Virus record (IMG/VR): IMGVR_UViG_3300039451_000027
Location: 1-64,000 of that record
Origin: a virus
Direction: 5' to 3' (one strand)
Length of the DNA: 64,000 nucleotides
In this document: piece by piece, positions 1 to 64,000 of the stretch
How the letters are laid out: each line of letters starts with the position of its first letter
Position numbering within the stretch: position 1 is the stretch's first letter
Position numbers and translations under genes: made by a program
The notes under the pieces: model-generated
Told to the model about the DNA's origin: nothing
Seen by the model: only the letters and a program-made list of their open reading frames with translations
Database searches by the model: none

Positions 1-299
1 ACTACCGCATTCTGCTTCGAGGAGCTGCACGGACCGGAGGGCTCCCTCTGGCTCGACGGAAACGGGAAGATCACGGCCGGCAACGGTACGCTGGCCGACC
101 CGCGGCCCAACGCCCTAAGCCTCCTCCAAATTGACGACTGCCCGGGAGCGACGCCCACGTGCAGAGCTTCGTGCTACGTCCACAACCTGGAGCGGCTCCA
201 GCCGGAGGTCCACGCCAAGTACCGGCGCAACTCGGCCGCGATTCGGACGATCCTAGACCATCCGGAGCTCGCGTCAGAGTGGTCGCAGTTGCTGGGGGG
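1..299 (+). CDS. GP88-family protein, N-terminal part (5' end outside window, frame 1)
   Basis: Frame-1 translation ..DDCPGATPTCRASCYVHNLERLQPEVHAKYRRNSAAIRTILDHPELASEWSQLLG reads as coding. It carries the Cys-cluster + CY motif I associate (from memory) with phage GP88 (PF17338-like) proteins. The frame breaks in the G6 run at 294-299. Confidence 0.55.
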
Positions 300-340
300 C
301 GTGGATCGCCCGATCCGCGGCGGGCGGCTTCCGGTGGCAC

Positions 341-754
341 GTGTCAGGCGACGTGACCTCGGCGGCGCACGCCAAGTGGATCGCCGCTGTCGCGGCCGAG
401 GCGCCGTCAGTTCGGATGTGGATATACACCCGGTCCCTCGCGTGGCTGGAGCACCTGGCTCCGGTGAGCACGGTCTGCGGAGGGAACCTCTCGGTCAACC
501 TGTCCGCGGACGCCGACAACTATGGCGAGGTCTGGCGGGAGGCCACTCGGTGGAGCTTCCGGATCTGCTACATGACGGTCGACGGCTCGGTCCCGGAATC
601 GCTCGGTCCCGGTGACGTGATCTTCCCGGACTACAAGTTCCGCAAGGACGAGGCGTGGTTCCAGTCCGTCCCAGGAAAGCTGGTGTGCCCGGTGGACTAC
701 CACGGTAAGACCGAGAGGATTCGCTGCGGACCGTGTCGCCGGTGCATGAAGTAA
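341..754 (+). CDS. GP88-family protein, C-terminal part (frame 2; similarity extends upstream to ~299)
   Basis: Track ORF. Frame 2 from nt 299 reads AWIARSAAGGFRWHVSGDVTSAAHAKWI.. (R-x-H-x-SGD motif) and ends CGPCRRCMK. Confidence 0.65.
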   Translation: MSGDVTSAAHAKWIAAVAAEAPSVRMWIYTRSLAWLEHLAPVSTVCGGNLSVNLSADADNYGEVWREATRWSFRICYMTVDGSVPESLGPGDVIFPDYKFRKDEAWFQSVPGKLVCPVDYHGKTERIRCGPCRRCMK

Positions 755-770
755 TCCTGCAGGAGGTGCT

Positions 771-1106
771 ATGACGCTAGACGAGTGGATGAAATCTCCG
801 GCGGCGACAGGGAAGACCTGCGCCCAGTGGCTGGCGGAGCTGGTGGCCAAGAACGACGGCGAGATCGAGATCACCGCATTCGGCGGGGTGAAGCCGGGCG
901 GCCCGTACGGGCACACCGGACTCACGGCAGAGGAGGCGATATCGCTCGCCTACACCAGCGGAATGGCAGTCGGCATCTGCCTGGCCTGCGACGCTGACGC
1001 CATGTCGCAGATCGCCCAATACGTGATAGACGAGGTCAAGAAGCAGATGGCGAGGTACTACGACCCGAACCCGAACCCCGCATTCATGAGGGAGCTGTGG
1101 AAATGA
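771..1106 (+). CDS. hypothetical protein (111 aa)
   Basis: Track ORF; AGGAGG about 5 nt upstream of ATG 771; no motif recognised. Confidence 0.6.
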   Translation: MTLDEWMKSPAATGKTCAQWLAELVAKNDGEIEITAFGGVKPGGPYGHTGLTAEEAISLAYTSGMAVGICLACDADAMSQIAQYVIDEVKKQMARYYDPNPNPAFMRELWK

Positions 1107-1234
1107 TCCTCGAATCCAGAGCGGACTGGGAGGCGTGGCTCTCGCAGTGGGGCGACCAGCACAGGGTCCACGTGGCACGTCATCCAGGAGGTGTGCGCGC
1201 CCCTCCCGGGCGGCGGGAAGCCTCCTGCGACTGA
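1103..1234 (+). CDS. possible small ORF (43 aa)
   Basis: Not in track. Its ATG overlaps the upstream stop (ATGA 1103-1106). MILESRADWEAWLSQWGDQH.. looks protein-like, then the sequence becomes Arg/Pro-rich. Weak. Confidence 0.25.
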   Translation: MILESRADWEAWLSQWGDQHRVHVARHPGGVRAPPGRREASCD

Positions 1235-1347
1235 TCGGCATACCCAGAGCCGGGGACTGCAAAGTGCGTGGAGATGGCCACGTATTTGAAATTCGCTTCG
1301 GCGAGGACGCCGGTATGAGAAGTGATTAAAATTTGGAGGGTCACATC

Positions 1348-1884
1348 ATGGAGACGTTCGTGCAGGCATCAGACGGCCTGTTCTACAAGAATCCGGTGAT
1401 CGCGGGATGCGGGTGGTTCCTCCACTTCGACTCAGACGAGGGGGCGGAGCTCGTGGTCAAGCGGGCTCCGCGATCCACCCTGAGGTCCAACTGGAGGAGG
1501 GCGTCCGCGGGCCTGCGGAAGCTGGGGGTGAAGTTCCGAATCCTCGGGTCGGCGGCCGGGCTGTCGAAGATGGCGTTCCCGCCCACGTGGGTCGGGCTGC
1601 ACGACGCAGACGTCTACTCGATCGAGGTGCTGTCGCAGGTGCCGGTCCCGTCGTGCGGCGGCGGGGTCGGGCAGCCGCCGGTGGGGTGCAGGATCATCGC
1701 GACGGTGCTTGAGTTCAGCCGCGAGGCCGTGCTCTCGGTCATCTGGGACAAGTCGCCGGACCGGAGCTTGCTGGAGCACCTGGGAATGGAGCTCGAGGAG
1801 GCGAGGCGGTGGCTGGCGAGAATCCCGGTCGACGAGGTCGTCCGAATCGACCGGAGCAAAATCAAGAGGCGGAGGAGGACTTGA
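1348..1884 (+). CDS. hypothetical protein (178 aa)
   Basis: Track ORF 1333..1884; GGAGGG at 1335-1340 favours ATG 1348; no motif recognised. Confidence 0.6.
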   Translation: METFVQASDGLFYKNPVIAGCGWFLHFDSDEGAELVVKRAPRSTLRSNWRRASAGLRKLGVKFRILGSAAGLSKMAFPPTWVGLHDADVYSIEVLSQVPVPSCGGGVGQPPVGCRIIATVLEFSREAVLSVIWDKSPDRSLLEHLGMELEEARRWLARIPVDEVVRIDRSKIKRRRRT

Positions 1885-1983
1885 GGTAAACGGGGCAATC
1901 GGAGGAGGGGTCGACCAACTGCTGGTGGACCCGGATCGCGGGGCTCACCCCAATCGACTTGAACAACTGGAGGGAGGGAGAAC

Positions 1984-2796
1984 GTGAAGGCATTGATACT
2001 GTACCACGGGGACTGCACCGACGGCTTCACCGCCGCCTGGGCGGCTCGCAAAAAGCTGGGGGACGACGCGGAATGCGCGCCGGTCCACTACGGCCAGCCT
2101 CCGCCGGACTGCGCGGGGCGAGACCTCCACATACTGGACTTCTCCTACCCGCGAGCGGTCATGGAGGAGTTGATCCGACAGTGCGCGAGCATCACCGTCC
2201 TGGACCACCACAAGACCGCCGCGGCGGAGCTCGCGGGACTGGAGACCGCGGGGACCATCCTCTTCGACATGGCGAGGTCGGGAGCGATGATGGCGTGGCA
2301 GCACTACTGCCCGAGCGAGCCGCCGCCCCCGCTGGTCCAGTACGTGCAGGATCGGGACCTCTGGAAGTGGGAGCTCCCGAAATCTCGCGAGTACAGCGCG
2401 GCGATCGCGAGCTACCCCAAGGACTGGCAGACCTGGGACACGCTGGCAGCGGCGGCTCCCTCGGCGCTGATCTCAGACGGCGAGGCGATACTGCGATACC
2501 AGGCGGGGGTAGTGGAGAACGCGGTTCGCAAGGCCGCCCCAGCTCTGCTGGGCGAGCACCGAGTGCTCTGCACGAACTGCACGACCCTGATCTCGGAGGT
2601 GGCCGGCAGACTCGCAGAGGGCCGACCATTCGGGGTGACGTATTTCGTGCGGAGCGACGGGAAGTGGATCTACTCGCTCAGGTCCGACGCCTCCGGTCTG
2701 GACGTGTCACTGATCGCAAAATCTCACGGCGGCGGCGGGCACCCCCGAGCCGCCGGCTTCGAATCCAACGGGCCCGCGCACAAGGAGATCGCATGA
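1984..2796 (+). CDS. DHH/DHHA1-family phosphoesterase (NrnA/RecJ-like)
   Basis: GTG start after GGAGGGAG. Motifs HGDCTDGF, VLDHHKT (DHH) and GGGGHPRAAG (DHHA1). Confidence 0.85.
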   Translation: MKALILYHGDCTDGFTAAWAARKKLGDDAECAPVHYGQPPPDCAGRDLHILDFSYPRAVMEELIRQCASITVLDHHKTAAAELAGLETAGTILFDMARSGAMMAWQHYCPSEPPPPLVQYVQDRDLWKWELPKSREYSAAIASYPKDWQTWDTLAAAAPSALISDGEAILRYQAGVVENAVRKAAPALLGEHRVLCTNCTTLISEVAGRLAEGRPFGVTYFVRSDGKWIYSLRSDASGLDVSLIAKSHGGGGHPRAAGFESNGPAHKEIA

Positions 2797-3443
2797 AGGT
2801 GCTGTTCAAAGTCCTGATTCCTGGAGCCCGGATCCCCGCGCGGGCTTACGACTCCGCCGGCTGGGACCTCTACCCGGTCGACCGCGGGGTCATCCAGCCG
2901 GGCGAGCAGGTCTCCATCAGGCTGGGATTCGCGACCGCGTTCGACCGCGACTGGGTCGCGGTAATCGACGATCGGGGATCAGTCGGGAGGGCCGGCGTGA
3001 GCCACATGGCTGGCGTGATCGACGCCGACTTCCGGGGAGAGTGGATGCTCATGATGCGAAACCACTCCCAGGTCCCGTTCGCGTACGGCCCGGAGAAGGC
3101 GCTGGCCCAGGCGCTGTTCCTCCAGGCTCCGGTGTGCGACGCGGAGTCGGTCGACCAGCTCCCCGAGTCAGCCCGCGGGAGCGGGATGCTGGGGTCCTCG
3201 GATAATTGGTGGGGCCTGCCGCCAGAGGACGTCGCGATGATGGCCAAGGCGTGGCCCAACTGCCTGCAGAGAATTCGCGGCCTGCTCTCGAAGGTCGCGA
3301 ACACGGCCCCGGTTTCCGAGTGGTTCAAGCGGAGGCACGCCGCGCATCCGGCCCCCGATCTGCTGCTGTCGTCAGGGCAGCTCGACTATCTGGAGGCGAT
3401 GGTCATGCGCGAAGACTACAAACCAAACGAGGGCTCGCTGTGA
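2793..3443 (+). CDS. dut: dUTP diphosphatase with ~70-aa C-terminal extension
   Basis: ATG overlaps the upstream stop (ATGA). dUTPase motifs SAGWDLY, GVIDADFRGE, RGSGMLGSS. The extra C-terminal domain has no motif I recognise. Confidence 0.85.
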   Translation: MKVLFKVLIPGARIPARAYDSAGWDLYPVDRGVIQPGEQVSIRLGFATAFDRDWVAVIDDRGSVGRAGVSHMAGVIDADFRGEWMLMMRNHSQVPFAYGPEKALAQALFLQAPVCDAESVDQLPESARGSGMLGSSDNWWGLPPEDVAMMAKAWPNCLQRIRGLLSKVANTAPVSEWFKRRHAAHPAPDLLLSSGQLDYLEAMVMREDYKPNEGSL

Positions 3444-4228
3444 AGATCGAAGCCGTGACGGTGTGCGTGGACTACGCCGACTTCCTGTCGCGGGTCGCGC
3501 CCCACAATCGACGACTGCTGGACCGCTGGGTCGTGGTGACTCGGCCGGCCGACGAGCTGACCCGGCAGACCTGCCTGAAGAACTCCATCGAAGTGGTCCT
3601 GTGCGACGAGTTCGGTCGCTGCGGCGACTTCAACAAGGCTCGCGGGATCAACGCCGGGCTCCGGCAGCTGTCTGGAGACGGGTGGCTGGTCCACCTGGAC
3701 GGCGACATCTGCCTGCCGCTGGACTTCCGCCAGTGCCTGGACGACGCGCACCTACAGGAGGGCTACATCTACGGGGCGCTGCGGCTCTGCCTCCCGGGCT
3801 GGGAGGCGTGGGAGGCCGCCCAGCGGCAGGGCCTGTACTCGCGGGCGCTCGGCTGGCTCGCCGAGTACAGGGACCGGCCCGCTGGCTCCTACATCGGCGG
3901 GATTCCGGGAGCGTCGCGATTCGGCTACGCCCCCATCGGGTACTTCCAGATGTGGCACGGGAGCGAGACGCTGTCGTGGGGCTCCGCGAGGAAGTGGTAC
4001 CCCGACGAGCACGGCGGCGCGGGGAGGACGGACAACCAGTTCGCCTGGCTCTGGGACCGGAGGCGGAGGCAGCTCATCCCCGAGCTCCTGCTCTTCCACC
4101 TCGAGTCGCTCAGCGCGAAGGACGGAATGGGGCACAATTGGCACGGGAGGAGAACCCCGTGGTTCGGACCGCCGGGCGAGGAGGGTCCGGCGGGGTGGCC
4201 GCTCGCGAAGGATTCCAATTACCAGTGA
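3440..4228 (+). CDS. GT-A-like glycosyltransferase (family-2-like, tentative)
   Basis: GTG overlaps the dut stop (GTGA 3440-3443); ACGAGGG SD; DxD-type motif VHLDGDI. The family call is from general appearance only. Confidence 0.6.
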   Translation: MKIEAVTVCVDYADFLSRVAPHNRRLLDRWVVVTRPADELTRQTCLKNSIEVVLCDEFGRCGDFNKARGINAGLRQLSGDGWLVHLDGDICLPLDFRQCLDDAHLQEGYIYGALRLCLPGWEAWEAAQRQGLYSRALGWLAEYRDRPAGSYIGGIPGASRFGYAPIGYFQMWHGSETLSWGSARKWYPDEHGGAGRTDNQFAWLWDRRRRQLIPELLLFHLESLSAKDGMGHNWHGRRTPWFGPPGEEGPAGWPLAKDSNYQ

Positions 4229-4267
4229 GCCCGGGTTCGGGCTCGCGAAATCTGAGGAGGGACGACT

Positions 4268-4567
4268 ATGAACGTACCAGAACTGTTCTACAGGATCGCG
4301 GAGCTCAGCTCGGAGTCAGTGCTCGCGCAGCTCATCCTCGGCAACCGGGTGCGCCTCTGCGCGGAGCAGGGATGCCGATGGCTGACGGTGGGCGAGAGGG
4401 AGGGGAGGTTGGTCCTCCTCGACGACGAGGGTCGCGACTACTCGTTCAGCGACCTGTCGGTCATCGAGGAGGTGGAGTGGGTGGGACCGCAGGAGGGCGA
4501 GGGACCGGCTCCGGAGCCTCCAGAGAGCGACGGAATTTCACCCGCGGCGCTCGATGCCGTGAGGTGA
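4268..4567 (+). CDS. hypothetical acidic protein (99 aa)
   Basis: Track ORF; GAGGAGGG SD upstream of the ATG. Confidence 0.6.
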   Translation: MNVPELFYRIAELSSESVLAQLILGNRVRLCAEQGCRWLTVGEREGRLVLLDDEGRDYSFSDLSVIEEVEWVGPQEGEGPAPEPPESDGISPAALDAVR

Positions 4568-4582
4568 TTGCACACGGTTTTT
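4557..4582 (+). terminator. weak intrinsic-terminator candidate
   Basis: CCGTG..(11 nt)..CACGG followed by TTTTT, straddling the stop codon at 4565-4567. The stem is short. Confidence 0.3.
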
Positions 4583-5027
4583 GGACCACGGAAATGTGCA
4601 CACAGGACGGGGCAGGACGGGGCGGGCGCGCCCACGGTGCATTCACCCAGTCCAGTCCCGTCCTCTCATTGGCGCTGCGGTCCTGGCCCATCAATTGGCA
4701 CTGCCGACGCAGCGCCCGGAGGCGCGGCGTCTCGGCGCTGACCAACTTACGACTGGTCGGGAATTTCAGCCGCCCGACTAACTGGCCTGACTTTGGGGGT
4801 TCCCAGTTTACCATATACGATTTTTTTTACCTCCTTGTAGCCACATATTTAATATTGGACCCTGGTAGTCAGGCATGGATGTCAGTGGGTTCTCGATTCC
4901 TGACTGGTCGGTGATTGGTCAGCTTTTTGATTTTATGGAAAATCAGAGAATTGGACTTTGGAGTGAACTGTGCGGAATTTGAGAGTTTGCGACGTCGGTG
5001 GATTTGATGATCAGAGAAATTGCCTCA

Positions 5028-5140
5028 GACTTGACGGATCGGGACTTGACGGATCGGGACTTGATGGATCGGGACTTGACGGATCGGGACTTGGCGGATC
5101 GGGACTTGGCGGATCGGGACTTGGTGGATCGGGACTTGGC
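5028..5140. repeat. head-to-tail array of a 15-bp unit GGATCGGGACTTGRY (7 complete + 1 partial copy)
   Basis: Units at 5036, 5051, 5066, 5081, 5096, 5111 and 5126, with a partial unit from 5028. Degenerate GATCGG half-sites continue to ~5195. Confidence 0.9.
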
Positions 5141-5249
5141 GTATTTGCAGCTGGCCGGAAGAGGCTTTTGCGATCGGTCCCGCGATCGGGTAGGCCGCAA
5201 TCAAATCAAAATCGACTGCTCCTTGATCGCATTTTCACAGTTTACGAGC

Positions 5250-5287
5250 AAAAAAAAGAACCCCGCAGTGCTGGGCGCACTGCGGGG
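5250..5287 (-). terminator. rho-independent terminator of the leftward small-gene operon
   Basis: Perfect 11-bp stem CCCCGCAGTGC/GCACTGCGGGG (5261-5271 / 5277-5287). On the minus strand it is followed by TTCTTTTTTTT (A-run 5250-5257 on plus). Confidence 0.75.
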
Positions 5288-5305
5288 TTACCAGGGAGCA
5301 GACTT

Positions 5306-5458
5306 TCAGGCGCGCACGATCTCTGTGCTGCCGTCTACGGCGTGAGTCACGATCAATTTCTCACCGTCCGTGGACCGGATCACGGTTGCTGCAATCTGGT
5401 CGTCCTTGAAAATCGCGATCAGGCGACTCGATCGCGGGAGCTCGTGAAACAGATCCAC
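5306..5458 (-). CDS. possible small protein (50 aa)
   Basis: Not in track (<60 aa). GTG start. VDLFHELPRSSRLIAIFKDDQIAATVIRSTDGEKLIVTHAVDGSTEIVRA looks like a beta-rich peptide. Only a distant GGGAG upstream. Confidence 0.3.
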   Translation of the reverse strand: MDLFHELPRSSRLIAIFKDDQIAATVIRSTDGEKLIVTHAVDGSTEIVRA

Positions 5459-5530
5459 TGATTCAGCGATCGCTCCCGCGAGCGTGTTCGAGGTCTTACT
5501 GTTTGAGATTTAGCGCATCTAACCAAGTGA

Positions 5531-5851
5531 CTACGTACATGGGTAAATCTCCTCGCAGATGAGCTCGATCGTACCAAGCCACCCGCGCTCGAATTTGCTC
5601 CGAGCTTCCTGCTCGGTCCTTCCCTTGACAATCCACGATTGGACGTGCTGCCCGTCCCGATCCTGCTCAATGAGCAGCCAGTGGTTCCACACGTGCATCA
5701 GGTCGCACGCTATCGCCACCAGCAGCTTCATGCGAGCCGTGGCCTCCTGGCCGTCGCTGTCTCGCCAGCACCGATTCACCAGCTCCTTTTCCGGATTGTC
5801 AAAGCAGTTGAGCAGGATGTCGCGGAGTGCCACTGCCTGCTTGTCGAACAT
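5531..5851 (-). CDS. hypothetical protein (106 aa)
   Basis: Track ORF; GGAGG SD 6 nt upstream of the ATG. Confidence 0.6.
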   Translation of the reverse strand: MFDKQAVALRDILLNCFDNPEKELVNRCWRDSDGQEATARMKLLVAIACDLMHVWNHWLLIEQDRDGQHVQSWIVKGRTEQEARSKFERGWLGTIELICEEIYPCT

Positions 5852-5914
5852 GTCAGCCTCCGTTGGTTGGTGTTATACGGCTCTCACGACCGACCAGTCT
5901 AGCTGGCCGGTGCC

Positions 5915-6265
5915 CTACTTGCTCCGTGTCATGGCGATCTGCATCTCGCCGTCCGCCTCAGCCCGGAAGCCGAGCTTTGAGAGGAGCAGGATCATCCCGT
6001 GGTCCTGCTTCGCGAGGCTCAGCCTCGCGGTGATCCTCAGGTAGGGGAGCTCCTCTAGCACGGCGAGGGCCTCCTGCTCGTCCTCTGGGAGGCACAGCTT
6101 CTCGATGAACAGGTCGCCGTCGACCACCTGGCCGACGACGTGCCAATCCTGCCCCATCAGGCCGATTGCCCAATCGGCCGACAGGTAGGCCTCGAACTGG
6201 TCTGGCGACCAGTCCGAGTCCATTGAGAGTCGCATGAAGTCATCTTTCGTTGACGCTCTGCGCAT
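5915..6265 (-). CDS. hypothetical protein (116 aa)
   Basis: Track ORF. AAGGAGGG lies just upstream of ATG 6265, which overlaps the upstream gene by 26 nt. Alternative start at 6235. Confidence 0.55.
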   Translation of the reverse strand: MRRASTKDDFMRLSMDSDWSPDQFEAYLSADWAIGLMGQDWHVVGQVVDGDLFIEKLCLPEDEQEALAVLEELPYLRITARLSLAKQDHGMILLLSKLGFRAEADGEMQIAMTRSK

Positions 6266-6455
6266 GGTCCCTCCTTTCTAAGATCCACCGGCAGATTTGC
6301 TCGGTCGATGCGCATTCGCTGGCTCGCCCAATCAGTGTGCCGCGGGCGTCGTACAGCAGCACGAGGTTTTCGGCGTACAGATTGTCGTGGACCTCGCGCA
6401 GACCGTCCTCGACCCAGTACATCGCGCCGTCGATGTCAATTGCTCTGCGATCCAC
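6240..6455 (-). CDS. hypothetical protein (71 aa)
   Basis: Track ORF; GTG start with AAGGAGG 5 nt upstream. Confidence 0.55.
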   Translation of the reverse strand: MDRRAIDIDGAMYWVEDGLREVHDNLYAENLVLLYDARGTLIGRASECASTEQICRWILERRDHAQSVNER

Positions 6456-6533
6456 GATTCCTCCTTTCTGCGACGGGGTGGGCGGTCGCCCTCCGAGTGT
6501 GATTGTGAAATCGGGTCAGCTTCCGAAATTGGG

Positions 6534-6803
6534 TCAGGGAATGGGGCGAACTTCGGGTGGCCACGTCTTCAAGACCTCCTCGGCCACTTCGTAGAGCTTC
6601 TTGCGATCGAGCCCCTCCTGGTCCTCGTCGTTGGCGAGGGCGAGCGACACGATCGCGGTGAGCTCAGCGTCGCTCAGCAGCGAGGCGTGTCCGATCCCGG
6701 CGTGCGAATCTTGCGCCAGGATCGACCACTGTCCTTCGGAGTTCGGCAGGTCGCGCGTGGCGACCAGTACCGTGTCCTCCATTATCAGCGTCATGTGGAT
6801 CAT
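6534..6803 (-). CDS. hypothetical acidic protein (89 aa)
   Basis: Track ORF 6534..6836; AAGGAGG 6 nt upstream of ATG 6803 favours the shorter form. Confidence 0.6.
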   Translation of the reverse strand: MIHMTLIMEDTVLVATRDLPNSEGQWSILAQDSHAGIGHASLLSDAELTAIVSLALANDEDQEGLDRKKLYEVAEEVLKTWPPEVRPIP

Positions 6804-6897
6804 GTCAACCTCCTTTTCCGGAGGGCGACCGTTCACCCCGTCGCACTTTAAAGGTGAAGAGTACGGCTGTCGCGGGCGGAGTTACGGCTCTCACGCT

Positions 6898-6964
6898 GCG
6901 GCTCCCGCAATAGGATTGCGGGAGCCGCGACAATTGCTCCCGCAATAGGATTGCGGGAGCCGCG
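6898..6964. repeat. tandem duplicated perfect hairpin (GCTCCCGCAAT-AGG-ATTGCGGGAGC x2)
   Basis: Copy 1 is at 6901-6929 (stem extendable to 14 bp from 6898). Copy 2 is at 6936-6964, after the 6-nt spacer ACAATT. The pair sits directly downstream of the stop of gene 6965..7216. Confidence 0.85.
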
Positions 6965-7216
6965 TCAGCTGCTGCCGAGCTGCTCGTTCCGGAGGACGTG
7001 CTCGGGCAGGCCGTCCTCTGGGCGGTAGCCCGCCATGTCGATTGCCGCCTCGCCCTTGGCCGGGCGGACGACGATCCTCATCAGGCGGTTTGCCCGCACG
7101 ATCATCCGGAGCTGCTCCGCTGTGACGATTGTGAAGGACCCGTACGCAGCGTCCTCCTCGGTCCACACGCGGTACCACCCGGCGTGGTCGTGCGGTCTGT
7201 ACTCGATCGGCTTCAT
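6965..7216 (-). CDS. hypothetical protein (83 aa)
   Basis: Track ORF; TAGGAGG SD upstream of the ATG. Confidence 0.65.
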   Translation of the reverse strand: MKPIEYRPHDHAGWYRVWTEEDAAYGSFTIVTAEQLRMIVRANRLMRIVVRPAKGEAAIDMAGYRPEDGLPEHVLRNEQLGSS

Positions 7217-7225
7217 TTGGACCTC

Positions 7226-7495
7226 CTAGTTAGTGAAGAGTACGGCTGTCGCGGTGCGGCTCTGGGGAGCCGTGGGCGCCTTCTTCTTCGGCGCCGCGAT
7301 CTCGGCGTCCGTCGCGATCATCCCGAGCACGGCCTCCTGCGTCAGCACCTTGAAAACGCTCTCCTTGAGGTTGGGAAACAGCTCGTCGAGGACCTCCACC
7401 TGCTTGGGCGTGAGCGGCTCGGAGTCCTCGATCTCGACGCTGAACGTCCCGTTCCCGTTGTCGTGCAGTCGGTTGGCCTTGATCGTGACTGTCAT
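7226..7495 (-). CDS. hypothetical protein (89 aa)
   Basis: Track ORF; GAGGAGG directly upstream of the ATG. The last 13 codons are the conserved intergenic motif read as protein. Confidence 0.6.
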   Translation of the reverse strand: MTVTIKANRLHDNGNGTFSVEIEDSEPLTPKQVEVLDELFPNLKESVFKVLTQEAVLGMIATDAEIAAPKKKAPTAPQSRTATAVLFTN

Positions 7496-7554
7496 CCTCC
7501 TCGGTTAGTGTAGTACGGCTCCCACGTTCGGCCAGATTCCGCTGGCCGACCCGG

Positions 7555-7860
7555 TTACTTTCCCACCTGGTACCACGCGTTGCACGTGTAGACCTCGCTC
7601 ATCCACTTGGCGATCGCGGCTATCTTGCCCCAGAACTCGAGGTCCTCCGTCCGGGATGCGTGCAGGTATTTGTCGATTGCGTAATCGAACGAGTGACCCA
7701 TCGCGAGGTCCCAACCGATGATGTCGTACCAGCTCATGTACCAGTGCGTGGGATGGCACTCCACCCCGAAGTGGACGCAGATGTCCATGTCGACCTGGGC
7801 GAGCTTGATCGGCCCGAGCTCGGGTCGGTCCCGATACGAGAGTTGAAAGCAGTTCGGCAT
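7555..7860 (-). CDS. hypothetical protein (101 aa, Trp/His-rich)
   Basis: Track ORF; AGGAGG SD. Confidence 0.65.
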   Translation of the reverse strand: MPNCFQLSYRDRPELGPIKLAQVDMDICVHFGVECHPTHWYMSWYDIIGWDLAMGHSFDYAIDKYLHASRTEDLEFWGKIAAIAKWMSEVYTCNAWYQVGK

Positions 7861-8089
7861 ATTATCCTCCTATTGAGAAGAGTACGGCGCCCGCGTTCGG
7901 TCCCCAGCAAAACGCATTGGGGACCTCTCGTGAGGGCTCCCGACCGAGTCAGGTAGATTTGAGAAGCCTGGAGTCGTCGCACGGCACTAGCCGATCAAAG
8001 CCTGTCCGTCACGCTGACTTCTCGCGGCTCCCTTGATCTGCTCGGTACGGCTCTCACGTTCCCGGTGGTCGGCCCACCGGGAGGCCGGG

Positions 8090-8296
8090 CTACTTGATCG
8101 ACGCGAGCTTGCCGTCGACCATCTTTCCCCTCGCGTACCACGCGTGCGGCTCGGGCGACCAGGGACCCTCGAGCGTGACGGTCCCGTTCTCGGGCGGGGG
8201 ACCGCCGAGGCCGGGCTCGAAGACCTCCACCGCCTCGCCCTTGGCCAGCGCCTCCTTCAGCGCCTTTTTCGTTCGAAAGTTCGGACGTACGTACAT
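8090..8296 (-). CDS. hypothetical protein (68 aa)
   Basis: Track ORF; AGGAGG SD. Confidence 0.6.
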   Translation of the reverse strand: MYVRPNFRTKKALKEALAKGEAVEVFEPGLGGPPPENGTVTLEGPWSPEPHAWYARGKMVDGKLASIK

Positions 8297-8530
8297 TGGA
8301 CACCTCCTGGGTTAGAATAGTACGGCTTCCCCAATCCGGATTGGAGAGGCATTGCGACGGGTCCGGGCAGCCGCCCTCCGCTGGAAGGTGGGTGCTTGCG
8401 GAATCTTGAGTTGGTGTCGACTTGGTGCACTGATGTGACTCGGGACGGAGGGCGGCCGTCCGGACCCGCCTAGTGAAGAGTACGGCGCTCGCGGATGCCC
8501 TCTGGACAGATCGGGCGATCTTGTGTCAGA

Positions 8531-9607
8531 TTACGACTTGGGCATTGACTTCAGGTGCTCCTCGAACTTCTCCGGGGAGTCGTCGAGGAGGCTCTTGCAG
8601 AAGGGCCGCAGGGACTCGGGGATCGAGTCCCAGTTGCGCGACAGGACCTCCAGCACCTTGCCGATGCGGAAGAGCCGATCGTCCTCCTCCAGGAGTCCCC
8701 GGAGGAACTCCTCGCCCTCGCCGGCCGCGTAGCGGAGCACGTTCGAGATGCCTTTGCACTTGAACGCGTCCGCCCTCGTCGAGAGCTCCTTCGGCGTCGG
8801 CCGCTTCTTGTCGACCTTGTCGGCAGTTCCGGCGTCCTCCGCCTTAAACTGGTCAATCAGCTTGTTGAACTCCTTCCCCCCGGTCTCGGGATTCCATCCT
8901 CCGTTCTCCGGCTTCCGGTCGCTCGTCCGAGCTGCGCTCAGCTGCTTGATCCGCTCGCGGGTCACCTTCATGGTGACCGACTCGCCCTCCTCCAGGAGGC
9001 CGTCGGCGGCCTTGTGGGTCAGCACGAACTGATCCCACACGTACCCGCCCATTGTCGCAACGGCGAGGATTCCGTTCCCCACCGTCCCGTGAAACCACGT
9101 CTTCAGCTTCGCCTCCCGCGCCTTTGGCTCGGTTGGCAGCTCGCGGAGCTTGTTGGTGTTCCCGGTGAAGGACGCCAGCGAGTAGTACATCCTCGTGATG
9201 ATGTCTGATTCCGACTGGCCCTCCAGGAAGGCTCGTCGGACGGCCAAGACGATCTCCGTCTTGCACAGTTCCTTCTGGCTACCCTGGTCGTTGATGATCG
9301 ACAGCCGCTCGGCCGGAGTCAGTTCGCTGTAGACGATGAACTCCACCTTGTCCAGCTTCTCCTTCAGCTCTGCCGTGAGGGTGGGGTCCTTGTACAGGAG
9401 CTGACCCGCCCGCGTCCTGCGGTTGCCGGACAGGACGACCCACTCGTCGCCCTGTCGCTCGATGATGATGGGGGTGTGAATCCCACCACCCTGCCGGATC
9501 TGCTCGACCATCGACGGGAGGTCGTAGTTGTTGCGAAGTCTGACGTTGACGTCATCCTTCGACACGACGCTCATGATCGACATCGGTTTGCGTACCATCT
9601 TGCTCAT
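8531..9607 (-). CDS. ParB/Srx N-terminal-domain protein (ParB-like, 358 aa)
   Basis: ..HTPIIIERQGDEWVVLSGNRRTRAG.. ParB-box signature; long helical C-terminal part; GGGGAG SD. Confidence 0.8.
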   Translation of the reverse strand: MSKMVRKPMSIMSVVSKDDVNVRLRNNYDLPSMVEQIRQGGGIHTPIIIERQGDEWVVLSGNRRTRAGQLLYKDPTLTAELKEKLDKVEFIVYSELTPAERLSIINDQGSQKELCKTEIVLAVRRAFLEGQSESDIITRMYYSLASFTGNTNKLRELPTEPKAREAKLKTWFHGTVGNGILAVATMGGYVWDQFVLTHKAADGLLEEGESVTMKVTRERIKQLSAARTSDRKPENGGWNPETGGKEFNKLIDQFKAEDAGTADKVDKKRPTPKELSTRADAFKCKGISNVLRYAAGEGEEFLRGLLEEDDRLFRIGKVLEVLSRNWDSIPESLRPFCKSLLDDSPEKFEEHLKSMPKS

Positions 9608-9658
9608 GATGCTCCCCTTTCTGGCTCCGGTGAGCGGGCATCCACCCTCCGGGACTCG

Positions 9659-9874
9659 TTAGACGTATGTTGTGCTGCTCGTTCCGCGCGGCCCATGCCG
9701 CACGACAATGTATCGCTGTCCCTTGACCCGCGCCGCGTTCATGGCGGCCTCCGCTTGCTTGTATGAGCCGACGAACTTTTGGACCGACCCGTCGTCCGGG
9801 TTGATTAGCTTGATCATCCAGAGGCCCCTCCTGATTGCCTCCAGAGTATCTGGCGTATGTTGCTCTTTTGCCAT
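9659..9874 (-). CDS. hypothetical protein (71 aa)
   Basis: Internal ATG of track ORF 9659..10021, preceded by GGAGGG. The upstream part of the track ORF is repeat sequence read as protein. Confidence 0.55.
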   Translation of the reverse strand: MAKEQHTPDTLEAIRRGLWMIKLINPDDGSVQKFVGSYKQAEAAMNAARVKGQRYIVVRHGPRGTSSTTYV

Positions 9875-10060
9875 AGTGCCCTCCACTTCCGTCTGGGAGG
9901 GCGGGTGCCCGCTCACCGGAAGCCACGTTGGTTGTGCGATCGGTGATCGCGCTTCCCAGAGGGCATCCGTGAGAGCCGTACTCTTCATCTGGTGCGTCTG
10001 TCGCGCCGACTGGGCGGACACTCACCCTCCGGCGATATCAGAGTTTTGGAAGATTAGTCT

Positions 10061-10195
10061 TCACATTCGGTGAATTTGGATGATTTGGATACCCGACTTG
10101 CGGCTCGCGATCTTGCGAGCCGCGTCCCATTGCGAAGCACCGTTGACAGTGCAGTGGTACTTGCACCCAGACAGGATGTAGGTCACCTCGTACAT
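10061..10195 (-). CDS. possible small protein (44 aa)
   Basis: Not in track. GGAGG 5 nt upstream of the ATG. MYEVTYILSGCKYHCTVNGASQWDAARKIASRKSGIQIIQIHRM. Its 5' leader is homologous to that of 9659..9874. Confidence 0.4.
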   Translation of the reverse strand: MYEVTYILSGCKYHCTVNGASQWDAARKIASRKSGIQIIQIHRM

Positions 10196-10281
10196 AACTG
10201 CCTCCATTTCCTCGCTGGGAGGGCGGGTGTCCGCCCAGTCTGGCGCTTTGCGACTTTCTGCTAGGCTCCGATCGCTCGCGT

Positions 10282-10396
10282 GATTGGCCGATCAATTTCG
10301 GCTCGTTGTTGGGTATTGCGATCGCTCACCCGATCGACTTCCGCGCTCTTGGATTGCCGATTTTTCGGCTCGGTGGTATTGCGGTCGTTCGATCGG
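10282..10396. repeat. two imperfect ~50-bp direct repeats
   Basis: 10282-10336 and 10352-10396 share GATTG(G)CCGAT..TTTCGGCTCG..GGTATTGCGRTCG..CGATCG. Confidence 0.6.
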
Positions 10397-11039
10397 CATA
10401 CTCGCCGATCCGCACCAGACCCGACGGCTCGGCAGCGCAAATTGATCCGGGGTCAACGCTCGTGCGGGATGCCGGAAAGTCTAAGCGCCTAATCCTCCGA
10501 TCGATCCCCATCGTGGAGGTTGCCTTTGCCGTCGGTAGTCCCGCGGCGCGATCCCGGTATTTCAGCCGGTGATGCTTGACCATCGTGCGGCTCGGAGGAG
10601 CCGCCTAGCTGCGCTGACGCCTAGAGTGTGCGCCAGCTACACCCGATTGGGTAATCGGGGCGCCAAGGTCATCCGCTGTCTGAGGACTGATCCATTTGTT
10701 TCTATCGGATCGCTTGCGCGTCGATACGGCAGACGGATTTATCTGCCTCACCTATATAGGCAGACTGATCGCGGAAAAGTTAAGCGGAAAATTTCGCTGT
10801 TCGACTGTTCAGCATCACTGCTGTACTGCCGTACATCTCTCCGCCAAACCCTCCCGGACAGTTTGCCCGAAGGTGCATCAGATGCGAGTTGCATCTGACG
10901 CTAATACAGGCACGGTTACTGCGAAAAAGTTAAGGGTATTTTTATTTTTCTCTGGACATTTTCGACTTAACTTTTTACAAAGACTGTACCGATACGTTAT
11001 CGGGACGCAAACGGGTATCGCCCAAAGGGAGCTAAAACG

Positions 11040-11831
11040 ATGAAGACTGCATTCGACAGCAAGTACGCCACGAACTACGCTAGGAAGGCACTGCGACACT
11101 CGCGCGGCATTCGCTGCGATCAGACCGCCCACGACATCGCGCAGGAAGCCGCGCTAATCTGGTGGAGTAGCGACAGGACACTCACTACGCTACAGTCTGT
11201 CCGCAAGGCGTGGCGCAAGTGGCGCCACGACAACAGGGAGGCAGACGTTGGTTCGCCTACTCGCGCCAAGAATCCTCTCACCAGATACGCGCATAGGTGC
11301 CATGGCGCACACTCCATCGCGCAGGTATCGTGCATCCGAGAAGTGAGGGAGCGCGTGAACGACCTGATTCGTGACGGGATGGACGCGAGCCTGAAGACGA
11401 TCATCCGGTACTACGCCAGTGGTGCCAGTGGCGCAGACTGCGCGGCCGCGCTAGGAGTGAGCGCGGCGAGAGTGTCGCAATTAACCGCCAAACTGAGAGA
11501 TAGGCTCCCGCTGTCAGCGCTGCGCGAGCGCGAGCGCGGGGAGGCGCTGCCTCCCGTCCGTCCAGCCGCGCCGACTGTCACGCGAGCGCCGGACACCCAT
11601 AGGCCAGCGCTGGCGTACTCTCCTGAGATGGTCGACGTTTACCCCGTCTCTGATGAAGAGTGCGCTAGGCGCGAAGTAGCGTCAGCGCTGCGCGTCGATA
11701 CTCGCATTACCGTACTCGCGTCGGCTAGTGGAATCTTTCCCCCCGCGCCCGATGTCCTGGCTCGTATCTGGCGCGGCATGGCGCAGCGCCGCGCGGCCGG
11801 ATGGATACTCACTGCCGGAGAGGGTATCTAA
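11040..11831 (+). CDS. sigma-70-family (ECF-like) sigma factor with Ala/Pro-rich C-terminal extension
   Basis: Region-2-like HDIAQEAALIWW and region-4.2-like HTH ADCAAALGVSAARVSQLTAKLRDRL; AAGGGAG SD. Confidence 0.6.
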   Translation: MKTAFDSKYATNYARKALRHSRGIRCDQTAHDIAQEAALIWWSSDRTLTTLQSVRKAWRKWRHDNREADVGSPTRAKNPLTRYAHRCHGAHSIAQVSCIREVRERVNDLIRDGMDASLKTIIRYYASGASGADCAAALGVSAARVSQLTAKLRDRLPLSALRERERGEALPPVRPAAPTVTRAPDTHRPALAYSPEMVDVYPVSDEECARREVASALRVDTRITVLASASGIFPPAPDVLARIWRGMAQRRAAGWILTAGEGI

Positions 11832-11846
11832 CGGCTAGTCCACTGG

Positions 11847-11891
11847 GCGAGACTGGCCAGCGCTGCCTCCGGCAGCGCTGGCCAGTCTCGC
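11847..11891 (+). terminator. 21-bp-stem hairpin after the sigma gene
   Basis: GCGAGACTGGCCAGCGCTGCC-TCC-GGCAGCGCTGGCCAGTCTCGC. Only a short TT follows. Confidence 0.55.
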
Positions 11892-11893
11892 TT

Positions 11894-11928
11894 CTGCCCT
11901 GCCCTGCCCTGCCCTGCCCTGCCCTGCC
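11894..11928. repeat. (CTGCC)7 pentanucleotide microsatellite
   Basis: Seven uninterrupted CTGCC units, flanked by the direct repeats CAGTCTCGCTTC (11884-11895 and 11940-11951). Confidence 0.9.
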
Positions 11929-12093
11929 TCCAGGGAGCCCAGTCTCGCTTCCATTACTTCCCTTCGTCTAGACAACTACTTTGCGGCGCAGAGTGATTGC
12001 CATTTTGATCGCGCGATCAGTAGTGGCATTTCGTACACTCTCCGCGCTGGCCGAAATTCAACTACCGCCCCGGTAGAAAACTGAACATTTGCT

Positions 12094-12208
12094 ATGGCAT
12101 TTCCTGCGAACAGGAGGCATCGCCAACGGGCGCGAGGCGCCAACGTATCAAACGTCAAGGTTTGCCTCGCGCCCGTTGGCGCTGCCTCCTGTTCGCAGGA
12201 AATGCCAT
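12094..12208. repeat. 45-bp-arm inverted repeat with 25-nt spacer
   Basis: Left arm 12094-12138 (ATGGCATTTCCTGCGAACAGGAGGCATCGCCAACGGGCGCGAGGC). Right arm 12164-12208 is its reverse complement with one mismatch. Confidence 0.9.
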
Positions 12209-12253
12209 GCCAAATTGGCATTTAGCTACTCGCGCGGTAGGATTCCCCGAAAT

Positions 12254-12269
12254 TGGCATGGGGTTTGCA
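12254..12269 (+). promoter_or_regulatory. sigma-54-type -24/-12 promoter candidate
   Basis: TGGCAT-GGGGT-TTGCA; GG to GC spacing is 12 nt, as in the TGGCAC-N5-TTGCW consensus. Confidence 0.4.
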
Positions 12270-12532
12270 TGGGTGCCGCGCCTACATAGGGGAGGGGTCA
12301 AAAGAACAGTTGAATAGTCGTGCAGGTTGAAATTTGGATAGGGTGCCCCACCCTGTGTCAATACTTCCAGATTTGGGAATCTAGACTGACCATTACATTC
12401 AATCCTTGTTGACTATTTACGCTGAGTAATTATGGGGAGGGTCAAATTGCCCTACGGTAAAGCGTGCTGCGTGGAGGCGATTCTAAAATCCGGTAGCGAA
12501 ATTTCCGTGCACGCGCTTTTTCGGCAAAGAAT

Positions 12533-12580
12533 AATTCCGTGGAAAATTTCTCGAAATGGTAGTAGGGTATGTAGGGAGGG
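12533..12580 (+). promoter_or_regulatory. conserved promoter-like element, copy P1 (upstream of late region)
   Basis: AATTCCGTGGAAAATTTCTCGAAATGGTAGTAGGGTATGTAGGGAGGG. The 37-nt core is shared with the copies at 57928, 58100 and 62738. Confidence 0.55.
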
Positions 12581-12674
12581 CGCTGCGTGGAGGCTGGTTC
12601 AGGCCGATTGGAAATTTGGGCCAAAAGGCGTGTGCAATTAGTCTGATCGCAAAATCTTGCCCAGGAGTAACACT

Positions 12675-13346
12675 GTGCGGACTATCAGGATAGTCAATCA
12701 GAGCTCGGTTGTTGAGAACTTTAGGGAGGCTGTTGAAGCTTGCCAGAAGCAGGTGCTCGAGCACTTCGCTCCCAGCTGGGGCGGTCTGTCCTGTCACCTG
12801 ATCTTTGCTGCGGCAGATCGCGACAAGCCGGTCCCGGCCGACTGCGAGACCATCTACGTGTTGGACACCTCCGATCAGGCGGGCGCCCTCGGGTACCACG
12901 AGGTTGCGCAGGGTGACGTGCCGACGGGCTTCGTGTTCGCCAAGACGAGCTTGGACGCCGCGTCGCCGTGGGAGTCGACCCTGTCCCACGAGCTCCTCGA
13001 GCAGCTTGCAGATCCCTTCATTCAGACGTGCGCAGTCGTTCAGTCCTTTCGCGGAGGTCCGGCGGCCGTGAGCTACGAGGTCGGTGATCCTGTGGAGGCC
13101 GACTCTTACGAGGTCGGCGGGGTACAGCTCAGTAACTTCGTCCTCCCGAGCTGGTTCCAGGATTCGGGGAAGGGACCCTTCGACTGGTTGCAAAAGCTGA
13201 CTGCGCCCCTCACCCTCACTCAGGGTGGCTACGTGGCTTACACTGACAACCTCAAGGACTGGATTCAGTACATGCCGTCGAGCGTGAGGTTGCACCGCCA
13301 GGCACCCGCGGACCCCTTTTGCCGCCGGTCGAGGCGCAGGAAATGA
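12675..13346 (+). CDS. hypothetical protein (223 aa)
   Basis: Track ORF 12657..13346; AGGAG 7 nt before GTG 12675. Contains ALGYHE and SHELLEQLADP, but no confident family. Confidence 0.6.
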   Translation: MRTIRIVNQSSVVENFREAVEACQKQVLEHFAPSWGGLSCHLIFAAADRDKPVPADCETIYVLDTSDQAGALGYHEVAQGDVPTGFVFAKTSLDAASPWESTLSHELLEQLADPFIQTCAVVQSFRGGPAAVSYEVGDPVEADSYEVGGVQLSNFVLPSWFQDSGKGPFDWLQKLTAPLTLTQGGYVAYTDNLKDWIQYMPSSVRLHRQAPADPFCRRSRRRK

Positions 13347-13359
13347 TGGAGTTACTCTT

Positions 13360-13902
13360 TTGATCGAGAGCAAGTTCGCGAGGTGCGAGCCGGACGACCC
13401 TCGGCGGTGCCAGGGGGTGTGCCAGAGCGGGCAGTGTCCCTACCTCGCCCAGGAGGGGACCCAGTTCTGCGCGATGCACGGCGCCCACTCGCAGAGGGGC
13501 TCCCAGGAGCGGTCTTCCCTGAGGATGTACAGGCTCGCGAAGTGGCAGGCTCGGGTGGACGAGTTCGGGGAGCACGAGCAGGTCAAGGGCCTGAGGTCCG
13601 AGATCGGGATCCTCAGGATGGTCCTCGAGGAGCTCATGACGAGCTTGAGGGACCCCATGGAGCTCGTGCTCTACGCTCCGAGGATCTCGGACATCGTCCT
13701 CAAGATTGAGAAGCTCGTGACGAGTTGCCACCGCCTCGAGACTTCGACGGGTGGCCTGCTCGACAAGTCCGCCGTAATACAGGTCGCTGCGAGGATCGTC
13801 GAGATCGTCGCGGGGCACGTGACTGACCCTGACGCGATGGACGCGATCAGTAACGAGGTGATGATCGCCGTTGCTCAGGCAAGGTCCGAGGAGAAGAAGT
13901 GA
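13360..13902 (+). CDS. hypothetical Cys-rich/helical protein (180 aa)
   Basis: TTG start 9 nt after GGAG. N-terminal CEPDDPRRCQGVCQSGQCPY..FCAMHG (possible zinc site). Confidence 0.55.
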   Translation: MIESKFARCEPDDPRRCQGVCQSGQCPYLAQEGTQFCAMHGAHSQRGSQERSSLRMYRLAKWQARVDEFGEHEQVKGLRSEIGILRMVLEELMTSLRDPMELVLYAPRISDIVLKIEKLVTSCHRLETSTGGLLDKSAVIQVAARIVEIVAGHVTDPDAMDAISNEVMIAVAQARSEEKK

Positions 13903-14765
13903 TGACGATGCTGGGGAAGTTCCTCAATCGCCTCAAGACCGGAATCGTCCACCTCTCGGACGGTGCCGTGCTCTCGATCTTTCGGCGGCGCAGAAAGTCC
14001 GGCTCGCTTGAGCTGAGGTCCAGCGTCCGCGCTGGCCCGAACGAGGTCCACGCGTTTATCACCCATCCGGACGGGTGGGTGACCGACCTCGGCCTCAGCA
14101 AGAATCTGCTGACCAACATTGGCCGCGACCTCATGGCCCGGTGGATGGGCGGCGACATCCCCGCCGGCGGGGCCGGCTCTCCCGCGACCGCGACGAGCGC
14201 TACGTCCCTCACGGCGACCGGCACTCCGTGGACGGCCAGCAACCTCGCGACGCCGCAGCTCGGGCTCGCCGGGTTCCGCATCTACGCTCCCGTGACCAAC
14301 ATCACGACCGCCCCGGTCTACGGGAACGTCGTCAGTAACACGAGCTCGGTCGCGACCGTCGACCAGTGGTGGACTGCGGCGGACGGGGTCGGGACGACTC
14401 CGGCCAGTACCAACGCCTTCATCATCGGGGCTGGCGGGGTCGCGAGCATTCGCTTCATGGCCCTGTCCACGAACTCCAGCGCGGCTTCCGCAAGTGACAA
14501 CACCCTCACGAGCGAGGTGACGACGAACGGCGGTGGCCGAGCCCTCGCCACCTACGCCCACACGATGGGGCAGTCTACCTTCACGCTCCAGAAGGCCTAC
14601 AGCATCACTGGCACTATCACCGCCATTCACAAGATGGGCCTCTTCGCAGCGCTGACCAGCGCCGGGGCCGATCCGATGTTCTTCGAGACCGTCCTCAATG
14701 CCGACGCCACCGTGGTGAACGGCGATACGCTGACCGTCACCGATACGGTGACTCTCTCTGGCTGA
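13902..14765 (+). CDS. virion/fibre-like protein; C-terminal domain paralogous to 35900..36454
   Basis: GAGGAG SD (GTG 13899 also possible). Ser/Thr/Ala-rich. NLLTNIG.. and ..NGDTLTVTDTVTL mirror NSLLNTF.. and ..NGDNLKITYTVN in the other gene. Confidence 0.65.
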   Translation: MTMLGKFLNRLKTGIVHLSDGAVLSIFRRRRKSGSLELRSSVRAGPNEVHAFITHPDGWVTDLGLSKNLLTNIGRDLMARWMGGDIPAGGAGSPATATSATSLTATGTPWTASNLATPQLGLAGFRIYAPVTNITTAPVYGNVVSNTSSVATVDQWWTAADGVGTTPASTNAFIIGAGGVASIRFMALSTNSSAASASDNTLTSEVTTNGGGRALATYAHTMGQSTFTLQKAYSITGTITAIHKMGLFAALTSAGADPMFFETVLNADATVVNGDTLTVTDTVTLSG

Positions 14766-14802
14766 GGTTCCGGGCCGCGAGGTCCAGATCGGAGGATCAG
14801 GA

Positions 14803-15108
14803 ATGTACGCTTTTCGGTGCGTCACCTGCGGGAAGCTACACGAGGCGGAGCACGCCGGGGAGTGCGAGCACCCGCACGCTTGCCGCGTCTGCGGGTCGGG
14901 CGTGTCGTTCGATCCGAAGTCCGGGGTCAAGGCGGTCGATCCGAAGAATTGGGAGGTCCTCGCGAATGCCACCCCGGGGCGATTGGCAGAGCTGGGCCTG
15001 AGGGAGGCCGCCCGCCACGTTCCGAGGAAGGTCGAAGGAGCTCCGACGGAGCCGAGGAAGGTCGAGCGGTCCGCGGCCGACGGCGCTTCCGGAAAGGACG
15101 TGGCGTAA
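14803..15108 (+). CDS. zinc-ribbon protein (101 aa)
   Basis: GGAGG SD; MYAFRCVTCGK..ACRVCGSG (CxxC..CxxC). Confidence 0.6.
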   Translation: MYAFRCVTCGKLHEAEHAGECEHPHACRVCGSGVSFDPKSGVKAVDPKNWEVLANATPGRLAELGLREAARHVPRKVEGAPTEPRKVERSAADGASGKDVA

Positions 15109-16533
15109 GTGGCGACGTACACCGAGTTCTACTGCGATCCGGTTAATGGGAGCAACCTCAACGGCGGCTCCGACAGCGGCAGTCCGTCCATGTCCGATAC
15201 CGCCGGGACCGGGAGCTGGAACTCAAGTACTAACGTCTACACGAGCGTGGCGACTACCGGCTCGGTCGCCGTCGGGCAGTTCATGAGCATCTACGCCGGG
15301 TCCGCGACCGACGCCGTATACACCGCCAGGATCACGGCGGTGTCCGGCGGCAGCGGGTCGGTGTGGACCATCACCCTGAGCAGCACGGCCTTCAGCGGCG
15401 CGAAGCCCGGGACGGCCAGCAGCTACAAGGCGCAGGTCGGGGGAGCCTGGAAGGGGCCGAACGGGGCGGATAGCTTCCCGTTCGGCTACATGACCAGCGC
15501 GCTGACTGATTCGAGCGGTGATTCGCCCCGCTGCAACATGAAGAACAACGGGACGTACTCGGTCACTTCCGGGGTCTCGGATGGAGCGATCGGGGGACCG
15601 AGGACCTTCCAGGGTTATTCAAGCGCGGTCGGCGACGGCGGGAAGGCCAACATCGACGGTGGCACTAATGCGATTGTGGTGCTCACGACTGCGACCGGAA
15701 CGAATAGTTACAATACTTACGCCGATTTGACGATCTCCAACAATGGAACGTCTGGAAGCAACGCCGGGATTTCGGTCGGCGGGACGGTCCAATTCTTCCT
15801 CCGCTGCGTGGTCCACGACGTGAGGGGTAACGCGTTCATCAGCTCTCAAGCGAACATCTCGTACATCGAGTGTGAGGCCTACAACTGCAATGGGAGCAAT
15901 AGCTCTTCTATATTTAGCAATAGCGGGACCGGCGCCTACTACAATCGCTGCATTGCCCACAACAATTCGGGCAGCAACAGCAATGGCTTCCAGAGCAGTG
16001 CTGGTGGGTGCTACACCAATTGCATAGCTGACACGAATGGCGGTAACGGCTTCTATTCGAGCAGCACGTCCAACATGTTCTTGGTGCAGTACTGCAGCGC
16101 GTACAACAATACGGGGGATGGGCTGAGGTTGGGCAATACCTCTGCGGTCGTCAGGGTCGAGAATTCCGACTTCGTTCTGAACGGTGGTTACGGAATCAAC
16201 TCCAGTAGCGGAGCGGTACTCGTTCCATCGATCTACTGCAACAATGCCTTCGGCGCTGGGACGAAGGCCAATACGTCGGGGCAAACTCACAATCTGACCC
16301 TCGTTGTTCAGATCGGAACCGTGACGTATCCAAATGACGTGACGCCGTGGGTCTCGCCGAGCACTGGGAACTTCAGCATCAACGCGCCGTTTGCCGAGCG
16401 GCAGGGGCGGGGTAACTTCACCCAGACGCAGGCCAATTATAGCGGTGCCCAGGGCTATCCGGACGTGGGGGCCTGCCCTGCGAACGAGGCGATCTACGGT
16501 GGGTCGATCCACACGAACATAGGGACCTACTGA
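15109..16533 (+). CDS. right-handed parallel beta-helix repeat protein (tailspike/depolymerase-like)
   Basis: Successive ~22-aa turns: ..NNGTSGSNAGISV.., ..CVVHDVRGNAFIS.., ..CIAHNNSGSNSNGF.., ..CIADTNGGNGFYS.., ..CSAYNNTGDGLRL.., ..NGGYGINSS... Confidence 0.7.
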   Translation: MATYTEFYCDPVNGSNLNGGSDSGSPSMSDTAGTGSWNSSTNVYTSVATTGSVAVGQFMSIYAGSATDAVYTARITAVSGGSGSVWTITLSSTAFSGAKPGTASSYKAQVGGAWKGPNGADSFPFGYMTSALTDSSGDSPRCNMKNNGTYSVTSGVSDGAIGGPRTFQGYSSAVGDGGKANIDGGTNAIVVLTTATGTNSYNTYADLTISNNGTSGSNAGISVGGTVQFFLRCVVHDVRGNAFISSQANISYIECEAYNCNGSNSSSIFSNSGTGAYYNRCIAHNNSGSNSNGFQSSAGGCYTNCIADTNGGNGFYSSSTSNMFLVQYCSAYNNTGDGLRLGNTSAVVRVENSDFVLNGGYGINSSSGAVLVPSIYCNNAFGAGTKANTSGQTHNLTLVVQIGTVTYPNDVTPWVSPSTGNFSINAPFAERQGRGNFTQTQANYSGAQGYPDVGACPANEAIYGGSIHTNIGTY

Positions 16534-17333
16534 TGCGGAATCTGTACCTGGAGCGAATCGAGAGGCGGCACGAGTTGAGGAGGCAAATGCTCCCGCGGCT
16601 CGGCTTCTACGTCCCTGATCGCCCCGCCGACTGGCTTACCGAGTCCGCGATCGCCGCGTGGGATATCGCGAGGGCTGCCGATCGGAAGAAGCGGCGCGCG
16701 GCCCTCGAGTTCGTTGGCCCGGCTGATCGCTGGTTGATGAGGTACGCCCTGCAGCATCCGATCCAGGGTGGCGCGCCGAGCTACAGCTACATGGTCTACA
16801 ATGGGGCGATGGCCACTACCGCGGCTCCGGTCAAGCAGCCGACGGGGACCGCGATCAGGACCATGATGCAGCTCAAGCCAGCGACGGGGTACTTCGGGAA
16901 AGTGATCGAGTGGGGCGCGTCGTTCGACGGAAGTGCCGCGGCGACCCCCGGGCAGGTTGAGCTCGTCGAGACTGGGACGGTCGGGGCGACCTCCCTCTCG
17001 ACTGCCTACGCCGTGGCGGACATCCAGCCCTTCGAGGACCCTAACAGCCCGGCCAATACGACGGGCACGAGCGGCGTGCCCTTCAACCTCGGGACCTCGG
17101 CCTCCGGCTTCTCGACCGCGGCGGTCACCGAGGGCAGCACGACGGCGACGCGGATGCTCGACGTGCAGATGCTGCCCCCGACTGGGCCGTATCTGAAGCA
17201 GTTCCCGCTCGGCCGCGAGCCGGGTTACGGATACTACGCCGCGGCCGCGGCCGCGGCCCAGAATTACCTGAGGGTCCGCGCGACCTTCGTCACCACTGTG
17301 AACATGACGGCTTACGTAATCACGGAATTCTGA
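16533..17333 (+). CDS. hypothetical structural-module protein (266 aa)
   Basis: Track ORF; ATG overlaps the upstream stop (TGATG). Confidence 0.6.
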   Translation: MRNLYLERIERRHELRRQMLPRLGFYVPDRPADWLTESAIAAWDIARAADRKKRRAALEFVGPADRWLMRYALQHPIQGGAPSYSYMVYNGAMATTAAPVKQPTGTAIRTMMQLKPATGYFGKVIEWGASFDGSAAATPGQVELVETGTVGATSLSTAYAVADIQPFEDPNSPANTTGTSGVPFNLGTSASGFSTAAVTEGSTTATRMLDVQMLPPTGPYLKQFPLGREPGYGYYAAAAAAAQNYLRVRATFVTTVNMTAYVITEF

Positions 17334-17334
17334 G

Positions 17335-18621
17335 ATGGCCTACTTGGGTCGGCGACAACCGTTCAGGCCGAAGCTCTCCCAGCTCCTCTCGAGCGGCGGG
17401 GTGAGCTACGTCCGGACCGCGACCGACGCGCCATCGACCTCCGAATCCGCGTCGCGAGTTGCGTTGGAGCCGCGAACTGCGACTGACGCGCCATCGACCT
17501 CCGAGTCGCTCGTCAGGATCTTCGTCGGATTCCGATCGCCGACTGACGCGCCATCGATCTCCGAGTCGCTCGTCAGGGCGTTCGCCGGATTCCGATCGCC
17601 GACCGATGCGCCATCGACCTCCGAGTCGCTCACTCAGATGTTTGTTGGATTCCGATCGCCGACTGACGCGCCATCGACCTCCGAGTTGCTCGTCAGGATC
17701 TTCGTCGGATTCCGATCGCCGACTGACGCGCCATCGACCTCTGAATCTTTGGATGCCGAATCTACCATTGCGAGGACCTCGACGGATTCGCCCTCTACTT
17801 CCGAGTCGCTCGTCAGATTGTTTGTCGGATTCCTTAATCCGACTGATGCCACATCGACCTCCGAGTCGCTCGTCAGAGCGTTTACCGGAGCCAGAACTGC
17901 GATAGACGCGCCCTCGACTTCCGAGTCTGTGAGCAGGATATTCGTTGGATTCAGGAATCCGATCGACGCTCCCTTGACCTCCGAGTCTACCACCAGAATA
18001 TTCGTAGGCCTCAGGACAGCGGCCGATACGCCCTCGACTTCGGAGGTCACTACCGAGACCTCCGCGATATTGGTAAATGTTGCTGATTCATCCTCTACCT
18101 CCGAGTTGACCAGTAGGGTGTTCACAGGCGCGAGGTCCCCCGCAGATTCTCCGTCGATCTCCGAGAGCTTGAGACGGCAATTGGCGGATCTCAGGACTGG
18201 CACCGATTTGCCCTCCACCTCCGAATCTGGTCAGCGGGACATATTGACTTCGAGGGCTTCTGCAGATTCGCCCTCCCTCCTCGAGTCGATTGCGAGGACT
18301 CTGTTCGGGGTGAGGTCACCCATCGACGCGTTGTCGACCTCCGAGGATTGCGAGCGGGCCTTCGCCGGGAGCAGGACTGGGACAGAGTCTCCCACGACTT
18401 CTGAGTCAGCGTTCAGGCTCCTGGTGAGGCCGTTCTCAGCCAGTGAGAGCGTGCTCCTATCCGAGTCGGCGGATGCTCAGAATGTGCACTCCGTCAGGGA
18501 ATTTGTGAGCGTCTACGATCGCCTCGAGTTCGAGTACTCGATAGTAGATCACTGGTCCCTCGGGTTCTCGATCTCGGACAGGTTTGATTATGACAGCGTG
18601 GTTGACGCGGTTAATTTCTAG
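17335..18621 (+). CDS. tandem-repeat protein (about 18 x 20 aa, consensus RSPTDAPSTSESLVRIFVGF)
   Basis: Track ORF; the repeat periodicity stays in frame over >1 kb; unique C-terminal ~50 aa. Confidence 0.7.
   Translation: MAYLGRRQPFRPKLSQLLSSGGVSYVRTATDAPSTSESASRVALEPRTATDAPSTSESLVRIFVGFRSPTDAPSISESLVRAFAGFRSPTDAPSTSESLTQMFVGFRSPTDAPSTSELLVRIFVGFRSPTDAPSTSESLDAESTIARTSTDSPSTSESLVRLFVGFLNPTDATSTSESLVRAFTGARTAIDAPSTSESVSRIFVGFRNPIDAPLTSESTTRIFVGLRTAADTPSTSEVTTETSAILVNVADSSSTSELTSRVFTGARSPADSPSISESLRRQLADLRTGTDLPSTSESGQRDILTSRASADSPSLLESIARTLFGVRSPIDALSTSEDCERAFAGSRTGTESPTTSESAFRLLVRPFSASESVLLSESADAQNVHSVREFVSVYDRLEFEYSIVDHWSLGFSISDRFDYDSVVDAVNF
17404..18475 (+). repeat. 60-nt tandem repeat array inside CDS 17335..18621
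   Basis: The first ~6 units are nearly identical at the DNA level; later units diverge progressively. Confidence 0.9.
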
Positions 18622-18632
18622 GGGGCCTGCGA

Positions 18633-18920
18633 ATGTCCCTGACCGTTGGCAGCACCTACGAATTTACTCTGATTGCCAATAAGGACGGGGTTCCCTGGGA
18701 TTTGACCGGCGCGACTTTGACCCTCTATTTGCACGATCCGAATGGTGTTGTGAGCGCAAAGTCCGCAAGTCTTGGATCGTCGGCAAACGTGGCGGTCTAC
18801 GATAGTCTGACGTCAGACTTGTACGTTGCTGGAACGTGGACCAGGACCTGGAGGGTACAGCATAATGGACTAGACGTAAAGTCGAGGCCCAAGATATTCG
18901 AGGTGCTCCAAGCTCCGTAA
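18633..18920 (+). CDS. hypothetical small beta-rich (Ig-like?) protein (95 aa)
   Basis: Track ORF. Confidence 0.6.
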   Translation: MSLTVGSTYEFTLIANKDGVPWDLTGATLTLYLHDPNGVVSAKSASLGSSANVAVYDSLTSDLYVAGTWTRTWRVQHNGLDVKSRPKIFEVLQAP

Positions 18921-18949
18921 GAGCTTGTCCAAGCTCCGTGAGGTGCGAC

Positions 18950-19129
18950 ATGACGAAGAAGCGGAAGAATTGGATTGCCGGAGCTATCAAGAAGCCCGGC
19001 TCCTTGACGAGGCAGGCGAAGGCTGCAGGGAAGACGATTTCTCAGTTCTGCAGCGGCAAGCAAACCGGGGTCACGGCCAAGCGGTGCGCTCTGGCGAAGA
19101 CCCTCAAGCGAATGAAGAAGGGGAAGTGA
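18950..19129 (+). CDS. small lysine-rich protein (59 aa), DUF3008-like from memory
   Basis: ATG 18950 after GAGGTG; ..IKKPGSLTRQAKAAGKT..KRCALAKTLKRM... Confidence 0.5.
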   Translation: MTKKRKNWIAGAIKKPGSLTRQAKAAGKTISQFCSGKQTGVTAKRCALAKTLKRMKKGK

Positions 19130-19130
19130 G

Positions 19131-19346
19131 ATGACCGGACGAGAACCAGATCCCAAGATGAATTCGATGGAGGGCGTGACGCCCATGATGGATGGATTCG
19201 GCGGTTCACCGCCACCGGAGGAACTCCTCGGGACCATGCGGCCCGAGGATCAAATGACCTACGAGAGTGCTGAGATGGGGGCAAAGGCCCTTGGCACCGA
19301 TGGGAAGAATGCTGGCCTCATGCTCGGTGACGGTGGCCACGCCTGA
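19131..19346 (+). CDS. small protein, paralog 1 of LG-x-DGK family (71 aa)
   Basis: Track ORF; ..AEMGAKALGTDGKNAG... Confidence 0.5.
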   Translation: MTGREPDPKMNSMEGVTPMMDGFGGSPPPEELLGTMRPEDQMTYESAEMGAKALGTDGKNAGLMLGDGGHA

Positions 19347-19382
19347 TTTTCGGGTCCTCTTGGACCCCGCCGGAGGCTCAAC

Positions 19383-19544
19383 ATGGGCGAAGAGCAGACT
19401 ATGCAGCCGGGGCCAAACGACTTACCGAACGAGCAGAACTGCATCTACTGCTCGGCCACCATCGCCGCGCAGCAGCTCGGGATGGACGGGAAGCACGTGG
19501 GCCCTTGCTCGCAGGAGCCAGAAGAAAGTGGAGGTAGCGCATGA
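19383..19544 (+). CDS. small protein, paralog 2 (53 aa)
   Basis: Not in track; GGAGG 7 nt upstream; ..CIYCSATIAAQQLGMDGKHVG... Confidence 0.45.
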   Translation: MGEEQTMQPGPNDLPNEQNCIYCSATIAAQQLGMDGKHVGPCSQEPEESGGSA

Positions 19545-19714
19545 ATGACAATCCGGTGATCCTGGAGCCGGCTGAGCCCCTCAACTATGATCAGGGGAGC
19601 TACGAAGACTGCTTCTACACCTCCGCCAAGGAGGCTGCGAAGAAGCTCGGACTCGACGGAAAGCACACCGGCACTGGAGCCCCCAATCCGGAGGGTGAGT
19701 CCGATGCTTATTGA
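19541..19714 (+). CDS. small protein, paralog 3 (57 aa)
   Basis: Not in track; ATGA overlap with the previous ORF; GGAGG 7 nt upstream; ..CFYTSAKEAAKKLGLDGKHTG... Confidence 0.45.
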   Translation: MNDNPVILEPAEPLNYDQGSYEDCFYTSAKEAAKKLGLDGKHTGTGAPNPEGESDAY

Positions 19715-20006
19715 GGCCAACGTCGTCGGGAGCTTCCTGATTGAGTGGTACACGGTCGGGGCGTCGATCGTGCCCCTCTCGACCAGTCCGCTCGCGTCGG
19801 CTCGCGGAGTGCAGCTGAAGGCGGCCTCGACCAACACTGGGATCATTTACGTCGGCGGTCCCGGAGTAGTGGCGGGGACTGGAACGGATGGCGGATTTCC
19901 GCTCGCGGCTCACGAGGAGGTCTTCATTCCGATTGATCACCTTGAGAACGTGTTCTTTGTCTCTGACACCGCGAGCCAGAAGCTCTGTGCATTGATACTA
20001 TCATGA
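19704..20006 (+). CDS. hypothetical beta-rich protein (100 aa)
   Basis: Internal ATG of track ORF 19587..20006, after GGAGGG. Its stop overlaps the terminase start (ATGA). Confidence 0.5.
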   Translation: MLIEANVVGSFLIEWYTVGASIVPLSTSPLASARGVQLKAASTNTGIIYVGGPGVVAGTGTDGGFPLAAHEEVFIPIDHLENVFFVSDTASQKLCALILS

Positions 20007-21661
20007 GTGCAGAACTGTTGAAAATCCTGAGGGAGCGAATTTCGTCGGGCCTCAAGAGGCGGGCGCTGACGACGTGCTCGCGATGGGCACAATCTTGCCG
20101 CGTGATGGGCAAGCCGTTCCCGGGTCCGTGGACCTTCCGCCATCATCCGTGGTTAAGGGAGATGCACGATTCTGCAGCTGAGATGAACGTGGGCCAGAAG
20201 GCGGCTCAGGTGGGGTATACGGAGACGCTCCTGAACCTCGCCTTCTACCACATCGACGTGAAGGCGGTCGATTGCCTTTACGTCCTCCCGGCCAAGACGC
20301 CAGACGCCGGGGACTTCTCCGCCGGTCGCTTTAATCCAGCCCTGGAGCTCAGCCCCCACTTGTCGAGCCTGTTCTCGGACGTTAAGAACATAGGCCACAA
20401 GCGGGCGGGAAATACGAATCTCTACATCCGCGGATCGAAGAGCCGAGCGGGCCTCAAGTCCATTCCTACGGGCCTCATCATCCTCGACGAGGTCGATGAG
20501 ATGGACGAGAGGAATGTCCCCCTCGCCCTCGAGCGGTCTGCCGGGCAGGTTGAGAAGATGACGTGGGCCGTGAGCACCCCGACCATCCCGGGTTATGGAA
20601 TCAACCGGCTGTACTCAGATTCGACGCAGGAGCACTACTTCTTTCGGTGTCCGGGTTGCAGCCGATTGACGGAGCTCACGTTTCCCGACTGCCTGGAGGT
20701 CACCGCCGAGGACGTGAACGATCCGCGGGTCGAGGAGTCCCACCTCAAGTGCAGGGAGTGCAAGTGCCGACTGGAGCACAGGTCGAAGGCTCAGTGGCTC
20801 GCCGACGGCAAGTGGATCGCGGGAGCCACGGATGCGAGCACGCGGGGATTCTACGTCAATCAGCTCTACTCGACTACCGTGACGCCGGGTAACTTTGCCA
20901 GGGCCTTCCTCAGGGCCCAGCGGGACGAGACGGAGGAGCAGGAGTTTTATAATTCGAAGCTTGGCCTCGAGCACGTGGTCAAGGGAGCGGGGATCAGCGA
21001 CGCTGACATCGACGCGTGTCGCGGCGGGTACAAGATGAGCGACAGGTCGGCCGGATCGAGGCTCGTCACGATGGGTGTTGACGTGGGCCGGTGGCTCCAC
21101 GTGGAGGTCGACGAGTGGACCATACCGGGTAACGCGACCTCCGTGGACCTGAACGTGCAGTCCAGGCCGAGGGTAATCGCGATCCTGAAGGTCCTTAACT
21201 TCGAGGAGCTCGATAGACTGATGCGGGAATTCAGAGTCAATTTCTGCGTGATCGACGCCAATCCCGAGCGTCGCAAGGCCTACGAGTTCGCCTGCAGATT
21301 CTTCGGCTACGTGAAGATGTGCTTCTATGGGCAGGGCGTCGTCGGGAAGCAGATTCACGTGTCCAATGAGTCGAATGACGAGCCGACGATAACGGTGGAT
21401 CGCACGAGCTGGCTCGACCTATCACTCGGCAGGTTCCACAATCGCGGGATTGCGATCCCCGTCGACGCGCCGCTCGAGTACAGGACGCACCTGAAGTCCC
21501 TCGTGAGAGTCTACGAGAAGGACAAGACCGGGCAGCCGGTAGGCAGGTACCTGAAGGGCAAGGACGACGACCACTACGCCCATGCGAGGAATTACGCGGA
21601 GCTCGCACTGCCCTTCGCGGTCGGGCTCGGAGCTTCCCAAGATATGGGGGACGTGATTTGA
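20003..21661 (+). CDS. terL: terminase large subunit (lambda GpA-type)
   Basis: VGQKAAQVGYTE (Walker-A-like), LIILDEVDE (Walker B), zinc-ribbon FFRCPGC..CRECKC; 552 aa. Confidence 0.9.
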   Translation: MSAELLKILRERISSGLKRRALTTCSRWAQSCRVMGKPFPGPWTFRHHPWLREMHDSAAEMNVGQKAAQVGYTETLLNLAFYHIDVKAVDCLYVLPAKTPDAGDFSAGRFNPALELSPHLSSLFSDVKNIGHKRAGNTNLYIRGSKSRAGLKSIPTGLIILDEVDEMDERNVPLALERSAGQVEKMTWAVSTPTIPGYGINRLYSDSTQEHYFFRCPGCSRLTELTFPDCLEVTAEDVNDPRVEESHLKCRECKCRLEHRSKAQWLADGKWIAGATDASTRGFYVNQLYSTTVTPGNFARAFLRAQRDETEEQEFYNSKLGLEHVVKGAGISDADIDACRGGYKMSDRSAGSRLVTMGVDVGRWLHVEVDEWTIPGNATSVDLNVQSRPRVIAILKVLNFEELDRLMREFRVNFCVIDANPERRKAYEFACRFFGYVKMCFYGQGVVGKQIHVSNESNDEPTITVDRTSWLDLSLGRFHNRGIAIPVDAPLEYRTHLKSLVRVYEKDKTGQPVGRYLKGKDDDHYAHARNYAELALPFAVGLGASQDMGDVI

Positions 21662-21876
21662 CGGACGACGGACCTGTTCCCAGTGCTGAGCAGGATAGGT
21701 GGATTGAGTTGGTCGAGCGGTTGCAGTCGGGCCTCCAATCGCACATCGAGAAGATGCCGAACATGTGCCCCTGCGATCTCGACTACTTTGCATCCGCCTG
21801 GAGGACCGTCTTTGGGTTGGCTGTGGCCGCCCGCTCTTACGATGTCGAAGTCGAGAGGAAATCAACACCGTGGTGA
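21658..21876 (+). CDS. hypothetical small protein between terminase and portal (gpW position)
   Basis: Track ORF; TTG start overlapping the terL stop. Confidence 0.45.
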   Translation: MTDDGPVPSAEQDRWIELVERLQSGLQSHIEKMPNMCPCDLDYFASAWRTVFGLAVAARSYDVEVERKSTPW

Positions 21877-23657
21877 CGAATAGGCGGGAGTACACGATTG
21901 CGGACCTCACGCATCCTGCGTACGACCGCGCGATTCAGGAGTGGCTCAAGTGGAGGTACACCTACCGCGGTGGCGCTCAGTTCATAAATACGTACCTGCA
22001 GCAGTACAGCCAGAGGGAGAGTATCCCGAGCTTCCAGAAGCGAAAGAGCATGACCTACAATCCCTCCTTCTCCAAGGAGGCGATCAACGAGATCAAGAAC
22101 TCCCTCTTTCAGAGGTTCGTGGATGTGACCCGCACTGGCGGTTCGCAGACCTACCAACGAGCCGTGCTCGGCGAGGACGGTGGGGTGGACCTCCTCGGGT
22201 CCTCGATGAATGCCTACATAGGCAGGAAGATTTTGTCAGAGCTCCTGGTGATGGGGAAGGTCGGCATATTCGTCGACATGCCGATTCTATCTGGCATCAC
22301 GATTGCGGAGAACATGAACAAGCGGCCGTACCTGTACATCTACAAGGCCGAGGACATCCGGACGTGGAGGTTCGACACCTACGATTCCCAGACTGAGTTC
22401 TCCACGCTCCTGCTCCGCGAGTACGTCTACCAGTATGACGAGGTCACCGGGCTCCCAATGGGGCAGGCTGCGAGGTTCAGGCACATATGGTTGGAGGACG
22501 GAAAGGTACACGTGCAGTTTTATGACGAGGGAGGGTCGCCGACGTTCTTCGGTGGTCAGCCGCAAGACGAGGCGGACCCGATCGTGTTGAATATCGATCG
22601 GATACCGTTCGTCGTCGCGGAGCTGTCCGACTCGCTGCTCGTGGAAGCTGCCAACTACCAGATCGCCCTCATGAACATCGCCAGCTCTGACATTGGCTAC
22701 ATCCTCCAGAGCAACTACCCGTTCTACACGGAACAGTACGAGCCGAGGACCGATAGCCCACACCTGAAGACGGCTGGTCTGGACACTGGCGGCTCCGGGA
22801 GCGACGCCGGAGCGTCGAAGACGCAGGAGATCATGACCGGGACCGGGATGGGTCGCAGGTACCCGAAGGGTCTAGACAGGCCAGAGTTCATCAACCCCTC
22901 CAGCGAGCCGCTGAAGGCGTCGATGGCAAAGCAGGAGCAGATCAAGGCTGAGATCAGGCAGCTGGTCCACCTGTCGGTCGCCAACCTCCAGCCGAGGGAC
23001 GCTAGTGCCGAATCCAAGAGCATGGATAACCAGGGCCTTGAGAATGGCCTCTCTTATATCGGGCTTGAGCTTGAGAATGCCGAGCGGAAGATCGCGGACT
23101 ACTGGTCCATGTACGAGAATTCTAGGGCCGCGACCGTCAAGTATCCGGAGAAGTACAGTCTCCGAACTGAGTCGGATCGCCGCGAGGAGGCCAAGCAACT
23201 CTCGGAGTTGCTCGAGAGGGTCCCGTCGAGGGTCTACCAGAAGGAGGTCGCCAAGCGGATAGCTCAGGTCCTCCTCGGCAACAAGGTGTCCAATGAGGTG
23301 CTCGGTACAATCATGGCTGAAATCGATAAGGCTGTCGGGATGACTGCCACGGTCGAGGTGATTGCGAAGCACGTGGAGATTGGAATCCTGGACCTCGAGA
23401 CCGCCTCCAAGATGTGCAATTATCCGGAGGGGACCGTGGAGAAGGCGGCGAAGGATCACAGCGAGAGGCTCGCCAGGATCGCGGCTCAGCAGGGCATCGT
23501 CGGTGGGGACGGCGCGGCCGCTCGCGGGGTTTCCGATCTGGACCCGAGCCCAGGAGCCACGGGCGCGCCGGAGAAGGGAAAGAGTAGAGAGACGGCCCAG
23601 GACGCGGAGGTCAGGGACAAGGTGCGTGGCAAGGGTAAGAAGAGGACTGGTCAATGA
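21870..23657 (+). CDS. putative portal protein
   Basis: About 595 aa, immediately after terminase + small ORF. GTG 21870/21873 after GAGAGGAAA. Call rests on size and position only. Confidence 0.65.
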   Translation: MVTNRREYTIADLTHPAYDRAIQEWLKWRYTYRGGAQFINTYLQQYSQRESIPSFQKRKSMTYNPSFSKEAINEIKNSLFQRFVDVTRTGGSQTYQRAVLGEDGGVDLLGSSMNAYIGRKILSELLVMGKVGIFVDMPILSGITIAENMNKRPYLYIYKAEDIRTWRFDTYDSQTEFSTLLLREYVYQYDEVTGLPMGQAARFRHIWLEDGKVHVQFYDEGGSPTFFGGQPQDEADPIVLNIDRIPFVVAELSDSLLVEAANYQIALMNIASSDIGYILQSNYPFYTEQYEPRTDSPHLKTAGLDTGGSGSDAGASKTQEIMTGTGMGRRYPKGLDRPEFINPSSEPLKASMAKQEQIKAEIRQLVHLSVANLQPRDASAESKSMDNQGLENGLSYIGLELENAERKIADYWSMYENSRAATVKYPEKYSLRTESDRREEAKQLSELLERVPSRVYQKEVAKRIAQVLLGNKVSNEVLGTIMAEIDKAVGMTATVEVIAKHVEIGILDLETASKMCNYPEGTVEKAAKDHSERLARIAAQQGIVGGDGAAARGVSDLDPSPGATGAPEKGKSRETAQDAEVRDKVRGKGKKRTGQ

Positions 23658-24100
23658 ATCAGTACGCAACCAGACTGCAGGCCGCAGCCTACTTTCAGTT
23701 GCGGCTGAATACCGGAGCCTGGGATTCCGCGAGCGTCGAGGACCAGAATAAGGCCCTGAGCCATGCCACGCTCCTGATCGACAACCTCAACTACGCCGGT
23801 GAGAAGGCGGACCCGAATCAAACCAACGAATTTCCGAGGGGGATCGACGCGAGCGTCCCGCAGGCAATCGTGAACGCCTGCGCCGAGATTGCGCTCTCCC
23901 TGCTCGACGGCGTCGACGTGAATGCGGAGGGTGACAATGTTAACGTCACCCACCAGACTCTGTCGACCGCCCGGACAATGCGAGACACGAGCTTTGTGCC
24001 GGAGTGGATCTTGGCCGGAATTCCGAGCCTCGCGGCCTGGAATTTGCTGAGGCCCTTCCTGCGCGATCCGTTGGCCTTGACCCTGAGTAGGGTCAATTAA
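23654..24100 (+). CDS. head-tail adaptor-like protein (gp6/DnaT_2-like N-terminus)
   Basis: ..RLQAAAYFQLRLNTGAWDSASVEDQNKALSHATLLIDNLNYAG.. pattern recalled from adaptor proteins. Confidence 0.5.
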   Translation: MNQYATRLQAAAYFQLRLNTGAWDSASVEDQNKALSHATLLIDNLNYAGEKADPNQTNEFPRGIDASVPQAIVNACAEIALSLLDGVDVNAEGDNVNVTHQTLSTARTMRDTSFVPEWILAGIPSLAAWNLLRPFLRDPLALTLSRVN

Positions 24101-24155
24101 AAACCGGTCTGGCCACCGGGTTCTGAACTGCGGCAGTTCCGCAGGGGAGTGAGTG

Positions 24156-24965
24156 ATGAAGCGACTCTGGAAAAAGCCCTGGTTGTGCGTGCATGCGGAC
24201 GGTGACGTAACGCCGCTACCCGCCCCCGCAAATCCTCCGCCGCCGCCCAAGACGGCAGACCCGCCGGTCGTGGACCCGGAGGACGCTCCTACGATCAGCC
24301 AGAAGAAACTCAACGCCGTCCTCGCCGAGGAGAAGCGGAAGTTTCAGGAGACTCAGAAGAAGCAGCTCGAGCAGCTACAGGAGCTCGAGCGGTCCAAGGG
24401 CCTCTCAGACAAGGAGCGGGAGCAGCTCTCCAAGCAGATCGAGGACTTGAAGACCTCGGTCATGACGAAGGAGCAGCTCGCAGCAAAGGAAAAAGAGAAG
24501 CTTCAGAGCGAGCTCAGCGCGCAGATCAAGGCGGAGAAGGAGAGGGCTGACAAGGCGTGGCAGCTCTACACCGAGTCTACGATTGAGAGGGCGATCACCG
24601 ATGCCGCGGCGAGGAACGAGGCGTTCCGCCCGAGCCAGGTCGTCACCTTCCTGGTTGGTAAGACTCACCTCGTCGAGGACAAGGACGGCAGCGGGAATTC
24701 GACCGGGACGTTCACTCCCAGGGTCAAGTTTCCCGACGTCAAGGACGGCAAGCCGATCGTCCTCGATCTGACGGTCGAGGAGGCCGTCAAGCGTATGAAG
24801 GACCTCCCTGACGAGTACGGCAACCTCTTCAAATCAGGTGTCGCAGGTGGATTAGGTGGTACTTCCGGTGTGGACGGGGGATCTGGCGCTGGCCAGGGAC
24901 CGCCCGAAGATCCGGAGGCGTACCGCAAGTGGCGTGAGAACCAAAGAAAGATGGGGAAACTATGA
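24156..24965 (+). CDS. putative scaffolding protein
   Basis: Pro-rich N-terminus, then a charged coiled coil (EEKRKFQETQKKQLEQLQELERSK..). Lies directly upstream of the capsid gene. Confidence 0.6.
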   Translation: MKRLWKKPWLCVHADGDVTPLPAPANPPPPPKTADPPVVDPEDAPTISQKKLNAVLAEEKRKFQETQKKQLEQLQELERSKGLSDKEREQLSKQIEDLKTSVMTKEQLAAKEKEKLQSELSAQIKAEKERADKAWQLYTESTIERAITDAAARNEAFRPSQVVTFLVGKTHLVEDKDGSGNSTGTFTPRVKFPDVKDGKPIVLDLTVEEAVKRMKDLPDEYGNLFKSGVAGGLGGTSGVDGGSGAGQGPPEDPEAYRKWRENQRKMGKL

Positions 24966-26380
24966 CTCTGAAACTCCGTGCGGCCCGTCAATTTCTGACG
25001 GTCCACACACAGGACACGACGGCCTTCAATCCGGCGTTGTGGGCCAATGAATCTCTCGCAATCCTCGAAGAAAACATGATCGCGGCTGGCTTGGTACACC
25101 GTGACTTCGAACCTGTCCTTGCGAAGTACGGCGACGTTGTGCACACTCGTCGGCCGGGTCAGTTCAAGGCGAAGCGGAAGGATCTGAGCGATTCCGTGAC
25201 CGTCCAGGATGCGACGGCGACCGACGTGCAGGTTCCGCTCAACCAGCACGTGCACACAAGCTTCCTTATCCGCGACGGTGAGGAGAGCAAGGCCTTCAAG
25301 GATCTCGTCCAAGTCTACCTGGCTCCGTCGATGCTCGCACAAGCGAGGTTCATTGACCAGGTGGTCCTCGGACAGTACCACCGGTTCCTGGGCAACGCCT
25401 ACGGCGGCCTCGGTCAGCTCACGGGATCGGTTGGGCGGCAGTACATCCTCGGCACCCGCCAAAAGATGAACCAGAACAAGGCCTACATCGACGGCCGCAA
25501 CATGGTCCTGAACCCGGCAACTGAGGCCGCGCTGCTCAACCTCGACCTGTTCACCGCGGCCTACGCCGTCGGCGATCAGGGCACGGCGCTCAAGCGGGCC
25601 TGGCTCGGCCAGAAGCTCGGCTTCGACATGTACATGTGCCAGAACATGGCGAGCGTCAACACTGGAGCCACGACCCTGTCGGGCACGGTCAGCAACTCCG
25701 GCGGGTACGCGGCCGGGACGACGGTCCTGACGGTGACCGGCTTTACGGGTGCTGTGACGACTGGCGACTGGCTCACGATCGGTGGGGACTACTACCCGCA
25801 CCGCATCTCGGCTCATACGGAGACGCTGGGCAATACGACGTCCATCACGCTCGACACGCCGCTCATTAATGCGGTACTCAATGCGGCGGCGGTGACGACC
25901 TACCAATCGGGCGCGACCGTCACGAACGGCCCGTACTCCGGGACCACGACTCCCACCTGGTCGAAGGAGATCACAGTCACCGGCCTGAGCGTCGCCCCGC
26001 AGGTTGGTCAGATCGTGACGTTCGGCACCTCCCTCACGGACCCGATCTACACGATCGTGGATGTTGACGGAACGGCCGGCTTTACCCTCGATCGGCCGCT
26101 CGAGAAATCGGATGTGGCGAACAGCGCCGTGGTCCACCTCGGGCCGGCCGGCAACTACAACATGGCGTTTCATCGGAATGCCTTGGCGCTGGTCGTGCGG
26201 CCGCTGGCTCAGCCGATGCCGGGGACCGGGGCCCTGTCCGCAGTGGTGAATCACAACAACCTCTCGATGCGGGCGACGATCACCTACAACGGATCGTCGC
26301 AGGGCCACCTCGTGACCCTCGACATGCTCTGCGGCATCGCGCTCCTGGATGCGAATCTTGGCGCGCTCATGCTTGGGTGA
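24962..26380 (+). CDS. major capsid protein (HK97-fold type) with inserted domain
   Basis: 472 aa. C-terminal ..NYNMAFHRNALALVVRPLAQP..LSMRATITYNG..VTLDMLCG.. is typical of coat proteins. A strong hairpin follows. Confidence 0.8.
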   Translation: MTLKLRAARQFLTVHTQDTTAFNPALWANESLAILEENMIAAGLVHRDFEPVLAKYGDVVHTRRPGQFKAKRKDLSDSVTVQDATATDVQVPLNQHVHTSFLIRDGEESKAFKDLVQVYLAPSMLAQARFIDQVVLGQYHRFLGNAYGGLGQLTGSVGRQYILGTRQKMNQNKAYIDGRNMVLNPATEAALLNLDLFTAAYAVGDQGTALKRAWLGQKLGFDMYMCQNMASVNTGATTLSGTVSNSGGYAAGTTVLTVTGFTGAVTTGDWLTIGGDYYPHRISAHTETLGNTTSITLDTPLINAVLNAAAVTTYQSGATVTNGPYSGTTTPTWSKEITVTGLSVAPQVGQIVTFGTSLTDPIYTIVDVDGTAGFTLDRPLEKSDVANSAVVHLGPAGNYNMAFHRNALALVVRPLAQPMPGTGALSAVVNHNNLSMRATITYNGSSQGHLVTLDMLCGIALLDANLGALMLG

Positions 26381-26393
26381 TCCGTAGGATTTA

Positions 26394-26419
26394 GACCGCC
26401 GCGCTTTTGCGCGGCGGTC
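26394..26419 (+). terminator. hairpin after capsid gene (attenuator/terminator-like, no U-tract)
   Basis: GACCGCCGCGC-TTTT-GCGCGGCGGTC, an 11-bp perfect stem. Confidence 0.5.
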
Positions 26420-26434
26420 GCGAGAGGAGGAATA

Positions 26435-27001
26435 ATGCTAGGACAAGCTCTCCCCGGCAGTGACGGCAATTGGTTCAGCATGGTGATCGGGGCCATTGTG
26501 ACGATGGTCCTCGGCTACCTGAACTGGAAGCAGAGGCGGCAGGACGCGATCATAAATCAGAATCAGAAGGACCTCAACTACCACATGGAAGAGATCAGGA
26601 GCCTCAGGAAGTCGGAGGAGAACTGCAGGGTAGAGCTTGCCGCAATCAAGGCGAAGCAGGACCGTGACGGGAGCGTGGTGGCCTCTGGCTTCGTGATGGC
26701 GAATCACGCGGGTATCATAATGGACGCCGATCCGAACGTCTGCACACTCGTGGGATGGAAGAGGCGGGAGCTCATCGGCCAGCCCATCCACATGCTGATA
26801 CCGGGCGACTTGCGGGAGCAGCACGAGGAGAAGTTCAGGGAGGCAGTTGCGAGCCCCTATGAAGTTCGGAGGTATTTGATAGATGCTCATATCCTCCGTC
26901 GCGACGGTGAACTCGTCGCTGTACACATTGGTCTGGTGGGGTGGGGTCAGAATTCAGAGACCACCTTCTTGGCGATTATTAGGCCGAGGGTAAAATTGTG
27001 A
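26435..27001 (+). CDS. membrane-anchored PAS-domain protein (188 aa)
   Basis: GAGAGGAGG SD; TM helix WFSMVIGAIVTMVLGYLNW; coiled coil. PAS-like ..GIIMDADPNVCTLVGWKRRELIGQPIHMLIPGDLREQHEEKF..DGELVAVHIGL... No kinase domain. Confidence 0.65.
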   Translation: MLGQALPGSDGNWFSMVIGAIVTMVLGYLNWKQRRQDAIINQNQKDLNYHMEEIRSLRKSEENCRVELAAIKAKQDRDGSVVASGFVMANHAGIIMDADPNVCTLVGWKRRELIGQPIHMLIPGDLREQHEEKFREAVASPYEVRRYLIDAHILRRDGELVAVHIGLVGWGQNSETTFLAIIRPRVKL

Positions 27002-27363
27002 ACATCTTAATCGTTGATGACGATCCGGTGCTCCAGGAGCTGCTCTGCTCGTTTTTCGCAAGTCGCGGACACTGCGTCCGGCGAGCCTCCAATGGTGTTG
27101 AGGCATTGGCGATGGTGGAGACCGCGCTCAAGTTGGATGTCGTATTGCTTGACGTCCTCATGCCCGGACTGTCGGGAAACCAGTTCATCAAGGCGGTGAG
27201 GGGTGGAGGGGACACCATCCCGATTGTCGTACTCTCGGGTTATAGGAACGAGCTCGAGGCCCACTTGGTCGATCAGGTTGACGCCGTCGTTGACAAGCCT
27301 CCGAGCATGGACAACTTGCTCAAGGTTGTCGAGTCGGCAGTCAGCAGGAGTGCCTCACCTTGA
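26998..27363 (+). CDS. stand-alone response-regulator receiver (CheY-like, 121 aa)
   Basis: GTG overlaps the PAS gene stop. ILIVDDD, VVLLDVLMPGLSG (acceptor Asp), VVLSG, VVDKP (Lys): all canonical REC positions. Confidence 0.85.
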   Translation: MNILIVDDDPVLQELLCSFFASRGHCVRRASNGVEALAMVETALKLDVVLLDVLMPGLSGNQFIKAVRGGGDTIPIVVLSGYRNELEAHLVDQVDAVVDKPPSMDNLLKVVESAVSRSASP

Positions 27364-27806
27364 ATATTCGAGCCATGCTCTACGTCCTGAAGAGGAAGTT
27401 TGCGTATCCGATCGCCGTCTATTTGCGATTGCCCGATCAGGTTGACCTCGAGACGGGGCGACAGAATTTGAGCGAGGTGAAGTACACGATTAGGCGGGCA
27501 ATTGTCTTGCCGTTCAGTGTGTACGCAAAGCTCTTTCAGAAGATTGCCGACTTCAAGTACGGTGGCGACCTGGACGTTGAGCGGAGGGTGTTCATAATAG
27601 ATCGCGCGGACCTGCCGGTTGTGATCTCGGATGACAAGTTCAGCCTCGTCTTCGATGGCCGTCGGTATGGCATCGAGAAGCTCGAGAACTTTGAGCGGGA
27701 TGCGGCTTACGTGGTGGTGGGAAAGCGGGTTACCAATCCCAGCGCCCCTGAGCAGGTGGACGTCGTACTGCACGATTGGCTCTTCTTGTCGGATGGTGTG
27801 ACTTGA
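27360..27806 (+). CDS. putative head-tail joining protein
   Basis: TTG start overlapping the REC stop. Call rests on position between capsid and tail genes only. Confidence 0.5.
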   Translation: MNIRAMLYVLKRKFAYPIAVYLRLPDQVDLETGRQNLSEVKYTIRRAIVLPFSVYAKLFQKIADFKYGGDLDVERRVFIIDRADLPVVISDDKFSLVFDGRRYGIEKLENFERDAAYVVVGKRVTNPSAPEQVDVVLHDWLFLSDGVT

Positions 27807-28271
27807 ATGTACAATCCAAATTGGCCGCGGTGGATATACGCCTCGTGCACCAAGTTCTTTGACGCTGGGCGCGACGGTCTGAAGCTTTATTTCGAGGGCA
27901 CTGACAAGGGGACCAGGCGTAGTGACGCCGATTATGCCGAGTTCAGGATGACCGGACCAGTGGCTCGCGAAATTAGCAGGGGCTACTGGGAGATCCTGTT
28001 TGAGATTAACGTGATCGTCTTCTCCACCAAGGACGGGAAGGACGCTCACAAGATATTCAAGAACCTCGGAAAGGTGGCGACCATATTCGCTGAGCCCGTT
28101 CCGATCTTCAAGTACGGGGACGGGGAGGCGGACGATAGCGAGTATCTCGAGTGCGCTATATTGCAGGGTGGGATAATTGTGGAGCACTACGGCCAATTTG
28201 ATCCGGAGCTCCAGATTCTTGAAGCTGGCGTCGAAGGCGAATACAAACTCATACTCAGCGTGGAGGAATAG
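27807..28271 (+). CDS. putative tail completion/terminator protein
   Basis: Track ORF, abutting both neighbours. Call rests on position only. Confidence 0.55.
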   Translation: MYNPNWPRWIYASCTKFFDAGRDGLKLYFEGTDKGTRRSDADYAEFRMTGPVAREISRGYWEILFEINVIVFSTKDGKDAHKIFKNLGKVATIFAEPVPIFKYGDGEADDSEYLECAILQGGIIVEHYGQFDPELQILEAGVEGEYKLILSVEE

Positions 28272-29375
28272 ATGTTGAGATTACTGTCGCGTGCACCGTT
28301 TCTGACGGTCCACGCCCCGATTGACCTGAAGTATGCGAACATCCGCATACGCGATGGGGCGCTCTACAACGGGACTCTGAATCCCACGGCGCAGGCCAAT
28401 CCGTCTGTCACTCCGACGGTCAACGCGACCGGCGGCGGGTCGTCCGGCGGCAACCTGCAAGCCGGAACGTACTACGTGAAGTACACCTTCGTGACCTCGA
28501 TTGGGGAAACCCTCCCGAGTACGGAGAGCACGCAGTTCACCGACGTCGCTGGAGACATCCCGCGAGTGACGTTCCCGTCGCTGCCGCTTGGCGCGACCTC
28601 GATCAACTTGTACCTCACTCCCACCAACGGCGCGAGCAATTCCGAGACGCTGTACGCGACCGGAATCACGACCACGACGTACGACCTCCAGGCTCCGTAC
28701 GTGGCCGGTGGAGTGGCTCCTCCGGTCCTCAATACCACTGGCGGCTATGCGGCCGGGACCTCGACCATCGCGGTGACCGGTTTTACCACCGCGCTGTCGA
28801 ATGGTATGCAGTTCACGATCGGCGGCGACAAGCCGATCTACAAGATCACGAGCCACAGCGAGACGCTGGGGAATACGACCTCGATCACCTTCACTCCTTC
28901 GCTCGACAAGGCCGTCTACTCGGGCGAGGCGATCACGGTCGGGCCTCACATCATCCAGATCAAGGTCGGTGACGGCAATGCGAACTGGACCGAGAAGCAG
29001 GCTCGCGTGTACGTGAAGGATCGCGGCCTCCTCGACACGGTGCGCAATGGCGATGACGAGCCGGTCGAGCTCAAGCTCGAGTTCACCTACGACTTCCTCA
29101 CGGCGGTCTCTGGCTCGGGCGTCCCGACCGTTGAGGATGCGATCAAGCAGCGGGGTGAGGCGTCTGGCTGGGTGACCACGTCAGCCGATCCGTGCGAGCC
29201 GTACGCCGTCGACATCGAGATCGAGTACGTTCCACCGTGCGCTTCTGTCCAGCGCGAGGTGGTCCTCTTCAAGGACTTCCGCTGGGAGGACCTTGCGCAC
29301 GACCTCAAGCAGTCGCAGATTTCGCTCACGGGTAAGTGCAACGTCAAGCAGCCCATCACCACGAGGGCGGCCTAA
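28272..29375 (+). CDS. putative major tail tube protein with inserted Ig/FN3-like and capsid-shared domains
   Basis: Lies just before the chaperone pair. ..IQIKVGDGNANWTEKQARVYVKDRGLLDTVRNGDDEPVELKLEF.. resembles tube proteins. Confidence 0.55.
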   Translation: MLRLLSRAPFLTVHAPIDLKYANIRIRDGALYNGTLNPTAQANPSVTPTVNATGGGSSGGNLQAGTYYVKYTFVTSIGETLPSTESTQFTDVAGDIPRVTFPSLPLGATSINLYLTPTNGASNSETLYATGITTTTYDLQAPYVAGGVAPPVLNTTGGYAAGTSTIAVTGFTTALSNGMQFTIGGDKPIYKITSHSETLGNTTSITFTPSLDKAVYSGEAITVGPHIIQIKVGDGNANWTEKQARVYVKDRGLLDTVRNGDDEPVELKLEFTYDFLTAVSGSGVPTVEDAIKQRGEASGWVTTSADPCEPYAVDIEIEYVPPCASVQREVVLFKDFRWEDLAHDLKQSQISLTGKCNVKQPITTRAA

Positions 29376-29384
29376 TCTACGCTT

Positions 29385-29410
29385 GGCACCGCGAGCCGGC
29401 TCGCGGTGCC
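29385..29410 (+). terminator. perfect 26-nt palindrome/hairpin after tail tube gene
   Basis: GGCACCGCGAGCC|GGCTCGCGGTGCC. Confidence 0.5.
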
Positions 29411-29429
29411 ATCACCTAAGGAGTTCTAG

Positions 29430-30167
29430 ATGAAGAAGATCCTGTGTATTTTGTGCCTCGCGGCTTTCGCAATCATGGCCGTTGGAGCGAGGCCCCTTCA
29501 GCTTCCCGCGCCTCAGTCGAACGTCTGGTTCGTCAATGCCTGGTGCGGCTTTGATGAGGACGGAGTGAGGAAGCAGTATTACATCCAAGGCGCAAGGAAC
29601 GCAGACTCCTCCGACGACTACGACCTATCCGTCGGGTATGCCCCCTCGATCTCTTGCGAGGTCGTCACGAGCATGACGACAGTGGGTTCAGATTACCTCG
29701 CTTCCGGCCAAGTCGGAAATCCGCACGTCACCAATGGGACCTTCATGGACGATGGTGACAATATGCTCATTATCTACTGCGTTGGCGACTGGTCGAGCTA
29801 CACGATCAACATTGCCCCAACAGCCGGGATCAATGCGGCGAATCGGATCAGCTGGCCAACGAACTTGATCCAGTCTGGCAATACCGCAGCTGTTATGTGC
29901 CAGTTCAACTTCTTCCAGGGTAAGAGCGGTGACTATACCTGGAAGCTCTACGTATGGGACAATTCCAATACGCGGCACTTCGTCGGGTCCGTTGGGCTCG
30001 GCGATGCCAGGAACGCGAACTACCTCTACAAGGGAATGTTCACAATCTTCGGGACCTTCGATGCTAGCTGGCTCGAAAGCAACGGGAATGCGGCTTTCAC
30101 GATCGTTGCCGTAGATTCCCTCGGCAATGAGGAGGAGGTCCTGAATTGGACCCAGGCCCAAGACTGA
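29430..30167 (+). CDS. secreted protein of unknown function (moron-like)
   Basis: Own AAGGAG SD after the hairpin; signal peptide MKKILCILCLAAFAIMAVGA; lower GC than its neighbours. Confidence 0.65.
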   Translation: MKKILCILCLAAFAIMAVGARPLQLPAPQSNVWFVNAWCGFDEDGVRKQYYIQGARNADSSDDYDLSVGYAPSISCEVVTSMTTVGSDYLASGQVGNPHVTNGTFMDDGDNMLIIYCVGDWSSYTINIAPTAGINAANRISWPTNLIQSGNTAAVMCQFNFFQGKSGDYTWKLYVWDNSNTRHFVGSVGLGDARNANYLYKGMFTIFGTFDASWLESNGNAAFTIVAVDSLGNEEEVLNWTQAQD

Positions 30168-30201
30168 ATTCAAATTTTGACCGCACAATGAGGAGCGTAG
30201 T

Positions 30202-30735
30202 ATGAAGCTGAATGGCAAGAAGATCGAGGGGCCGAACGTCACCACAATCGTGATCCCGAGGGGCGATTCTCAAATCGTCTTTCGGGCCCAGGCGATAATG
30301 GATATGGAGGAGTTCGACAAGCTGTGCCCTCAGCCAAAGCCGCCGACCAAGATCGTGAAGGGTGGGCTGCGGGTCCCCAATATGGAGGACGACGTATTCA
30401 AGGCGCAGATTCAGGAGTATGCTAAAAGGCGAACCGCCTACATGATCCTTAAGTCCCTCCAGGCGACCCCCGGTCTGGAGTGGGAGATGGCCAAGATCGG
30501 GGACCCCTCCACCTGGCTGCTCTACGAACAGGAGCTAAAGGGGTCCGGCTTCTCGGAGACCGAGATCAACATCATTGCCGGTGGCGTGGCTGAGGCGAAC
30601 TGCCTGAGCGACGACAAAATTGAGGAGGCCCGCAACCGTTTTTTAGCTGGGGAGCGGGAGGCGGAAGCCCGGTCATCCCAGGCGGCCGATCCGAGCTCTA
30701 CTGCATCTGGCGCTCCTGCGAGCGCTTCCAGTTGA
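30202..30735 (+). CDS. tail assembly chaperone (gpG-like)
   Basis: 177 aa, upstream of the tape measure; contains a slippery heptamer near the 3' end. Confidence 0.7.
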   Translation: MKLNGKKIEGPNVTTIVIPRGDSQIVFRAQAIMDMEEFDKLCPQPKPPTKIVKGGLRVPNMEDDVFKAQIQEYAKRRTAYMILKSLQATPGLEWEMAKIGDPSTWLLYEQELKGSGFSETEINIIAGGVAEANCLSDDKIEEARNRFLAGEREAEARSSQAADPSSTASGAPASASS

Positions 30736-30881
30736 GGCCGCCCGGAGTGGGCGACTCCTGGGACGAGACCGACGTGTGGACGCAGGCGAAGCTCATCGCC
30801 TACAACCAGGTCAGGGAGTACGAGGACGCCAAGTTCCAGATTGCCCTCGCCGGGGCCAAGAGGTCAAATGCCGAAATTTAG
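30202..30881 (+). CDS. gpGT-like -1 frameshift fusion product (join 30202..30645, 30645..30881)
   Basis: The -1 frame extension encodes ..DSWDETDVWTQAKLIAYNQVREYEDAKFQIALAGAKRSNAEI. Confidence 0.55.
30639..30645 (+). promoter_or_regulatory. -1 programmed frameshift slippery heptamer T_TTT_TTA
   Basis: In the zero frame it reads cgT TTT TTA. The -1 frame is open from 30624 to TAG 30879-30881. Confidence 0.6.
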
Positions 30882-31854
30882 CGCTAAGTTGACGGCCTTC
30901 ACGTTCGATCAGAAGGGCTACTCGAAGGCCTTCAACACCGCACTGCTGGGGATCTACCGCAAGGCCGCTCGCGCATTCCTGAGGGCCGCCTTGCCGAGGG
31001 TTCCGTTCAGGACGGGATTCGTGCGAGGAGCCTTCACTGTCCTGAGCGAGGCGGTGGGCGGCAACGTCGGCGGCTCCGGGATCGGTCAGTTCAACAGCTT
31101 GGTGAAGCTGAAGGAGCGCATCGCCAAGCTCTCCGAGCGGGTCAGGAAGCTCAGGGCCAAGGGTCCCAGTCCCAGGCTCGAGCAAGCGAGGAGGAGGCTC
31201 ATTAGAGTCCAGGGCCAATTCTTCAAGAAGTTGAGGAAGGTCAAGAAGGACGTGAGGTTCACCCTCGGAGCGTTGGGCGCCGCGTCGAGGGCCAAGGGTG
31301 AGTTGAATCCGGCCGACCTTGAGCGGCGGCAGCCGACGGCCGCGAAGGGCAAGGAGAAGCGCAGGACCAGGAGCGTGGAATTCGGGCCCGGTGGCGAACG
31401 GACAGAGCGAGAGGTCACCGAGCGGGTCGGAAGACCGCGGGTCGAGTTTTACCGACCTCCGGAGGGCGGGAAGGTCCTGAAGACGCTTAGGAGCGGTCGC
31501 GATTTCGCGAGCCTGACACTTGGCGGGTCGGCGACCAGCAAGAGGGCCAGCCAGTTCGAGGGCTTCACTGCTCCGGACGTAGTCGAGCCGACCTACAATT
31601 TCTCGTTCAGGATCGACATCTCGTACTTTAATATCAATGATGCGTTCTCTAACTCGAGGACGCCGAGCTCCCCGTGGCGGAGCTTCGAGTTCGGGAGGCT
31701 GGCCTTTCTTCAGGTTCTGAAGGACGGATTGAAGAAGCTGCCTGACGTCGTCCGGTTCATCAGGGAAGTCGAATACGAGGTCGGTAGTACGGTGAAGAAG
31801 ACTGAGAGGAAGCAGGTCGTGCAGAGTCCGACGGAATATGAGAGCGAGATTTAA
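30868..31854 (+). CDS. hypothetical basic protein (328 aa)
   Basis: Internal ATG of track ORF 30841..31854, after AAGAGG. The N-terminus is faintly HK97-gp10-like (..ALPRVPFRTGFVRGAF..). Confidence 0.55.
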   Translation: MPKFSAKLTAFTFDQKGYSKAFNTALLGIYRKAARAFLRAALPRVPFRTGFVRGAFTVLSEAVGGNVGGSGIGQFNSLVKLKERIAKLSERVRKLRAKGPSPRLEQARRRLIRVQGQFFKKLRKVKKDVRFTLGALGAASRAKGELNPADLERRQPTAAKGKEKRRTRSVEFGPGGERTEREVTERVGRPRVEFYRPPEGGKVLKTLRSGRDFASLTLGGSATSKRASQFEGFTAPDVVEPTYNFSFRIDISYFNINDAFSNSRTPSSPWRSFEFGRLAFLQVLKDGLKKLPDVVRFIREVEYEVGSTVKKTERKQVVQSPTEYESEI

Positions 31855-34800
31855 ATGGCCGACATGTCCGCCTCCTTGGATGCCAGTGACTTTAAGTCCG
31901 GCATTGCGCAAATTGCCGCAGCCTGCCAGCAGGGGCAGAACGCGATCCAGGACTTCGTCCTCAAGTTCGTCGAGTTTAATCAGAAGGGTCAGCTGAAGCT
32001 CGCGGTGGTGACGGGCTTTGACGAGTTTGGTAACAAGGTCGAGAAGACCTTCGAGCGGACCCTCGCGAAAGTCAACACGGTCTTCAAGCAGACTAGCGAG
32101 AGGTTCACTCAGAATCGCGACAATCTGAAGGCCCTCGCCGACCAGTACAAGCGGGCTGCAGAGGCCGCAGATCTGCTCAATGCCAAGACAGCGGCCTCCG
32201 CGATCTCCGGCTCGTTCGATCAGACCAACGTGGGCGCTGCTGGAACCGCGAGGCAGGCCCAGCTCAGGGCTGGCCAGGGTGCGCTGGTCCGAGCGATAGC
32301 CGGAAGTGGCCTCGGCGTCTCGGATGTGCAGGCCATCCTCGACCGGATCAACCAGGGCTTCGTGGACATTGAGACTGGGGCGAGGGGGAGGGTGCAGGCC
32401 GCCCTCCTCCAGCTCAAGCGAGCCTACGAGGGCATCGACGAGTCCGCGTCGAAGGCTGCCGATAAGCAGAAGCGAGCCCTCGTAGACCAGGCCACCGACG
32501 CCGAGAAGCAAGCGAGGCAGCAGCAGCTCCCGCAGATTGAGCAGACCCTCCGGAGCGCATTCCCCGTTCCTCCGGACGCGAGCATCGCCAAGCTGCAGAG
32601 GTACGAGGCCGCGATCCAATCAATTCTGAGGAGGTTCGCCGCTGGGAAGCTGACCCTCCAGCAGTTCACCGACCTGGTCGCGAAGGTCAGCGCAGATCCA
32701 AGGAGCCCGATCTCCAACCTCTCGCCGGACGAGTCGAGGACGAGGGCCTCCCTGGTCACGCTCAAGACTCTCTTTGACGAAACCGGGCAGGCCGGGAAGA
32801 ACGCCGGCGGTTTGATCCTGATCAGCTGGGCCGGCGTGCTCAGACTCTTCGAGGCCCTGGTTCTCCGGGACATATTCCGGTCGCTCATCCAAGGATTCAC
32901 GGCCTCGATCAGGACCTTCGAGGACTTCAGCATCAAGGTCGGCCAGGTGAGGGCCATCACCCAGGACGCGTCGCTGAGCACCGCCGACTGGACGGCCAAG
33001 CTCAGGGCCCTCTCAAATGAGTTCGGACTCCCGCTCGTCGATACCGCTAGCACCGCGCTGGAGCTCCTGCGATCGAGGTTGGTGAACGGGGCCAATGCCA
33101 CTGAGTTCCTGAGGAAGGGGCTCCAATTCTCGGCCGCGACCGGGCTCGACTCGAAGCAGTCGATCGAGCTACTCAGCGACAGCCTCCGCGTATTCGGCCT
33201 CCACGCGGGGGAGGTCGACCGAGCGGTGGGGGTGCTCTTCACGACGGTGGACAAGGGCGGTGCGTCCGCCGACCAGCTCCAGCACGGTATCGGCAGGCTC
33301 GGCTCTGACGCGGTGGCGGTTGGCGTCAAGTTCGAGGAGGTGGCGGCCGCTGTGTCTGCCCTCACGAGCAAGGGAGTCAAGACGTCTGACGCCCTCTACC
33401 TCGTGCAGTCGGTCCTCAACAAGCTCGTGAACCCGTCCGAGCAGATGAAGGAGCTGTTCAAGGAGATCGGCGTTAGCAGCGGCGAGTCGGCCGTGGGACT
33501 CCTGGGATTCGGCGGCGTGCTCCAGCTCCTGGGAAAGGAGATTGACAAGGGCGGAGTCTCCCGATTGCAGGACCTGGTCAAGGACTTCAAGGCCTTCCGC
33601 GGAGCCGCCAATTTGCAGGGTCCCGCCTTCGGGGACTTCTCCGACCAGCTGTCCAAAGTCACGGAGAACTTGCAGAGGTTCGAGAGTGCTCAGCAGATCG
33701 TCGCTGAGACTGCGGGAACCAAGATCAAGCGGGCGTTTCAGGAGGTCAAGAACGTCGCGACCCTGGACCTGATCGGCGGCTTCGTTGAGAAAGTGTCGGG
33801 GCCGCTTGGCGGATTGGTCGGCCTATTCGAGAAGCTGATCGGGGTAGTGAAGTTGGCGATCAACGTGGCGATCGCCTATGGCGTGGCCTTTGCGACCGTC
33901 AAGATCGCGACGCTCGCGGCCGGGGCCGCTGCCGCGGCCGCTAACGTGCCCATTGGGTTGCTGGCCACGAACCTAGTTCTTGGAATTGGCAGCGCGAGAA
34001 ATTTAGGGACCAGCCTACTTGGACTGATCGCCACGTACAAGGCGCTGGCAGCTCAGGCGATCATAACCGGGGCCGTCCTCCTCACGACGCTCAACGCCGA
34101 CACACCGAAGGAGCGGGCTCTCACCTCCCTCGAGTCCGCGGCATCCGAGCGGAGGCAGGCGCTCCAGGCGACGGAGCTCGAGAAGTTCAATCGCAATCTC
34201 GACAGGGAGAGGGCCGCCTTTGAGAAGAGCTACGGGGACCGCTTCCGGGTGGTGCTAAAGTACCTCGCCGACACGAGGTCGGTCTTCAGCAAGTTCCAGG
34301 ATACCCTCTTTGAGAAGCACGACCCCGTCACTGACCGACTGCGGAAGGGCAACGAGGACGTTATCAAGAGCCTCGAGGACCTTCACCGCAAACTCGCGAT
34401 CGACAAGGAGGATTTGAATAAGATCGAGACCGACGCGGCTTCGAAGATCAAGGCGAGCCAGAAGGAGGCTCGTGGAATCAGGGACAAGGCCGAGGTCAAG
34501 AATTTTCAGGAGGAGCTGAAGGACAGGATCAGCAATACTGTGGGCTCGGCTGGCGGAGTTCAACCACTCGGCCTCAATATCGCTGAGGTCGGCGCGGTGG
34601 TCCAGTTTGCCGAAAGGCTCAAGGGCCAGGCGATCAAGCTCTTCAATAATGACGAGATCGAGGAGGCTCGCAAGAAGCTCGAGGAAATTGACAAGCTCCT
34701 CCAGAACCTCCTCGACAAGCAGCTCAGCTTCCGCGAGAAGGCGGCCAAGTTGGGCGTCGTATTCACCACGCCGGCGACTGGCCCATCGAGCGAAATCGGT

Positions 34801-35886
34801 GGTAGGGTCCTCGACAACCAGAACCTGAGACTCAAGTTTGAGGAGCGGTACCAGAGGAACCAGAAGGCGAGGTACGACAACGCGATCAACTCCGAGCGAC
34901 TCCTGATCCAATTGCAGCAGGAGGCCCTCCGGGTGGAGCAGGCTCGCGACGCGCTGCAGAGTCGCTTTAAGGAGGCTCAGGACAAGCAGAGGACTAGCGC
35001 CTCCGGCTTCTTGTCGAACACCGAAGAGTTCAACAAGCAGTTGAAGAGACTCGACGAGTTCAGGATCGCGAGCGAACCGAGCGCCGGCGGTGGATTCCTT
35101 GGCTTCGGTGACGGCTTCCTCGGCCTCGGAGTGCACGGGCCATTTGGCGCGGAGCTCTCTAGACTGAGGGCGGAGGTCCAGACGGAGTTCAAGAAGCTCA
35201 ACGAGCTGAATCAGAAGTTCTCGAGGGACCCGAATAAGACGGTCGCTGACTTCGATGCCGTCAAGGCGCAGGCCGCCAGGGCGGTTGACTCGCTCGCCAA
35301 GTACAACCTTGAGCGACAGGGGGAGAACGCCAACAAGTTCCAGATCGGCGGAGTCTCACTATTCGACATCGCGACCGACGTGCAGCGGACTGGCGTGAAC
35401 GCGAGGCGGAGCCTCTCCGGGATTTTCGAATCTCGCAAGGAGCTGAGGGACCTCGAATCTCAGGGTGGCGACATCAATCGAGTGATCGACACCCTCCCAG
35501 AGAAGTACCGGAACCTCGGACAGGCCGCTCAGGATGCCGGGGAACTTCAGAAGCGGAGCATCCAGGACGTCGCCGCGGAGCTAGACAGGGCCATACAGAA
35601 GGTGAACGAGCTCCAGCGCGCCTTCGAGAAGTCCAAACAGTTCAAGCCGATCGGCGCGCCGACCAGCGCGATCGAGGGGTTAGACTTTGGGACGTCAGTC
35701 GCCTTCACGCCGAGGAGCAGCCCATCCGCCGGGAGCTTTGCCCTGGAGGCGGGCAGTAGCAGCAGCACAGTGGTTGGCGACATCAACATAACGATGAACT
35801 CAACGGGCGATGCCCAGGCTGACGTGCGGCAGATTGCGGCGGCCCTGCGTCGCGAGATCAGGCGTGGCAACGTGGATCTAACATGA
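31855..35886 (+). CDS. tape measure protein
   Basis: 1343 aa, Ala/Gln/Leu-rich coiled coil, with a central hydrophobic Gly/Ala segment (..IATLAAGAAAAAANVPIGLLATNLVLGIG..). Confidence 0.85.
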   Translation: MADMSASLDASDFKSGIAQIAAACQQGQNAIQDFVLKFVEFNQKGQLKLAVVTGFDEFGNKVEKTFERTLAKVNTVFKQTSERFTQNRDNLKALADQYKRAAEAADLLNAKTAASAISGSFDQTNVGAAGTARQAQLRAGQGALVRAIAGSGLGVSDVQAILDRINQGFVDIETGARGRVQAALLQLKRAYEGIDESASKAADKQKRALVDQATDAEKQARQQQLPQIEQTLRSAFPVPPDASIAKLQRYEAAIQSILRRFAAGKLTLQQFTDLVAKVSADPRSPISNLSPDESRTRASLVTLKTLFDETGQAGKNAGGLILISWAGVLRLFEALVLRDIFRSLIQGFTASIRTFEDFSIKVGQVRAITQDASLSTADWTAKLRALSNEFGLPLVDTASTALELLRSRLVNGANATEFLRKGLQFSAATGLDSKQSIELLSDSLRVFGLHAGEVDRAVGVLFTTVDKGGASADQLQHGIGRLGSDAVAVGVKFEEVAAAVSALTSKGVKTSDALYLVQSVLNKLVNPSEQMKELFKEIGVSSGESAVGLLGFGGVLQLLGKEIDKGGVSRLQDLVKDFKAFRGAANLQGPAFGDFSDQLSKVTENLQRFESAQQIVAETAGTKIKRAFQEVKNVATLDLIGGFVEKVSGPLGGLVGLFEKLIGVVKLAINVAIAYGVAFATVKIATLAAGAAAAAANVPIGLLATNLVLGIGSARNLGTSLLGLIATYKALAAQAIITGAVLLTTLNADTPKERALTSLESAASERRQALQATELEKFNRNLDRERAAFEKSYGDRFRVVLKYLADTRSVFSKFQDTLFEKHDPVTDRLRKGNEDVIKSLEDLHRKLAIDKEDLNKIETDAASKIKASQKEARGIRDKAEVKNFQEELKDRISNTVGSAGGVQPLGLNIAEVGAVVQFAERLKGQAIKLFNNDEIEEARKKLEEIDKLLQNLLDKQLSFREKAAKLGVVFTTPATGPSSEIGGRVLDNQNLRLKFEERYQRNQKARYDNAINSERLLIQLQQEALRVEQARDALQSRFKEAQDKQRTSASGFLSNTEEFNKQLKRLDEFRIASEPSAGGGFLGFGDGFLGLGVHGPFGAELSRLRAEVQTEFKKLNELNQKFSRDPNKTVADFDAVKAQAARAVDSLAKYNLERQGENANKFQIGGVSLFDIATDVQRTGVNARRSLSGIFESRKELRDLESQGGDINRVIDTLPEKYRNLGQAAQDAGELQKRSIQDVAAELDRAIQKVNELQRAFEKSKQFKPIGAPTSAIEGLDFGTSVAFTPRSSPSAGSFALEAGSSSSTVVGDINITMNSTGDAQADVRQIAAALRREIRRGNVDLT

Positions 35887-35899
35887 TCGGAGGATTAAT

Positions 35900-36454
35900 G
35901 TGGACAGCAAGATAAGTTTGGGGGATCGAGTCGATTTCACGCTCGAGGGCAACCCCTCCATGCTTGATGCGATCAAGCGTCTGAAGGGCCGATTTCGAAT
36001 CGAGCACACCGATCGGGATGGAAACCTGATCGGAGAGTATGAGATGGATAATGGAATCACTACGGGCGGGAAGAACTCACTCCTCAACACGTTCTTTAAC
36101 AATACCACGCCGCCAGTGACGTGGTACTTCGGGGTGGTCGACAATAGCGGCTTCTCGGCCTTCACCGATGCGACCGATACGATGTCGTCGCACAGCGGCT
36201 GGAACGAGTTCACGAACGTGAGTGGCAACCGCGTCGCCTGGGGCAACGGCTCGGCGAGCAGCGCGAGCATTACCAACGGCACGGCGGCGACAATCTCGAT
36301 CACTGGATCGGGTACGCTGAAGGGCATCTTCGTCACTACGGTGAATACCGTCGGCGGGACGACGGGCGTCCTCTGGAGCACGGCCGCTTTCTCGAGCACC
36401 GTGAACGTCAACAACGGCGACAACCTCAAGATCACGTACACGGTGAACTGCTAA
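35900..36454 (+). CDS. tail protein paralogous to C-terminus of 13902..14765
   Basis: GTG after GGAGG; shared NSLLNTF.. and ..NNGDNLKITYTVN motifs. Confidence 0.6.
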   Translation: MDSKISLGDRVDFTLEGNPSMLDAIKRLKGRFRIEHTDRDGNLIGEYEMDNGITTGGKNSLLNTFFNNTTPPVTWYFGVVDNSGFSAFTDATDTMSSHSGWNEFTNVSGNRVAWGNGSASSASITNGTAATISITGSGTLKGIFVTTVNTVGGTTGVLWSTAAFSSTVNVNNGDNLKITYTVNC

Positions 36455-37494
36455 TGCAATTGCCTCGGTACTTCAAGCTGTATGCCGATCCGGCCACCAT
36501 CCCGACTGGTGGCCCAAATCAGTCGGGGGATGCTCTGGCCTTCTCTCCTGATAAGAGCTACATCGCCGTGGCCTCTAAGAGCTCGCCCTATATCAACGTG
36601 TATCCGTGGAGCATATATACGGGATTTGGCACTCGGGCGACCAATCCAGCCACGCTGCCGGCAGGGTTGGGAAATGCCATTGCCTGGTCTCCGGATGGTG
36701 CGTACGTAGCCATCGCCCACGTGACCTCCCCATTCGTTAGCGTGTACCCCTGGAGTGGCGGCGCTCTCGGAGCCAAGGTCTCTGATCCGGCTACGCTTCC
36801 GGCTGGGAACGGGAATGCTGTTGCCTGGTCTCCCAATGGTGCCTACATAGCCATTGGGCACAATAATAGCCCCTATGTGAGCGTGTACAACTGGAGCGCT
36901 GGATTTGGTAGCAAGCTCTCGAATCCGGCAACGCTCCCAGCCAGTGCCTGTCTATCAGTGGCCTGGTCGCCGAGCGGGGCCGATTTCGCCGTGGCTCACG
37001 GCAGCAGTCCATACGTTACGGCATATCCGTGGAGCGCTGGATTTGGTGCCAAGTATTCTGATCCTGCAACCTTGCCAGGGAGCAATGGAGTATCGGTCAA
37101 ATTTTCTCCGGATGGTGCCTACATCGCCGTCGCGAGCAGCGTAACGCCGTTCGTCTACGTGTATCCCTGGAGCGCTGGCTTTGGCACCAAGGTCTCAAAT
37201 CCGGCAACGCTCCCAGCCGGTAGCGGCGTGTCCGTTGCGTGGAGCCCATCTGGAGATTTCTTGGTCGTGGCCCATCAGAATGCGCCGTCGTTGAGCATCT
37301 ATCCCTGGAGTGCTGGATTCGGGACCAAGACAGCTGATGGATTCACTGGCATGTGGCCGACGCAAGCTCAGTGCGTTGTGTTCAACGATGACGCCACTAT
37401 TGCCTACTACTCGAATGGTGGCACTCCCTACGTGCACGTAGGAAAATTGCTCTTGAGGCCGGGGCGCGGACTGCTTTCCGGCGGGAGGTTGTAA
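36454..37494 (+). CDS. seven-bladed beta-propeller (WD40/TolB-like) repeat protein
   Basis: Six clear ~46-aa repeats, AWSPDGAYIAxxxxxSPYVxVYPWSAGFGxKxSxPATLP, plus one degenerate repeat. Confidence 0.7.
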   Translation: MQLPRYFKLYADPATIPTGGPNQSGDALAFSPDKSYIAVASKSSPYINVYPWSIYTGFGTRATNPATLPAGLGNAIAWSPDGAYVAIAHVTSPFVSVYPWSGGALGAKVSDPATLPAGNGNAVAWSPNGAYIAIGHNNSPYVSVYNWSAGFGSKLSNPATLPASACLSVAWSPSGADFAVAHGSSPYVTAYPWSAGFGAKYSDPATLPGSNGVSVKFSPDGAYIAVASSVTPFVYVYPWSAGFGTKVSNPATLPAGSGVSVAWSPSGDFLVVAHQNAPSLSIYPWSAGFGTKTADGFTGMWPTQAQCVVFNDDATIAYYSNGGTPYVHVGKLLLRPGRGLLSGGRL

Positions 37495-38225
37495 TGGGCT
37501 TTAAGGGCATCAACGTCCGACAGACGGGCGACCGAATCGTCTTCAGGGAATCCCTAAAAGATTTCTCTGGAAATCAGGTCACGACCGGCACGACCAACCT
37601 CCGAATTTTCGAGCTCCAGAGTGACGGCTCGCTGAAGTCATACGACTTCAGCAGCAACACGTTCAAGACGACAGCTCTGACGACTGCTGTGCAGGCCATG
37701 ACTCATCAGCAGGGGAATAACAGCACCTATAACACTGGAGTCTGGACTTATGCCCTGACGACCTTATCTGGCTTTACCGTGGGCAATATTTATATATACA
37801 GCGTGGACAATGCCAATGCGACCCCCACTCCGATTGAGAGGGAGTTTCAATTCGGTGGAGCCGAGGGCGATATGATCGTCACCTCGTCAGGCTTCCTAGA
37901 AGTTGACGTAGAGGCATTGATAGGGAATGCGACCGCCGCGAGCAGATTAAAGGATCTGTTCACCTCCGCAATTGAGGCGACGGTAGACACGAGTACGTTC
38001 ACTTCCACGACCACCGTGTTCGAAACTTCCATCACGACCAATAAGGACCTCTTCACAAAGCAGGCGCTCTACTTCGTCACCGGCACAAATGCCGGACTCA
38101 CAGTCGGCATTACGACGTATAACTACAGTGGCAACAATAAGGTGAAGTTCACGATCGGCACGACCTTGCCGAATGCTCCCGCCAACGGAGACACCTTCCT
38201 CGTATTCGGAAAGGCCATCGGCTAA
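37494..38225 (+). CDS. hypothetical tail protein (243 aa)
   Basis: Track ORF; start overlaps the upstream stop. Confidence 0.6.
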   Translation: MGFKGINVRQTGDRIVFRESLKDFSGNQVTTGTTNLRIFELQSDGSLKSYDFSSNTFKTTALTTAVQAMTHQQGNNSTYNTGVWTYALTTLSGFTVGNIYIYSVDNANATPTPIEREFQFGGAEGDMIVTSSGFLEVDVEALIGNATAASRLKDLFTSAIEATVDTSTFTSTTTVFETSITTNKDLFTKQALYFVTGTNAGLTVGITTYNYSGNNKVKFTIGTTLPNAPANGDTFLVFGKAIG

Positions 38226-39085
38226 TGCTCCAATTCTTCCTCATCGACGGGCAGTCGGCGCAGCACGCGATCAGCTTCTCTGATCAGGTCGTCCTGGTCA
38301 CGAATCATCCGCCAATCCAGGCCGATACGCTTACCATCAGTGATACCGTCTCTCCGGCGGGCTCGATTTTTAATGCGAGCTTCACTGACACGGTAATCTT
38401 CACGGACGCGATCGCGGTAATCATCAAGGATCAATACGTACTCTCTCAGACTATTGCTCTTTTTGACGCCGTCGTCAACAATGCAAAGAATTTATCTGTC
38501 CTTCACACGATCAGCTTCAGCGATGCGCTCGCGAGGACCAACATCTTCCGAGAGGCGATGGTTGACGCGATCGCTTTTGGACAACTGGCCCTTGAAGGTA
38601 ATAAGATTGTCCTGGTCGACACGATTCAGTTCACTCAATCTGCCCTCAATCCGAGTTTGCACAACGAGGCGATCGAGAGCGAGCTGATCGTGACCCATAG
38701 CCTAGATTCAAACTTTCGCGTCGACCAGCAAGCCCTGACGATCAGGGATGTGGCGACTTTAGTCGGGACTTACAATCTGACGGTGATCGATCCAATTGGC
38801 ATTGCGCAGAGTGTCCTAATCCCAATTTCTGAAGTCCTCACGCAGACGATCTCTTTCGCGTACGCTTTGGATGGTGGAACGAGATTGTACCAGCAGGTGG
38901 TCGACGCGTTGAGCTTTATCGATCTAGCCGCCGGGAGTGCTGGGGCGCCTTCGGCAAGCACCATCAACTTGGGTCAGACGGTCCTTGCCGTCCTCGACCG
39001 AAACCTGTCGCTGACCGATACGATCGGCTTCAAGCAGTCAGCCGTCGGATATGAGCTAACTGGAAGCGGGAGCTGCTGTGTATGA
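38225..39085 (+). CDS. hypothetical tail protein with periodic D-T/A-I/V-x-F motifs (286 aa)
   Basis: Track ORF; recurring ..ISFSD.., ..VIFTDAI.., ..TIALFDAV.., ..TISFSDAL.., ..TIQFTQSA.., ..TISFAYAL.., ..TIGFKQSA... Confidence 0.6.
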   Translation: MLQFFLIDGQSAQHAISFSDQVVLVTNHPPIQADTLTISDTVSPAGSIFNASFTDTVIFTDAIAVIIKDQYVLSQTIALFDAVVNNAKNLSVLHTISFSDALARTNIFREAMVDAIAFGQLALEGNKIVLVDTIQFTQSALNPSLHNEAIESELIVTHSLDSNFRVDQQALTIRDVATLVGTYNLTVIDPIGIAQSVLIPISEVLTQTISFAYALDGGTRLYQQVVDALSFIDLAAGSAGAPSASTINLGQTVLAVLDRNLSLTDTIGFKQSAVGYELTGSGSCCV

Positions 39086-39561
39086 GCACGCCATTAAAGA
39101 GGCTGTACCTCCCCGCCGAGGGGTCTGTAACGATTGCGGGCATCACTGCGCCTCCGCTCTCCGCACCAGTATTATCCCACTCGAAGACCATTACGCTCAC
39201 GTGGCCCTACGTTAGCCCCTCGGTGAGCCTGACGATCAGGGCTCCTGAATTTGGGAACGTGGACGAGGTCCACCAGAAGAGGGTGCTCAGGCAATCGAGG
39301 GGAGGTGACTTAATCGCGTACCGAGATCCAGCGTGGTCCAAATTCAGGAGGCTGAACTACACGATTGCGGGACTGTCAATCTCGGATGCGCAGCTCCTAC
39401 AAGCATTCTTCCTAGACTCCCTCGGGACCGAGATGGGACTCCTTGATTTCGAGAGCCGCCAGTGGCGAGGCTATGTCATCGCCCCGGAGAGCGAGATCGT
39501 TCAGAAGGGCGTGGACTGCCAGTGGGAGGGGAAAATCAACTTTGAGGGAGCGCTAGCATGA
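39082..39561 (+). CDS. small tail protein (159 aa), paralog of next gene
   Basis: Track ORF. Shares the ..L..F....G.E..L.D...R.W.G.. and ..FEG.. pattern with 39558..39926. Confidence 0.6.
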   Translation: MSTPLKRLYLPAEGSVTIAGITAPPLSAPVLSHSKTITLTWPYVSPSVSLTIRAPEFGNVDEVHQKRVLRQSRGGDLIAYRDPAWSKFRRLNYTIAGLSISDAQLLQAFFLDSLGTEMGLLDFESRQWRGYVIAPESEIVQKGVDCQWEGKINFEGALA

Positions 39562-39926
39562 TCGTCCTCCAGGCCCCTCACGAGATCGTGCAGACGGTCA
39601 CGGTGTTACCGAGCCCGAAGCTCGGCGACTCTTACAGGCAGCAGGTAAAGCTGAACTTGAGGCGGTCGATCTCGAACGTCGTGTACACCTATGTGAAGAG
39701 CAGCTCGAGGCAGAGGTTGACGTTCAAGCTTGAGCTCACGAGAATGAAGAGCCTTGAGTTAATCGAGTTCATCAACAGCTACTACGCCTCGAGGATCAGG
39801 CTGACGGACCACAGCGGCCAGGTCTGGGTCGGCAACATAGTTAATGCTCCAGCGAGCTTCGAGGCAATCGGCGTTTGTGAAGTCAATGATTTTACGCTCG
39901 AGTTCGAGGGGGTAAAATTCCCGTGA
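39558..39926 (+). CDS. small tail protein (122 aa)
   Basis: Track ORF; overlapping start/stop with its neighbours. Confidence 0.6.
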   Translation: MIVLQAPHEIVQTVTVLPSPKLGDSYRQQVKLNLRRSISNVVYTYVKSSSRQRLTFKLELTRMKSLELIEFINSYYASRIRLTDHSGQVWVGNIVNAPASFEAIGVCEVNDFTLEFEGVKFP

Positions 39927-40093
39927 GACAGACAGGTGTCCTAGCGATTTCCATACTCATCGTCGGAGCGATCTGGCTCCCGATTTGCGGGGCCGTATTT
40001 CTACTGATCGCCGGGTTGGTCGCCCTCGCCCTAATTGGAGTCTGGTGGTGCGTTGCTACCCTCCGTGATCTGAGTGACGTATTCAAGGTGTGA
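39923..40093 (+). CDS. possible two-TM membrane peptide (56 aa)
   Basis: Not in track; GTGA overlap with the upstream stop. VRQTGVLAISILIVGAIWLPICGAVFLLIAGLVALALIGVWWCVATLRDL... Confidence 0.4.
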   Translation: MRQTGVLAISILIVGAIWLPICGAVFLLIAGLVALALIGVWWCVATLRDLSDVFKV

Positions 40094-40096
40094 GGC

Positions 40097-43000
40097 ATGA
40101 GGAGCTTGACCTCGGCAGCAATAGCCGAGATTGCTGAGCGAACCGGCACCGAGCCAATTAACATCATCCAGGTGTCCTGGACCGATGGCAATACGCAGTC
40201 TTATGCAGACAGGTCAATCGCCGGGATACCCGGCAAGGTGATCAGCATCAGCAACTTGGACGAGGTGATCAAGCTCGAGAATCGCGGGAGTACCGCAAGC
40301 GTGAGCGTTGTGCTCGATGATTCGGACAGCTCGATCCAAGCGCTCCTCGGTGAATTCGACGTGCACCGACGACCCGTCACGATCTTTCAGTACTTCGCCG
40401 GCATGTCCCTCAGCGACGCGTTCGTGCTGATGGTTGGCTGGGTGTCGTCGCCGATCGTTTGGAACGAGGGCGAGCGAACTTTCTCCTTCGACGTACTGTC
40501 CAAATACCTATCGCAAGAGGTCGGCTTCACCCCGGAGCAGGGCCAACTCCCGTACGTGCCCGCAGACTTAGTCGGCAAGACGTGGCCCCTCGCCTTCGGG
40601 AGCGTGGTCAACGTCCCGGCGACCAAATATGCGGAGACGGTGGTCGGCTTCACCGGGGTAGAGTTCGGTTATCCGGACCCGACGCTGGACCTCAAGATTA
40701 GCATCCTTCAGCAGAGGCTCGCAAGGTACGCAGTCACGTACTCGTACTACCAGACCGTCATGCAGATCGCCAGTCAGATTTCCAGAGCTCCGGACCTCAT
40801 CAAAGAGGACTACATTAACCTGATCCTGGAGGAGGACGAGCTCAAGCAGCAGCGCGAGGACTACGCGACGCAGCTCACGGACCTGGATCGCAATCTCCAG
40901 CAGCTGAAGGAGCTCGTGGCCGAGGCCGAGACCGCGCAGGATCAACAGGACGTCCTGAGCACGCTCCAGGCTCAGCAGGGGTACCGACAGCAGCTCGTCG
41001 AGAACCTCCTGCCGATCACGCAGCGGCTCACTGACATCGCGGTCGAGAAGCAGGTCCTCGCAATCGAGGCCGACAATAGGGAGTACGCCTACAAGGTCAT
41101 CGGGGAAGTCAGGACCAAGCTCTTCGCCCTGATCTCAACTTACTACACTGCTGTGGAGACTCTGCACTCAATGCAGGACGCCCTATTCTTACAGCAGAAG
41201 CTCATCCGCGGAACTATCGACGTTGGTAATGGATACCTCTTTCCGCAGGGTGGGACCATATCGGTCATCGTGGAGGGCCTCATATTTCGCGGGACGATGA
41301 CCGGGCGAACCTTCAGCATCGCGAGCCACGGGGCGAGGTACACTGACGTCAAGCTCGGGCCTCGACAGGACAGTCAGGACTCGACCCAACTCTCTCGCCC
41401 CGACGCCTTCTGGATCGCCGATCCGACGATCAATCTCAAGGGTCTCTACCTGCTCTTGGGAAATGGCTACATCACGAAGGTCACGGAGCAGCAGGGGACG
41501 GAGTGCATTATCGAGCTGGTGGAGCGGCAGCAGCCCAGTGGCAAGGAGGCGGGGGACAAGCCGCAGGCTCCACCCGCCGACAGCGACCTCAACATGTTCA
41601 CCTGGTCCCAGCTCGCGGGAGCTCAGGAGCACACCGATGGCGAGCGGGAAAAAATCATCGAGCAGGCCCAGGGCAAGGACGACCAGGGTGACCAGATCAA
41701 GGAGATGCGCAAGAACATTCAGTCGCTCATTGACCTGCTCCCGGAGGCGAGTACGGAGGCCGACGCCAAGGATGTGCAGGATGCCATCTTCAACAACATG
41801 GGGTACTTCAATGACGTGGTGTCGAACCTCACCCTGCCGCCGGACATCCAGGCGAAGGCGGATGAGAAGATCTCGCAGGAGGAATTCGCGCTACTCCTGA
41901 AGCTCCAGAACCTCAAGAAGACAGAGCTCGCCCAAGCCGAGAGCGCTGTGGAGCCCATCCTCCCCTTCCTGAAGAGCAAGTACTTCGTCACTGGACTCGA
42001 CGTTCAGTCCTCCGGAATCCTGGAGGCGTCTCCCTACGTCCTCCCAAGCTGGCTGTCGAGGGTGAGCACCGAGCAGTTCTACCACCTCCCGGCAACCTCC
42101 CCGCTCATAGTCCGAGCCGGGACTCCGGTAACGCTCGCCGACAACTACCAGAATAAGTACATCGCGAACATCCTTCCATCGACCCTCGTAGCGGTCTCTG
42201 CCTTCCGCTCCATACAGGGCTTTCGAGTCCTAGTTCCAGTGCCATCGTCCTTCTACCAGTGGAACGGGAACCTCGCGCTTGGCGTCGTGCAGGACGGCAT
42301 CTTCTACGGGCTCCACGTCTCCCAGCTGCAGTTGATTCGACCCCTCTCAGAGCTTGCCGGCGAGGGCTGGGAGGACCAGCCGTACGTCACCCTGATCTCG
42401 AGCGTCGGACCAAATACCGCCGACGTGATTCAGTTCCTGCTCCAGACCTACAGTAACGTAACTTGCGATTCCGGGAGCTTCGCTGCGGTCCGCGGCTACC
42501 TCGCCAACTACCCCTCCCACTTCGTGCTCGCTAAGCAGTCGGAGGTGATCCAGCTCTGCGAGGACATCGCTTGGCAGGCGAGGTGCCGGATCGACATCAA
42601 GGGCAACGTTGCCCGTCTGACGTACTTGCCGAGGGAGCCGGCTGCGGTCGCCACTATCACGGAGGACTCAGTATTGGAGGGGAGCCTCTCCGTCGAGACG
42701 ACGGAGACCGAGAATCTAGTGACCGAGTTCAGGGCTAAATACACGCCCGACCTGGCCTATCCAGATCGCGTGTACACGGTGGTCCTGCGACACAACTTCA
42801 CTCGCTACGGGAGGATCGAGAAGGACTACGACTTCTTCATCTACAACATCGAGTCGCTCATCCAGAAGTCTGCGACGTTCTGGATGATCCGACTATCCAA
42901 CACCTTCAAGCGGGTCAAGTTCAAGTGCCCCCTCACGATGCTCAACGTCGAGACGGGCGACACGGTCCTCCTGAGCTTCTCGCAGGCATGGGTCGCCTCC

Positions 43001-43756
43001 GGCTCGGTCAAGGCGATCGTGGAGAAGGCGATCTACAACTCGGAGGATAACTCGATTGACGTGGAGTGCTGGGTGCCGGTGGTGCTGGGGAGCGAGACCA
43101 TCTACCCGTTCGCGTGGCCGCAGGGAATCAGCGCGCAGCTCCTGTTCCCCGCGATCCTCGACATCAACGGCGGGAATGCCGGTAACCCCATCGGGCAGTA
43201 CGTCCCGACCGGTCAGGCCTTCACGATTGACCAAAACTCCGCCTTATCCGACAACACCGTACAACTGAGGCCGAAGGACTATGGCGACATCAAGCCGTCC
43301 GATTCCGGCGACGCGATTCCACCTGACCCGACGAGCGGGTTCGGGGAGGTCGATTACACGACCGGGCAGTTGCCCGACGCGATCTCGCTACCGGCGGACG
43401 TCCCCCTATCGACGGACCTGCCGACCTACGTGAACTGGGGAGGGAGGCGCGTGCGATCAGACCAGATCCTCCCGAAGACGGTGACCGGCACAACCGTGCT
43501 CTCAACTAGCGCTGATGCCCCCGGCTCGGGAGGGATGCTCGTAACTGTAATTGATCCGATCTTCGATCCGAGCCTCGGTCCTAACGAAGTCTCTCCGATC
43601 TACAATGTGATTCTCATGGACGGTACGCGACGCACTGCTCGGCAAAGGCAGATCAATACCAGGAGCAAGATTCCGAACGGCACTCAGGCTTTGATGATCT
43701 ACGATCAGCACGCTAACGAGTACCAGATTCAAGTTCCTGTTTGGGGGAGTAATTGA
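40097..43756 (+). CDS. large distal-tail/host-specificity protein (J-like, 1219 aa)
   Basis: Largest tail gene after the tape measure. The N-terminus recalls tail-tip hub proteins. Central coiled coil. Confidence 0.7.
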   Translation: MRSLTSAAIAEIAERTGTEPINIIQVSWTDGNTQSYADRSIAGIPGKVISISNLDEVIKLENRGSTASVSVVLDDSDSSIQALLGEFDVHRRPVTIFQYFAGMSLSDAFVLMVGWVSSPIVWNEGERTFSFDVLSKYLSQEVGFTPEQGQLPYVPADLVGKTWPLAFGSVVNVPATKYAETVVGFTGVEFGYPDPTLDLKISILQQRLARYAVTYSYYQTVMQIASQISRAPDLIKEDYINLILEEDELKQQREDYATQLTDLDRNLQQLKELVAEAETAQDQQDVLSTLQAQQGYRQQLVENLLPITQRLTDIAVEKQVLAIEADNREYAYKVIGEVRTKLFALISTYYTAVETLHSMQDALFLQQKLIRGTIDVGNGYLFPQGGTISVIVEGLIFRGTMTGRTFSIASHGARYTDVKLGPRQDSQDSTQLSRPDAFWIADPTINLKGLYLLLGNGYITKVTEQQGTECIIELVERQQPSGKEAGDKPQAPPADSDLNMFTWSQLAGAQEHTDGEREKIIEQAQGKDDQGDQIKEMRKNIQSLIDLLPEASTEADAKDVQDAIFNNMGYFNDVVSNLTLPPDIQAKADEKISQEEFALLLKLQNLKKTELAQAESAVEPILPFLKSKYFVTGLDVQSSGILEASPYVLPSWLSRVSTEQFYHLPATSPLIVRAGTPVTLADNYQNKYIANILPSTLVAVSAFRSIQGFRVLVPVPSSFYQWNGNLALGVVQDGIFYGLHVSQLQLIRPLSELAGEGWEDQPYVTLISSVGPNTADVIQFLLQTYSNVTCDSGSFAAVRGYLANYPSHFVLAKQSEVIQLCEDIAWQARCRIDIKGNVARLTYLPREPAAVATITEDSVLEGSLSVETTETENLVTEFRAKYTPDLAYPDRVYTVVLRHNFTRYGRIEKDYDFFIYNIESLIQKSATFWMIRLSNTFKRVKFKCPLTMLNVETGDTVLLSFSQAWVASGSVKAIVEKAIYNSEDNSIDVECWVPVVLGSETIYPFAWPQGISAQLLFPAILDINGGNAGNPIGQYVPTGQAFTIDQNSALSDNTVQLRPKDYGDIKPSDSGDAIPPDPTSGFGEVDYTTGQLPDAISLPADVPLSTDLPTYVNWGGRRVRSDQILPKTVTGTTVLSTSADAPGSGGMLVTVIDPIFDPSLGPNEVSPIYNVILMDGTRRTARQRQINTRSKIPNGTQALMIYDQHANEYQIQVPVWGSN

Positions 43757-45522
43757 TGAAGAGTAATGATCAGCTCGGTCTCGATGTGATTTATACGAGA
43801 TCCCTCGTGCAGAAAGTTCCGTTGACTGAGGATGTCATCAACAATCTTGATGAGACTGGTATCAAGGCTCCAAACATCTGGGTGTTCTGGGCGGACGGCG
43901 GATTGACCCTCCCTGATTTTGACAAAGTCTACTCGCAGCTCTACAACGATACGGACACCGACAGTTTCCCCCAGACGCCGTCTCCCGATATTTATTTCAG
44001 TGTTACTGAGCTATTGGGATCTGCTCAGTATGTGTCTAAGACTTGGCCTGATGGTCAAAATGTTTTGAATTGCGAGTACGGGAATACAAAGTTCAAGCAG
44101 TCACAGCCACTTTCAGCCAGTGTCCCAGATTGGCGACAGCAGCTCCCCGGACCCAAGAAGTATGGTCAATCGGGGACCGTCCTCCAATTGCCAAAAACAG
44201 TGAGGATCATCTGCGTCGATTTAGCAACCACTAATACGGAGTGCGCAGCGGGGACTCGCCAGTATTGGACCTATTACTACTTGGCTCCTGGGCAATCGCT
44301 GTATGACGCGAGCGGAAATATCATCGCCACCGCACCGACACTTGGACCGCCTCCGTACTCAGCGGGTGAAGTTATCCCATCTGGCATTTACGTATCCGTC
44401 GAATTGCCCATAAGTGGGGGCGCGTCGATCTCCGTATTTTACGTCAATATGCGAGAATCCAGTGGCGGTCACTTTTTAACAATTGAGACGACAATTTTGA
44501 CTTTCGAGTACAATTTGGGAGATCCTAGTCTAGGGTTATCCCCGCACAGTCATCCAGGTCCAACTCTCACTTTTCCAGTCGGCATTTTTGACAACAGTGT
44601 GGTCACGACTTTTCCGTCGCGGCAAACGTATGAGAACCATATCAAGAGGCACATCTCTTTTGATTATAGGTATCTCGTTTTGGCAAATGAGCTACAGGAA
44701 GAATTCCACGATCTCAATATACAATTTGTGTGCTTGACCCCCGACGGCATTGTAAAGTATATATATTATCCCTACCTCTCGAGCTTGAACACATTAAGCA
44801 GTTTTTACGGTTCACAAATCAAACAGTCGCGACCGCAATTTATCAATGATCCAAGGTATTGGAATTTTGGTCCCTCTGCTACACTGGGTCAGTACGCGTC
44901 ATTTTCTGCAACGGCCCCCGGTATTGCTGGACACTTTTTGAAGGCTCTGATGCCAGTGACAATTCCCGCGCAATATCACGATCCGCAGTATGGCGACCGG
45001 CGGCAAATTCAGGGCGTCCTTAATGGCGACGTTTTGAATTTGGTGTTCGTGAGACAAAGTGTGGCCGATTTGAGCTATACTCTTCCAGATAGTGGTATCG
45101 TTCCCAATACTGGTACTAGCCTCGGATTTAATATGTATCTGCCATACTGGGAACTCTACACAAAGAGTGGAACTACCTATAATTTGCAAGCCAGTTTGTC
45201 GGAGACCGTGTTCATGCAATCCGGAATGCGAATTTGGGATATTGAGGCAGCTCAAGTCAAGATTGCAACTGCTGGAATTACTTGCCAAACGGTGTTTTTT
45301 ACAGATCTGTCAATTGTTGATCAAGTAACTAATGGCCCAGTTCAAGATCCAGCTATCCCGCCTGTGAATACCCCCATAGGTTCTGTTACCGCACAAAAGT
45401 TAAGGCAGTGCGTTGAACAGACCGACCCAGAATTACGCTGGAATTACGGTGGCGAGGTCGATTCAGAGACTTTTAATATCGCGGATCTTGCGAGCACCAT
45501 AAGGAAGCACTTTCCACCATGA
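43753..45522 (+). CDS. putative receptor-binding/tail fibre protein (589 aa), low-GC
   Basis: Terminal position in the tail module. Two sampled 60-nt lines are 37-38% GC, versus clearly >60% in flanking genes. Confidence 0.65.
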   Translation: MMKSNDQLGLDVIYTRSLVQKVPLTEDVINNLDETGIKAPNIWVFWADGGLTLPDFDKVYSQLYNDTDTDSFPQTPSPDIYFSVTELLGSAQYVSKTWPDGQNVLNCEYGNTKFKQSQPLSASVPDWRQQLPGPKKYGQSGTVLQLPKTVRIICVDLATTNTECAAGTRQYWTYYYLAPGQSLYDASGNIIATAPTLGPPPYSAGEVIPSGIYVSVELPISGGASISVFYVNMRESSGGHFLTIETTILTFEYNLGDPSLGLSPHSHPGPTLTFPVGIFDNSVVTTFPSRQTYENHIKRHISFDYRYLVLANELQEEFHDLNIQFVCLTPDGIVKYIYYPYLSSLNTLSSFYGSQIKQSRPQFINDPRYWNFGPSATLGQYASFSATAPGIAGHFLKALMPVTIPAQYHDPQYGDRRQIQGVLNGDVLNLVFVRQSVADLSYTLPDSGIVPNTGTSLGFNMYLPYWELYTKSGTTYNLQASLSETVFMQSGMRIWDIEAAQVKIATAGITCQTVFFTDLSIVDQVTNGPVQDPAIPPVNTPIGSVTAQKLRQCVEQTDPELRWNYGGEVDSETFNIADLASTIRKHFPP

Positions 45523-45770
45523 TTACACTACCTACCGGAAGCGTGCTATTTAAGCCCGATGAGCAAGTTCCATTCGTGCTAGCAAATTATGTTCGTGACC
45601 AGGAGAATCCGCGACTATTCCGCCCGGCATTCTGCGAGTGCAGACACCGCTGCAAGGAGGTCAAGTCCTTGCCATGCGGTAAGATTATAGTGACCTGGAG
45701 TTGCAATCTGCTGCAGACGCTGGTGTCTGTACCATTCTGCAACGAGTGCCAAGTGGAGGACAAGAAGTGA
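45519..45770 (+). CDS. Cys-rich small protein (83 aa)
   Basis: Track ORF; still low-GC; CECRHRC..C..C..CNEC. Confidence 0.5.
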   Translation: MITLPTGSVLFKPDEQVPFVLANYVRDQENPRLFRPAFCECRHRCKEVKSLPCGKIIVTWSCNLLQTLVSVPFCNECQVEDKK

Positions 45771-46108
45771 TTACGTATGCAGCGTCTGTGGACACGTTCC
45801 ACGCTCGCCTGAGCAAATTGGGGTTTGACCCCATCAGCATCCTCACGATCATTCAAGCGGTCATTCAGACCCTGATGGGCGTGCTGCCAAACGTCTGCCC
45901 AAAGCCGCCCACGCCATCGAGCCTGAAGTCGATGGCGGGTGGTGGAGAGGGGTACATCCTACTTCGACTCTCACTGCGTAGTCACCTGATCAGCCAGGGC
46001 TACGCTCGCCAGCATGTGATGAGTGCTGTTGACGGTGTGATTGCTACGATCAACGAATCGTCCGAGGAAGAGATCGGCGCGTTCATCGCTCCGCATCTTG
46101 CAGGGTGA
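45767..46108 (+). CDS. hypothetical protein (113 aa)
   Basis: GTG 45767 after GGAGGA, overlapping the upstream stop. Track ORF 45701..46108, same frame. Confidence 0.5.
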   Translation: MITYAASVDTFHARLSKLGFDPISILTIIQAVIQTLMGVLPNVCPKPPTPSSLKSMAGGGEGYILLRLSLRSHLISQGYARQHVMSAVDGVIATINESSEEEIGAFIAPHLAG

Positions 46109-46119
46109 AAGGAACTGTG

Positions 46120-46545
46120 ATGAAGATTCTGCTCTCGATTCTGCTCCTGCTCGTCACCGCCCTTCCGTCATTTGCCCAGTGCGCCTGCGCTGCAGTCCAG
46201 GGCGCCTGCACCTGCCAGAACTGTCAGTGCGGACAGCAAGCTCAGTCAACGCCTTCGGCGCGGATCTTGAGCTACTCGGTCCCGACGATCAGCTACTCTG
46301 TCCCGGTGGTTAGCTACTACCAGGCTCCAACGGTCAGCTACTACCAGGCTCCGACGATCAGCTACTCTGTCCCGGTGGTCAGCTACTACCAGGCTCCGAC
46401 GGTCAGCTACTACCAGGCTCCGAGAATCATCCCCTCGGTGAATTACTCGATCGGCAACTACACTTACCAACCGGCCGTCTTGCCGAGGAACCGGGGGTAC
46501 GTGCCCACTAACGTCGTCGCACCAGCCGCAGCTTGCGGAAGCTGA
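46120..46545 (+). CDS. secreted Cys-rich protein with SY-rich octapeptide repeats
   Basis: Signal peptide MKILLSILLLLVTALPSFA; QCACAAVQGACTCQNCQC; seven SYSVP(T/V)(I/V) / SYYQAPT(V/I) units (DNA 46270-46425). Confidence 0.6.
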   Translation: MKILLSILLLLVTALPSFAQCACAAVQGACTCQNCQCGQQAQSTPSARILSYSVPTISYSVPVVSYYQAPTVSYYQAPTISYSVPVVSYYQAPTVSYYQAPRIIPSVNYSIGNYTYQPAVLPRNRGYVPTNVVAPAAACGS

Positions 46546-46581
46546 CGGTAGGAAATATATCCCTCAGTTCGAGGAGATTCG

Positions 46582-46782
46582 ATGATCGACTGGAACCGAC
46601 TGATGGTCCTCGCGGGGGCCATCTTCCTAACCCTCAATGCGAAGTACCAGTGGTTCGCGCCGACCCAGGCAAGCGAGCTCGCAAGGAACGCGATCGAGTT
46701 TGCGCAGCTCGCGGTCGGTGCGTACCTCTTCTTCGCCGTCAAGCCGCCGCCAAAGATTGAGATCGGCGACGGCAAAGATTAA
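46582..46782 (+). CDS. holin-like two-TM protein (66 aa)
   Basis: GAGGAG SD; TM1 LMVLAGAIFLTLNA, TM2 FAQLAVGAYLFFAV; charged C-terminus. Confidence 0.45.
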   Translation: MIDWNRLMVLAGAIFLTLNAKYQWFAPTQASELARNAIEFAQLAVGAYLFFAVKPPPKIEIGDGKD

Positions 46783-46792
46783 GGAGACAACC

Positions 46793-48796
46793 GTGATTCG
46801 TAAATTTCTGTCCGTCCTGACGATAGTGGCCATCGCCTCCAGCTTCGTCCTCGCCGATCCAGCGAGCCCGACCAAGCGAGGAAAGGGCTACAAGCAGCCG
46901 TCCGCCGAGGTCCGGGCCAAGCTGCACGCTGAGGCGTTCAAGCGGCACGGCTTCAGGATGCACTACTTCGTCAAGAATGCGACGCCGCCAGCGAAATTCG
47001 ACTGTCGCGACATGGGCTGGGTGCCGCCAGTCGACGACCAGGGGCAGTGCGGCGACTGCTTCGGCGTCTCGACCTCCGACCTGTGCACGATGGCGTTCAT
47101 CAAGGCTGGCTACCAGAAGGCCGACGGGAGCTTCCACATATCCACGCAGTACGGCCTCGACTGCGGGGCTTACGATGGCGGGTGCAACGGCGGAAACGGC
47201 GAGCAGGTCGCAGACTGGATGAAGAAGACCGGCTTTCCTGCGGACAGGTACGTGGACGACAGCGGAAAGTCCGCGAGCGACTACCCGGCCTACACCGCGA
47301 GCGCCGGTCAGTGCCGCCTCCCCTCCGGGGCCAAGATGTGGAAGATCGCGGACTGGGGCTATGCTACCAGCGACCAAAGCGACCGCGCAGCGACCCCGGC
47401 CGAGATCAAGGCCGCCATGATGCAATACGGACCGCTGAGCATCGCGCTCGACGCGAGCGACGGATGCTTCGATGGTTCTGGCGACGTCTGCGAGGACATC
47501 GGCACCAACGTCGACCACGAGATTACGATGGTCGCCTGGGACGACAGCAAGGGCAAAGCTGGGGCCTTCTTAGTGCGCAATCAATGGAGCAAGGACTGGG
47601 GCGACCAGGGCTACAGGTGGATTGGCTACGGGACCTTCAAGAACGTGGTGAGCGTCTTCTGGATGACCGTTACTCCACAGCCCGCGCCCCCGCCTCCTCC
47701 TGGACCTACTCCAGGGACCGCGACCCTCACGAGCGTGACCGCGACATTCAGTGACGGCTCGACGCAGACGCTCGGAGGCACTGGACTGACCGCGGACCAG
47801 CTCAAGGCAATGACGATTCCGCAGCTGATGGACTTCATCAACGCCGGAAAGTCGAAGCCGCCGTGCCCCAAGCCGATGCCACCAGCTGAAGGTGGCATGT
47901 CCTACCTTGACCGAAAGATCGCGGAAGCCTACGCAGCGGAAACTGCGGAGGGCAAGGCTGAGAAGGCGATGGCAATCTCTCGGCAGTGCTGGGGGGCGGC
48001 CGCGAGGATCCTCCAGGACGATTGGACGAAGTCAATCGGCGAGTTCAGGAAGTTGGTCGACGGCTACTACGATCCTCTCCCCAAGCTGAAGGTCGCGATC
48101 GTATCCTACCTCGATGCCCTGATCGAGTCGGACCGCGAGTGGACCTCTGCCAGGCGATCCCTGGCGAGCACGGCGATGCAGTCGGTAGCTTCCGGAATCG
48201 ACAAGGCGGTAAAAGCGCCAGCCGTCGGAGAGCGAAAGAGTTGGAGTCAATTGATGCTTCCCAAAGGCGCCGAGAAGTACCAGTCCGCAGAGTTCACTCA
48301 GGCGGTCTCCCACGACCGGTCCAACGCCCCCGCGATTCGGAGGGTCCCGATCAAGGAGGTCGACAGAAAGTGGCAACAGTCCGGGGGCATGGACGGGGTC
48401 GCCGGCGTGACGAGCGATAAGTACAGGTCGCTCCCGCGAGCTCCCGAGGAGTTCGTGGGCAAGGTCGCGGTCACCTTCAAGCACGAGGGGAGGGAATACG
48501 AGCAGGAGGAGCTCGCGCTAAGGAGGCGATACGCCGACGGCAGCAGGTTCGACGACGTTCTCTCGTACAACGGCGTGGTCTTCGAGCACAGGAAGCGAGA
48601 GAAGGTGGGCGGGAAGTGGACCTCCGGAATAGTGTACTCAGACGCCGGAGCGAGGCCACCTGGCTACGAAGGGTTGACGACAACCTGCGCCGAGTGCCAC
48701 GAGAAGGCGGGTACCGGAATTTACGCAATGGGGCTCGCGCCGGGCGGCGATGGGGTCCTTAGCGATCCTCTTCCCTGGCGACTCTGGAAGAAGTGA
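46793..48796 (+). CDS. secreted papain-family (C1) cysteine peptidase fused to ~330-aa C-terminal region ending in CxxCH
   Basis: GTG after AAGGAG; signal peptide. DDQGQCGDCFG (Gln/Cys), VDHEITMVAWD (His), VRNQWSKDWGDQGY (Asn/Trp). Pro-rich linker; ..TTCAECHEKAG.. near the end. Confidence 0.8.
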   Translation: MIRKFLSVLTIVAIASSFVLADPASPTKRGKGYKQPSAEVRAKLHAEAFKRHGFRMHYFVKNATPPAKFDCRDMGWVPPVDDQGQCGDCFGVSTSDLCTMAFIKAGYQKADGSFHISTQYGLDCGAYDGGCNGGNGEQVADWMKKTGFPADRYVDDSGKSASDYPAYTASAGQCRLPSGAKMWKIADWGYATSDQSDRAATPAEIKAAMMQYGPLSIALDASDGCFDGSGDVCEDIGTNVDHEITMVAWDDSKGKAGAFLVRNQWSKDWGDQGYRWIGYGTFKNVVSVFWMTVTPQPAPPPPPGPTPGTATLTSVTATFSDGSTQTLGGTGLTADQLKAMTIPQLMDFINAGKSKPPCPKPMPPAEGGMSYLDRKIAEAYAAETAEGKAEKAMAISRQCWGAAARILQDDWTKSIGEFRKLVDGYYDPLPKLKVAIVSYLDALIESDREWTSARRSLASTAMQSVASGIDKAVKAPAVGERKSWSQLMLPKGAEKYQSAEFTQAVSHDRSNAPAIRRVPIKEVDRKWQQSGGMDGVAGVTSDKYRSLPRAPEEFVGKVAVTFKHEGREYEQEELALRRRYADGSRFDDVLSYNGVVFEHRKREKVGGKWTSGIVYSDAGARPPGYEGLTTTCAECHEKAGTGIYAMGLAPGGDGVLSDPLPWRLWKK

Positions 48797-49356
48797 TGGA
48801 AGTCAAATGCTTCATGATTGAGCCGATGGCGACCGGACCGCAGTGGCTCCGCCGATACGCGAGCGGTGACTGCGGAGGTCGCCGATACCACAACGCGATG
48901 ATCCGCATCGGGGATTGCAAAATCCTTACTGGCGCCGACGGCTGCATTTCCCCCGAACGTCCCGAGTACCCGAGGGACGACCCGAGGTGGCCCAGGAGTT
49001 GCGAGGCTTGCGGTCGGCCGTTCGAGGACCGGGACGAGTGGCAGCTGTTCTACGAGCAGTGGTACAGGATGCCGGATGGCTCGTCCGTTTGCATCAGGTG
49101 GGACTTGCCAGGCGTCCCGCACGCGCCTCCCGGAGCGATGTGGTACAGCGACTGGTACTGGAGGAAGGGTCCCGACGGTCGGTGCCTGAGCGTTATCTTA
49201 CCGGACGGTGTGACGTGGATGATAGACGGACCAAGCAACAGCGGAGGCGACGGATGGACCAGGGAGGGCGCGCCGCCCCTCGTTACCGCAAATCCCTCGA
49301 TTTTGACCGCCGGCTATCACGGCTGGCTGAGGAGCGGCGTCTTGATAGAATGCTGA
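48793..49356 (+). CDS. hypothetical protein, DUF6527-like C-terminus (from memory)
   Basis: Track ORF; ..ANPSILTAGYHGWLRSGVLIEC. Confidence 0.55.
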   Translation: MMEVKCFMIEPMATGPQWLRRYASGDCGGRRYHNAMIRIGDCKILTGADGCISPERPEYPRDDPRWPRSCEACGRPFEDRDEWQLFYEQWYRMPDGSSVCIRWDLPGVPHAPPGAMWYSDWYWRKGPDGRCLSVILPDGVTWMIDGPSNSGGDGWTREGAPPLVTANPSILTAGYHGWLRSGVLIEC

Positions 49357-49370
49357 GGAGGTCTCGGATA

Positions 49371-49484
49371 ATGGCGGACCTCCTCGCCATCCCGATCGTC
49401 ATCCTGTGCGCCTTCCTCAATCCGTGGTCCTTTGCCGTATTCCTAATCGCGATGCTCGCCTCAATCAAGTTCAGGTGGAGGTGA
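49371..49484 (+). CDS. possible single-pass membrane peptide (37 aa)
   Basis: GAGGAGG 9 nt upstream; MADLLAIPIVILCAFLNPWSFAVFLIAMLASIKFRWR. Confidence 0.4.
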   Translation: MADLLAIPIVILCAFLNPWSFAVFLIAMLASIKFRWR

Positions 49485-49487
49485 TCG

Positions 49488-50174
49488 ATGTTCGATGTGA
49501 GTATCGCCGAGAGGATGGCGAGGGCCTGTGATCTTGCCTACTGGGCGGATTCTGAGAAGGTGGTCAAGGACCTCAGCGTCGAGCAAGCTCGCGTAATCAG
49601 CATGGCTGGCCACGGCGCGCTGGTCGCCGAGTCAGAGGCTGAGACGATCGTGGCCTTTCGGGGGAGCGCCTCGATCCGGGACTGGATCGACGACGGCCAG
49701 TTCTACCTGGCGTCTATTCCGCCCTACTTCGGCAGGGTCCACGTGGGCTTCTCCCGAGTCCTGATCAGCCTGTATGCCGAGCTCTCGCCGTACCTCCAGC
49801 GGGGCAACGTCGCGATCACTGGACACAGCCTCGGCGCGGCGGTAGCCGTGCTCGCCTCCTGCTCCGTCCCGGTGCTGTCGAAGCCGCTCTACCTGTTCGG
49901 GTGCCCGAAGGTCGGGGATCGGCAGTTCGCGGACTCGTACCAGCACAGGGTATACCGCGTCATCAACGACCTCGACCCGGTGTGCCACGCCCCGTTCGAC
50001 TGGCTCTATCGGCACGTGGGCGAGGAGGTGTGGTTGCCGGAGCTCGGTCCGCGGAGCCTGTGGGGCAGGCTCAAGCGAGTGTGCTCCCAACTGCTGCGCG
50101 GACTGCCGAGGACGGTGATGACGGCGGTCGAGCACCACCTCATATCCAAGTACGTCGATGCCCTGTCAAGTTGA
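49488..50174 (+). CDS. class-3 lipase / alpha-beta hydrolase
   Basis: VAFRGSASIRDWIDD, VHVGF, ITGHSLGAAVA (nucleophile elbow), NDLDPVCHAP. Confidence 0.75.
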   Translation: MFDVSIAERMARACDLAYWADSEKVVKDLSVEQARVISMAGHGALVAESEAETIVAFRGSASIRDWIDDGQFYLASIPPYFGRVHVGFSRVLISLYAELSPYLQRGNVAITGHSLGAAVAVLASCSVPVLSKPLYLFGCPKVGDRQFADSYQHRVYRVINDLDPVCHAPFDWLYRHVGEEVWLPELGPRSLWGRLKRVCSQLLRGLPRTVMTAVEHHLISKYVDALSS

Positions 50175-50598
50175 TCAGGGCCAGGAAGTCGTAGATGGGG
50201 AATTCGACCGGAAAGGTGATTGGGAGGCCGTGGAGCGGATCGATCAGCTCACCGCTCTGCGGCCTCCAGGCAATTGCGTGCATGCCCATCGGCTTCTCCA
50301 CAGTGATGATCACCGGCCAGCCGTACCCGTCGAGCAGGAAGACCCACTCCTCGATCGTTGGGTACCGCGACCTCTCGAGGAGGGCGTGGAAGTGGGTGGT
50401 CGTCCAGCCGTGGTACAGGAGTGCCTTCGTGAGCTCGCACGGCTCGAATGCCTCCCTGCACCACGGGTCGGGCTTCTCGGGCGCGACGACCCTGGAGCCG
50501 TCGTGCCCGATCCGCTTCACGATGTCGTCGAATGGTATCCCAGTCAAGATGCTCGCCGCGGTGGGCAGGCAGCTCCAGGCGTTTGGCTGCTTGATCAT
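50140..50598 (-). CDS. papain-fold cysteine peptidase-like protein (C39-like)
   Basis: Start taken at MIKQ. QPNAWSC..MHAIAW..LIDP pattern. The 3' end overlaps the convergent lipase gene by 35 nt. Confidence 0.5.
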   Translation of the reverse strand: MIKQPNAWSCLPTAASILTGIPFDDIVKRIGHDGSRVVAPEKPDPWCREAFEPCELTKALLYHGWTTTHFHALLERSRYPTIEEWVFLLDGYGWPVIITVEKPMGMHAIAWRPQSGELIDPLHGLPITFPVEFPIYDFLALINLTGHRRTWI

Positions 50599-50599
50599 C

Positions 50600-51274
50600 T
50601 CAATGATGCCCTCGGGGCGGTGGTGGCTCGCCGTTGATCGCGTTGACGACATTCACCTCCACCCCATCGTATCTCGGGCGATTGCTGAATGCGACCTGAT
50701 TGCTCGAGCCGCTCCCGACTCCGAGGTTCACGACCTCGTCGTCTCGGAAACTGCTAAATGCCGGTGTGGATCGCGTAAAGGTCGTCCGTCCACCATCACC
50801 GGAGCGCTGCACGTCGACCACAGCATCGCCGATCGAGGTCTGGTAGAAGGCGCCCATGAAGGCGCAGTCGTCGATTGAGACGTGGGTTCCGGAACCAGGC
50901 CTCCTGAAACCGAGGTCCGTGAGGTCGCAGTACTTCGAGATCGCGACGTCCCTGAGCGTCACCCGATCGTATCCTTGCCCGGTGAGGACAGAGAGGTACT
51001 TGAGGTTGACGTCGTGGATGTAGATGGAGTTGTCGCCGTCAGCCGTCTCCACGGTCACGCTGTCGATTCCGACGAAGGCGTGGTCCCCGCGATCGTCGGT
51101 GACGACCACCTCGCCGGCGTGCGAGCCTCCGCGGATTTCTACGTCGATTGAGATGATGCCTGCCCGCTTGAAGCACTGTACGTCCAGGTGCCCTCGACCC
51201 TCGTCGGTGATCGTGACGAGCGGAATTGCAGACGGGCAGTCTCGCCTCTCGAGCTCTTCTACTTGTAGAATCAT
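50600..51274 (-). CDS. hypothetical beta-rich protein with N-terminal LE-x-R-x-x-PS motif
   Basis: Track ORF; MILQVEELERRDCPSAIP..; Asp/Gly/Val-rich. Confidence 0.6.
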   Translation of the reverse strand: MILQVEELERRDCPSAIPLVTITDEGRGHLDVQCFKRAGIISIDVEIRGGSHAGEVVVTDDRGDHAFVGIDSVTVETADGDNSIYIHDVNLKYLSVLTGQGYDRVTLRDVAISKYCDLTDLGFRRPGSGTHVSIDDCAFMGAFYQTSIGDAVVDVQRSGDGGRTTFTRSTPAFSSFRDDEVVNLGVGSGSSNQVAFSNRPRYDGVEVNVVNAINGEPPPPRGHH

Positions 51275-51289
51275 GTCACTCTCCTGCGG

Positions 51290-51889
51290 TTAGGAATTGT
51301 GGATCATTCGCCTGTATACCTCCGCGACCGTGAGGCAATCGCGCAGCGCGTCGTGCGCCTTTCCGTTGGCCTCCACCCGGAGGGTGGAGGCCAGATACTG
51401 GAGCTTCACCTTCTGGTACGGGTACGGCTCCACCCGAAAGGCGGCTATGTCATTCTCGAAGGAGGCGACCGCCATCGTGTCGCGGAACCTCGCATCGAAG
51501 TAGTGCTCGAAATTCTCGTGGCCGAGCCAGTCGATCAGGAAGCCCCTGTCGAAGGGCCAGTTCTGAGCGAGCGGCGAGATGCGCTTGCCGGGAGCCAATC
51601 CCAGCTTCTCGAACCACTCGTCGAAAAGGTCTGCCGCGCGGTCCGGATCGAGGCCGTTTAACTGGGCCTCGCACAACTTAGCTCGCCCGATCTTCAGATC
51701 CTCCTCGTGGAGGCAATTCTCGGGCCGCCTCGGCTTGAGGTAAGTGTAGAAGGGCACCACCTTCAGATCCGGTCGAATGTCACAGTTCAAGGCGAGGACA
51801 CAAATCTGGATCACGTCGTGATGACCGACCCTATCGCCGGTCGTCTCCGTGTCCACTGCGCAGAGCACGTTACCATTCAGGTGTATCAC
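51290..51889 (-). CDS. DEDDh 3'-5' exonuclease (DnaQ/RNase T-like)
   Basis: AVDTETTG, NWPFDRGFL, HDALRDC motifs. Confidence 0.85.
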   Translation of the reverse strand: MIHLNGNVLCAVDTETTGDRVGHHDVIQICVLALNCDIRPDLKVVPFYTYLKPRRPENCLHEEDLKIGRAKLCEAQLNGLDPDRAADLFDEWFEKLGLAPGKRISPLAQNWPFDRGFLIDWLGHENFEHYFDARFRDTMAVASFENDIAAFRVEPYPYQKVKLQYLASTLRVEANGKAHDALRDCLTVAEVYRRMIHNS

Positions 51890-52101
51890 TGCGACTCCGA
51901 TCGCTTGAGGTAGTCGCCACCCGCGACCTTCACGAGGCCGTTCAGGATGGCGCCGAGTGAGATCTCCTTCTCGGGCTCGTCTCTCTGAGTGACGTCCCTG
52001 ATCTGGAGCAGCAGTTGGAATACCTCGTCCTCTATGCCGAGGACGAGAAATGTGCCTTGGACAAGGACCTCCTCAATCTCTTTGCGAGTCGCCATTGTCA
52101 T
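51886..52101 (-). CDS. hypothetical protein (71 aa)
   Basis: Track ORF; start/stop overlaps with its neighbours. Confidence 0.5.
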   Translation of the reverse strand: MTMATRKEIEEVLVQGTFLVLGIEDEVFQLLLQIRDVTQRDEPEKEISLGAILNGLVKVAGGDYLKRSESQ

Positions 52102-52532
52102 ACTCCCGGATCGGATTCCTCGTTATCCCGGAGCTCCTGCTCGAAGATTTCCTTGATCGCATTATGACCCTTGCGACCCACCACGACCTCGAGCACCTTG
52201 CCTCCGTGCAGCGGAAAGGTGAAGGTCCACCTAAATTCGCCCGGCTCTGGATTGTGGAGCGGCACGTCCTCAGCGTAGTAGCGAACTGTCCTCATCCTGC
52301 GCCTGAGTTCCTTCTCGGCTTCCACGATCGCACCGCGACTGTAGGACTCGTCCTGGACGTACACGAATAATAGCGCCTCGAGCTCAGAGTTAGTGAGGTC
52401 CTGAATTTCGCCGATCCCGGTCACGATCGTTTCGACCTGCTCCGCGTACTCCTTGCTGCCTCTGATTGGTCCCATTGTCTGTGTGTCTCCTCTTACACTC
52501 TGCAATAAGGTCAAGGACATTTGTCCCGTCAT
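52098..52532 (-). CDS. hypothetical protein (144 aa; start uncertain, ATG 52475 also possible)
   Basis: Track ORF. AAGAGGAG precedes the internal MGPIRG start. Confidence 0.5.
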   Translation of the reverse strand: MTGQMSLTLLQSVRGDTQTMGPIRGSKEYAEQVETIVTGIGEIQDLTNSELEALLFVYVQDESYSRGAIVEAEKELRRRMRTVRYYAEDVPLHNPEPGEFRWTFTFPLHGGKVLEVVVGRKGHNAIKEIFEQELRDNEESDPGV

Positions 52533-52565
52533 CTAGGATCGCAGCAGACAGCCTCTCGTCGCTCA

Positions 52566-52715
52566 TTAGAGCAGGGGCGGTCTGCCTCTCCACGATTCTG
52601 GCCTCCTCCCTGAACCGGTCTTCTCCGGGTCGCACTCCTGGCAAGTGCAAGTGTGCTTCGGCACGAGCCCGTAATTTATTCCGCGAGGACTGTTGCATGG
52701 GCACCCATCTGACAC
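52566..52715 (-). CDS. possible zinc-ribbon peptide (49 aa)
   Basis: Not in track; GTG start after GAGGAAA; VSDGCPCNSPRGINYGLVPKHTCTCQECDPEK... Confidence 0.25.
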   Translation of the reverse strand: MSDGCPCNSPRGINYGLVPKHTCTCQECDPEKTGSGRRPESWRGRPPLL

Positions 52716-52762
52716 GGTTTCCTCGTTCTTCGGATCGAGCTCTCGCGCTCAGCCCCGGCAGT

Positions 52763-53644
52763 TCATGAGTGATTCTTCTTGATCCAGAGGACCTCGGTGG
52801 AGTACCCGCGAGTGAGCTCGCGCTCCTTGCCGGCGAGGTTGTTCGTGTCGGTGAAGGCGAGCCCGAGGGCAGAGTTGTGGACCCTCCACTCGTACTTCTC
52901 ATCCCATGGGTATGAGTTATAGAGCTCGTTGTCGTAGCCGCTGAGGGCCACGAACCCCCTCAGGTATTGAATCCTCTCGAGCATCTCCTTGTGGTCTGCC
53001 TTGGTCATCTCGTGCATGTACATGCCCTTCGAGTACTCGTAGTAGGTCGGGTCCATGTACCATACCATGTCCTCGCAATCGAAGTCCTTGAGGCAGTGCC
53101 TCCAGTCGAGGTTCTCAACCTGGACGCACTTCATGCGATTGTGGACGCCGGCGAAGAGCTCGAGGTTCCTCACGAGCTTCGGGCCGATTTGCGAGAGCGT
53201 CCTCACGGACCGCCCGAAGTGGCGACCCTGCTGCCCGAAGCTCACGGCGGTCATGTAGTACCAGCGGGCCGCTCGCTCGACGTCGTCCTCGCAGTTCTCC
53301 CACGTCTCGCGGCACCAGATGAACTCCTCCCTCGAGTGGAGGATGAGCTGGAGGCGGTCCACGAGCTGGTGGATTTTCGCGGGGTCGCGGACGCATCGGT
53401 AGAAAGCGACCACTCCCGCGTACCGATCGTTGAAGACCTCGAGCTTGGATTCATGCCTCGCGAGCAGGACTGCCCCGGTCCCGCCGAATGGCTCGCAGTA
53501 GCCGACCCTGTACGGCAGGTGCGGCAGGATCTCCTTGAGCGAGCGGTCCTTGGCGCCGGGGTAACCAAACGGCGCTCGGACGTAGTCCTCCCGCACGGCG
53601 CCGCTATTCTCGAGGCCCATGAGCATTGCCAGCATGTCGCTCAT
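52763..53644 (-). CDS. DNA N6-adenine methyltransferase (D12/Dam class)
   Basis: YPGAK, EPFGGTGAV, FNDRY, YMDPTYY (DPPY variant). Confidence 0.85.
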   Translation of the reverse strand: MSDMLAMLMGLENSGAVREDYVRAPFGYPGAKDRSLKEILPHLPYRVGYCEPFGGTGAVLLARHESKLEVFNDRYAGVVAFYRCVRDPAKIHQLVDRLQLILHSREEFIWCRETWENCEDDVERAARWYYMTAVSFGQQGRHFGRSVRTLSQIGPKLVRNLELFAGVHNRMKCVQVENLDWRHCLKDFDCEDMVWYMDPTYYEYSKGMYMHEMTKADHKEMLERIQYLRGFVALSGYDNELYNSYPWDEKYEWRVHNSALGLAFTDTNNLAGKERELTRGYSTEVLWIKKNHS

Positions 53645-54201
53645 CTGAAGATCCTTTCTGCAACCTCGACGACCTTCTCATGGAGGTCACGGAGCGTCCC
53701 GTCGTTTTCGATCGTCCCGGTCCAGCGGTCGTAGCCAATGAGCTGATCGTCTGCCCCGTCGTCCTCGATCGGCGCAGCAGCCCGCGTAATCCGGTAGACG
53801 TGGCCACCCCTCTGGAGGATGCCGTCGGCCTCGTTCGGGAACCGCATGTCCTTCACCACGAGGAGGTCGCACTTGACCGTGGAGAGGAGGTACTGGTACC
53901 AGGTGTCCATGCGCCAATCGCGGATGCTGTTGGCAAACTTGATCCAGATCTCCCTCGGGCTCATGCCAATCAGCGGGAGCTTGACGCCCTTGAGGTGCGC
54001 GTTCTCTGGCTGCTCGTAGAACTCACCAGGCATGAGGCCCGACCATCGGTAAAGGTCGCAGCACACCGACTTCAACTTGTCGGCAAAGCCCGCAACCTTG
54101 ATCGAGAGGCCCTTTCGGGTCGTCGAGACGTGGGAGACCAGGAATTTTGCAGCCGTGTCCTTGCCCACGAGCTTGCGGTGACCGAACGCAACGATCTTCA
54201 T
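53641..54201 (-). CDS. deoxynucleoside monophosphate kinase-like P-loop protein
   Basis: FGHRKLVGKDT and ..VVKDMRFPNEA.., as recalled for T4 gp1-type dNMP kinases. Confidence 0.6.
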   Translation of the reverse strand: MKIVAFGHRKLVGKDTAAKFLVSHVSTTRKGLSIKVAGFADKLKSVCCDLYRWSGLMPGEFYEQPENAHLKGVKLPLIGMSPREIWIKFANSIRDWRMDTWYQYLLSTVKCDLLVVKDMRFPNEADGILQRGGHVYRITRAAAPIEDDGADDQLIGYDRWTGTIENDGTLRDLHEKVVEVAERIFR

Positions 54202-54434
54202 GCGCTTCTCCCATCGAGTTTTCTTCTTCTAGACTGCACCCACTTTCCGGACACCGGTTCGCAATGCTCCTGCATTGAAACCATTTCGGTATACAGGCAG
54301 TCCCTCCGCCTCCACGATCCATTGTGAGAGAGGAAGAACTTGCCGACGGCCTCGTGAGGGGCTGAGAGCCTCCACAATCTGTCCTGCCACACGACCCACT
54401 TAAAGCCGCGAGACCAGGCCTCGTATAGCGTCAT
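54198..54434 (-). CDS. hypothetical protein (78 aa)
   Basis: Track ORF; overlapping start/stop codons. Confidence 0.5.
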   Translation of the reverse strand: MTLYEAWSRGFKWVVWQDRLWRLSAPHEAVGKFFLSHNGSWRRRDCLYTEMVSMQEHCEPVSGKWVQSRRRKLDGRSA

Positions 54435-54817
54435 AGCGTCACCGGGAAGAGGTAGCTCTTAACGATCTCCCTCACTGCCGAACCGGAGGTGGCCATCATG
54501 AACGCGTAGAGCATTCCGGGAGTAAGGGAGATTGGTGGCGACTGGTCCTGCTCCATGAGCTTCGCGTTGTTAAGCAGGAGGAGGGTCACCTGGTCGACGA
54601 GCAGCGGCACCTTGACCTGCAGGGCCGTCGCCGTGATGAGGTAGTCACTCCCCGTCGGGACCGCCGACTGGATCGGGGGAGCCTGAATCACCAGGCCCGA
54701 AAGCTTGTCTCTGATCACCAGCTTGAAGGGCAGCGTCGCCACGACCGGGTCGTCGGACCAGAGGGTCGCCGCGAAGTCCACACCGTTGAAAGTTCCGATT
54801 GTGTCACCGATCTTCAT
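54431..54817 (-). CDS. hypothetical protein (128 aa)
   Basis: Internal ATG of track ORF 54431..54892, with GGAGG 5 nt upstream. Confidence 0.55.
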   Translation of the reverse strand: MKIGDTIGTFNGVDFAATLWSDDPVVATLPFKLVIRDKLSGLVIQAPPIQSAVPTGSDYLITATALQVKVPLLVDQVTLLLLNNAKLMEQDQSPPISLTPGMLYAFMMATSGSAVREIVKSYLFPVTL

Positions 54818-54830
54818 ACGGCCTCCACAG

Positions 54831-55175
54831 TCAATCAGTATACTGCTCCAGGTTCGGGTGCCAGCAGGAGGGGCAGACGTGGGCGCAGTCACCCTCGCCG
54901 CCCCGCATCGCGATCAGCAGTTCGCCCTCTATCCTGGACACCAGCTTGTCTCCGTACCTATAGATTCGGCGCTCCTTGCCGACGTCGATCAACTTCTCGC
55001 AGATGATGCAGCGAGGCATGCGATCATATAGGCGGACCAAGAACTCGCTGGACCAGTTCGGGTGCCGCCGCCTCATTCGGTCTAGGTGGCCGATGAAATC
55101 TAGGACGTCGGTGAACTCGTTGACCCTCGCGAGCTCGCAGAGCTGCTCGAGCTCCTCTTGCCTCAGATGCCGCAT
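54831..55175 (-). CDS. zinc-finger protein (114 aa)
   Basis: C-terminal part of track ORF 54831..55625, starting at MRHLRQEE. CIICEKL..CPSCWH. The start lies 10 nt inside the end of the primase gene. Confidence 0.5.
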   Translation of the reverse strand: MRHLRQEELEQLCELARVNEFTDVLDFIGHLDRMRRRHPNWSSEFLVRLYDRMPRCIICEKLIDVGKERRIYRYGDKLVSRIEGELLIAMRGGEGDCAHVCPSCWHPNLEQYTD

Positions 55176-57850
55176 TGCACGAGTCTCCCGTCCTTGAGAA
55201 CCAGCCTGAAGGCCTCTGGCTTCTCCTGGGTCCAGCTGATGTTCCCGATCCAGAATTGGCCGGTCGCCGGGAGGCGGCCCTTCGGAAACTTGGGCGGGAT
55301 CTCCTTGCCGACCCTGATCTTGGTCCACTCCTTCACGTAGTTCGGATCGAGCCACTCCTTGAAGCGGTCGTAGAACTCGGAGAACTGGATCATCTTCCCG
55401 AAGACCGCGTGGCAGTTTTCCTCTATGAACATCTCGAGGTACGTCTGATTTCCCCTCTCGGCCGCCAGCTTGTCCTCGGTTGTGATGACGGGGATGTTGA
55501 GCCTGTCGTGGGCGATCGGGAGCTCGAGCCCGAGGACCTCGGCAAGGAAGTCTGGCGCCTCGGCTTCGAGGAGCGGGACCAGAGTCCGCTTCGGAATGAT
55601 CTCCTTTAGCTCGGGCACGTAGCACATGGTGATCCTGGTGTCCCCCTGAAACACCGGGACCGCCAGGTGGCTGTTTGCAGTCTGGACGAAGTGCAGCGTG
55701 TTTGGGACGAGGTACGGCTGCCTCTGCTTCTTGTGGATCGGGAGCTGAATCGAAGTCACCCAGTCCTTGATGCGGTTGTAGGCCACCGCGTTCTTCCTCA
55801 TGTCGGTCTCCTCGATCACCGCGAGGATCGCGTGCTCCAGCTCCCCGTTGAAGTTGCTCTGCGAAGCCAGGGCGTTGTCGGCCCTCACGACCCCGTTCGT
55901 CATGAGGAGGTTAATCGCCTCGTGGAAGATCGACTTTCCGCTGTTCTGCGGCCCGTAGAGGAACAGGTACGGTAGCGGCTCCTTCGGAAATTTGAAGAGG
56001 CTCGAAATCCAGCACTTCAGGTAGTCGGCTCCCGTGAGCACGTCGTTCGCCCGAGCCCAGGCGTTGAGCTTCACCGCGTCGTCCAGTCCGCTCCCGATGT
56101 GCCTCAGGAGCTTCAGCCACGTGTCGTACTTCAGGGAGTCCCTACTGACGGTCGGCTTGAACCTGAGCTGCGCCGCCCCGCGATTCCACTGCCTGTCCTT
56201 CGGGTACTCGGACTCGAAGGGAAAGTTCACGATTCGCCAGCACCGGGCCACGGAGGAGCCGAGAATGTTCTGCGCGTCCTGCCCGTTGTGACCCCGCGAG
56301 AGCAGGTACGCCTTCACGTGTTGCAACGGCTCGTTGTGCCAGCTCCCGTCAGAATTGATCGACCAGCCGAGGTCCTCGCCGGACTCGGTAATCAGGTGGC
56401 GGACCTCGTCGTCGTACAGCACGATCTCCGGCTCGGTGGGCTCCGACATCTTGACCTCGAAGAGTCGAGACCACTTGTTGCGATTCGCGAGCCAGCCGTC
56501 CATCGGCCTGTCCTCGCTCTCGTGCGTCATCTCGACGTGCAGTCGACCGCTCTTGTGCTCCTTCAATCTGCACTTGCGATTGAGCATCCAGTTAGGCAGC
56601 GCGAGGTCCGCCCCGAGGAGCAGCGCCGCCTTCATGGCCTGCTCGGACTGCTGGAACCAGTAGCCGCCCGAGGGGTCCTCTATGCCCTCGTGCATCCGGC
56701 AGGCCGCCGCGAGGTCGGGCGGTCGATTGAGAAAGCAGCGAGTCCACCCGGCCCCGTCCTGCTGCCAGAGCGCGTGCTCCTGGCAGCCCGGACTGTACCT
56801 CCTGACTGCCCATGCCCCCTGCCTCATCGGGAAGGCGTAGCAGTTGACGTCGTGGCCCTTGTCGCGGCCCGTCGCCACGGTCTTGAAGGGCCCGCGCATC
56901 GAGAGCTCCTCGTGCGCCTCCTCGAGCAAGCTCGTGTGCGTCACGAGCATCCAGTGGTCTGCGTCCCACCACGATCCGCCGGGATACCTGAGGTCGAGCC
57001 ACTCGAGCAGACGCTTGTGCTCCTCGTCCAGGGCCACCCTCACGCGCTGGCCGCAGAGCTCCGAGAACTTGTCATCGATCTCGGGGTCCTGCTCCTCGAT
57101 GAACTTTGGAAGGCTCTTGGTCCTCCGCCCGGTGATGACTTTGACGTGGTCCCGCCAATTCGACGGTACGCAATCAAGCGTGCTCCCGGCCTTCAGGAGC
57201 TTGAGCCCATCAGTAGCCATCGCCATCTTTCGGTGCCACACCCACATGTTTCCGCCCGCGACGTCGACCTTGCTCGAGAAATCGAAGTTGACGAGACTCG
57301 ACATCTTCGACAAGATTGCGCGAGCTAGGGCCGCGTGCTCGTTGTGATTCACCGTGGCGACGGGGTCGATGAACACGTATACGTGCAGTCCCTTGCCGCC
57401 GGTGGATTGCCTGAGCGTCACCCACTCAATGTTGGACACCCTCTCCTTCAGTTGCTCGAGCTCCTCCGAGCTCATCTTCTTCTGGTGCTTGTCGGAGTGA
57501 CCCGATATGGCGTCGAAGTCGAAGGCCACCCACAGCGACAGCTTGGCCCTCCAGTTCCAACCCGTCATGCCGATACCCTCAGCATGCTCGGCCAAATCAA
57601 AATTGAGCTCCGAGTCGGTGTACTCCGGTTCCGTATTCGCCCTATACGGGATGCGAAAAGATTTCCAGACCTGTATGCCGTTCGTGTACCCGTGCCACTG
57701 CTTACCCTTGAAGTCGCCATCGACGCGGTCCCCGCCGTCCGCAGCGACGTTGACTTGGACCTCCATGTCGTGATTGTACAAGCTGGCCAAATCGGGATGG
57801 GTGCTCGCGAGCAAGAAATTTTTGATGACCTGCGTTTTCGTTGGTCTCAC
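55163..57850 (-). CDS. bifunctional AEP primase-polymerase / SF3 (D5-like) helicase
   Basis: VAFDFDA and GGKGLHVYVF (AEP motifs); LYGPQNSGKS (Walker A), ILAVIEE (Walker B); 895 aa; GTG start. Confidence 0.8.
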   Translation of the reverse strand: MRPTKTQVIKNFLLASTHPDLASLYNHDMEVQVNVAADGGDRVDGDFKGKQWHGYTNGIQVWKSFRIPYRANTEPEYTDSELNFDLAEHAEGIGMTGWNWRAKLSLWVAFDFDAISGHSDKHQKKMSSEELEQLKERVSNIEWVTLRQSTGGKGLHVYVFIDPVATVNHNEHAALARAILSKMSSLVNFDFSSKVDVAGGNMWVWHRKMAMATDGLKLLKAGSTLDCVPSNWRDHVKVITGRRTKSLPKFIEEQDPEIDDKFSELCGQRVRVALDEEHKRLLEWLDLRYPGGSWWDADHWMLVTHTSLLEEAHEELSMRGPFKTVATGRDKGHDVNCYAFPMRQGAWAVRRYSPGCQEHALWQQDGAGWTRCFLNRPPDLAAACRMHEGIEDPSGGYWFQQSEQAMKAALLLGADLALPNWMLNRKCRLKEHKSGRLHVEMTHESEDRPMDGWLANRNKWSRLFEVKMSEPTEPEIVLYDDEVRHLITESGEDLGWSINSDGSWHNEPLQHVKAYLLSRGHNGQDAQNILGSSVARCWRIVNFPFESEYPKDRQWNRGAAQLRFKPTVSRDSLKYDTWLKLLRHIGSGLDDAVKLNAWARANDVLTGADYLKCWISSLFKFPKEPLPYLFLYGPQNSGKSIFHEAINLLMTNGVVRADNALASQSNFNGELEHAILAVIEETDMRKNAVAYNRIKDWVTSIQLPIHKKQRQPYLVPNTLHFVQTANSHLAVPVFQGDTRITMCYVPELKEIIPKRTLVPLLEAEAPDFLAEVLGLELPIAHDRLNIPVITTEDKLAAERGNQTYLEMFIEENCHAVFGKMIQFSEFYDRFKEWLDPNYVKEWTKIRVGKEIPPKFPKGRLPATGQFWIGNISWTQEKPEAFRLVLKDGRLVQCGI

Positions 57851-57927
57851 GAGCTAGACTCCATAAGCCAGATTTGATTGGGCAATCGTTTTCACAATCA
57901 AATCAAATTTCAGAATACCGTGCCACA

Positions 57928-57977
57928 CTCTCTCCCTATATACCCTACTACCATTTCAAGAAATTTTCCGCAGAATT
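57928..57977 (-). promoter_or_regulatory. conserved promoter-like element, copy P2 (leftward, upstream of primase-helicase)
   Basis: Minus-strand reading: AATTCTGCGGAAAATTTCTTGAAATGGTAGTAGGGTATATAGGGAGAGAG. Confidence 0.55.
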
Positions 57978-58099
57978 GCGAAAACTGACTACTTCGTACT
58001 AACTGGGGGGTATCCCAGTTTGCCTATAGGGTTTGCCTCCTTCTAAAGTGCCTTCCATGTTTAATATTTGGCCCTATCAGTCAGGGTTACAGTCAGCGA

Positions 58100-58150
58100 A
58101 AATTCTGCGGAAAATTTCCCGAAATGGTAGTAGGGTAATGTGGAGAGAGA
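58100..58150 (+). promoter_or_regulatory. conserved promoter-like element, copy P3 (rightward, upstream of ParB-like gene)
   Basis: AATTCTGCGGAAAATTTCCCGAAATGGTAGTAGGGTAATGTGGAGAGAGAG. Confidence 0.55.
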
Positions 58151-58261
58151 GAGCGCGGCGTTCTGTTCTCAGGATTGATTTGATTGTGAAATTTCGATCG
58201 CGGAACCAGACGTCGGCTCGAGCAATGTTGCCACTAACGCGTTCTACAATGGGAGGAACTG

Positions 58262-59227
58262 ATGTCGCAGACGGTGTTGGCAAGTATTCCGCTATCGTCG
58301 ATCCGGGAGAATCCGGTCGCGCTGCGGAACGTCAATCGAATGAGCCCCACCTATAAGGAGCTCGTGGACAGCGTGAAGCGGTCGGGCATCCTCAACGCGA
58401 TCCTCGTCCGCGAGATCGTGGACCCCCGAACGAAGGTCGTGGTCTACGGTCTGATCGACGGACTGCACCGCTTCAGTGCCGCTCAGGACGCTGGGCTCAC
58501 GGAGATTCCGGCGCAGGTCCGCAGCATGGAGGATGCGGCGGTGCTGGAGGCGCAAGTCATCGCAAACGTCCAGAAGGTGGAGACTCGCCCGGTCGAGTAC
58601 TCGAAGCAACTCGTGAGAATCTTAGCCCAGAATCCTCTGCTGACCCTCGACGAGCTGTCGTCGCGGTTGGCAAAGTCTCCGACGTGGTTGAACGAGCGAC
58701 TCGGCCTCGTGAAGCTCGACGAGGCGATCGGCAAGCTAGTGGACGAGGGGCGGATCTGCCTGAGCAATGGCTACGCCATTGCGAAGCTCAGTGCAATCGC
58801 TCCTGAGGAGGTGTCGAACTACGTCGATCGAGCGATGGTGATGAGCCCCAACGAATTCGTCCCGACCATCACCTCGCGCGTCAAGGAGCTGAAGGAGCTG
58901 CGTCGCCAGGGACGCGACGCGACGCCAGCGACCTTCCAGCCCGTCGCCCACATCCGCAAGCTTGGCGAGCTCAAGGAGGAGATGGAGAATCCGAAGGTCG
59001 GTCCGGTCCTCATCAAGGAGCTGAACGTCAAGACGCCGAAGGAAGCCTTCGAGTTGGGCGTCAAGTGGGCGCTGCATATGGACCCGGCGAGCATCGAGCT
59101 TCAGAAGCAGAAGGACGCCGAGCGCAAGGCGAAGCTCGAGGCCGAGAAGCTGAAGCGGAAAGAGGAGAGGGAGAAGAAGTCCGAGGAGGAGGCGCGGAAG
59201 GCCGCTGCCGACGTGACGAAACTCTGA
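58262..59227 (+). CDS. ParB/Srx N-terminal-domain protein (ParB-like, 321 aa)
   Basis: ..ILVREIVD..VVYGLIDGLHRFSAAQDAGLTEIPAQV..; Lys/Glu-rich C-terminal tail. Confidence 0.75.
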   Translation: MSQTVLASIPLSSIRENPVALRNVNRMSPTYKELVDSVKRSGILNAILVREIVDPRTKVVVYGLIDGLHRFSAAQDAGLTEIPAQVRSMEDAAVLEAQVIANVQKVETRPVEYSKQLVRILAQNPLLTLDELSSRLAKSPTWLNERLGLVKLDEAIGKLVDEGRICLSNGYAIAKLSAIAPEEVSNYVDRAMVMSPNEFVPTITSRVKELKELRRQGRDATPATFQPVAHIRKLGELKEEMENPKVGPVLIKELNVKTPKEAFELGVKWALHMDPASIELQKQKDAERKAKLEAEKLKRKEEREKKSEEEARKAAADVTKL

Positions 59228-59253
59228 GATCGGGATACTCTGAGATCGGAATT

Positions 59254-59284
59254 GGAATCCCCGGTCACCGCGACCGGGGATTCC
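59254..59284 (+). terminator. 13-bp-stem hairpin (no U-tract)
   Basis: GGAATCCCCGGTC-ACCGC-GACCGGGGATTCC, preceded by the duplicated ACTCTGAGATCGG. Confidence 0.45.
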
Positions 59285-59309
59285 GGCACATCAAACATGG
59301 GAGATTCAC

Positions 59310-59975
59310 ATGAACGATTTGACACTACCGGAAGGTGTGGAGCTCACTCAGAGCAAGTATGCGGATGACTCGACGTTCGCGCAGATGGCGACCGCCGCCA
59401 GCTGGCTGCCGAGGCTCCAGGTATTCGGCGGAAACTCGAAGGAGGTCAAGCGCGGGACGTTCCCGATCGGGCACTACGGCCTGGTCCGCAAGAAGGACCA
59501 GATCGAGGACCTGACTCCGGCGGTGGACGTTCTGGTCCTCTCGTGGCGTCCGAAGGCCATGAGCGTCGGCGACGGGGAGGTGATCAACATGTTCGACCCG
59601 AGCAACCCGAAGTTCAAGGAGTTCGTCGAGCGGTCGAAGGAGCAGAATAGCGGGTGCTTCTGGGGTCCCGAATTCCTCGTGTGGATTCCAGGGGCGAGCA
59701 TCCCGTGCTTCGCGACCTTCCTCTTCGGGAGCATCAGCGCCCGCAACGAGGCCCCGAACATGAAGGCGCTGATTGGAAAGGCCGCGACCTGCAAGCTGAC
59801 CCTCCTCGAGAACAAGAAGGGGATGTGGCATAGCCCGGTCATCGTGCCGTGCTCGACGCCGCTCGACATGCCCAGCATGGACGAGCTCAGAGTCCAACTC
59901 GAAAAGTTCAACAACCCGCCCGAAAAGGAGATGGAGGCCGCGCCGGACGAGGCTGAAGAATCTCGCCCGCGCTGA
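59310..59975 (+). CDS. hypothetical protein with acidic C-terminal tail (221 aa)
   Basis: Track ORF. The ..EMEAAPDEAEESRPR tail is reminiscent of SSB-type proteins, but no motif was recognised. Confidence 0.6.
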   Translation: MNDLTLPEGVELTQSKYADDSTFAQMATAASWLPRLQVFGGNSKEVKRGTFPIGHYGLVRKKDQIEDLTPAVDVLVLSWRPKAMSVGDGEVINMFDPSNPKFKEFVERSKEQNSGCFWGPEFLVWIPGASIPCFATFLFGSISARNEAPNMKALIGKAATCKLTLLENKKGMWHSPVIVPCSTPLDMPSMDELRVQLEKFNNPPEKEMEAAPDEAEESRPR

Positions 59976-59987
59976 TTCAGTTCAGGA

Positions 59988-60015
59988 CCGGGAACTTCCG
60001 AATGGGAGTTCCCGG
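59988..60015 (+). terminator. 9-bp-stem hairpin
   Basis: CCGGGAACT-(10 nt)-AGTTCCCGG, immediately before the tRNA-like element. Confidence 0.45.
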
Positions 60016-60017
60016 AT

Positions 60018-60082
60018 GGGGGAGTAAGCTCAATTGGCAGAGCTGCATTTTGCGGTCGCAGGTTCGATTCCTGCCTTCTCCG
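60018..60082 (+). other. tRNA-like element lacking an anticodon arm (degenerate tRNA / possible att core)
   Basis: Acceptor GGGGGAG/CTTCTCC; D-arm AGCTC-AATTGGCA-GAGCT; T-arm GCAGG-TTCGATT-CCTGC. Only 13 nt (GCATTTTGCGGTC) stand where ~22 nt of anticodon arm + variable loop belong. Confidence 0.45.
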
Positions 60083-60108
60083 TTTAGTGGTCCGTACAGG
60101 AGTGTCGC

Positions 60109-60615
60109 GTGGTGGATATCGCGTTGGTGGCAAAGACTGTGCCCTGCGCCCCGGTGCTGCTGAAGCTCGCCAAAGGTTGCCTGGGCCGGAGTCTCAGCAA
60201 GCGATTGGACGAGCTGAGATTGCCGACCGACACGCTCTCGGCCTTCATCGTAATGCTTGGCGAACTGGAGCAGGAAGGGTGCAACCCGGCGGAGGTGCTC
60301 AGGGAGGCTGGTCCCCTGCTCAGGCACGCCTCCTATAGCTTCGCGATTCGCGGATCGTCAACCCTCCTTCACGAACTCGCCATTACGAGCGACCTGAAGA
60401 TTCTCGGGGACTCTGAATTCGCCGTCGTCTCCGGCAACTTGGAGGAGTGGAGGACAGCAATTATCAACGGTTCGACGGGTCGCGAGCTCTACGAGATCGC
60501 GCAGTTCTACACGAGGGTACTGAGCCTATTCGAGATTGACGGGCTCGGTCAACTCTGGGCTAACTATCAGAAGGTCTCGGGATCTGATTCAGTGATCAAG
60601 TTATCGCCCAAGTAA
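60109..60615 (+). CDS. hypothetical protein (168 aa)
   Basis: Track ORF; GTG start. Confidence 0.5.
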   Translation: MVDIALVAKTVPCAPVLLKLAKGCLGRSLSKRLDELRLPTDTLSAFIVMLGELEQEGCNPAEVLREAGPLLRHASYSFAIRGSSTLLHELAITSDLKILGDSEFAVVSGNLEEWRTAIINGSTGRELYEIAQFYTRVLSLFEIDGLGQLWANYQKVSGSDSVIKLSPK

Positions 60616-60627
60616 CATGGTGCCTAC

Positions 60628-62622
60628 ATGGACCAGACCAAGTGGACTGTAAAATTGAAGGCCGGCAAGTGGATGGTGCCCGTCGAGATCGAGAGGCAGG
60701 GGGATCGGCTCTGGCTCAAGTTCCCTTACAACCAGCACTTGCTCGACGAGGTTCGGGCGATGGACGGGTCGCGCTGGCATGGCTACGATGAGCCGAACCC
60801 TCGCAAGCAGTGGTCGATCAAGGACTCTTGCCGAAATCGGTTCCAGTTGGCCTACCTAGCTCACCCGAGCTCCAGGGACCCCGAGTGCCCGTACTACCGA
60901 TACGACCAGCCGATCAAGGAGTATCAGCTCAGGCGCAAGGAGGCAATGGGTCACCAGGTGGAGCTCGTGAGGCACGGCCTCACTTACCACTACGCTCTGT
61001 GGGCCGCTGACATGGGCGTCGGTAAGACGCTGGCGGCGATCGAGGTAATGGAGGGGTCGGGTCACGAGGACTGGATTTGGGTTGGACCCAGATCCGCGAT
61101 CCAGGCCGCCAAGCTCGAGTTCGAGATCTGGCGGTGCGGGGTGCGACCACGGGTGCACACCTTCGAGAGCTTGAAGAAGCTCGTCGCTGACTGGCCCCCA
61201 GGTCTGGGTGCTCCCCGGGGGCTGGTCATCGACGAGATAAGCCGCTGCAAGAATCCCACGGCCCAGCGGACGCAGGCGGTGCAGCACCTCGCCGACGCGA
61301 TTCGCGAGCGGTGGGGTGACGATGGCTACGTCATCGGGATGTCGGGCTCCCCGTCCCCCAAGTCCCCGGTCGATTGGTGGAGCCTGTGCGAGATCATCTG
61401 TCCTGGCTTTCTCAGGGAAGGCAACCCTGACAAGCTGAAGAAGCGGCTCGCCATAATCGAGGAGCGGCAAAGCGTGACGGGCGGGGGCTATCCGCACCTC
61501 GTCACGTGGCGGGACGACCCGAAGAAGTGCAACGTCTGCGGTGACGTGGAGGGCGCTCCGCAGCACGACCCCTCCGGGATGGTCGACGGGAGCAATCTCT
61601 ACCATCCGTTCACACCCTCGGTTGACGAGGTCTCCCTCCTCTACAAGAGGCTGCGTGGACTCGTGATCGTGAAGCTCAAGAAGGACTGCCTCGACCTGCC
61701 GCCGCTGCGGTACAGGGTGATCGAGTGCAAGCCGTCGACCTCCGTGCTCAATGCAGCCAGGGCCATCGCCGTGAGGGCTCCGTCCGCGATCCAGGCGCTG
61801 GTTCTCCTCCGCGAGCTAAGCGACGGGTTCCAGTATGCGGACGTCGAGCACGTCGAGGTACAGTGCGACAGGTGCCGAGGCCTCTGCCAAATCCGGGAGC
61901 CGTACGACGAGCTCTGTCCGGACAGCTTTCCCGAGCCCAGTGAAATTGAGGCCGGGCACCGCTGGGTGTATGACGAGACCGCCGACTCCCTCGTCCCGGG
62001 TCCGGCGATCAGGTTGGGCGAGCGAGTCGCCTCGTGCCCGACGTGCGGCGGAACCGGCAAGGTCATGAGCTATCGGCGAGAGGCTCAGCAGGTCGCCTGC
62101 CCGAAGGAGAACGCCCTCGTCGAGCTCCTCGACCAGCACGAGGAGGTGGGCCGCATAGTGATCTGCGCCGGATTCACCGGCTCCGTCGATCGGTGCGTCG
62201 CGATCTGCAAGAGGGCCGGTTGGGAGACCGTCCGGGTGGACGGTCGTGGTTGGCACTCCTCCATTCCGGGCGACGAGGTGTCGCTCCTAAAGGCCTTCCA
62301 GAGGGGGCAGGAGAAGTGGGCTCGTGTGGCGTTCGTGATGCAGCCGAGCTCGGGTGGCATGGGCATCACGCTCACCGCGAGCCCGTCCATCGTGTACTAC
62401 AGCAACGACTTCAACGCCGAGTCCCGTATACAGTCCGAGAATCGCGTGCACCGCCCAGGCATGGACTCGAACCTCGGCGCCACGATCTACGACTTGATCC
62501 ACCTGTCTAGCGACCTCCTCGTTCTGAACAACCTCAGGGCGAAGCGGCGACTCATGGACATGACGATGGGCCAGTTCCAGGAGGAGCTCAAGGTGGCGGA
62601 GATTGGGCCCCGGCAAGTTTGA
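60628..62622 (+). CDS. SNF2-family helicase with zinc-ribbon insert
   Basis: ADMGVGKTLAAI (motif I), LVIDEISRCKN (II), SENRVHRPG (VI); CDRCRGLC..CPTCGGTG insert. Confidence 0.85.
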   Translation: MDQTKWTVKLKAGKWMVPVEIERQGDRLWLKFPYNQHLLDEVRAMDGSRWHGYDEPNPRKQWSIKDSCRNRFQLAYLAHPSSRDPECPYYRYDQPIKEYQLRRKEAMGHQVELVRHGLTYHYALWAADMGVGKTLAAIEVMEGSGHEDWIWVGPRSAIQAAKLEFEIWRCGVRPRVHTFESLKKLVADWPPGLGAPRGLVIDEISRCKNPTAQRTQAVQHLADAIRERWGDDGYVIGMSGSPSPKSPVDWWSLCEIICPGFLREGNPDKLKKRLAIIEERQSVTGGGYPHLVTWRDDPKKCNVCGDVEGAPQHDPSGMVDGSNLYHPFTPSVDEVSLLYKRLRGLVIVKLKKDCLDLPPLRYRVIECKPSTSVLNAARAIAVRAPSAIQALVLLRELSDGFQYADVEHVEVQCDRCRGLCQIREPYDELCPDSFPEPSEIEAGHRWVYDETADSLVPGPAIRLGERVASCPTCGGTGKVMSYRREAQQVACPKENALVELLDQHEEVGRIVICAGFTGSVDRCVAICKRAGWETVRVDGRGWHSSIPGDEVSLLKAFQRGQEKWARVAFVMQPSSGGMGITLTASPSIVYYSNDFNAESRIQSENRVHRPGMDSNLGATIYDLIHLSSDLLVLNNLRAKRRLMDMTMGQFQEELKVAEIGPRQV

Positions 62623-62737
62623 TCGAGTCACGGAGTGTCTAACCAATCCCTTGCGCGTCAAGGGTGGCCGCTGAATGCGGAGTTCCGGGACTTGATCAGA
62701 TTGCGCAATCAAGTTAACGCAATCAAATCAGCGTAAA

Positions 62738-62786
62738 AATTCCGTGGAAAATTTCCCGAAATGGTAGTAGGGTATATAGGGGAGAG
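62738..62786 (+). promoter_or_regulatory. conserved promoter-like element, copy P4 (upstream of third ParB gene)
   Basis: AATTCCGTGGAAAATTTCCCGAAATGGTAGTAGGGTATATAGGGGAGAG. The palindrome GATTGCGCAATC lies ~30 nt upstream. Confidence 0.55.
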
Positions 62787-62849
62787 TGTAGCAGTCGCCG
62801 CGATTTGAGATTTGATTTTTGAATCCTGCTCCCAGTATGAGGAACTAAA

Positions 62850-63689
62850 ATGCCGCTTGCTGAATCAGAACTGAAGCCCTTCGAAGTCCCGATGAGCGAA
62901 ATTTTCAGCGACGAGGAATTCAACTGCCGGGGCAAAATTGCGCCTTACGACGTCATAGACCTCGTTCGCTCCATTGACCAGAACGGCTTGCAGCAGCCGA
63001 TCATCGTCCAACCGTTCGACAAGCACCCGCCGCACAAGTACCGGATCGTGAGCGGTCACCGAAGGCACGCGGCCTTCCGGGTTCTCGAGAGGCCGACCAT
63101 TCCGGCGATCATAAAGGACGGGCTCTCCGATCTCGACGCGAGGAAGTGGAACCTGGAGGAGAACCTCAAGCGTCAGAACCTCAACGTCCTCCAGGAGGCG
63201 AGGGCCATTGCACACTTCAAGAATGCTGGCTACACGCAGGAGGACCTGGCCAGGGAGCTCGGGGTGAGCCGTGGTTGGGCGCAGGTGAGGTTCATGACTC
63301 TCGAACTGCCCCCGGAGATTCAGGAGGAGGTGGCAGCCGGCTTCCTCACGCAGCAGCAGATCAAGGACATCTCCCACATGCCCCGGGAGGATCAGTTCGT
63401 CGCGGTCAAGAGGATCAAGCTCGCGCGGGAGAAGGGCGAGGCGCCCGTCAAGATCAGGAAGAAGAACAGGAATCCCCTCATCAAGAAGGTGAGGCTCAGG
63501 GATGAAATATTCGAGATGCAAGAGATGATTCAGTCGGTCATCGGAAATAACTTCGGCACGAGGATGCTCGCCTGGGCGGCCGGAGAGATATCTGATCTAG
63601 ACGCATTGCGAGACCTCCGGGAGCTCGCGAAGGAGAAGGGTGTACCGTATGAAATTCCTGCAGATATCCTGCAAGCAGCCAAATTGTAA
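62850..63689 (+). CDS. ParB-family protein (N-domain + HTH, 279 aa)
   Basis: ..YRIVSGHRRHAAFRVL.. (GxRR box), then the HTH GYTQEDLARELGVSRGWAQVRF. Confidence 0.85.
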   Translation: MPLAESELKPFEVPMSEIFSDEEFNCRGKIAPYDVIDLVRSIDQNGLQQPIIVQPFDKHPPHKYRIVSGHRRHAAFRVLERPTIPAIIKDGLSDLDARKWNLEENLKRQNLNVLQEARAIAHFKNAGYTQEDLARELGVSRGWAQVRFMTLELPPEIQEEVAAGFLTQQQIKDISHMPREDQFVAVKRIKLAREKGEAPVKIRKKNRNPLIKKVRLRDEIFEMQEMIQSVIGNNFGTRMLAWAAGEISDLDALRDLRELAKEKGVPYEIPADILQAAKL

Positions 63690-63696
63690 GGGGAGG

Positions 63697-63798
63697 ATGG
63701 TCTGTCAGCAGGGTAGACGCGGATATTACTACCGTTGCCCAGTATGCGGAAAGACGGTCAACAAGCGACCGAAGATCGCCCCACTATTGAGAGCTTGA
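63697..63798 (+). CDS. possible zinc-ribbon peptide (33 aa)
   Basis: MVCQQGRRGYYYRCPVCGKTVNKRP... The SD-like GGGGAGG abuts the ATG, which is poor spacing. Confidence 0.2.
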   Translation: MVCQQGRRGYYYRCPVCGKTVNKRPKIAPLLRA

Positions 63799-63799
63799 T

Positions 63800-64000
63800 A
63801 TGATGACGTTCCTCGACACGGAGACGTGCGGACTGCACGGGCCGGTTGTCCTCCTCCAGTGGGCGGAGGGCGACGGCGAGATTCACCTCCACGAGGTCTG
63901 GAGGAATTCGGCGGCTTCTACGATCTCGCTCATCGAGCGGATCGCGAGTGGCGAGGTCTGCGGATTCAACCTCGCCTTCGACTGGTTTCACCTGTGTCAA
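63800..64000 (+). CDS. DEDD 3'-5' exonuclease domain, probably N-terminus of a family-A DNA polymerase (3' end outside window)
   Basis: MMTFLDTETCGL (Exo I DxE) and GFNLAFDW (Exo II). The ORF is open to the window edge. Confidence 0.55.
   Translation, partial: MMTFLDTETCGLHGPVVLLQWAEGDGEIHLHEVWRNSAASTISLIERIASGEVCGFNLAFDWFHLCQ

Follow-up and report, generated by a model that had tools for sequence, protein, structure and literature searches.

The window analysed here is a stretch of 64,000 nucleotides from a large, uncultured phage (positions 1 to 64,000 of the IMG/VR record IMGVR_UViG_3300039451_000027). Between the gene for the major capsid protein and a conserved gene of the head-tail module it carries two small genes, the first coding for a membrane-anchored PAS protein and the second for a stand-alone receiver (REC). 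The features of the locus are as follows:

24962 to 26380, plus strand: major capsid protein gene, the upstream flank, P22-coat/HK97-like (Pfam P22_CoatProtein at 8.9e-25, phrog_283 at 4e-55)
26394 to 26419, plus strand: G+C-rich hairpin directly 3' of the capsid stop, with an 11-bp stem and a UUUU loop
26426 to 26430, plus strand: Shine-Dalgarno sequence GGAGG, read from the sequence, with the ATG of the PAS gene 4 nt downstream
26435 to 27001, plus strand: gene of the 188-aa membrane-anchored PAS protein (profile searches, AlphaFold, Foldseek)
26471 to 26521, plus strand: predicted transmembrane helix, residues 13-29, WFSMVIGAIVTMVLGYL (KD hydropathy, AlphaFold helix)
26525 to 26668, plus strand: long charged helix, residues 31-78, possibly a stalk for dimerisation or a coiled coil (AlphaFold, heptad check)
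26687 to 26986, plus strand: PAS domain, residues 85-184, assigned to the FixL/DosP haem-PAS class by PDB sequence search and Foldseek
26822 to 26824, plus strand: codon of His130, the candidate proximal haem ligand (invariance among homologues, alignment with EcDOS)
26998 to 27363, plus strand: gene of the 121-aa stand-alone receiver (Pfam PF00072, CheY alignment, PDB relatives)
27016 to 27024 (D7-D9), 27151 to 27153 (D52), 27235 to 27237 (S80) and 27295 to 27297 (K100), plus strand: phospho-site codons of the receiver
26998 to 27001, plus strand: GTGA, in which the stop of the PAS gene overlaps with the start of the REC gene (translational coupling), seen in the sequence
27360 to 27363, plus strand: TTGA, shared by the REC stop and the start of the conserved head-tail gene behind it, seen in the sequence
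27360 to 27806, plus strand: g148, a conserved gene of the head-tail module and the downstream flank (tblastn synteny)

The hairpin that the first-pass annotation had noticed after the capsid gene is a strong one. Its stem is perfect and consists of G+C pairs throughout, and its context of 66 nt folds at -30.1 kcal/mol (z -3.3), a value equalled by none of 200 shuffles. It has no T-run downstream and was not called by the terminator scan. Of 82 related loci, 69 have an equivalent strong hairpin directly 3' of the capsid stop, whether or not a gene follows it, and for this reason the hairpin was rejected as a boundary of the insert. It is a conserved, group-wide post-capsid element and probably serves as an attenuator or as a stabiliser of the mRNA 3'-end. 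The start signals proposed for both genes were also found in place, with the GGAGG in front of the ATG at 26435 and the GTG start of the receiver gene overlapping the PAS stop. The second overlap, again of 4 nt, joins the receiver gene to g148, the N-terminus of which, as read from the TTG, agrees with the N-termini in relatives. No promoter-like site was found on the plus strand between 26381 and 26434, and no terminator was called after the pair. The overlaps on both sides together with the missing promoter and terminator calls support an integration of the pair into the late operon.

Related loci were available from about 80 IMG/VR phages with a capsid identity of 42-62%. The capsid gene and g148 are adjacent (gap <140 bp) in 43 of 70 relatives, the slot between them holds small membrane-helix proteins in 27 of 70, and the PAS gene occurs in none of the ~80 phages with the same capsid module. 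PAS and REC are thus an accessory pair between capsid and head-tail genes, as had been supposed when they were described as an insert. The accompanying claim of a GC contrast as a foreign mark did not hold up, as the GC content is 57% for the pair and on average 60.8 +/- 3.7% for the genes (z about -1), and that of the conserved head-tail genes directly downstream, 54-55%, lies even below the pair. GC3 of the pair is 0.72-0.75, with a coding signature like that of the neighbours. Recent transfer was therefore rejected as far as GC and codon evidence is concerned, the composition being unremarkable. The term moron, used for the pair before, applies to its position only: like a moron, it separates two genes that most relatives have side by side and is missing from those relatives, whereas it has no promoter, terminator or GC contrast of its own and is coupled translationally to the flanking core gene.

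Both domains proposed by the first-pass annotation were recovered in profile searches above the gathering cut-offs. The 188-aa protein matched Pfam PAS (PF00989) at 3.5e-8 with 33.9 bits (cut-off 22.6), PAS_9 (PF13426) at 5.8e-8 with 33.4 bits (cut-off 27), and TIGR00229 at 1.5e-12 with 47.7 bits (cut-off 22.9). AlphaFold predicted a single helix from residue 13 to 78, followed over residues 85-184 by a PAS fold at a pLDDT of ~90, with the five-stranded antiparallel sheet and flanking helices of this class and TM scores up to 0.85 against solved PAS domains in Foldseek. The hydrophobic segment at residues 13-29 has a mean KD of 1.95 over its 17 residues, with a flanking charge of -1 on the N-terminal and +3 on the C-terminal side, from which it can be inferred that the C-terminus would be cytoplasmic and the N-terminus outside. 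The transmembrane helix and the PAS domain of the earlier description stood, and the coiled coil is a candidate feature: residues 31-78 lie inside the continuous AlphaFold helix (pLDDT 84-90), and the heptad pattern of this long charged helix is poor, with at best 6 of 14 hydrophobic a/d positions. Neither the PAS protein nor the receiver contains a HisKA, HATPase or output domain according to the Pfam and NCBIfam profiles, again as noted before. A possible DHp/HPt-like phospho-histidine in the helix (H50 in 'YHMEEIR') was considered and rejected, as it is not conserved among the homologues.

Beyond the earlier description, the PAS domain could be assigned to a haem-sensor class. The single sequence already retrieved DosP from the PDB at 3e-6, and with the family profile the top matches were all haem-PAS domains at E values from 5e-20 to 2e-13, comprising the top 14 distinct PDB sequences (among them DosP at 5e-20, FixL at ~5e-15 and the haem-PAS FG214 at 5e-15); the next PAS followed at 1e-9, and the non-haem PAS-B of DosP merely reached E=2. 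A Foldseek search of the PDB with the predicted PAS structure likewise gave haem-PAS domains for all top 32 neighbours, with TM scores up to 0.85. His130 is invariant in all eight homologues and aligns with the proximal F-alpha histidine of EcDOS in 'LRPAHPEY', which is His77 in the literature numbering. By sequence and predicted structure, the PAS thus appears to belong to the FixL/DosP haem-PAS class, and haem binding is predicted. The distal pocket is not conserved: Met95 and Arg97 of EcDOS correspond to Tyr147 and Ile149 in the alignment, and the distal or FG-loop residues known from EcDOS (Met95/Arg97) and FixL (Arg220) are not matched. Two arginines, Arg145 and Arg146, are located 3-4 residues upstream of the aligned distal positions and could be substitutes. 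Because the distal residues are not conserved, the ligand chemistry, and even haem binding, could differ from that of the known sensors. An alternative would therefore be the same two-gene module with a PAS that is not a haem or gas sensor, has another ligand or none, and uses the conserved histidine as a structural residue. Besides the missing distal Met/Arg, this is favoured by the motif H-x3-F in place of the H-x2-Y of FixL and DosP and, to our knowledge, PAS cofactors are not reliably predictable from sequence alone. It was nevertheless considered rather improbable in view of the five-log E-value gap between haem-PAS and all other solved PAS domains, the exclusive haem-PAS identity of the 32 structural neighbours, and the position of the family's one invariant polar residue exactly at that of the proximal ligand.

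The 121-aa protein matched Pfam Response_reg (PF00072) at 2.8e-19 with 69.8 bits (cut-off 30.2), covering profile positions 1-110 of 111. The catalytic positions are all retained, as the first reading of the sequence had stated: D7/D8/D9, D52, S80 and K100 align with D12/D13, D57, T87 and K109 of CheY, and D7, D8, D52, K100 and P101 are invariant across six phage RECs. The receiver has a complete phospho-acceptor site, and its phosphorylation is predicted. The earlier label 'CheY-like' is appropriate in a generic sense and not in that of the CheY family, since CheY is absent among the 25 best NCBIfam matches (every one of which is far under its cut-off), the switch position Tyr106 of CheY is a valine, and no che genes were found in the window. 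Its nearest relatives in cells are receivers that likewise stand alone and have a histidine kinase encoded next to them.

A further point beyond the earlier annotation is that the pair recurs. PAS and REC genes with 32-52% identity, overlapping or abutting, were found on three other contigs (L100, L092 and L102), of which the L102 homologue contains an in-frame stop. In four other viral lineages a membrane-helix protein is encoded together with a stand-alone REC and without a PAS. In L004, a small protein with an N-terminal transmembrane helix is followed by a REC, with stop and start overlapping, before TerS/TerL; in L005 and L006 the same arrangement, also with stop and start overlapping, is found two genes before the endolysin; and in L018, L021 and L022, which share the capsid module of the window, this arrangement is seen once more, one slot further down the same operon. 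An overlap of 4 nt, as between the PAS and REC genes, is present in L100, L004, L005 and L006. Pattern scans with the REC alignments gave the same six viral loci again. Of the five complete viral loci with a REC, two (L008 and L009) have no membrane partner, and transmembrane-helix-PAS proteins of the same family occur without a REC beside the portal gene in L098 and beside tail genes in L091. The common occurrence of the pair in L100, L092 and L102 and the pairs of helix protein and REC support the view that the PAS and REC genes may be functionally coupled, while PAS proteins without a REC (L098, L091) and the 27 slot relatives with membrane-helix proteins alone support the view that the PAS may be an optional add-on. 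Comparison of the N-terminus of the PAS protein with the slot proteins and with the helix partners of the RECs by phmmer, BLASTP and hhalign gave no significant homology, and the sole hint of homology was a match between L006 and the slot family A7 (55% probability, for the transmembrane segment alone). As a statement of homology, a fusion of the PAS onto a resident slot gene was therefore rejected, and the architectural parallel was kept. PHROG annotation of the slot proteins and of the tail-region ORFs of the window gave nothing useful.

The positions of these pairs could also be taken to speak for an accessory role in morphogenesis, in which the membrane-helix protein would act at the membrane as a tether or timer for head-tail joining or DNA packaging and the receiver would be a phosphorylation-independent adaptor (pseudo-receiver). 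All pairs are located among late or structural genes, namely in the head-tail operon, in front of the terminase or close to lysis genes, and the pair studied here is coupled translationally to a core head-tail gene. Pseudo-receivers, however, usually lose their phospho-site residues, and D7, D8, D52 and K100-P101 are invariant in the six phage RECs; moreover, the genes are missing from most relatives and so are not needed for assembly. Such a role was judged to be quite improbable. Still harder to credit is a decaying and functionless remnant of a captured bacterial operon of PAS-kinase and regulator, now without its kinase core. Both parts have PAS-kinases and kinase-linked receivers as their closest relatives in cells, and the in-frame stop in L102 would fit with decay, but the pair has been kept as intact ORFs on several contigs at 32-52% identity, its GC3 and coding signature are those of its neighbours, all catalytic residues are retained, and the N-terminus of the PAS protein is a dedicated transmembrane helix and not the stump of a kinase.

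What the phage itself could contribute to phosphorylation was assessed by Pfam analysis of 30 large ORFs and from precomputed Pfam annotation of ~83 of 97 kb, and neither contained a histidine kinase or HPt. The two-component system is accordingly incomplete within these ~83 kb, as neither a HisKA/HATPase_c kinase nor an HPt is encoded there. Integrase and repressor genes are likewise absent from ~83 kb, and the phage encodes its own DNA polymerase, RNR and sigma factor; expression of the pair from a prophage, which had been suggested, is therefore unlikely. The window contains no tRNAs. By blastn and tblastn against GenBank phages, there is no isolated relative: blastn with 6 kb around the pair gave no match, tblastn gave none for the PAS protein, and for the REC it gave eight weak records, mostly unannotated. 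Searches with capsid and terminase found just distant matches of 26-31% identity in actinobacterial, cyanobacterial, Dinoroseobacter and Vibrio phages, the DNA polymerase query for host inference had no match, and two matches in MAGs (Saccharibacteria and Dehalococcoidales) are probably binned phage contigs. Host assignment by capsid, terminase or MAG matches was rejected on these grounds.

As already suggested by the first-pass annotation, it is possible that the pair plugs into or drains a phosphorelay of the host. In its strict form, this would make the receiver a phosphate sink or decoy, which competes for a host kinase (e.g. FixL-like or envelope-stress) and drains or blocks the pathway late in infection; the membrane PAS protein would then just recruit the receiver to a membrane kinase, perhaps by heterodimerisation via PAS or helix. 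The intact phospho-site without an output domain, the lack of a phage kinase in ~83 of 97 kb and the kinship to stand-alone receivers beside histidine kinases are all in line with such a sink, and half two-component systems are known in mirror image from phiCDHM1, which carries AgrC without a regulator (PMC3901668). A sink leaves unexplained, however, why PAS proteins of the same family occur in phages without a REC and why RECs are paired with PAS-less membrane-helix proteins in other phages, and it requires high specificity for one kinase, whereas the REC fits no particular regulator family. This strict form was therefore regarded as unlikely.

The reading that was preferred, with a probability of roughly 45%, is that the pair constitutes a kinase-less membrane signalling module that depends on phosphodonors of the host. 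The pair would be made late in infection alongside the virion proteins. The first gene would provide a small inner-membrane protein with a short N-terminus outside, one transmembrane helix, a long cytoplasmic helix, which probably dimerises, and the PAS at the C-terminus. The PAS may bind haem via His130 and report O2, another diatomic gas or the redox state. The second, translationally coupled gene would provide a single-domain receiver, and because no histidine kinase or HPt was found in ~83 of 97 kb of the phage, the phosphoryl group would come from a host kinase or from acetyl phosphate, and the phosphorylation of the receiver may thus read the signalling or energy state of the host. Because neither protein has an enzymatic or DNA-binding output, the output is expected to be a protein-protein interaction at the membrane, possibly with contact between the PAS protein and the REC. 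In the most economical model, the common effector would be the membrane-helix protein, which takes one regulatory input from the receiver and a second, optional one from the PAS fused in cis; the idea of a common effector draws on architecture and gene order, because there is no significant homology between the N-termini. Candidates for the controlled process would be the timing of lysis, the exclusion of other phages, and assembly linked to the membrane.

It is known that phages eavesdrop on quorum-sensing signals and peptides, and we know of no previous demonstration that a phage senses oxygen or redox directly or that a phage receiver reads a host phosphorelay. The similar pairs in other phages suggest that phages read the state of their host in a manner not yet described. 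A more far-reaching reading, to which little weight can be given so far, would be that in several tailed-phage lineages a module of a membrane-helix protein, with an optional haem-PAS, and a host-phosphorylated receiver monitors oxygen, energy or signalling in the host and controls a late decision such as lysis or the admission of other phages. It is a small module of two genes (188 and 121 aa) that is found again in unrelated phages, and His130 and Asp52 are clear handles for biochemistry. If the predictions of haem binding and phosphorylation are true, it would represent a new class of input for phage decision-making and provide a function for many small membrane-helix genes of late operons. 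If they fail, the locus is still a clean case of bacterial sensory and receiver domains domesticated into a virion operon.

No characterised precedent for such a pair was found in the searchable literature, in agreement with the earlier remark that no characterised example in a virion-morphogenesis operon was known. Small phage PAS proteins and phage receivers as such are already catalogued, namely the 'PAS domain' proteins of uncultured Caudovirales in BFVD (169-205 aa, helix and PAS fold) and the REC-containing PHROGs 731, 5982 and 20458. None of these is characterised, and the pairing with a REC, the haem class and the membrane-helix partner are undescribed in the searchable literature.

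Among cellular systems, FixL, the O2 sensor kinase of rhizobia, and DosP/EcDOS, the O2-sensing c-di-GMP phosphodiesterase of E. coli, both contain a haem-binding PAS. They are the closest solved relatives by sequence and predicted fold, share the aligned proximal histidine and have their PAS in the cytoplasm, as is predicted for the phage protein. In FixL and DosP, the PAS precedes an enzymatic domain, either kinase or EAL, and passes its signal on via a C-terminal helix, whereas the phage PAS is the C-terminal end of a protein that has no enzyme, is connected by a single N-terminal helix to the membrane, and does not conserve the distal Met/Arg. With FixL-FixJ and other two-component systems, the phage pair has in common an operon in which the receiver gene comes after a PAS sensor gene, as well as intact receiver residues. 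It differs in having no HisKA/HATPase core and no conserved helix histidine, so that the phage sensor cannot phosphorylate the receiver, and in a receiver without DNA-binding output. Single-domain response regulators such as CheY, DivK, Spo0F, CpdR and the receiver-type FixT of Caulobacter, which inhibits FixL, are similar in that a lone receiver of ~120 aa acts by protein-protein contact or as an element of a phosphorelay or sink. The phage REC is distinguished from them by being phage-encoded, belonging to no curated family, lacking the aromatic switch residue, and having as partner a membrane-helix protein and not a kinase or che gene product.

Sensors for host signals have been described in phages, including VqmA-Phage of VP882 (a PAS-HTH quorum-sensing receptor), AgrB/D/C of phiCDHM1 and the histidine kinases of pelagiphages (PMC10426928, PMC3901668, PMC9599517). 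Those sensors act as transcription factors or kinases, and their genes lie in AMG clusters or in the accessory or regulatory regions of temperate phages, whereas the pair described here consists of a haem-type PAS and a receiver only and is located in the virion operon of a phage in which lysogeny genes were not found. What they have in common is that one part of a bacterial sensory pathway is phage-encoded and the host has to supply the rest.

The two genes behind the major capsid gene of this phage lie in a compact stretch with the following features:

24962-26380, + strand: major capsid gene (P22-coat Pfam 8.9e-25, phrog_283 4e-55)
26394-26419, + strand: G+C hairpin with a perfect 11-bp stem and a UUUU loop, 13 nt past the capsid gene end
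26426-30, + strand: Shine-Dalgarno GGAGG, upstream of the PAS gene ATG at 26435
26435-27001, + strand: PAS gene, start ATG, 188 aa (protein 1)
26998-27363, + strand: receiver (REC) gene, start GTG, 121 aa (protein 2)

A hairpin after the capsid gene, a fresh Shine-Dalgarno sequence and a translational GTG overlap of the two genes had been described in the first-pass annotation, and all three were found again, the overlap as a GTGA in which the REC gene's GTG start meets the PAS gene's TGA stop. At the other end, the REC gene's TGA stop overlaps the TTG start of the next head-tail gene (g148) at 27360 as TTGA, and the protein read from this TTG has an N-terminus (MNIRAMLYVLKRKFAYP) that agrees with those of its homologues. 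Because of these overlaps, the pair is tied to the late operon at both ends. The coding signature of both ORFs is normal for the genome (GC3 0.75 and 0.72, GC2 0.38). A low GC content had been taken to fit a moron, which was not borne out, as the pair has 57% compared with 60.8 +/- 3.7% for all genes, and g148 and g154 have 54-55%.

The hairpin also lost its standing as a mark of an insert. The 66 nt around it have a folding energy of -30.1 kcal/mol (z -3.3; 0 of 200 shuffles as stable), no T-run comes after it, and it was not called by the terminator scan. A strong G+C-rich hairpin was found right after the capsid stop in 69 of 82 related loci, with or without a gene behind (L001-L090; stem 10-16 bp, loop mostly 4 nt). 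It goes with the capsid gene and not with the insert, and probably represents a transcript-end or attenuator element that lifts capsid mRNA over the downstream genes.

About 80 contigs from IMG/VR and two from MAGs, with capsid identities of 42-62%, have the gene order Ad1, scaffold, capsid, g148, g154, g367 in common, and no PAS was detected in these relatives by tblastn or HMM. The distance from the capsid stop to g148 is below 140 bp in 43 of the 70 loci. In the remaining 27, a gap of 275-1042 bp accommodates one or two small proteins with a single membrane pass and long helices (for example L035 7448-7708, L037 2487-2768, L002 7403-7917 and L088 7438-7647), which makes this slot a hot spot for small membrane proteins. 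They belong to several unrelated families, with the transmembrane (TM) helix N-terminal in some and tail-anchored in others; one family has a conserved RPC motif at its end, and no annotated match was obtained in PHROG. The PAS-REC pair is the most elaborate occupant of the slot.

Two further observations concern the neighbouring genes. A segment of ~55 aa (GGYAAGT..TVTGFTGAV..G....IGGD.....I.AHTETLGNTTSIT) is common to the capsid protein (24962-26380) and a 367-aa protein (28272-29375) three genes downstream; tblastn with the latter also matches within capsid genes of several relatives, and possibly the two proteins share a surface or decoration domain. The tail module contains, at its centre, a 245-aa protein (window 29430-30167, 55% GC) with a signal-peptide-like N-terminus (MKKILCILCLAAFAIMAVG) and no PHROG match, which may be encoded by another accessory gene.

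Protein 1 lies above the PAS profile thresholds (PF00989 3.5e-8, PF13426 5.8e-8, TIGR00229 1.5e-12), and its AlphaFold2 model from an 8-sequence alignment (mean pLDDT 83.7) contains an unbroken helix at residues 13-78 and a PAS fold at 85-184 (pLDDT about 90), which confirms the PAS-like domain proposed earlier. For the proposed coiled coil, the long helix was predicted as well, but the coiled coil itself is unproven because of a poor heptad pattern. Residues 13-29 are hydrophobic (mean KD 1.95) with flank charges of -1 on the N-side and +3 on the C-side, so that by the positive-inside rule the remainder of the protein would be cytoplasmic.

In a single-sequence search of the PDB, the haem domains of E. 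coli DosP/EcDOS came out as the best solved relatives (3e-6), with FixL next. With a family profile built from eight members of the PAS family, the best 14 distinct PDB sequences were all haem-PAS (DosP 5e-20, FG214 and FixL about 5e-15, weakest 2e-13), whereas the first PAS of another kind appeared at 1e-9 and the second, non-haem PAS of DosP at E=2. The top 32 Foldseek matches of the predicted model, which reach a TM of 0.85, likewise consisted of haem-PAS structures throughout. The stretch MLIPGDLREQHEEKF of protein 1 aligns without gaps to MLIPRDLRPAHPEYI of EcDOS, the His of which is His77, the proximal haem ligand, in the published numbering (checked against where Asp40, Trp53, Met95 and Arg97 fall in the alignment). 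Only seven columns are invariant in the family, His130 among them. The distal Met95 and Arg97 of EcDOS are not kept, and Tyr147 and Ile149 stand at the aligned positions. Judged by sequence and predicted fold, the PAS of protein 1 belongs to the haem-sensor class, and haem binding is predicted as likely, with a probability of roughly 0.6.

Protein 2 is a receiver over its full length (PF00072, 2.8e-19), and the catalytic positions ascribed to it are all in place: D7/D8(/D9), D52, S80 and K100-P101 align with D12/D13, D57, T87 and K109-P110 of CheY. The phospho-site is invariant across six phage RECs. The description as 'CheY-like' holds only generically, as the Tyr106 switch position of CheY is Val and the CheY family is absent from the top 25 curated-family matches. 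Protein 2 does not reach the cut-off of any curated regulator family; it scores best with the receiver of RssB and with the DVU0259/DivK-type single-domain family. Profile searches with both proteins revealed no kinase, HPt or output domain, in line with the earlier view of the pair.

An exhaustive HMMER search identified small TM-helix-PAS(His) proteins (P0065, P0070, P0095, P0139, P0161 and P0172). In the comparison contig L100, a PAS (184 aa) and a REC (119 aa) gene overlap by 4 nt and precede an ORF with a virion-protein repeat domain, and in L092 a PAS gene is followed by a REC gene. The closest PAS homologue (L102 206-712, 52% identity), followed by a REC gene, has an in-frame TAG with the frame open to its normal end, for which a sequencing error, a pseudogene and stop-codon reassignment are all conceivable. 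The four PAS proteins with a REC neighbour are the four most alike and have the motif AVxSPxEVRR in common. PAS genes without an adjoining receiver were found next to a portal gene (L098), in L101, and in L091, where a multi-TM protein with the same PAS adjoins Dit and tail genes. At L091 6511-8366, a 227-aa TM and coiled-coil protein with weak matches to Rz-like spanin and 'hol-like chemotaxis' PHROGs is followed by this 391-aa multi-TM protein, which ends in the His-bearing PAS.

In three contigs of the same capsid group (L018, L021, L022), the gene for a TM-helix protein of 75 aa overlaps that for a stand-alone REC (Pfam 3e-10) without PAS, and the two occupy the following slot, between g148 and g154. 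In three unrelated viral contigs (L004, L005, L006), a TM-helix gene shares 4 nt with the gene of a stand-alone REC whose sequence starts MNILIVDD. Their positions are:

L018 6291-6951, L022 8289-8973 and L021: TM-helix + REC insert, REC 149-165 aa, plus a 94-aa beta-rich protein
L004 5741-6360: TM-helix + REC, immediately upstream of TerS/TerL
L005 and L006 5564/5654-6312: TM-helix + REC, two genes before the endolysin (phrog_894 in L006)

No membrane-helix partner accompanies the REC in two further viral loci (L008 and L009). Sequence comparisons among the partners were non-significant apart from L006 against one slot family (hhalign probability 55%, E 1e-4, TM segment only), the sole hint of homology.

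Identical proteins were found on a 97,525-bp ENA contig, whose ends are as expected for a circular unit of some 97.16 kb (window 771 corresponds to contig 86667, window 62850 to contig 51582). The window and two extensions, together about 83 of 97 kb, encode terminase, portal, Ad1 adaptor, scaffold, capsid and tape measure, further primase-helicase, Dam and N4/N6 methylases, SNF2 helicase and exonuclease, as well as DNA polymerase A, class II ribonucleotide reductase, ThyX, dUTPase and a sigma factor. No integrase, repressor or HisKA/HATPase was seen in this part, and no close isolated relative of the phage was found. Two ParB-N/HTH_ParB proteins (window 58262-59227 and 62850-63689) would fit either a carrier state like that of a plasmid or a role in DNA modification. 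Beyond the window (L104 15837-18959), a LAGLIDADG_3 domain is present in the 1040-aa ribonucleotide reductase and hints at the insertion of an intein or homing endonuclease; the sigma factor follows at L104 20685. Just past the tail genes lie the genes for a protein of 719 aa with a C1 peptidase domain of the papain family (window 46637-48796, 1.9e-27) and for a class-3 lipase (window 49488-50174, 2.2e-21); both products may serve to attack the cell envelope or to lyse the cell.

The order of a small membrane-helix protein and a single-domain receiver is conserved, tightly coupled and always located in late regions in at least four lineages, which argues for a joint function of the two. The PAS is a C-terminal add-on in one subfamily and versions without REC also exist, which speaks for PAS and REC as inputs that either replace or add to each other, with the membrane-helix protein as common element. 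As no phage kinase was seen in about 83 of 97 kb, the receiver would be charged by host kinases or acetyl phosphate, and as the pair lacks an output domain, its effect would be exerted via protein contacts at the membrane. The first-pass annotation suggested instead that the pair drains a host phosphorelay; this is still a live alternative, but it leaves the PAS-only and PAS-less variants unexplained. The positions within the head-tail operon and close to terminase or endolysin genes would fit control of lysis timing, exclusion or membrane-linked assembly.

In full-text literature searches, neither a haem-type PAS from a phage nor a phage-encoded stand-alone receiver with a function nor a membrane-helix and REC pair turned up, in line with the first-pass annotation, to which no characterised example within a virion-morphogenesis operon was known. 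Uncharacterised 'PAS domain' proteins from uncultured phages are already listed in BFVD, and REC families of unknown function are already included in PHROGs. Parts of bacterial sensory systems are borne by other phages as by the present one, for example the PAS-HTH receptor VqmA in VP882 (PMC10426928), AgrC without a regulator in phiCDHM1 (PMC3901668) and kinases encoded by pelagiphages (PMC9599517).

Follow-up and report, generated by a model that had tools for sequence, protein, structure and literature searches.

The late operon of an uncultured tailed phage is closed by five tightly packed + strand genes (positions 46582–50174) that, judged from their sequences, may form a late-expressed host-exit (lysis) module in which a Sec-exported C1 (papain-family) cysteine peptidase takes the endolysin's place, a reading to which we give a little less than an even chance. 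The phage has a genome of about 97 kb, of which a stretch of 64,000 nt, here called the window, was studied; it carries ParB genes, and no tRNAs were found in it. In order, the cassette encodes a 66-aa two-transmembrane (TM) protein, the C1 peptidase, a distant DUF6527 relative, a 37-aa TM peptide and a class-3 lipase (Table 1). The + strand block starts with the terminase at 20003, runs through the tail genes and ends with the cassette, since the genes from 50140 on are convergent and lie on the minus strand. A five-gene cassette at the end of the late operon had been predicted from the DNA alone, and the open reading frames (ORFs), their ribosome-binding sites and the strand switch at 50140 bear this out. 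Strand, gene spacing and ribosome-binding sites also suggest readthrough from the tail genes into the cassette.

Table 1 Features of the cassette and its immediate neighbours, with window coordinates.
Feature	Position	Strand	Basis
135-aa ORF, one hydrophobic segment, possibly cassette-associated	45701..46108	+	
146-aa exported Cys-rich repeat protein: signal peptide, QCACAAVQGACTCQNCQCG, YSVP/SYYQAPT repeats	46105..46545	+	Read from sequence
66-aa protein, two short hydrophobic stretches, charged C-terminus; holin/pinholin candidate	46582..46782	+	GAGGAG ribosome-binding site upstream, hydrophobicity
667-aa exported C1 (papain-family) cysteine peptidase fused to CxxCH beta domain	46793..48796	+	PF00112, PDB relatives, clade alignment
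Sec-type signal peptide, residues 1–21, ...SSFVLA/DP (slash marks the predicted cleavage site)	46793..46855	+	Read from sequence
Catalytic domain, residues 66–283	46988..47641	+	Alignment to 7avm and cruzain, invariant columns
Pro-rich linker, residues 292–310	47666..47722	+	Found in all clade members
Two long helices, residues ~402–470, joining peptidase part to beta domain	47993..48202	+	AlphaFold model m6c0b6bee3129
CxxCH beta domain, residues ~487–667	48251..48793	+	75 homologues, confident model
FEHR	48581–48592	+	
CAECH, residues 632–636	48686–48700	+	
186-aa cytoplasmic, all-beta, Cys-rich protein, distant DUF6527 relative	48796..49356	+	Homologues, model
37-aa hydrophobic peptide ending KFRWR	49371..49484	+	ORF after GAGGAGG ribosome-binding site
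228-aa class-3 lipase/esterase without signal peptide	49488..50174	+	PF01764, phrog_21992, 3TGL alignment
Lipase Ser in GHSLG	49821–49835	+	Alignment to 3TGL
Lipase Asp in NDLDP	49965–49979	+	Alignment to 3TGL
Lipase His in YRHVG	50007–50021	+	Alignment to 3TGL
orf170, convergent neighbour, 152–170 aa, possible small thiol hydrolase; cassette membership not claimed	50140..50652	-	Alignment A7

The peptidase matches Pfam PF00112 (E = 1.9e-27; score 97 bits, cut-off 20.7), and its top relatives in the PDB are cathepsin L/K and cruzain-type enzymes, with E-values down to 2e-17. Q83, C89, H242, N263 and W265 are all present and vary little or not at all across 31 homologues; the Pfam match, the PDB relatives and this alignment confirm the signal-peptide-bearing C1 peptidase with an intact Gln/Cys/His/Asn-Trp set that had been proposed. 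C86 and C131 are likewise invariant in the 31 homologues and occupy the presumed positions of the papain Cys22–Cys63 disulfide pair. The signal peptide, MIRKFLSVLTIVAIASSFVLA, was read directly from the sequence, and the gene starts at a GTG 5 nt after AAGGAGA; a 719-aa ORF from 46637 was rejected as an over-extension, the GTG at 46793 being the start that follows this site. A contig of 97.5 kb carries the gene for an identical protein (P0001). Beyond the catalytic domain, the original prediction of a single ~330-aa domain holds for the Pro-rich linker and the CAECH motif, but the region is composite, with a small module just after the linker that is common to the peptidase homologues, two long helices (query residues 2–25 and 30–70 of the AlphaFold model) and a beta domain of ~180 aa.

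The CAECH tail represents an independent, previously undescribed family of ~200-aa exported stand-alone proteins. Its 75 homologues (E 3e-59 to 4e-16) carry no Pfam domain on record in 74 cases, no Pfam model covers the family, and the CxxCH motif is invariant, supplying the only two cysteines of the protein in 45 of the 75 members. The domain is modelled with a pLDDT above 94 throughout and finds no fold match in the PDB or BFVD. Weak profile matches at the motif, to SoxD and other cytochromes c, are the only sequence similarities found; while export and an invariant CxxCH are shared with c-type cytochromes, the motif here follows a nine-strand beta domain that has no cytochrome c fold, leaving ~40 residues to the C-terminus. 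Heme binding by the domain is plausible, and the invariant motif, the export signal and the lack of other cysteines would be in keeping with covalent, c-type attachment. Among related loci, the CxxCH protein is a separate gene beside a C1 or C1-like peptidase in L081, L001, L085, L154/L155, L156, L158 and L161, so the window carries a gene fusion. The conserved pairing, which the original prediction did not foresee, is limited to the peptidase and the CxxCH domain. In a second clade (L154, L156, L158, L161), a C1-like peptidase without a signal peptide accompanies an exported CxxCH protein, and since these partners are made in different compartments they would meet only after a membrane breach, as at lysis.

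It is very improbable that the peptidase and CxxCH domain instead form a redox or processing device with a target other than the envelope, for example one that matures or destroys a periplasmic host protein of the respiratory or cytochrome machinery and thereby redirects host physiology. The cytochrome-only similarities, the thioredoxin-like domains fused in one family member (P0085) and a pairing that is conserved where the holin-like genes are not would all suit such a device. However, such a device has no known precedent, and apart from its motif the CxxCH domain shows nothing of the cytochrome c fold and resembles no known structure. A papain-type enzyme of broad specificity that comes with its own inhibitor (see below) is better suited to destruction, and most loci place the genes in a late or structural setting.

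The peptidase clade is seen exclusively on phage-like and metagenome contigs, many of them divergent. A search of 50,697 GenBank records of sequenced phages gave one weak match to a C1 peptidase, so that the description of these enzymes as very unusual in phages is right for GenBank, but metagenomic phage contigs carry a dedicated clade. An N-terminal hydrophobic segment (export signal) is present in 31/31 clade members, followed by the catalytic domain, the linker and a C-terminal module that varies (He_PIG, PKD or, in P0024, PASTA), a build that appears endolysin-like. The module adjoins the terminase in L081 and L001, and a large-terminase PHROG match lies within 5 kb in several other related loci (best 25 of 48 PHROG families); in lambdoid genomes, lysis genes are often near the terminase. 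Two aspects of location count against a lysis role: the L154 module lies among nucleotide-metabolism genes and not late genes, and the late-operon end after the tail fibres is also a site of accessory (moron) genes.

Both would suit a distinctly unlikely alternative in which the exported protease, alone or together with the lipase, has no role in lysis and either remodels the infected cell surface, destroying the receptor to block superinfection or free progeny from debris, or is a conversion (moron) exoenzyme of a lysogen. Sec export needs no holin, Ig-like modules that vary from member to member (He_PIG, PKD) would be apt for recognising surface proteins, and an integrase occurs in at least one related locus, to which the ParB genes of this phage may be added. 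Yet the peptidase is conserved in many divergent phages and is not sporadic, no close prophage copy was found in 185,579 species genomes (nothing more than 31% identical), and the cassette genes are tightly coupled in a genome with no muralytic family detected in ~84 kb. The signal-less C1-like clade with its exported partner is also hard to explain without a membrane breach.

Pfam was run on 71 window ORFs, and PHROG and Pfam on the 54 otherwise unassigned ORFs. As originally predicted, no lysozyme, amidase, transglycosylase, CHAP, NlpC or M15/M23 family was found in the window ORFs, and the 54 unassigned ORFs gave no match to endolysin, holin or spanin PHROGs. The precomputed Pfam annotation of the 20 kb flanks likewise contains no muralytic family, giving a coverage of ~84 kb of the ~97 kb genome. 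About 20 related loci were covered in all: in 10 of them the surroundings of the peptidase, up to 5 kb away, contain no muralytic family (best 25 of 48 families for the PHROG part), and none appears in the precomputed Pfam of L001–L003, L154–L157 and L162. A check for a cryptic muralytic fold in the two unknown cassette parts gave confident models that match no known fold.

The convergent neighbour orf170 belongs to a family with invariant C10, H107 and D120, has no Pfam, PHROG or PDB match, and has a paralogue (33% identical) in the same genome (L004 19443–19898). We regard it as somewhat unlikely that the protease and lipase are accessory lysis enzymes that strip an additional envelope layer, like mycobacteriophage LysB, beside an unrecognised endolysin that is located in the 13.8 kb outside our coverage or has a new fold, such as orf170 and its paralogue. 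That stretch, orf170 and the many small ORFs that could hide a new muralytic enzyme also weigh against the lysis reading: the Cys/His/Asp order of orf170 fits a small thiol hydrolase, directly beside the cassette. Peptidoglycan is present in planctomycetes and other diderms studied (PMC12673574), and the lipase does not accompany the peptidase in related loci, as expected of an accessory gene. On the other hand, neither the ~84 kb nor the ~20 related loci contain a Pfam or PHROG muralytic family, and the genes on either side of the remaining stretch are of early type (sigma factor, methyltransferase, nucleotide metabolism), a setting in which endolysins are seldom found. Moreover, orf170 lies on the other strand, where it closes a block of replication genes, and shows no detectable similarity to solved structures or Pfam families; its paralogue adjoins NYN and sigma-factor genes rather than late genes.

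The lipase (PF01764, E = 2.2e-21; phrog_21992, E = 1e-14) has Ser, Asp and His at the triad positions of Rhizomucor miehei lipase 3TGL, in agreement with the predicted class-3 lipase with GHSLG. The 186-aa ORF, whose ATG overlaps the peptidase stop codon, is DUF6527-like only distantly, as 19 of 53 homologues match PF20137 (best E = 8e-5) but the ORF itself falls below the Pfam threshold; it has 1298 representative clusters at E ≤ 1e-3, and its model (pLDDT 96.8) has no PDB fold match (best E 0.29). Neither of these nor the 66-aa protein has a counterpart beside the peptidase in any related locus compared, so protease plus lipase is not a conserved strategy, contrary to the exit strategy first proposed. 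None of the relatives examined shares the lipase or the DUF6527-like gene with this phage, which speaks against the lysis reading. The holin-like label of the 66-aa protein stands on its small size and two short hydrophobic stretches, but the protein matches no family in Pfam, PHROG or NCBIfam and has no homologue in the related loci; the 37-aa peptide has no family match either. Holin candidates without family or conservation alongside the peptidase are a further point against the lysis reading.

Small TM ORFs are modestly enriched near the peptidase by a crude measure (1.85-fold within 1.5 kb, 15 observed against 8.1 expected, P about 0.02; present in 9 of 13 loci). Two-to-three-TM proteins abut its gene in L076, L077 and L079, and proteins with an N-terminal TM segment and a region that is coiled-coil-like by eye recur nearby. 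Upstream of the cassette, the 146-aa ORF contains a 69-nt tandem repeat (2.1 copies, 97% matches, 46282–46423) and matches no family, including YTV; similar small proteins with a signal peptide and Cys-rich start occur near the peptidase in L074, L075, L080, L081, L082 and L001. The 135-aa ORF has no match in Pfam or PHROG, and its sole homologue among the fetched loci (L154 8320–8700) lies ~600 nt downstream of the L154 CxxCH-protein gene.

In one relative, L078, a chagasin-family C1 inhibitor (E = 6.9e-16, 58.8 bits) is encoded directly upstream of the phage peptidase, as in pairs of chagasin/ICP (MEROPS I42) and C1 enzymes. It is a full-length I42 inhibitor with NPTTG, GGGG and RPW motifs, but differs from those pairs in being seen in this relative only, not in the window, and in lacking a signal peptide, although the peptidase beside it is exported. 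Full-text searching of the literature on chagasin and bacteriophages turned up no description of one encoded by a phage. The inhibitor argues for a potent, dangerous protease that the phage must control, and may be a latency device in L078.

The lysis reading thus draws on the late-operon end position, the lack of a detected muralytic family or fold, the phage-specific clade, the endolysin-like build, TM-protein neighbours, terminase proximity, the dedicated inhibitor and the two-compartment pairing. In such a module, late transcription would pass through the tail genes into the cassette, and the peptidase precursor would be exported and fold outside the cytoplasm, consistent with the two invariant cysteines, carrying its own CxxCH domain where other phages would supply a separate exported partner. 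A short N-terminal extension, an oxidised catalytic thiol or the partner domain might keep it latent until a small membrane protein, for which the 66-aa protein and/or the 37-aa peptide are candidates, permeabilises the inner membrane. The protease could then cleave a load-bearing envelope protein or possibly a peptidoglycan peptide as putative substrates, and in this phage only, the signal-less lipase, freed from the cytoplasm, may attack outer-membrane lipid or lipoprotein in a LysB-like manner. A classical peptidoglycan hydrolase would have no part.

Exported endolysins are known from phage 21, with its pinholin S21 and SAR endolysin R21, and from Oenococcus phage fOg44, whose Lys44 has a cleavable signal peptide; Sec export before lysis, there as here, calls for a latency mechanism. 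Like holin–endolysin–spanin cassettes, the present one is compact, lies next to late or terminase genes and has a small two-TM protein directly upstream of the enzyme, which, as in those with exported endolysins, combines a catalytic domain with a C-terminal module. It differs in using a C1 peptidase and not a glycosidase, amidase or known peptidoglycan peptidase, in its extra CxxCH domain, in having no recognised spanin or holin family and in its putative function. Mycobacteriophage LysB is a lipolytic, cutinase-like enzyme that detaches the mycolate outer layer. The LysA/LysB system shares a serine esterase/lipase in a lysis-type cassette, with presumed action on outer lipid after membrane breach, but the lipase here is of the Pfam Lipase_3 (fungal-lipase) type and resembles LysB by analogy only, has no LysA-type peptidoglycan hydrolase alongside it and is not conserved in related phages. 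CHAP and NlpC/P60 enzymes are also Cys-His thiol hydrolases of papain-like fold (clan CA) with which phages cut envelope peptide bonds; however, they are small members of other families without the C1 Gln/Asn-Trp architecture or disulfide-pair cysteines, specific for peptidoglycan stem peptides or cross-bridges, and none was detected in the window.

Baculovirus V-CATH, a C1A cathepsin made in latent form late in infection, works with the chitinase ChiA, again pairing a virus-encoded papain-family protease with a second hydrolase for host disintegration and progeny release, but in a eukaryotic virus, at the level of host tissue, with a full I29-type propeptide and without a membrane-protein trigger or CxxCH domain. 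Clostridioides difficile Cwp84 is a C1A peptidase of the bacterial world with an envelope (S-layer) protein substrate, a signal peptide and C-terminal wall-binding modules, but it carries CWB2 repeats, serves the cell's own housekeeping, is not phage-borne and has no lytic role.

Of the original interpretation, the cassette, its late-operon end and the lack of a recognisable peptidoglycan hydrolase stand, but the conserved protease and lipase strategy does not, and the planctomycete host is speculative, given the lack of a close prophage copy in the 185,579 species genomes, of tRNAs and of a YTV match. The peptidoglycan synthesis genes of Planctopirus limnophila are dispensable (PMC10632474) and planctomycete walls are protein-dominated (PMC12673574), which, if the host is a planctomycete, would favour protease-centred lysis. 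With an endolysin undetectable and a protease and lipase in its place, the genomes alone suggest that this phage may break open its host through attack on envelope protein and lipid rather than on peptidoglycan.

The five-gene cassette closes an unbroken block of + strand genes that runs from the large terminase gene (20003) to position 50174 and holds the genes for the portal, a P22-type coat protein, the tape measure and the large tail proteins. Beyond it, the minus strand takes over with genes for an exonuclease, a D12 methyltransferase and a primase/helicase-like protein. Inspection of the open reading frames and start sites bore out the original prediction on how the cassette is built, and a longer peptidase frame from 46637 was set aside as an over-extension in favor of the GTG start listed in the table. 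Promoter and terminator scans around the cassette gave no excess over shuffled expectation, and NCBIfam returned no meaningful match for any cassette protein. The window consists of the end (1-11629) followed by the start (11630-64000) of ENA metagenome contig k141_1948231 (97,525 bp), with a 361-base overlap/offset, and this overlap across the contig ends indicates that the genome, of ~97.2 kb, is either closed into a circle or terminally redundant. A genome scan found no tRNA genes. Nothing in the phage and plasmid collections of GenBank exceeds 31% identity to the large terminase, which points to a phage without cultured relatives.

Features of the cassette, its genome and the loci of related phages. 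Positions are those of the window unless an L-number is given; L004 is a flank of the window's own genome, and the other L-numbers are loci of related phages.
Feature	Positions	Strand	Remark
66-aa protein	46582-46782	+	Candidate holin
667-aa peptidase	46793-48796	+	GTG start behind AAGGAGA
186-aa DUF6527-like protein (orf186)	48796-49356	+	Own ATG overlaps the stop codon of the peptidase gene
37-aa hydrophobic peptide	49371-49484	+	
228-aa lipase	49488-50174	+	
orf170	50140-50652	-	Convergent; shares 35 nt with the 3' end of the lipase gene
orf170 paralogue	L004:19443-19898		
224-aa ORF	50600-51274	-	Begins MILQVEELERRDCPS, the motif behind the planctomycete hint of the original prediction
CheY-like receiver domain, 121 aa	26998-27363	+	Flanked by the coat-protein gene and the tail genes
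589-aa ORF	43753-45522	+	Directly after a 1219-aa tail protein
69-nt tandem duplication	46270-46423		97% matches; encodes YSVPVVSYYQAPTVSYYQAPT repeats
ParB N-terminal-domain proteins	58262-59227; 62850-63689		
Ribonucleotide reductase	L004:15837-18959		Just beyond the window
Chagasin-family protein, 104 aa	L078:2979-3293		Directly upstream of the peptidase gene
Exported C1 peptidase	L078:3410-4630		
Three-gene module	L154:5393-7744; L156:5529-7627; L158:4082-6789; L161:105-2312		Order: exported Pro-rich protein, C1-like peptidase, exported CxxCH protein

Several other features of this genome were recorded. A stand-alone CheY-like receiver domain occupies an odd site for a response-regulator module, and PAS and WD40 beta-propeller Pfam matches also occur within the window. 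At 49%, the G+C content of the 589-aa ORF falls below the genome's ~60%, and the GC3 bias of the adjacent genes is absent from it; the phage has probably gained it recently as a receptor-binding or tail-fiber module. The tandem duplication lies within the gene of an exported Cys-rich protein. At least two proteins with a ParB N-terminal domain (three by PHROG, the third encoded by a further ORF) are present, alongside several sigma-factor genes in the genome flanks. A LAGLIDADG_3 domain carried by the ribonucleotide reductase gene suggests an intein or homing endonuclease insertion.

The second cassette gene encodes a member of peptidase family C1. The Pfam profile PF00112 (Peptidase_C1) matches it with E=1.9e-27 and 97.2 bits (cut-off 20.7) over profile positions 2-205 of 220, and its 175 PDB relatives at E≤1 include cathepsin L/K, cruzain and plant papain-type structures, with E-values down to 2e-17. 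On alignment to 7avm/cruzain, residues Q83 (the oxyanion-hole Gln position), C89, H242, N263 and W265 (the Trp that follows the catalytic Asn N263) fall on the catalytic positions, and all are invariant or at least 90% conserved among 31 homologues. C86 and C131, which are invariant in the alignment of the 31 clade members, are candidates for the counterpart of the papain Cys22-Cys63 disulfide pair. The protein carries a typical Sec signal peptide, as read from its sequence. Pfam finds no I29-type propeptide; in its place the protein has only an extension of ~44 residues, in which a GRGY...HAxAFxRHG motif is specific to the clade. By these sequence features the peptidase is a C1 enzyme with a complete catalytic set and without the usual propeptide.

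Thirty homologues share 34-58% identity with the window peptidase across the catalytic part, each with a Pro-rich linker and, at the N-terminus, a signal for export or an anchor. The contigs that encode them are phage-like, with portal, terminase, primase and tail genes. In IMG/VR, eleven loci (L074-L084) encode the peptidase at 34-49% identity, and the other viral matches of the same search are mostly giant-virus cathepsins. Among 185,579 species, each represented by one genome, no peptidase was more than 31% identical, and 50,697 GenBank phage records gave one weak match. This clade of exported C1 peptidases, encountered only on phage-like and metagenome contigs, is new here. The modules that follow the catalytic part vary across the clade: some members have Ig-like domains (He_PIG and PKD), one has PASTA, and others have short helical tails. 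The PASTA module, in homologue P0024, is the sole sign that the clade may act close to peptidoglycan. For the cassette as a whole, a function in surface remodeling or conversion would be another way to accommodate an exported peptidase with such changing modules; we regard it as quite improbable.

In the window protein the C-terminal module is a beta domain that carries a CAECH motif, and residues ~487-660 match a separate ORF that adjoins the peptidase gene in two related phages, directly upstream in L081 (334 aa) and directly downstream in L001 (416 aa). A search with this tail alone returned 75 proteins (E 3e-59 to 4e-16), mostly of ~200 aa and many of them encoded on large phage-like contigs, 74 of which have no Pfam domain on record. 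The CxxCH motif itself, an FEHR motif, a Trp and a PGGD motif are invariant in the family alignment, and CxxCH lies ~40 residues from the C-terminus in every one of the 75. A clear N-terminal signal is present in at least 62/75 members, the export signal of the window protein being that of the fused peptidase, and 45/75 have no cysteine beyond the CxxCH pair. A PDB profile search with the family gave weak matches only; all were c-type cytochromes aligned at the motif, with SoxD in first place (E=0.007, ~40 residues around the motif).

The combination of the CxxCH motif, the export signal and the weak cytochrome matches points to covalent heme attachment, which as a putative function of the family is the most economical reading. 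What the domain shares with c-type cytochromes is a CxxCH in an exported protein, but it lacks a known cytochrome fold and a family profile match. The structural model is confident (pLDDT 87 overall, >94 in the beta domain), and Foldseek matched it to no known muralytic or cytochrome fold (best E 0.15 against PDB and 0.026 against BFVD); the domain is a member of no described family or fold. Thioredoxin-like domains in one family member, P0085, leave room for a thiol-redox role. They also bear on a reading of the cassette in which its products have a redox or processing role away from the envelope, which we consider very unlikely.

The CxxCH family adjoins a C1 or C1-like peptidase repeatedly: fused in the window, and as a neighbor in L081, L001, L085, L154/L155 (one phage), L156, L158 and L161. 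In the last four phages the peptidase is C1-like, ~265-281 aa long, and keeps the Gln/Cys/His/Asn-Trp set without a signal peptide. A third conserved gene, 5' of the signal-less peptidase, encodes an exported Pro-rich protein whose C-terminal domain spans ~100 aa, giving a three-gene module. One ORF of this kind (L154:5393-6136) was considered as a second C1-like gene and rejected, as the HMM match was due to its Pro-rich linker and the protein belongs to a different small family. A widespread exported CxxCH family without a Pfam model or known fold, tied to papain-like peptidases by gene fusion and adjacency, is likewise new here. The pairing of a signal-less C1-like enzyme with an exported partner fits a role in lysis, because proteins of different compartments meet only after a membrane breach.

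Other genes lie beside the peptidase in related phages. In one relative, L078 (IMGVR_UViG_3300050821_002513), a chagasin-family protein without a signal peptide is encoded directly upstream of the exported peptidase; the Inhibitor_I42 profile matches it over its full length (E=6.9e-16, 58.8 bits), and the NPTTG, GGGG and RPW motifs are present. Chagasins are specific inhibitors of C1 peptidases. The literature searched held no paper describing a phage-encoded chagasin, and none relevant to C1-based phage lysis or to planctomycete phage endolysins. Small transmembrane ORFs within 1.5 kb of the peptidase are enriched 1.85-fold (15 observed, 8.1 expected, Poisson P ~0.02, in 9/13 loci). Proteins with two to three transmembrane segments abut the peptidase gene in three loci (L076, L077, L079), and the L077 protein is homologous to that of L079. 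Also recurrent are small exported Cys-rich proteins and proteins that combine an N-terminal transmembrane segment with what looks by eye like a coiled coil, and by PHROG several loci have terminase genes within 5 kb. The window's own small genes show no homology to these recurring transmembrane or Cys-rich proteins.

The last cassette gene encodes a lipase that matches PF01764 (Lipase_3, E=2.2e-21) and the PHROG family phrog_21992 'esterase/lipase'. The Ser of GHSLG, the Asp of NDLD and the His of YRHVG align with the triad positions of Rhizomucor miehei lipase (3TGL) and 6QPR, and there is no signal peptide. The enzyme is a cytoplasmic Lipase_3 member with a complete catalytic triad. Its relatives number three weak matches in GenBank phages and none in IMG/VR. 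LysB of mycobacteriophages is the closest functional counterpart, to which the lipase is likened as an analogue only, its best families being Lipase_3 and phrog_21992; the LysB system has a partner, LysA, but no LysA-like gene accompanies the lipase here. The DUF6527-like label given earlier to orf186 holds in part: the window protein itself has no PF20137 match at E≤0.01, but 19/53 homologues match weakly (best E=8.1e-5). Its family is very large (1298 representative clusters). Neither the lipase nor the DUF6527-like gene has a counterpart in the related loci, which tells against protease plus lipase, as proposed earlier, being a conserved exit strategy. As the small genes are not shared either, the conserved core is the peptidase with the CxxCH protein.

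We then consider whether these enzymes might be accessories beside an endolysin that escaped recognition. As originally predicted, the window has no muralytic family: Pfam searches of 71 ORFs found no lysozyme, GH25, SLT, amidase_2/3, CHAP, NlpC/P60, M15 or M23 domain. For the 54 otherwise unassigned window ORFs, PHROG and Pfam gave no muralytic family, and none of 21 PHROG matches is annotated as endolysin, holin or spanin. Precomputed Pfam matches in the 20 kb of fetched flanks, which bring the coverage to about 84 kb of the ~97.2-kb genome, likewise include no muralytic family. In ten related loci, the 130 ORFs within 5 kb of the peptidase contain no muralytic family by Pfam, and no endolysin occurs among the best 25 of 48 PHROG families, i.e. 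none better than ~1e-10. A cryptic muralytic fold within the cassette was also sought, as had been proposed, in orf186 and the CxxCH domain; both were modeled confidently and neither matches a solved structure. The orf186 model (pLDDT 96.8) is all-beta, and known lysin folds were rejected for it (best Foldseek E 0.29 against PDB, and only noise in a PDB profile search). Two short stretches of the 66-aa protein are hydrophobic, but just one passes the Kyte-Doolittle threshold of 1.7; its tail is a charged KPPPKIEIGDGKD, and Pfam, PHROG and NCBIfam give no match to a described holin family. PHROG finds no spanin in the window, no lipobox protein was recognized in the cassette, and proteins that pair a transmembrane segment with a coiled-coil look, as judged by eye, occur in the related loci alone. 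No cassette product belongs to any endolysin, holin or spanin family. With these searches in hand, an accessory role beside an unrecognized endolysin appears somewhat unlikely.

One neighbor was considered as a further peptidase. The family of orf170 has an invariant Cys, His and Asp and the motifs PxxWxCxPT, IGHDGS, HAxAW and DP; orf170 and its paralogue in the same genome are ~150-aa proteins with 33% identity, and 5.8 billion proteins yielded three other homologues. A C39-like or papain-like assignment was rejected, there being no PDB, Pfam or PHROG match and a 1.7% probability against the C1 profile.

We favor the reading of the cassette as a lysis module, at a confidence that falls a little short of even, in which a latent exported C1 peptidase, a membrane trigger, envelope proteolysis and a lipase acting on the outer membrane follow one another. 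The peptidase would build up outside the cytoplasm in latent form until one of the two small candidate membrane proteins, of 66 or 37 aa, permeabilizes the inner membrane. The protease would then cut a load-bearing envelope protein or peptidoglycan peptide, and the lipase, freed at permeabilization, may attack outer-membrane lipid or lipoprotein. The P1 SAR lysozyme is a precedent for thiol-based latency. Closest in function are exported-endolysin cassettes (a pinholin with a SAR endolysin, or endolysins with signal peptides) and, as a viral protease-plus-hydrolase exit pair, baculovirus V-CATH with chitinase. In a fuller and unlikely version of the lysis reading, an uncultured tailed-phage lineage would have replaced its endolysin with an exported papain-family protease, whose periplasmic activity would be gated by a partner of previously unseen fold that binds heme covalently or exchanges thiols via CxxCH, with a chagasin-type backup in some members. 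A redox or compartment change after permeabilization would trigger proteolytic lysis, an arrangement suited to hosts with protein-based envelope strength. The observation itself is solid; the lysis mechanism and the lack of an endolysin are what we infer from it.

The original prediction had also suggested a planctomycete-like host, and this was not confirmed: look-ups of species genomes, tRNA and terminase assigned no host, and the YTV family of planctomycete wall proteins was rejected for the Cys-rich exported proteins, with no Pfam match even at E≤10. The LEELERRDCPS start of the 224-aa ORF, the Pro-rich linkers and the Cys-rich exported proteins are a hint of such a host. This ORF has no Pfam, PHROG or NCBIfam match and no homologue in the fetched loci, and the literature searched held nothing useful on the LE-x-R motif. 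Planctopirus limnophila can do without its genes for peptidoglycan synthesis (PMC10632474), and planctomycete walls have been described as protein-dominated, with Cys-rich YTV proteins, in a 2025 review of the phylum that uses the word 'phage' once only (PMC12673574). If the host is a planctomycete, a protease-based exit would fit both of these traits.

Whatever the answer on lysis, the analysis yields a phage C1 clade, the CxxCH family and a phage-encoded chagasin-family inhibitor, and the comparative novelty of the fusion, the new domain family and the phage chagasin is real. Together the clade, the family and the chagasin could supply new envelope-degrading enzymes against bacteria that resist lysozyme-type lysins. 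Peptidoglycan is, to our knowledge, the target in every well-studied lysis system of tailed phages. An exit by protease, if true, would be a new solution to a problem that faces every tailed phage, and would indicate hosts that keep their envelope intact independently of peptidoglycan, as reported for Planctopirus limnophila (PMC10632474).

Follow-up and report, generated by a model that had tools for sequence, protein, structure and literature searches.

In Bacillus phage SPO1, the middle and late promoter sets are read by the phage-encoded sigma factors gp28 and gp33/34. In the KorB-OB system of the IncP plasmid RK2, a ParB-family CTPase acts as a global repressor. At the lambda origin and at E. 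coli oriC (gidA/mioC), divergent promoters flank the origin and contribute to its transcriptional activation.

The control region described here resembles each of these systems in part. It belongs to an uncultured, tailed phage of ~97 kb without isolated relative, from which a stretch of 64,000 nt (IMG/VR record IMGVR_UViG_3300039451_000027, positions 1 to 64,000; hereafter the window) was analysed. The genome has ~60% G+C. Annotated genes include terminase (20003), portal (21765), major head protein (24962) and tape measure (31855), a primase/DUF5906 helicase on the minus strand (55163-57850), and genes for an SNF2 helicase, a Dam methylase, an exonuclease and a dUTPase; no integrase was found in Pfam and PHROGs scans of part of the ORFs. 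The window's proteins are also encoded on the ENA contig ERZ27313774:k141_1948231 (97,525 nt), which carries genes for DNA polymerase A, a class II ribonucleotide reductase and two sigma factors to the right of the window. Altogether, 83 of the ~97 kb were covered and ~13.8 kb (contig positions 62421-76237) lay outside the analysis.

The 37-nt element and its predicted promoter anatomy

A scan of the window with the degenerate 37-mer AATTCYGYGGAAAATTTCYYGAAATGGTAGTAGGGTA returned exactly four matches without mismatch (Table 1). By chance 0 were expected, and 0 of 100 shuffles contained any match. The four cores differ at 4 positions only, all transitions, which confirms the near-invariance reported in a preliminary description of this DNA. 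Aligned with their flanks, the copies are invariant from AATTC to GGGTA and diverge quickly thereafter: copy 1 continues with TGTAGGGAGG, copies 2 and 4 with TATAGGG(G)AGAG and copy 3 with ATGTGGAGAGAG. The 'TATATAGG box' formerly ascribed to all copies is therefore limited to two of the four.

All four copies point toward the first gene of an adjacent co-directional gene block, with 63-111 nt between the extended copy and the first start codon, as had been stated before. Copies 2 and 3 are divergent. According to a repeat finder, their cores are 95% complementary over 37 nt, and the outer arms (57890-57937 and 58144-58191) are 75% complementary over 48 nt and reach the GATTTGATTGTGAAA boxes; the mirror-image arms of ~90 bp noticed earlier were thus recovered. 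The fifth, diverged element is directed left, toward an inverted repeat at 12062-12240. A second repeat family, GTGAAGAGTACGGC, was observed at 6852-9987.

In each of the four copies (T/C)GGAAA is followed after 17 nt by TAGGGT. Because this pair of blocks is canonically spaced, the architecture is that of an ordinary -35/-10 promoter of the sigma-70 family. Judged from sequence, the 37-nt elements are the putative cores of sigma-70-family promoters heading operons, the predicted -10 element being the invariant TAGGGT, 17 nt 3' of (T/C)GGAAA. The preliminary description had likewise read the elements as promoters at the head of operons and had placed the -10 at TATATA. The first part of that reading holds, and the second does not, as TAGGGT is the segment that aligns with TATGAT/TAGGAT of the closest relative. 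TATATA is indeed badly spaced from any -35, as had been noted; the canonically spaced pair 5 nt upstream had been overlooked, and the non-canonical geometry deduced at that time is abandoned. Because the window fits the frame of the whole phage family, with TAGGGT opposite the relative's -10, the 'TATATAGG box' is assigned to the -6 to +2 region and TATATAGGGAGAG would represent the start-site region. Transcription is predicted to start at G residues (Table 1).

The four copies together with the diverged fifth element would head the primase, ParB-2, ParB-3/DNA-polymerase and packaging/structural operons. These positions fit the proposed joint control of replication, partition-like and late genes. 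Two further promoters of this genome are near consensus, with 9-10/12 matches and a TGn motif. One of them, TTGACG-17-(TGG)TACAAT, is located in front of the operon with the two sigma genes, and the other, TTGCGT-17-(TGG)TATACT, ~8.3 kb left of the window start.

Table 1 Positions of the promoter-like elements, boxes and neighbouring features in the window
Feature	Coordinates	Strand	Remarks
Paralogue of the centre	4775..4890	+	alignable over ~115 nt; no flanking 37-nt promoter
Isolated GATTTGATT box	5197..5216	-	between iteron array and terminator-like hairpin of the leftward operon
Half-element GGAAAATTTCG	10786..10796	+	alone; no -10 after it
Fifth, diverged promoter-like element CGGAAA-TTTCGCTACCGGATTT-TAGAAT	12480..12508	-	back to back with copy 1
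Copy 1	12533..12583	+	core (pattern match) 12533-12569, assigned to -42 to -6; predicted -35 TGGAAA 12540-12545; predicted -10 TAGGGT 12563-12568; predicted start G ~12575; would head 12657, TerS-like 13360-13902 and TerL 20003; no GATTTGATT box after it
Inverted partner AATCAAATC of the primase leader box	57871-57879		sense reading; pair spans 57871..57910 (-)
Primase leader box GATTTGATTTGATTGTGAAA	57891-57910	-	sense reading, then inverted partner
Copy 2	57927..57977	-	core (pattern match) 57941-57977; predicted -35 CGGAAA 57965-57970; predicted -10 TAGGGT 57942-57947; predicted start G ~57935; would head primase operon (55163-57850 and downstream genes)
Centre between the divergent promoters	57978..58100		AT-rich (TTTAATATTT); inverted CTGACT...AGTCAG at the edges
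Copy 3	58101..58151	+	core (pattern match) 58101-58137; predicted -35 CGGAAA 58108-58113; predicted -10 TAGGGT 58131-58136; predicted start G ~58143; would head ParB-like gene 2 (58262-59227) and following genes
ParB-2 leader box GATTGATTTGATTGTGAAA	58173..58192	+	sense orientation
Antisense boxes AATCAAGTT..AATCAAATC upstream of copy 4	62713..62729	-	pair with a sense box 88 nt away
Copy 4	62738..62788	+	core (pattern match) 62738-62774; predicted -35 TGGAAA 62745-62750; predicted -10 TAGGGT 62768-62773; predicted start G ~62780; would head ParB-like gene 3 (62850-63689) and, to the right of the window, the DNA polymerase A gene
ParB-3 leader box GATTTGAGATTTGATTTTTGAA	62802..62823	+	

Conservation of the control region in related phages

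Primases 45-58% identical to that of the window are encoded on at least 123 IMG/VR contig stretches, and 80 loci were kept. Related loci also occur in MAGs of Planctomycetota and Opitutales, including positions inside planctomycete MAG chromosomes. Isolated phage relatives were not found: a megablast of 55000-64000 against phages and plasmids gave no match, and the best match of the primase among 50,697 GenBank phage records was 30% identical over 15% of the protein.

Gene order is conserved on both sides of the intergenic region. On the left, ParB2 is followed in outward direction by two unknown genes, SNF2 and ParB3; on the right, the primase is followed by dNMP kinase, Dam and exonuclease. 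The ParB2/primase intergenic region of the relatives measures 400-460 nt and has the layout seen in the window, a divergent pair being located upstream of, and pointing to, the operons in 76 of 90 related loci. The two outward-facing arms are alike within one phage and different between phages. Many can be read as plain -35/-10 promoters, such as TGGACA-17-TATAAT (L034), TGGACA-17-TATAGT (L020), TTAACT-17-TATAAT (L078), TGGACA-17-TAGGTT (L035) and TGGAAA-18-TAGATA (L074), the last sharing GTGGAAATTTC with the window.

An E. coli-type promoter matrix failed to single out the arms (mean z 0.24), and an arm-versus-arm identity profile was used for that reason. For 24 phages, the two ParB2/primase arms of each were compared base by base, with the -10 anchor set by eye. 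Identity rises from ~0.55 (0.58 at -37) to 0.83 at -36, remains at 0.83-0.96 over -36 to -30 with a peak of 0.92-0.96 at -34 to -32, dips in mid-spacer to 0.58-0.67 at -25 to -23 and recovers to 0.83-1.0 at -20 to -7, before falling to 0.42 at -5 and mostly 0.2-0.4 past +2. Likeness of the two arms that is confined to -36 to -6 and relaxed in the middle of the spacer is the footprint of a sigma-70-family promoter. The consensus across phages is T-R-G-A-M-A followed by G-T-A-n-n-n-T, with A-11 in 48/48, T-12 in 46/48 and T-7 in 34/48 arms. The variable core positions of the window fall at -37, -35, -24 and -23. At -37, -24 and -23 the family profile is at its loosest. Position -35 opens the -35 hexamer, and T/C variation at this base occurs in other members of the family too.

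The closest relative, contig 3300045977_000216 (primase 58% and terminase 62% identical), contains four copies of its own version of the element (..GAATGGAAAGTAKGAT / ..TTTCCCAGAATGGAAAGTAKGAT). Alignment with the window's TTTCCCGAAATGGTAGTAGGGT places TATGAT/TAGGAT opposite TAGGGT. Its second pair is arranged back to back between a ParB1-like operon and the late operon, analogous to the pair formed by copy 1 and the fifth element. An nhmmer profile built from the four window copies found nothing in the relatives, since the promoters are too diverged. The exact 17-mer had only five chance matches in IMG/VR, all in unrelated low-GC contigs, and the 25-nt pattern had none in JGI metagenomes.

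The centre between the divergent promoters may be origin-like. In most relatives, (C)AGT(C/A)AGTCAG motifs flank the AT-rich centre. The window contains a paralogue of the centre, followed by the array of 15-nt iterons and a box (Table 1), and the whole alignment of centre and paralogue (258 columns) has a mean column identity of 72%.

Leader boxes, palindrome and candidate binding proteins

The leader boxes described beside copies 2-4 and the iteron array were confirmed. Exact GATTTGATT occurs at six sites of the window (5199(-), 57871(+), 57896(-), 58177(+), 62721(-) and 62809(+)), always adjoining copies 2-4 or the array, and over 83 kb of this genome 10 exact boxes stand against 0.33 expected. 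The box recurs throughout the family. Related loci totalling 1.04 Mb contain 137 exact boxes. The 500 nt preceding the primase gene hold 103 of these, distributed over two peaks, one for each leader. Among the 7-mers of 51 non-redundant intergenic regions, GATTTGA shows the strongest enrichment and was found in 31 regions versus 4.5 expected. Boxes were detected in 50 of 84 arms; they are sense-oriented in 48 of these 50, and single and partnerless in 28. Most family arms have one sense box. In the window, boxes form only pairs that are spaced or that bracket a promoter. Where boxes are paired, the order is antisense to sense with tight spacing in all ten ParB2 leaders (AATCAAATC-N0-2-GATTTGATT palindromes), and sense to antisense in 8/10 primase leaders. 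Subclades carry the variant boxes GATGTGATGG, GGTTTGGTTT and GTTTAGTTTAA, and in one subclade the primase leader contains 2-4 exact DnaA boxes in their place.

Copy 4 and both canonical promoters of this genome are each enclosed by an antisense and a sense box, with 88-100 nt between the two boxes. The box is thus not confined to the 37-nt class, and the earlier assumption that it is specific to this promoter does not hold given its family-wide recurrence. A structural role of the leader RNAs was considered and rejected, since the leaders fold no better than shuffled sequences (z -1.07 to +0.42); Rfam yielded no family match in them. The box at 5197..5216 is probably situated in DNA that is not transcribed from a nearby promoter. 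Its position beyond the terminator-like hairpin, together with the folding result, favours a role at the DNA rather than the RNA level.

A second motif, the palindrome GGAAAATTTCC, was found at 5 window sites with at most 1 mismatch (0.63 expected). In the 37-nt elements it takes the form GGAAA-A-TTTCC at -34 to -24. Another dyad, ATTTC-YY-GAAAT, with the variable YY in its middle, overlaps it, and the two together occupy -34 to -18 of the core. In the two canonical promoters the palindrome is located at -47 to -37, and there GGGAAAATTTCCC, a 13-bp 6-1-6 palindrome, immediately precedes the -35. GGAAAATTTCC is present in this genome and in some relatives and absent from the element of the closest relative. 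The upstream half of the core had been called quasi-palindromic and regulator-like, a view that finds support in that the palindrome and the leader boxes behave like candidate operators. Both motifs probably serve as operators for DNA-binding proteins of the phage.

The best candidates for such binders are the three ParB-CTPase paralogues encoded at 8531-9607(-), 58262-59227 and 62850-63689. ParB-2 matches Spo0J (1vz0, E 4e-15), ParB, Noc and KorB (8qa8, E 2.5e-5). All three paralogues contain the GxxRxxA motif (GLHRFSA, GHRRHAA and GNRRTRA), and Pfam ParB_N and HTH_ParB were matched, so that ParB fold, CTP motif and HTH are all represented. The HTH of ParB-2 and the type of box showed no decisive co-variation. 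The primase-helicase is a further candidate binder.

Candidate readers of the promoters and comparison with known systems

The window copies match the primary-sigma consensus at 4/6 and 3/6 hexamer positions, below a threshold of 9/12, and lack an extended -10. A consensus promoter scan returned nothing in 57700-58400 or 62400-62900, and with the E. coli-type matrix the window arms score z -0.6 and -1.3. The matrix result weakens the case for a host sigma without proving that a phage sigma reads the promoters. The preliminary description had named a phage sigma factor as a potential reader, and this remains a serious candidate, as two sigma genes are located ~10 kb past the right end of the window on the ENA contig. 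The first encodes a 218-aa sigma factor. A profile of 11 homologues matches sigmaF (1l0o_C) nearly over its full length with E 2e-22, compared with E 1e-10 to 1e-13 for SigA, RpoS and RpoD. Of the 48 DNA-polymerase loci of relatives, at least 42 encode a homologue, whose gene invariably comes directly after the same 151-aa gene. The second gene, just downstream, encodes a standard ECF sigma factor of 160 aa (71 bits on TIGR02937), with a Rhodopirellula/Verrucomicrobium family as the next best model; it was not detected in relatives. Peptide-pattern searches for relatives of the first late gene and of both sigma factors were unsuccessful. The gene at 11040-11831 was tried as the sigma gene and rejected. 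Its sigma-like matches are weak (E 0.38 in PDB, 0.0034 in NCBIfam) and no homologue was found among 5.8 billion proteins, for which reasons it cannot explain a family-wide architecture.

With evenly balanced confidence, we favour a cascade from a host-type promoter through the sigmaF-like factor to the 37-nt promoters. In a first step, TTGACG-17-TACAAT would drive the phage sigma operon. RNA polymerase with the sigmaF-like factor would then read the 37-nt promoters as a phage-specific 'class B' set and initiate at a G ~7 nt 3' of the -10, inside (A)TAG|GGAGAG. This preference is based on the conserved sigma factor of the family, the separate host-type promoter, the agreement among copies of one genome and the stringency of alternative sigma factors in promoter recognition. 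In front of the 218-aa sigma gene, the promoter here and in the nearest relatives is canonical (z 2.8-4.4; here 4.4), versus z of 1 or less for the ParB2/primase arms of the same phages. Moreover, copies within one genome agree even where information is low across the family, for example inside the -10, which fits a stringent reader that evolves together with its promoters. Against the cascade stands the family consensus TRGAMA-17-TAnnnT, which is near the primary-sigma type, while the known -10 elements of sigmaF/G/B type are unlike TAnnnT. No co-variation between phage sigma and promoter sequence emerged.

Because the family consensus approaches TTGACA/TATAAT and many relatives look canonical, the host primary sigma itself is a strong rival as the reader, one that we regard as quite possible and yet, on the whole, doubtful. 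It would read the same promoters directly, early or constitutively; the near-identity of the copies would stem from recent duplication or gene conversion and from an overlapping operator, and the phage sigmas would serve other (late) promoters. The conserved hexamer bases at 17-nt spacing, A-11 and T-7 among them, are primary-sigma-like, near-consensus versions occur in several relatives (the arms of L034, L020 and L078 look fully canonical), and phage replication genes are commonly transcribed by the host enzyme, early or middle. These points have to be set against the low match of the window version relative to the two canonical promoters and against the idiosyncratic non-consensus bases that all copies in a genome have in common. 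In addition, a conserved phage sigma must have targets, and no other operon-heading repeat was identified in 83 kb, leaving out the repeat family GTGAAGAGTACGGC.

Improbable in our view is an activator of the T4 middle type, for which the MotA box, centred at -30, is a precedent. The host sigma would then contact TAGGGT only, and a protein bound to GGAAAATTTCC near -29 would replace the -35 contact or repress. The changed position of the palindrome in the two canonical promoters and its stand-alone copy at 10786 indicate a protein-binding site rather than a -35 element, and the location of the variable YY at the centre of the overlapping dyad is in keeping with this. However, the -35 block of the relatives is an ordinary hexamer at 17-nt spacing, no MotA/AsiA-like protein was found, and the palindrome is not kept in the closest relative's element.

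That the elements are no promoters, and are instead dispersed ParB or initiator sites (centromere-like or replication-related) or promoters of a T7-like single-subunit polymerase, is highly improbable: three ParB-like genes without ParA, the dispersed centromere sites near promoters of N15-type phages and TATAGGGAGA in copies 2 and 4, identical to T7 phi10 positions -4 to +6, speak for it, but the orientation is always toward the adjacent operon, the conserved footprint stops exactly at -36 and -6, TATA/GGGAGA is the least conserved part of the repeat and the 83 of ~97 kb covered yielded no single-subunit RNA polymerase. T7-like promoters have an invariant -4 to +2 (TATA|GG) inside a contiguous block of ~23 bp, and here positions -5 to -1 differ among the copies. 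In the same 83 kb, an RNA polymerase domain was found neither in the window ORFs nor in the called genes of L108/L109. Other promoter classes are not matched either. ECF (group 4) promoters have AAC at the -35 and CGT at the -10, separated by 16-17 nt; the copies have no CGT near the -10 and no AAC at the -35, and GTAAC-N16-GTAT of the closest relative shows a weak resemblance to this class. Sigma-54 promoters require GG at -24 and GC at -12, 10 nt apart, and TGGTAGTAGGGTAT has TA in place of GC.

A wider picture, put forward tentatively and unlikely to hold as a whole, would have the ~400-bp mirror region act both as replication origin and as master switch in a large family of phages of 50-110 kb, so far undescribed and probably infecting Planctomycetota or Verrucomicrobiota. 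The sigmaF-like factor would read the outward promoters, and these would open an AT-rich origin beside the primase gene; ParB-CTPases without ParA would load at GATTTGATT and GGAAAATTTCC and act KorB-like over the replication, ParB and sigma operons.

A set of phage promoters with operators would be a known and fairly ordinary kind of phage gene switch, here in a layout found in dozens of relatives. New are the corrected promoter anatomy, the family-wide mirror-symmetric control region with its conserved box, and the conserved sigmaF-like gene. For an uncultured phage lineage without isolated relative, this provides a testable regulatory map, comprising a promoter class with predicted -35, -10 and start, the conserved phage sigma factor that probably reads it, and two motifs that may be operators, of which one is enriched throughout the family.

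As in T7 promoters, a contiguous block just upstream of the start is conserved, and TATAGGGAGA is shared by copies 2 and 4. Unlike in T7, the segment in question varies among the copies (TGTAGGGAGG, ATGTGGAGAG), the footprint consists of two blocks with a dip in the spacer, and no polymerase gene was found. The AT-rich centre between outward promoters, beside the primase-helicase gene and with inverted repeats at its edges, resembles the lambda origin and oriC, and so do the DnaA boxes in the primase leader of one subclade. In contrast to these origins, the one proposed here is putative, GC-skew and other origin tests being uninformative on a 64-kb window, and a paralogous centre with iterons is located elsewhere (4775-5216).

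Similar to SPO1, a phage sigma gene is situated behind a host-type promoter, and a few near-identical phage-specific -35/-10 promoters head replication and morphogenesis operons. Unlike in SPO1, the sigma is sigmaF-like by profile and, as far as tested, unrelated in sequence to gp28; a second sigma of the ECF type follows, and dependence of the 37-nt promoters on either sigma is a prediction. The resemblance to KorB-OB of RK2 lies in ParB-fold proteins with GxxRxxA and HTH and in short conserved sites that coincide with or adjoin promoters, divergent ones included, of replication and partition-type operons. GGGAAAATTTCCC, directly upstream of the -35 in two promoters, is placed like the class I OB sites. 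In contrast to RK2, a plasmid, the genome here is that of a ~97-kb tailed phage, no ParA/IncC or KorA partner was found, and the commonest site, GATTTGATT, is asymmetric and orientation-specific, with ParB as its candidate binder. Should the ParB paralogues prove to bind these motifs, transcriptional control of the KorB type, exerted by ParB CTPases, would reach beyond plasmids into large tailed phages.

Iteron array and leaders of the primase gene

The array of 15-nt iterons close to the left end of the window (see the table) carries a GATC in every unit, and the same phage encodes a Dam-type methylase (52763-53644). It adjoins a paralogue of the AT-rich centre of the divergent promoter pair and one GATTTGATT box, the leader-box motif read as a candidate operator, and looks origin- or centromere-like. 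The primase leaders of four related loci forming one subclade (L023, L028, L030 and L081) contain 2-4 exact DnaA boxes (TGTGGATAA), and more when variants are included, at the place occupied by GATTTGATT boxes in other relatives. The ParB-2 leader of this subclade has retained a variant palindrome, CCATCACATC..GATGTGATGG. This pattern hints at a tie between the primase-side boxes and replication initiation.

Coordinates of repeats and genes (window positions unless a locus is named)
Feature	Position	Remarks
Iteron array	5013-5177	8-10 tandem 15-nt units (GGGACTTGACGGATC)
Second repeat family, GTGAAGAGTACGGC...	6852-6886, 7231-7265, 7877-7900, 8471-8505 (+); 9951-9987	last copy in opposite orientation
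Two direct repeats	10283-10400	~55 nt each (GATTGSCGAT..TTTCGGCTCG.TG..GTATTGCG.TCG)
Orphan protein gene	11040-11831	263 aa
Inverted repeat	12062-12240	77-nt arms; between gene 11040 and copy 1
WD40-like beta-propeller	36454-37494	138-nt DNA repeats; tail/late region
Papain-family cysteine protease domain	46637-48796	E 2e-27; tail/late region
Class 3 lipase	49488-50174	E 2e-21; tail/late region
Two neighbouring sigma-factor genes	L108 20032-20688 and 20685 onward	~10.0-10.7 kb right of ParB-3
Full-length ECF sigma gene	L110 412-894

Further repeats and a tRNA-like match

The GTGAAGAGTACGGC... repeats occupy the gaps separating small leftward genes and, read on the gene strand, end 3' in GCCGTACTCTTCAC, 15-20 nt ahead of start codons; they may represent a further promoter or regulatory class. 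Upstream of the leftward operon, the two direct repeats sit within an 830-nt non-coding stretch. The inverted repeat, towards which the diverged fifth promoter (back to back with copy 1 of the promoter core) is aimed, folds as RNA with -131.7 kcal/mol (z -15) into a near-perfect stem of ~45 bp. The region is without a good ORF; possible identities are a cruciform, a packaging site, an RNA gene and a palindrome of the telomere-resolution type.

Repetition also occurs within an ORF (17335-18621) composed of ~12 tandem 60-nt (20-aa) repeats, for which neither Pfam nor PHROG gave a match. A tRNA-like Rfam match (RF00005, 38.4 bits, E 1.6e-4) falls at 60018-60082 (+), flanked on either side by a gene of the ParB-2 operon; ARAGORN called no tRNA there.

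Orphan gene 11040 and the sigma-factor genes

The orphan protein has zero homologues among 5.8 billion proteins, and its C-terminal HTH bears a weak likeness to sigma region 4. Its gene is preceded by GAAAAAGTTAAG repeats (at 10773, 10923 and, inverted, 10968) and by a promoter-like site of a different type, TTAACT-N18-GATACG (~10968-10997). A perfect hairpin of ~20 bp lies immediately 3' and may be the terminator; directly 3' of it is a (GCCCTG)6 microsatellite (11895-11930).

Of the sigma pair, located beyond the right end of the window, the second gene encodes an ECF sigma of 160 aa, detected in this phage only; its second-best model is the Rhodopirellula/Verrucomicrobium family. The first product is sigmaF-like (218 aa) and is kept across the phage family.
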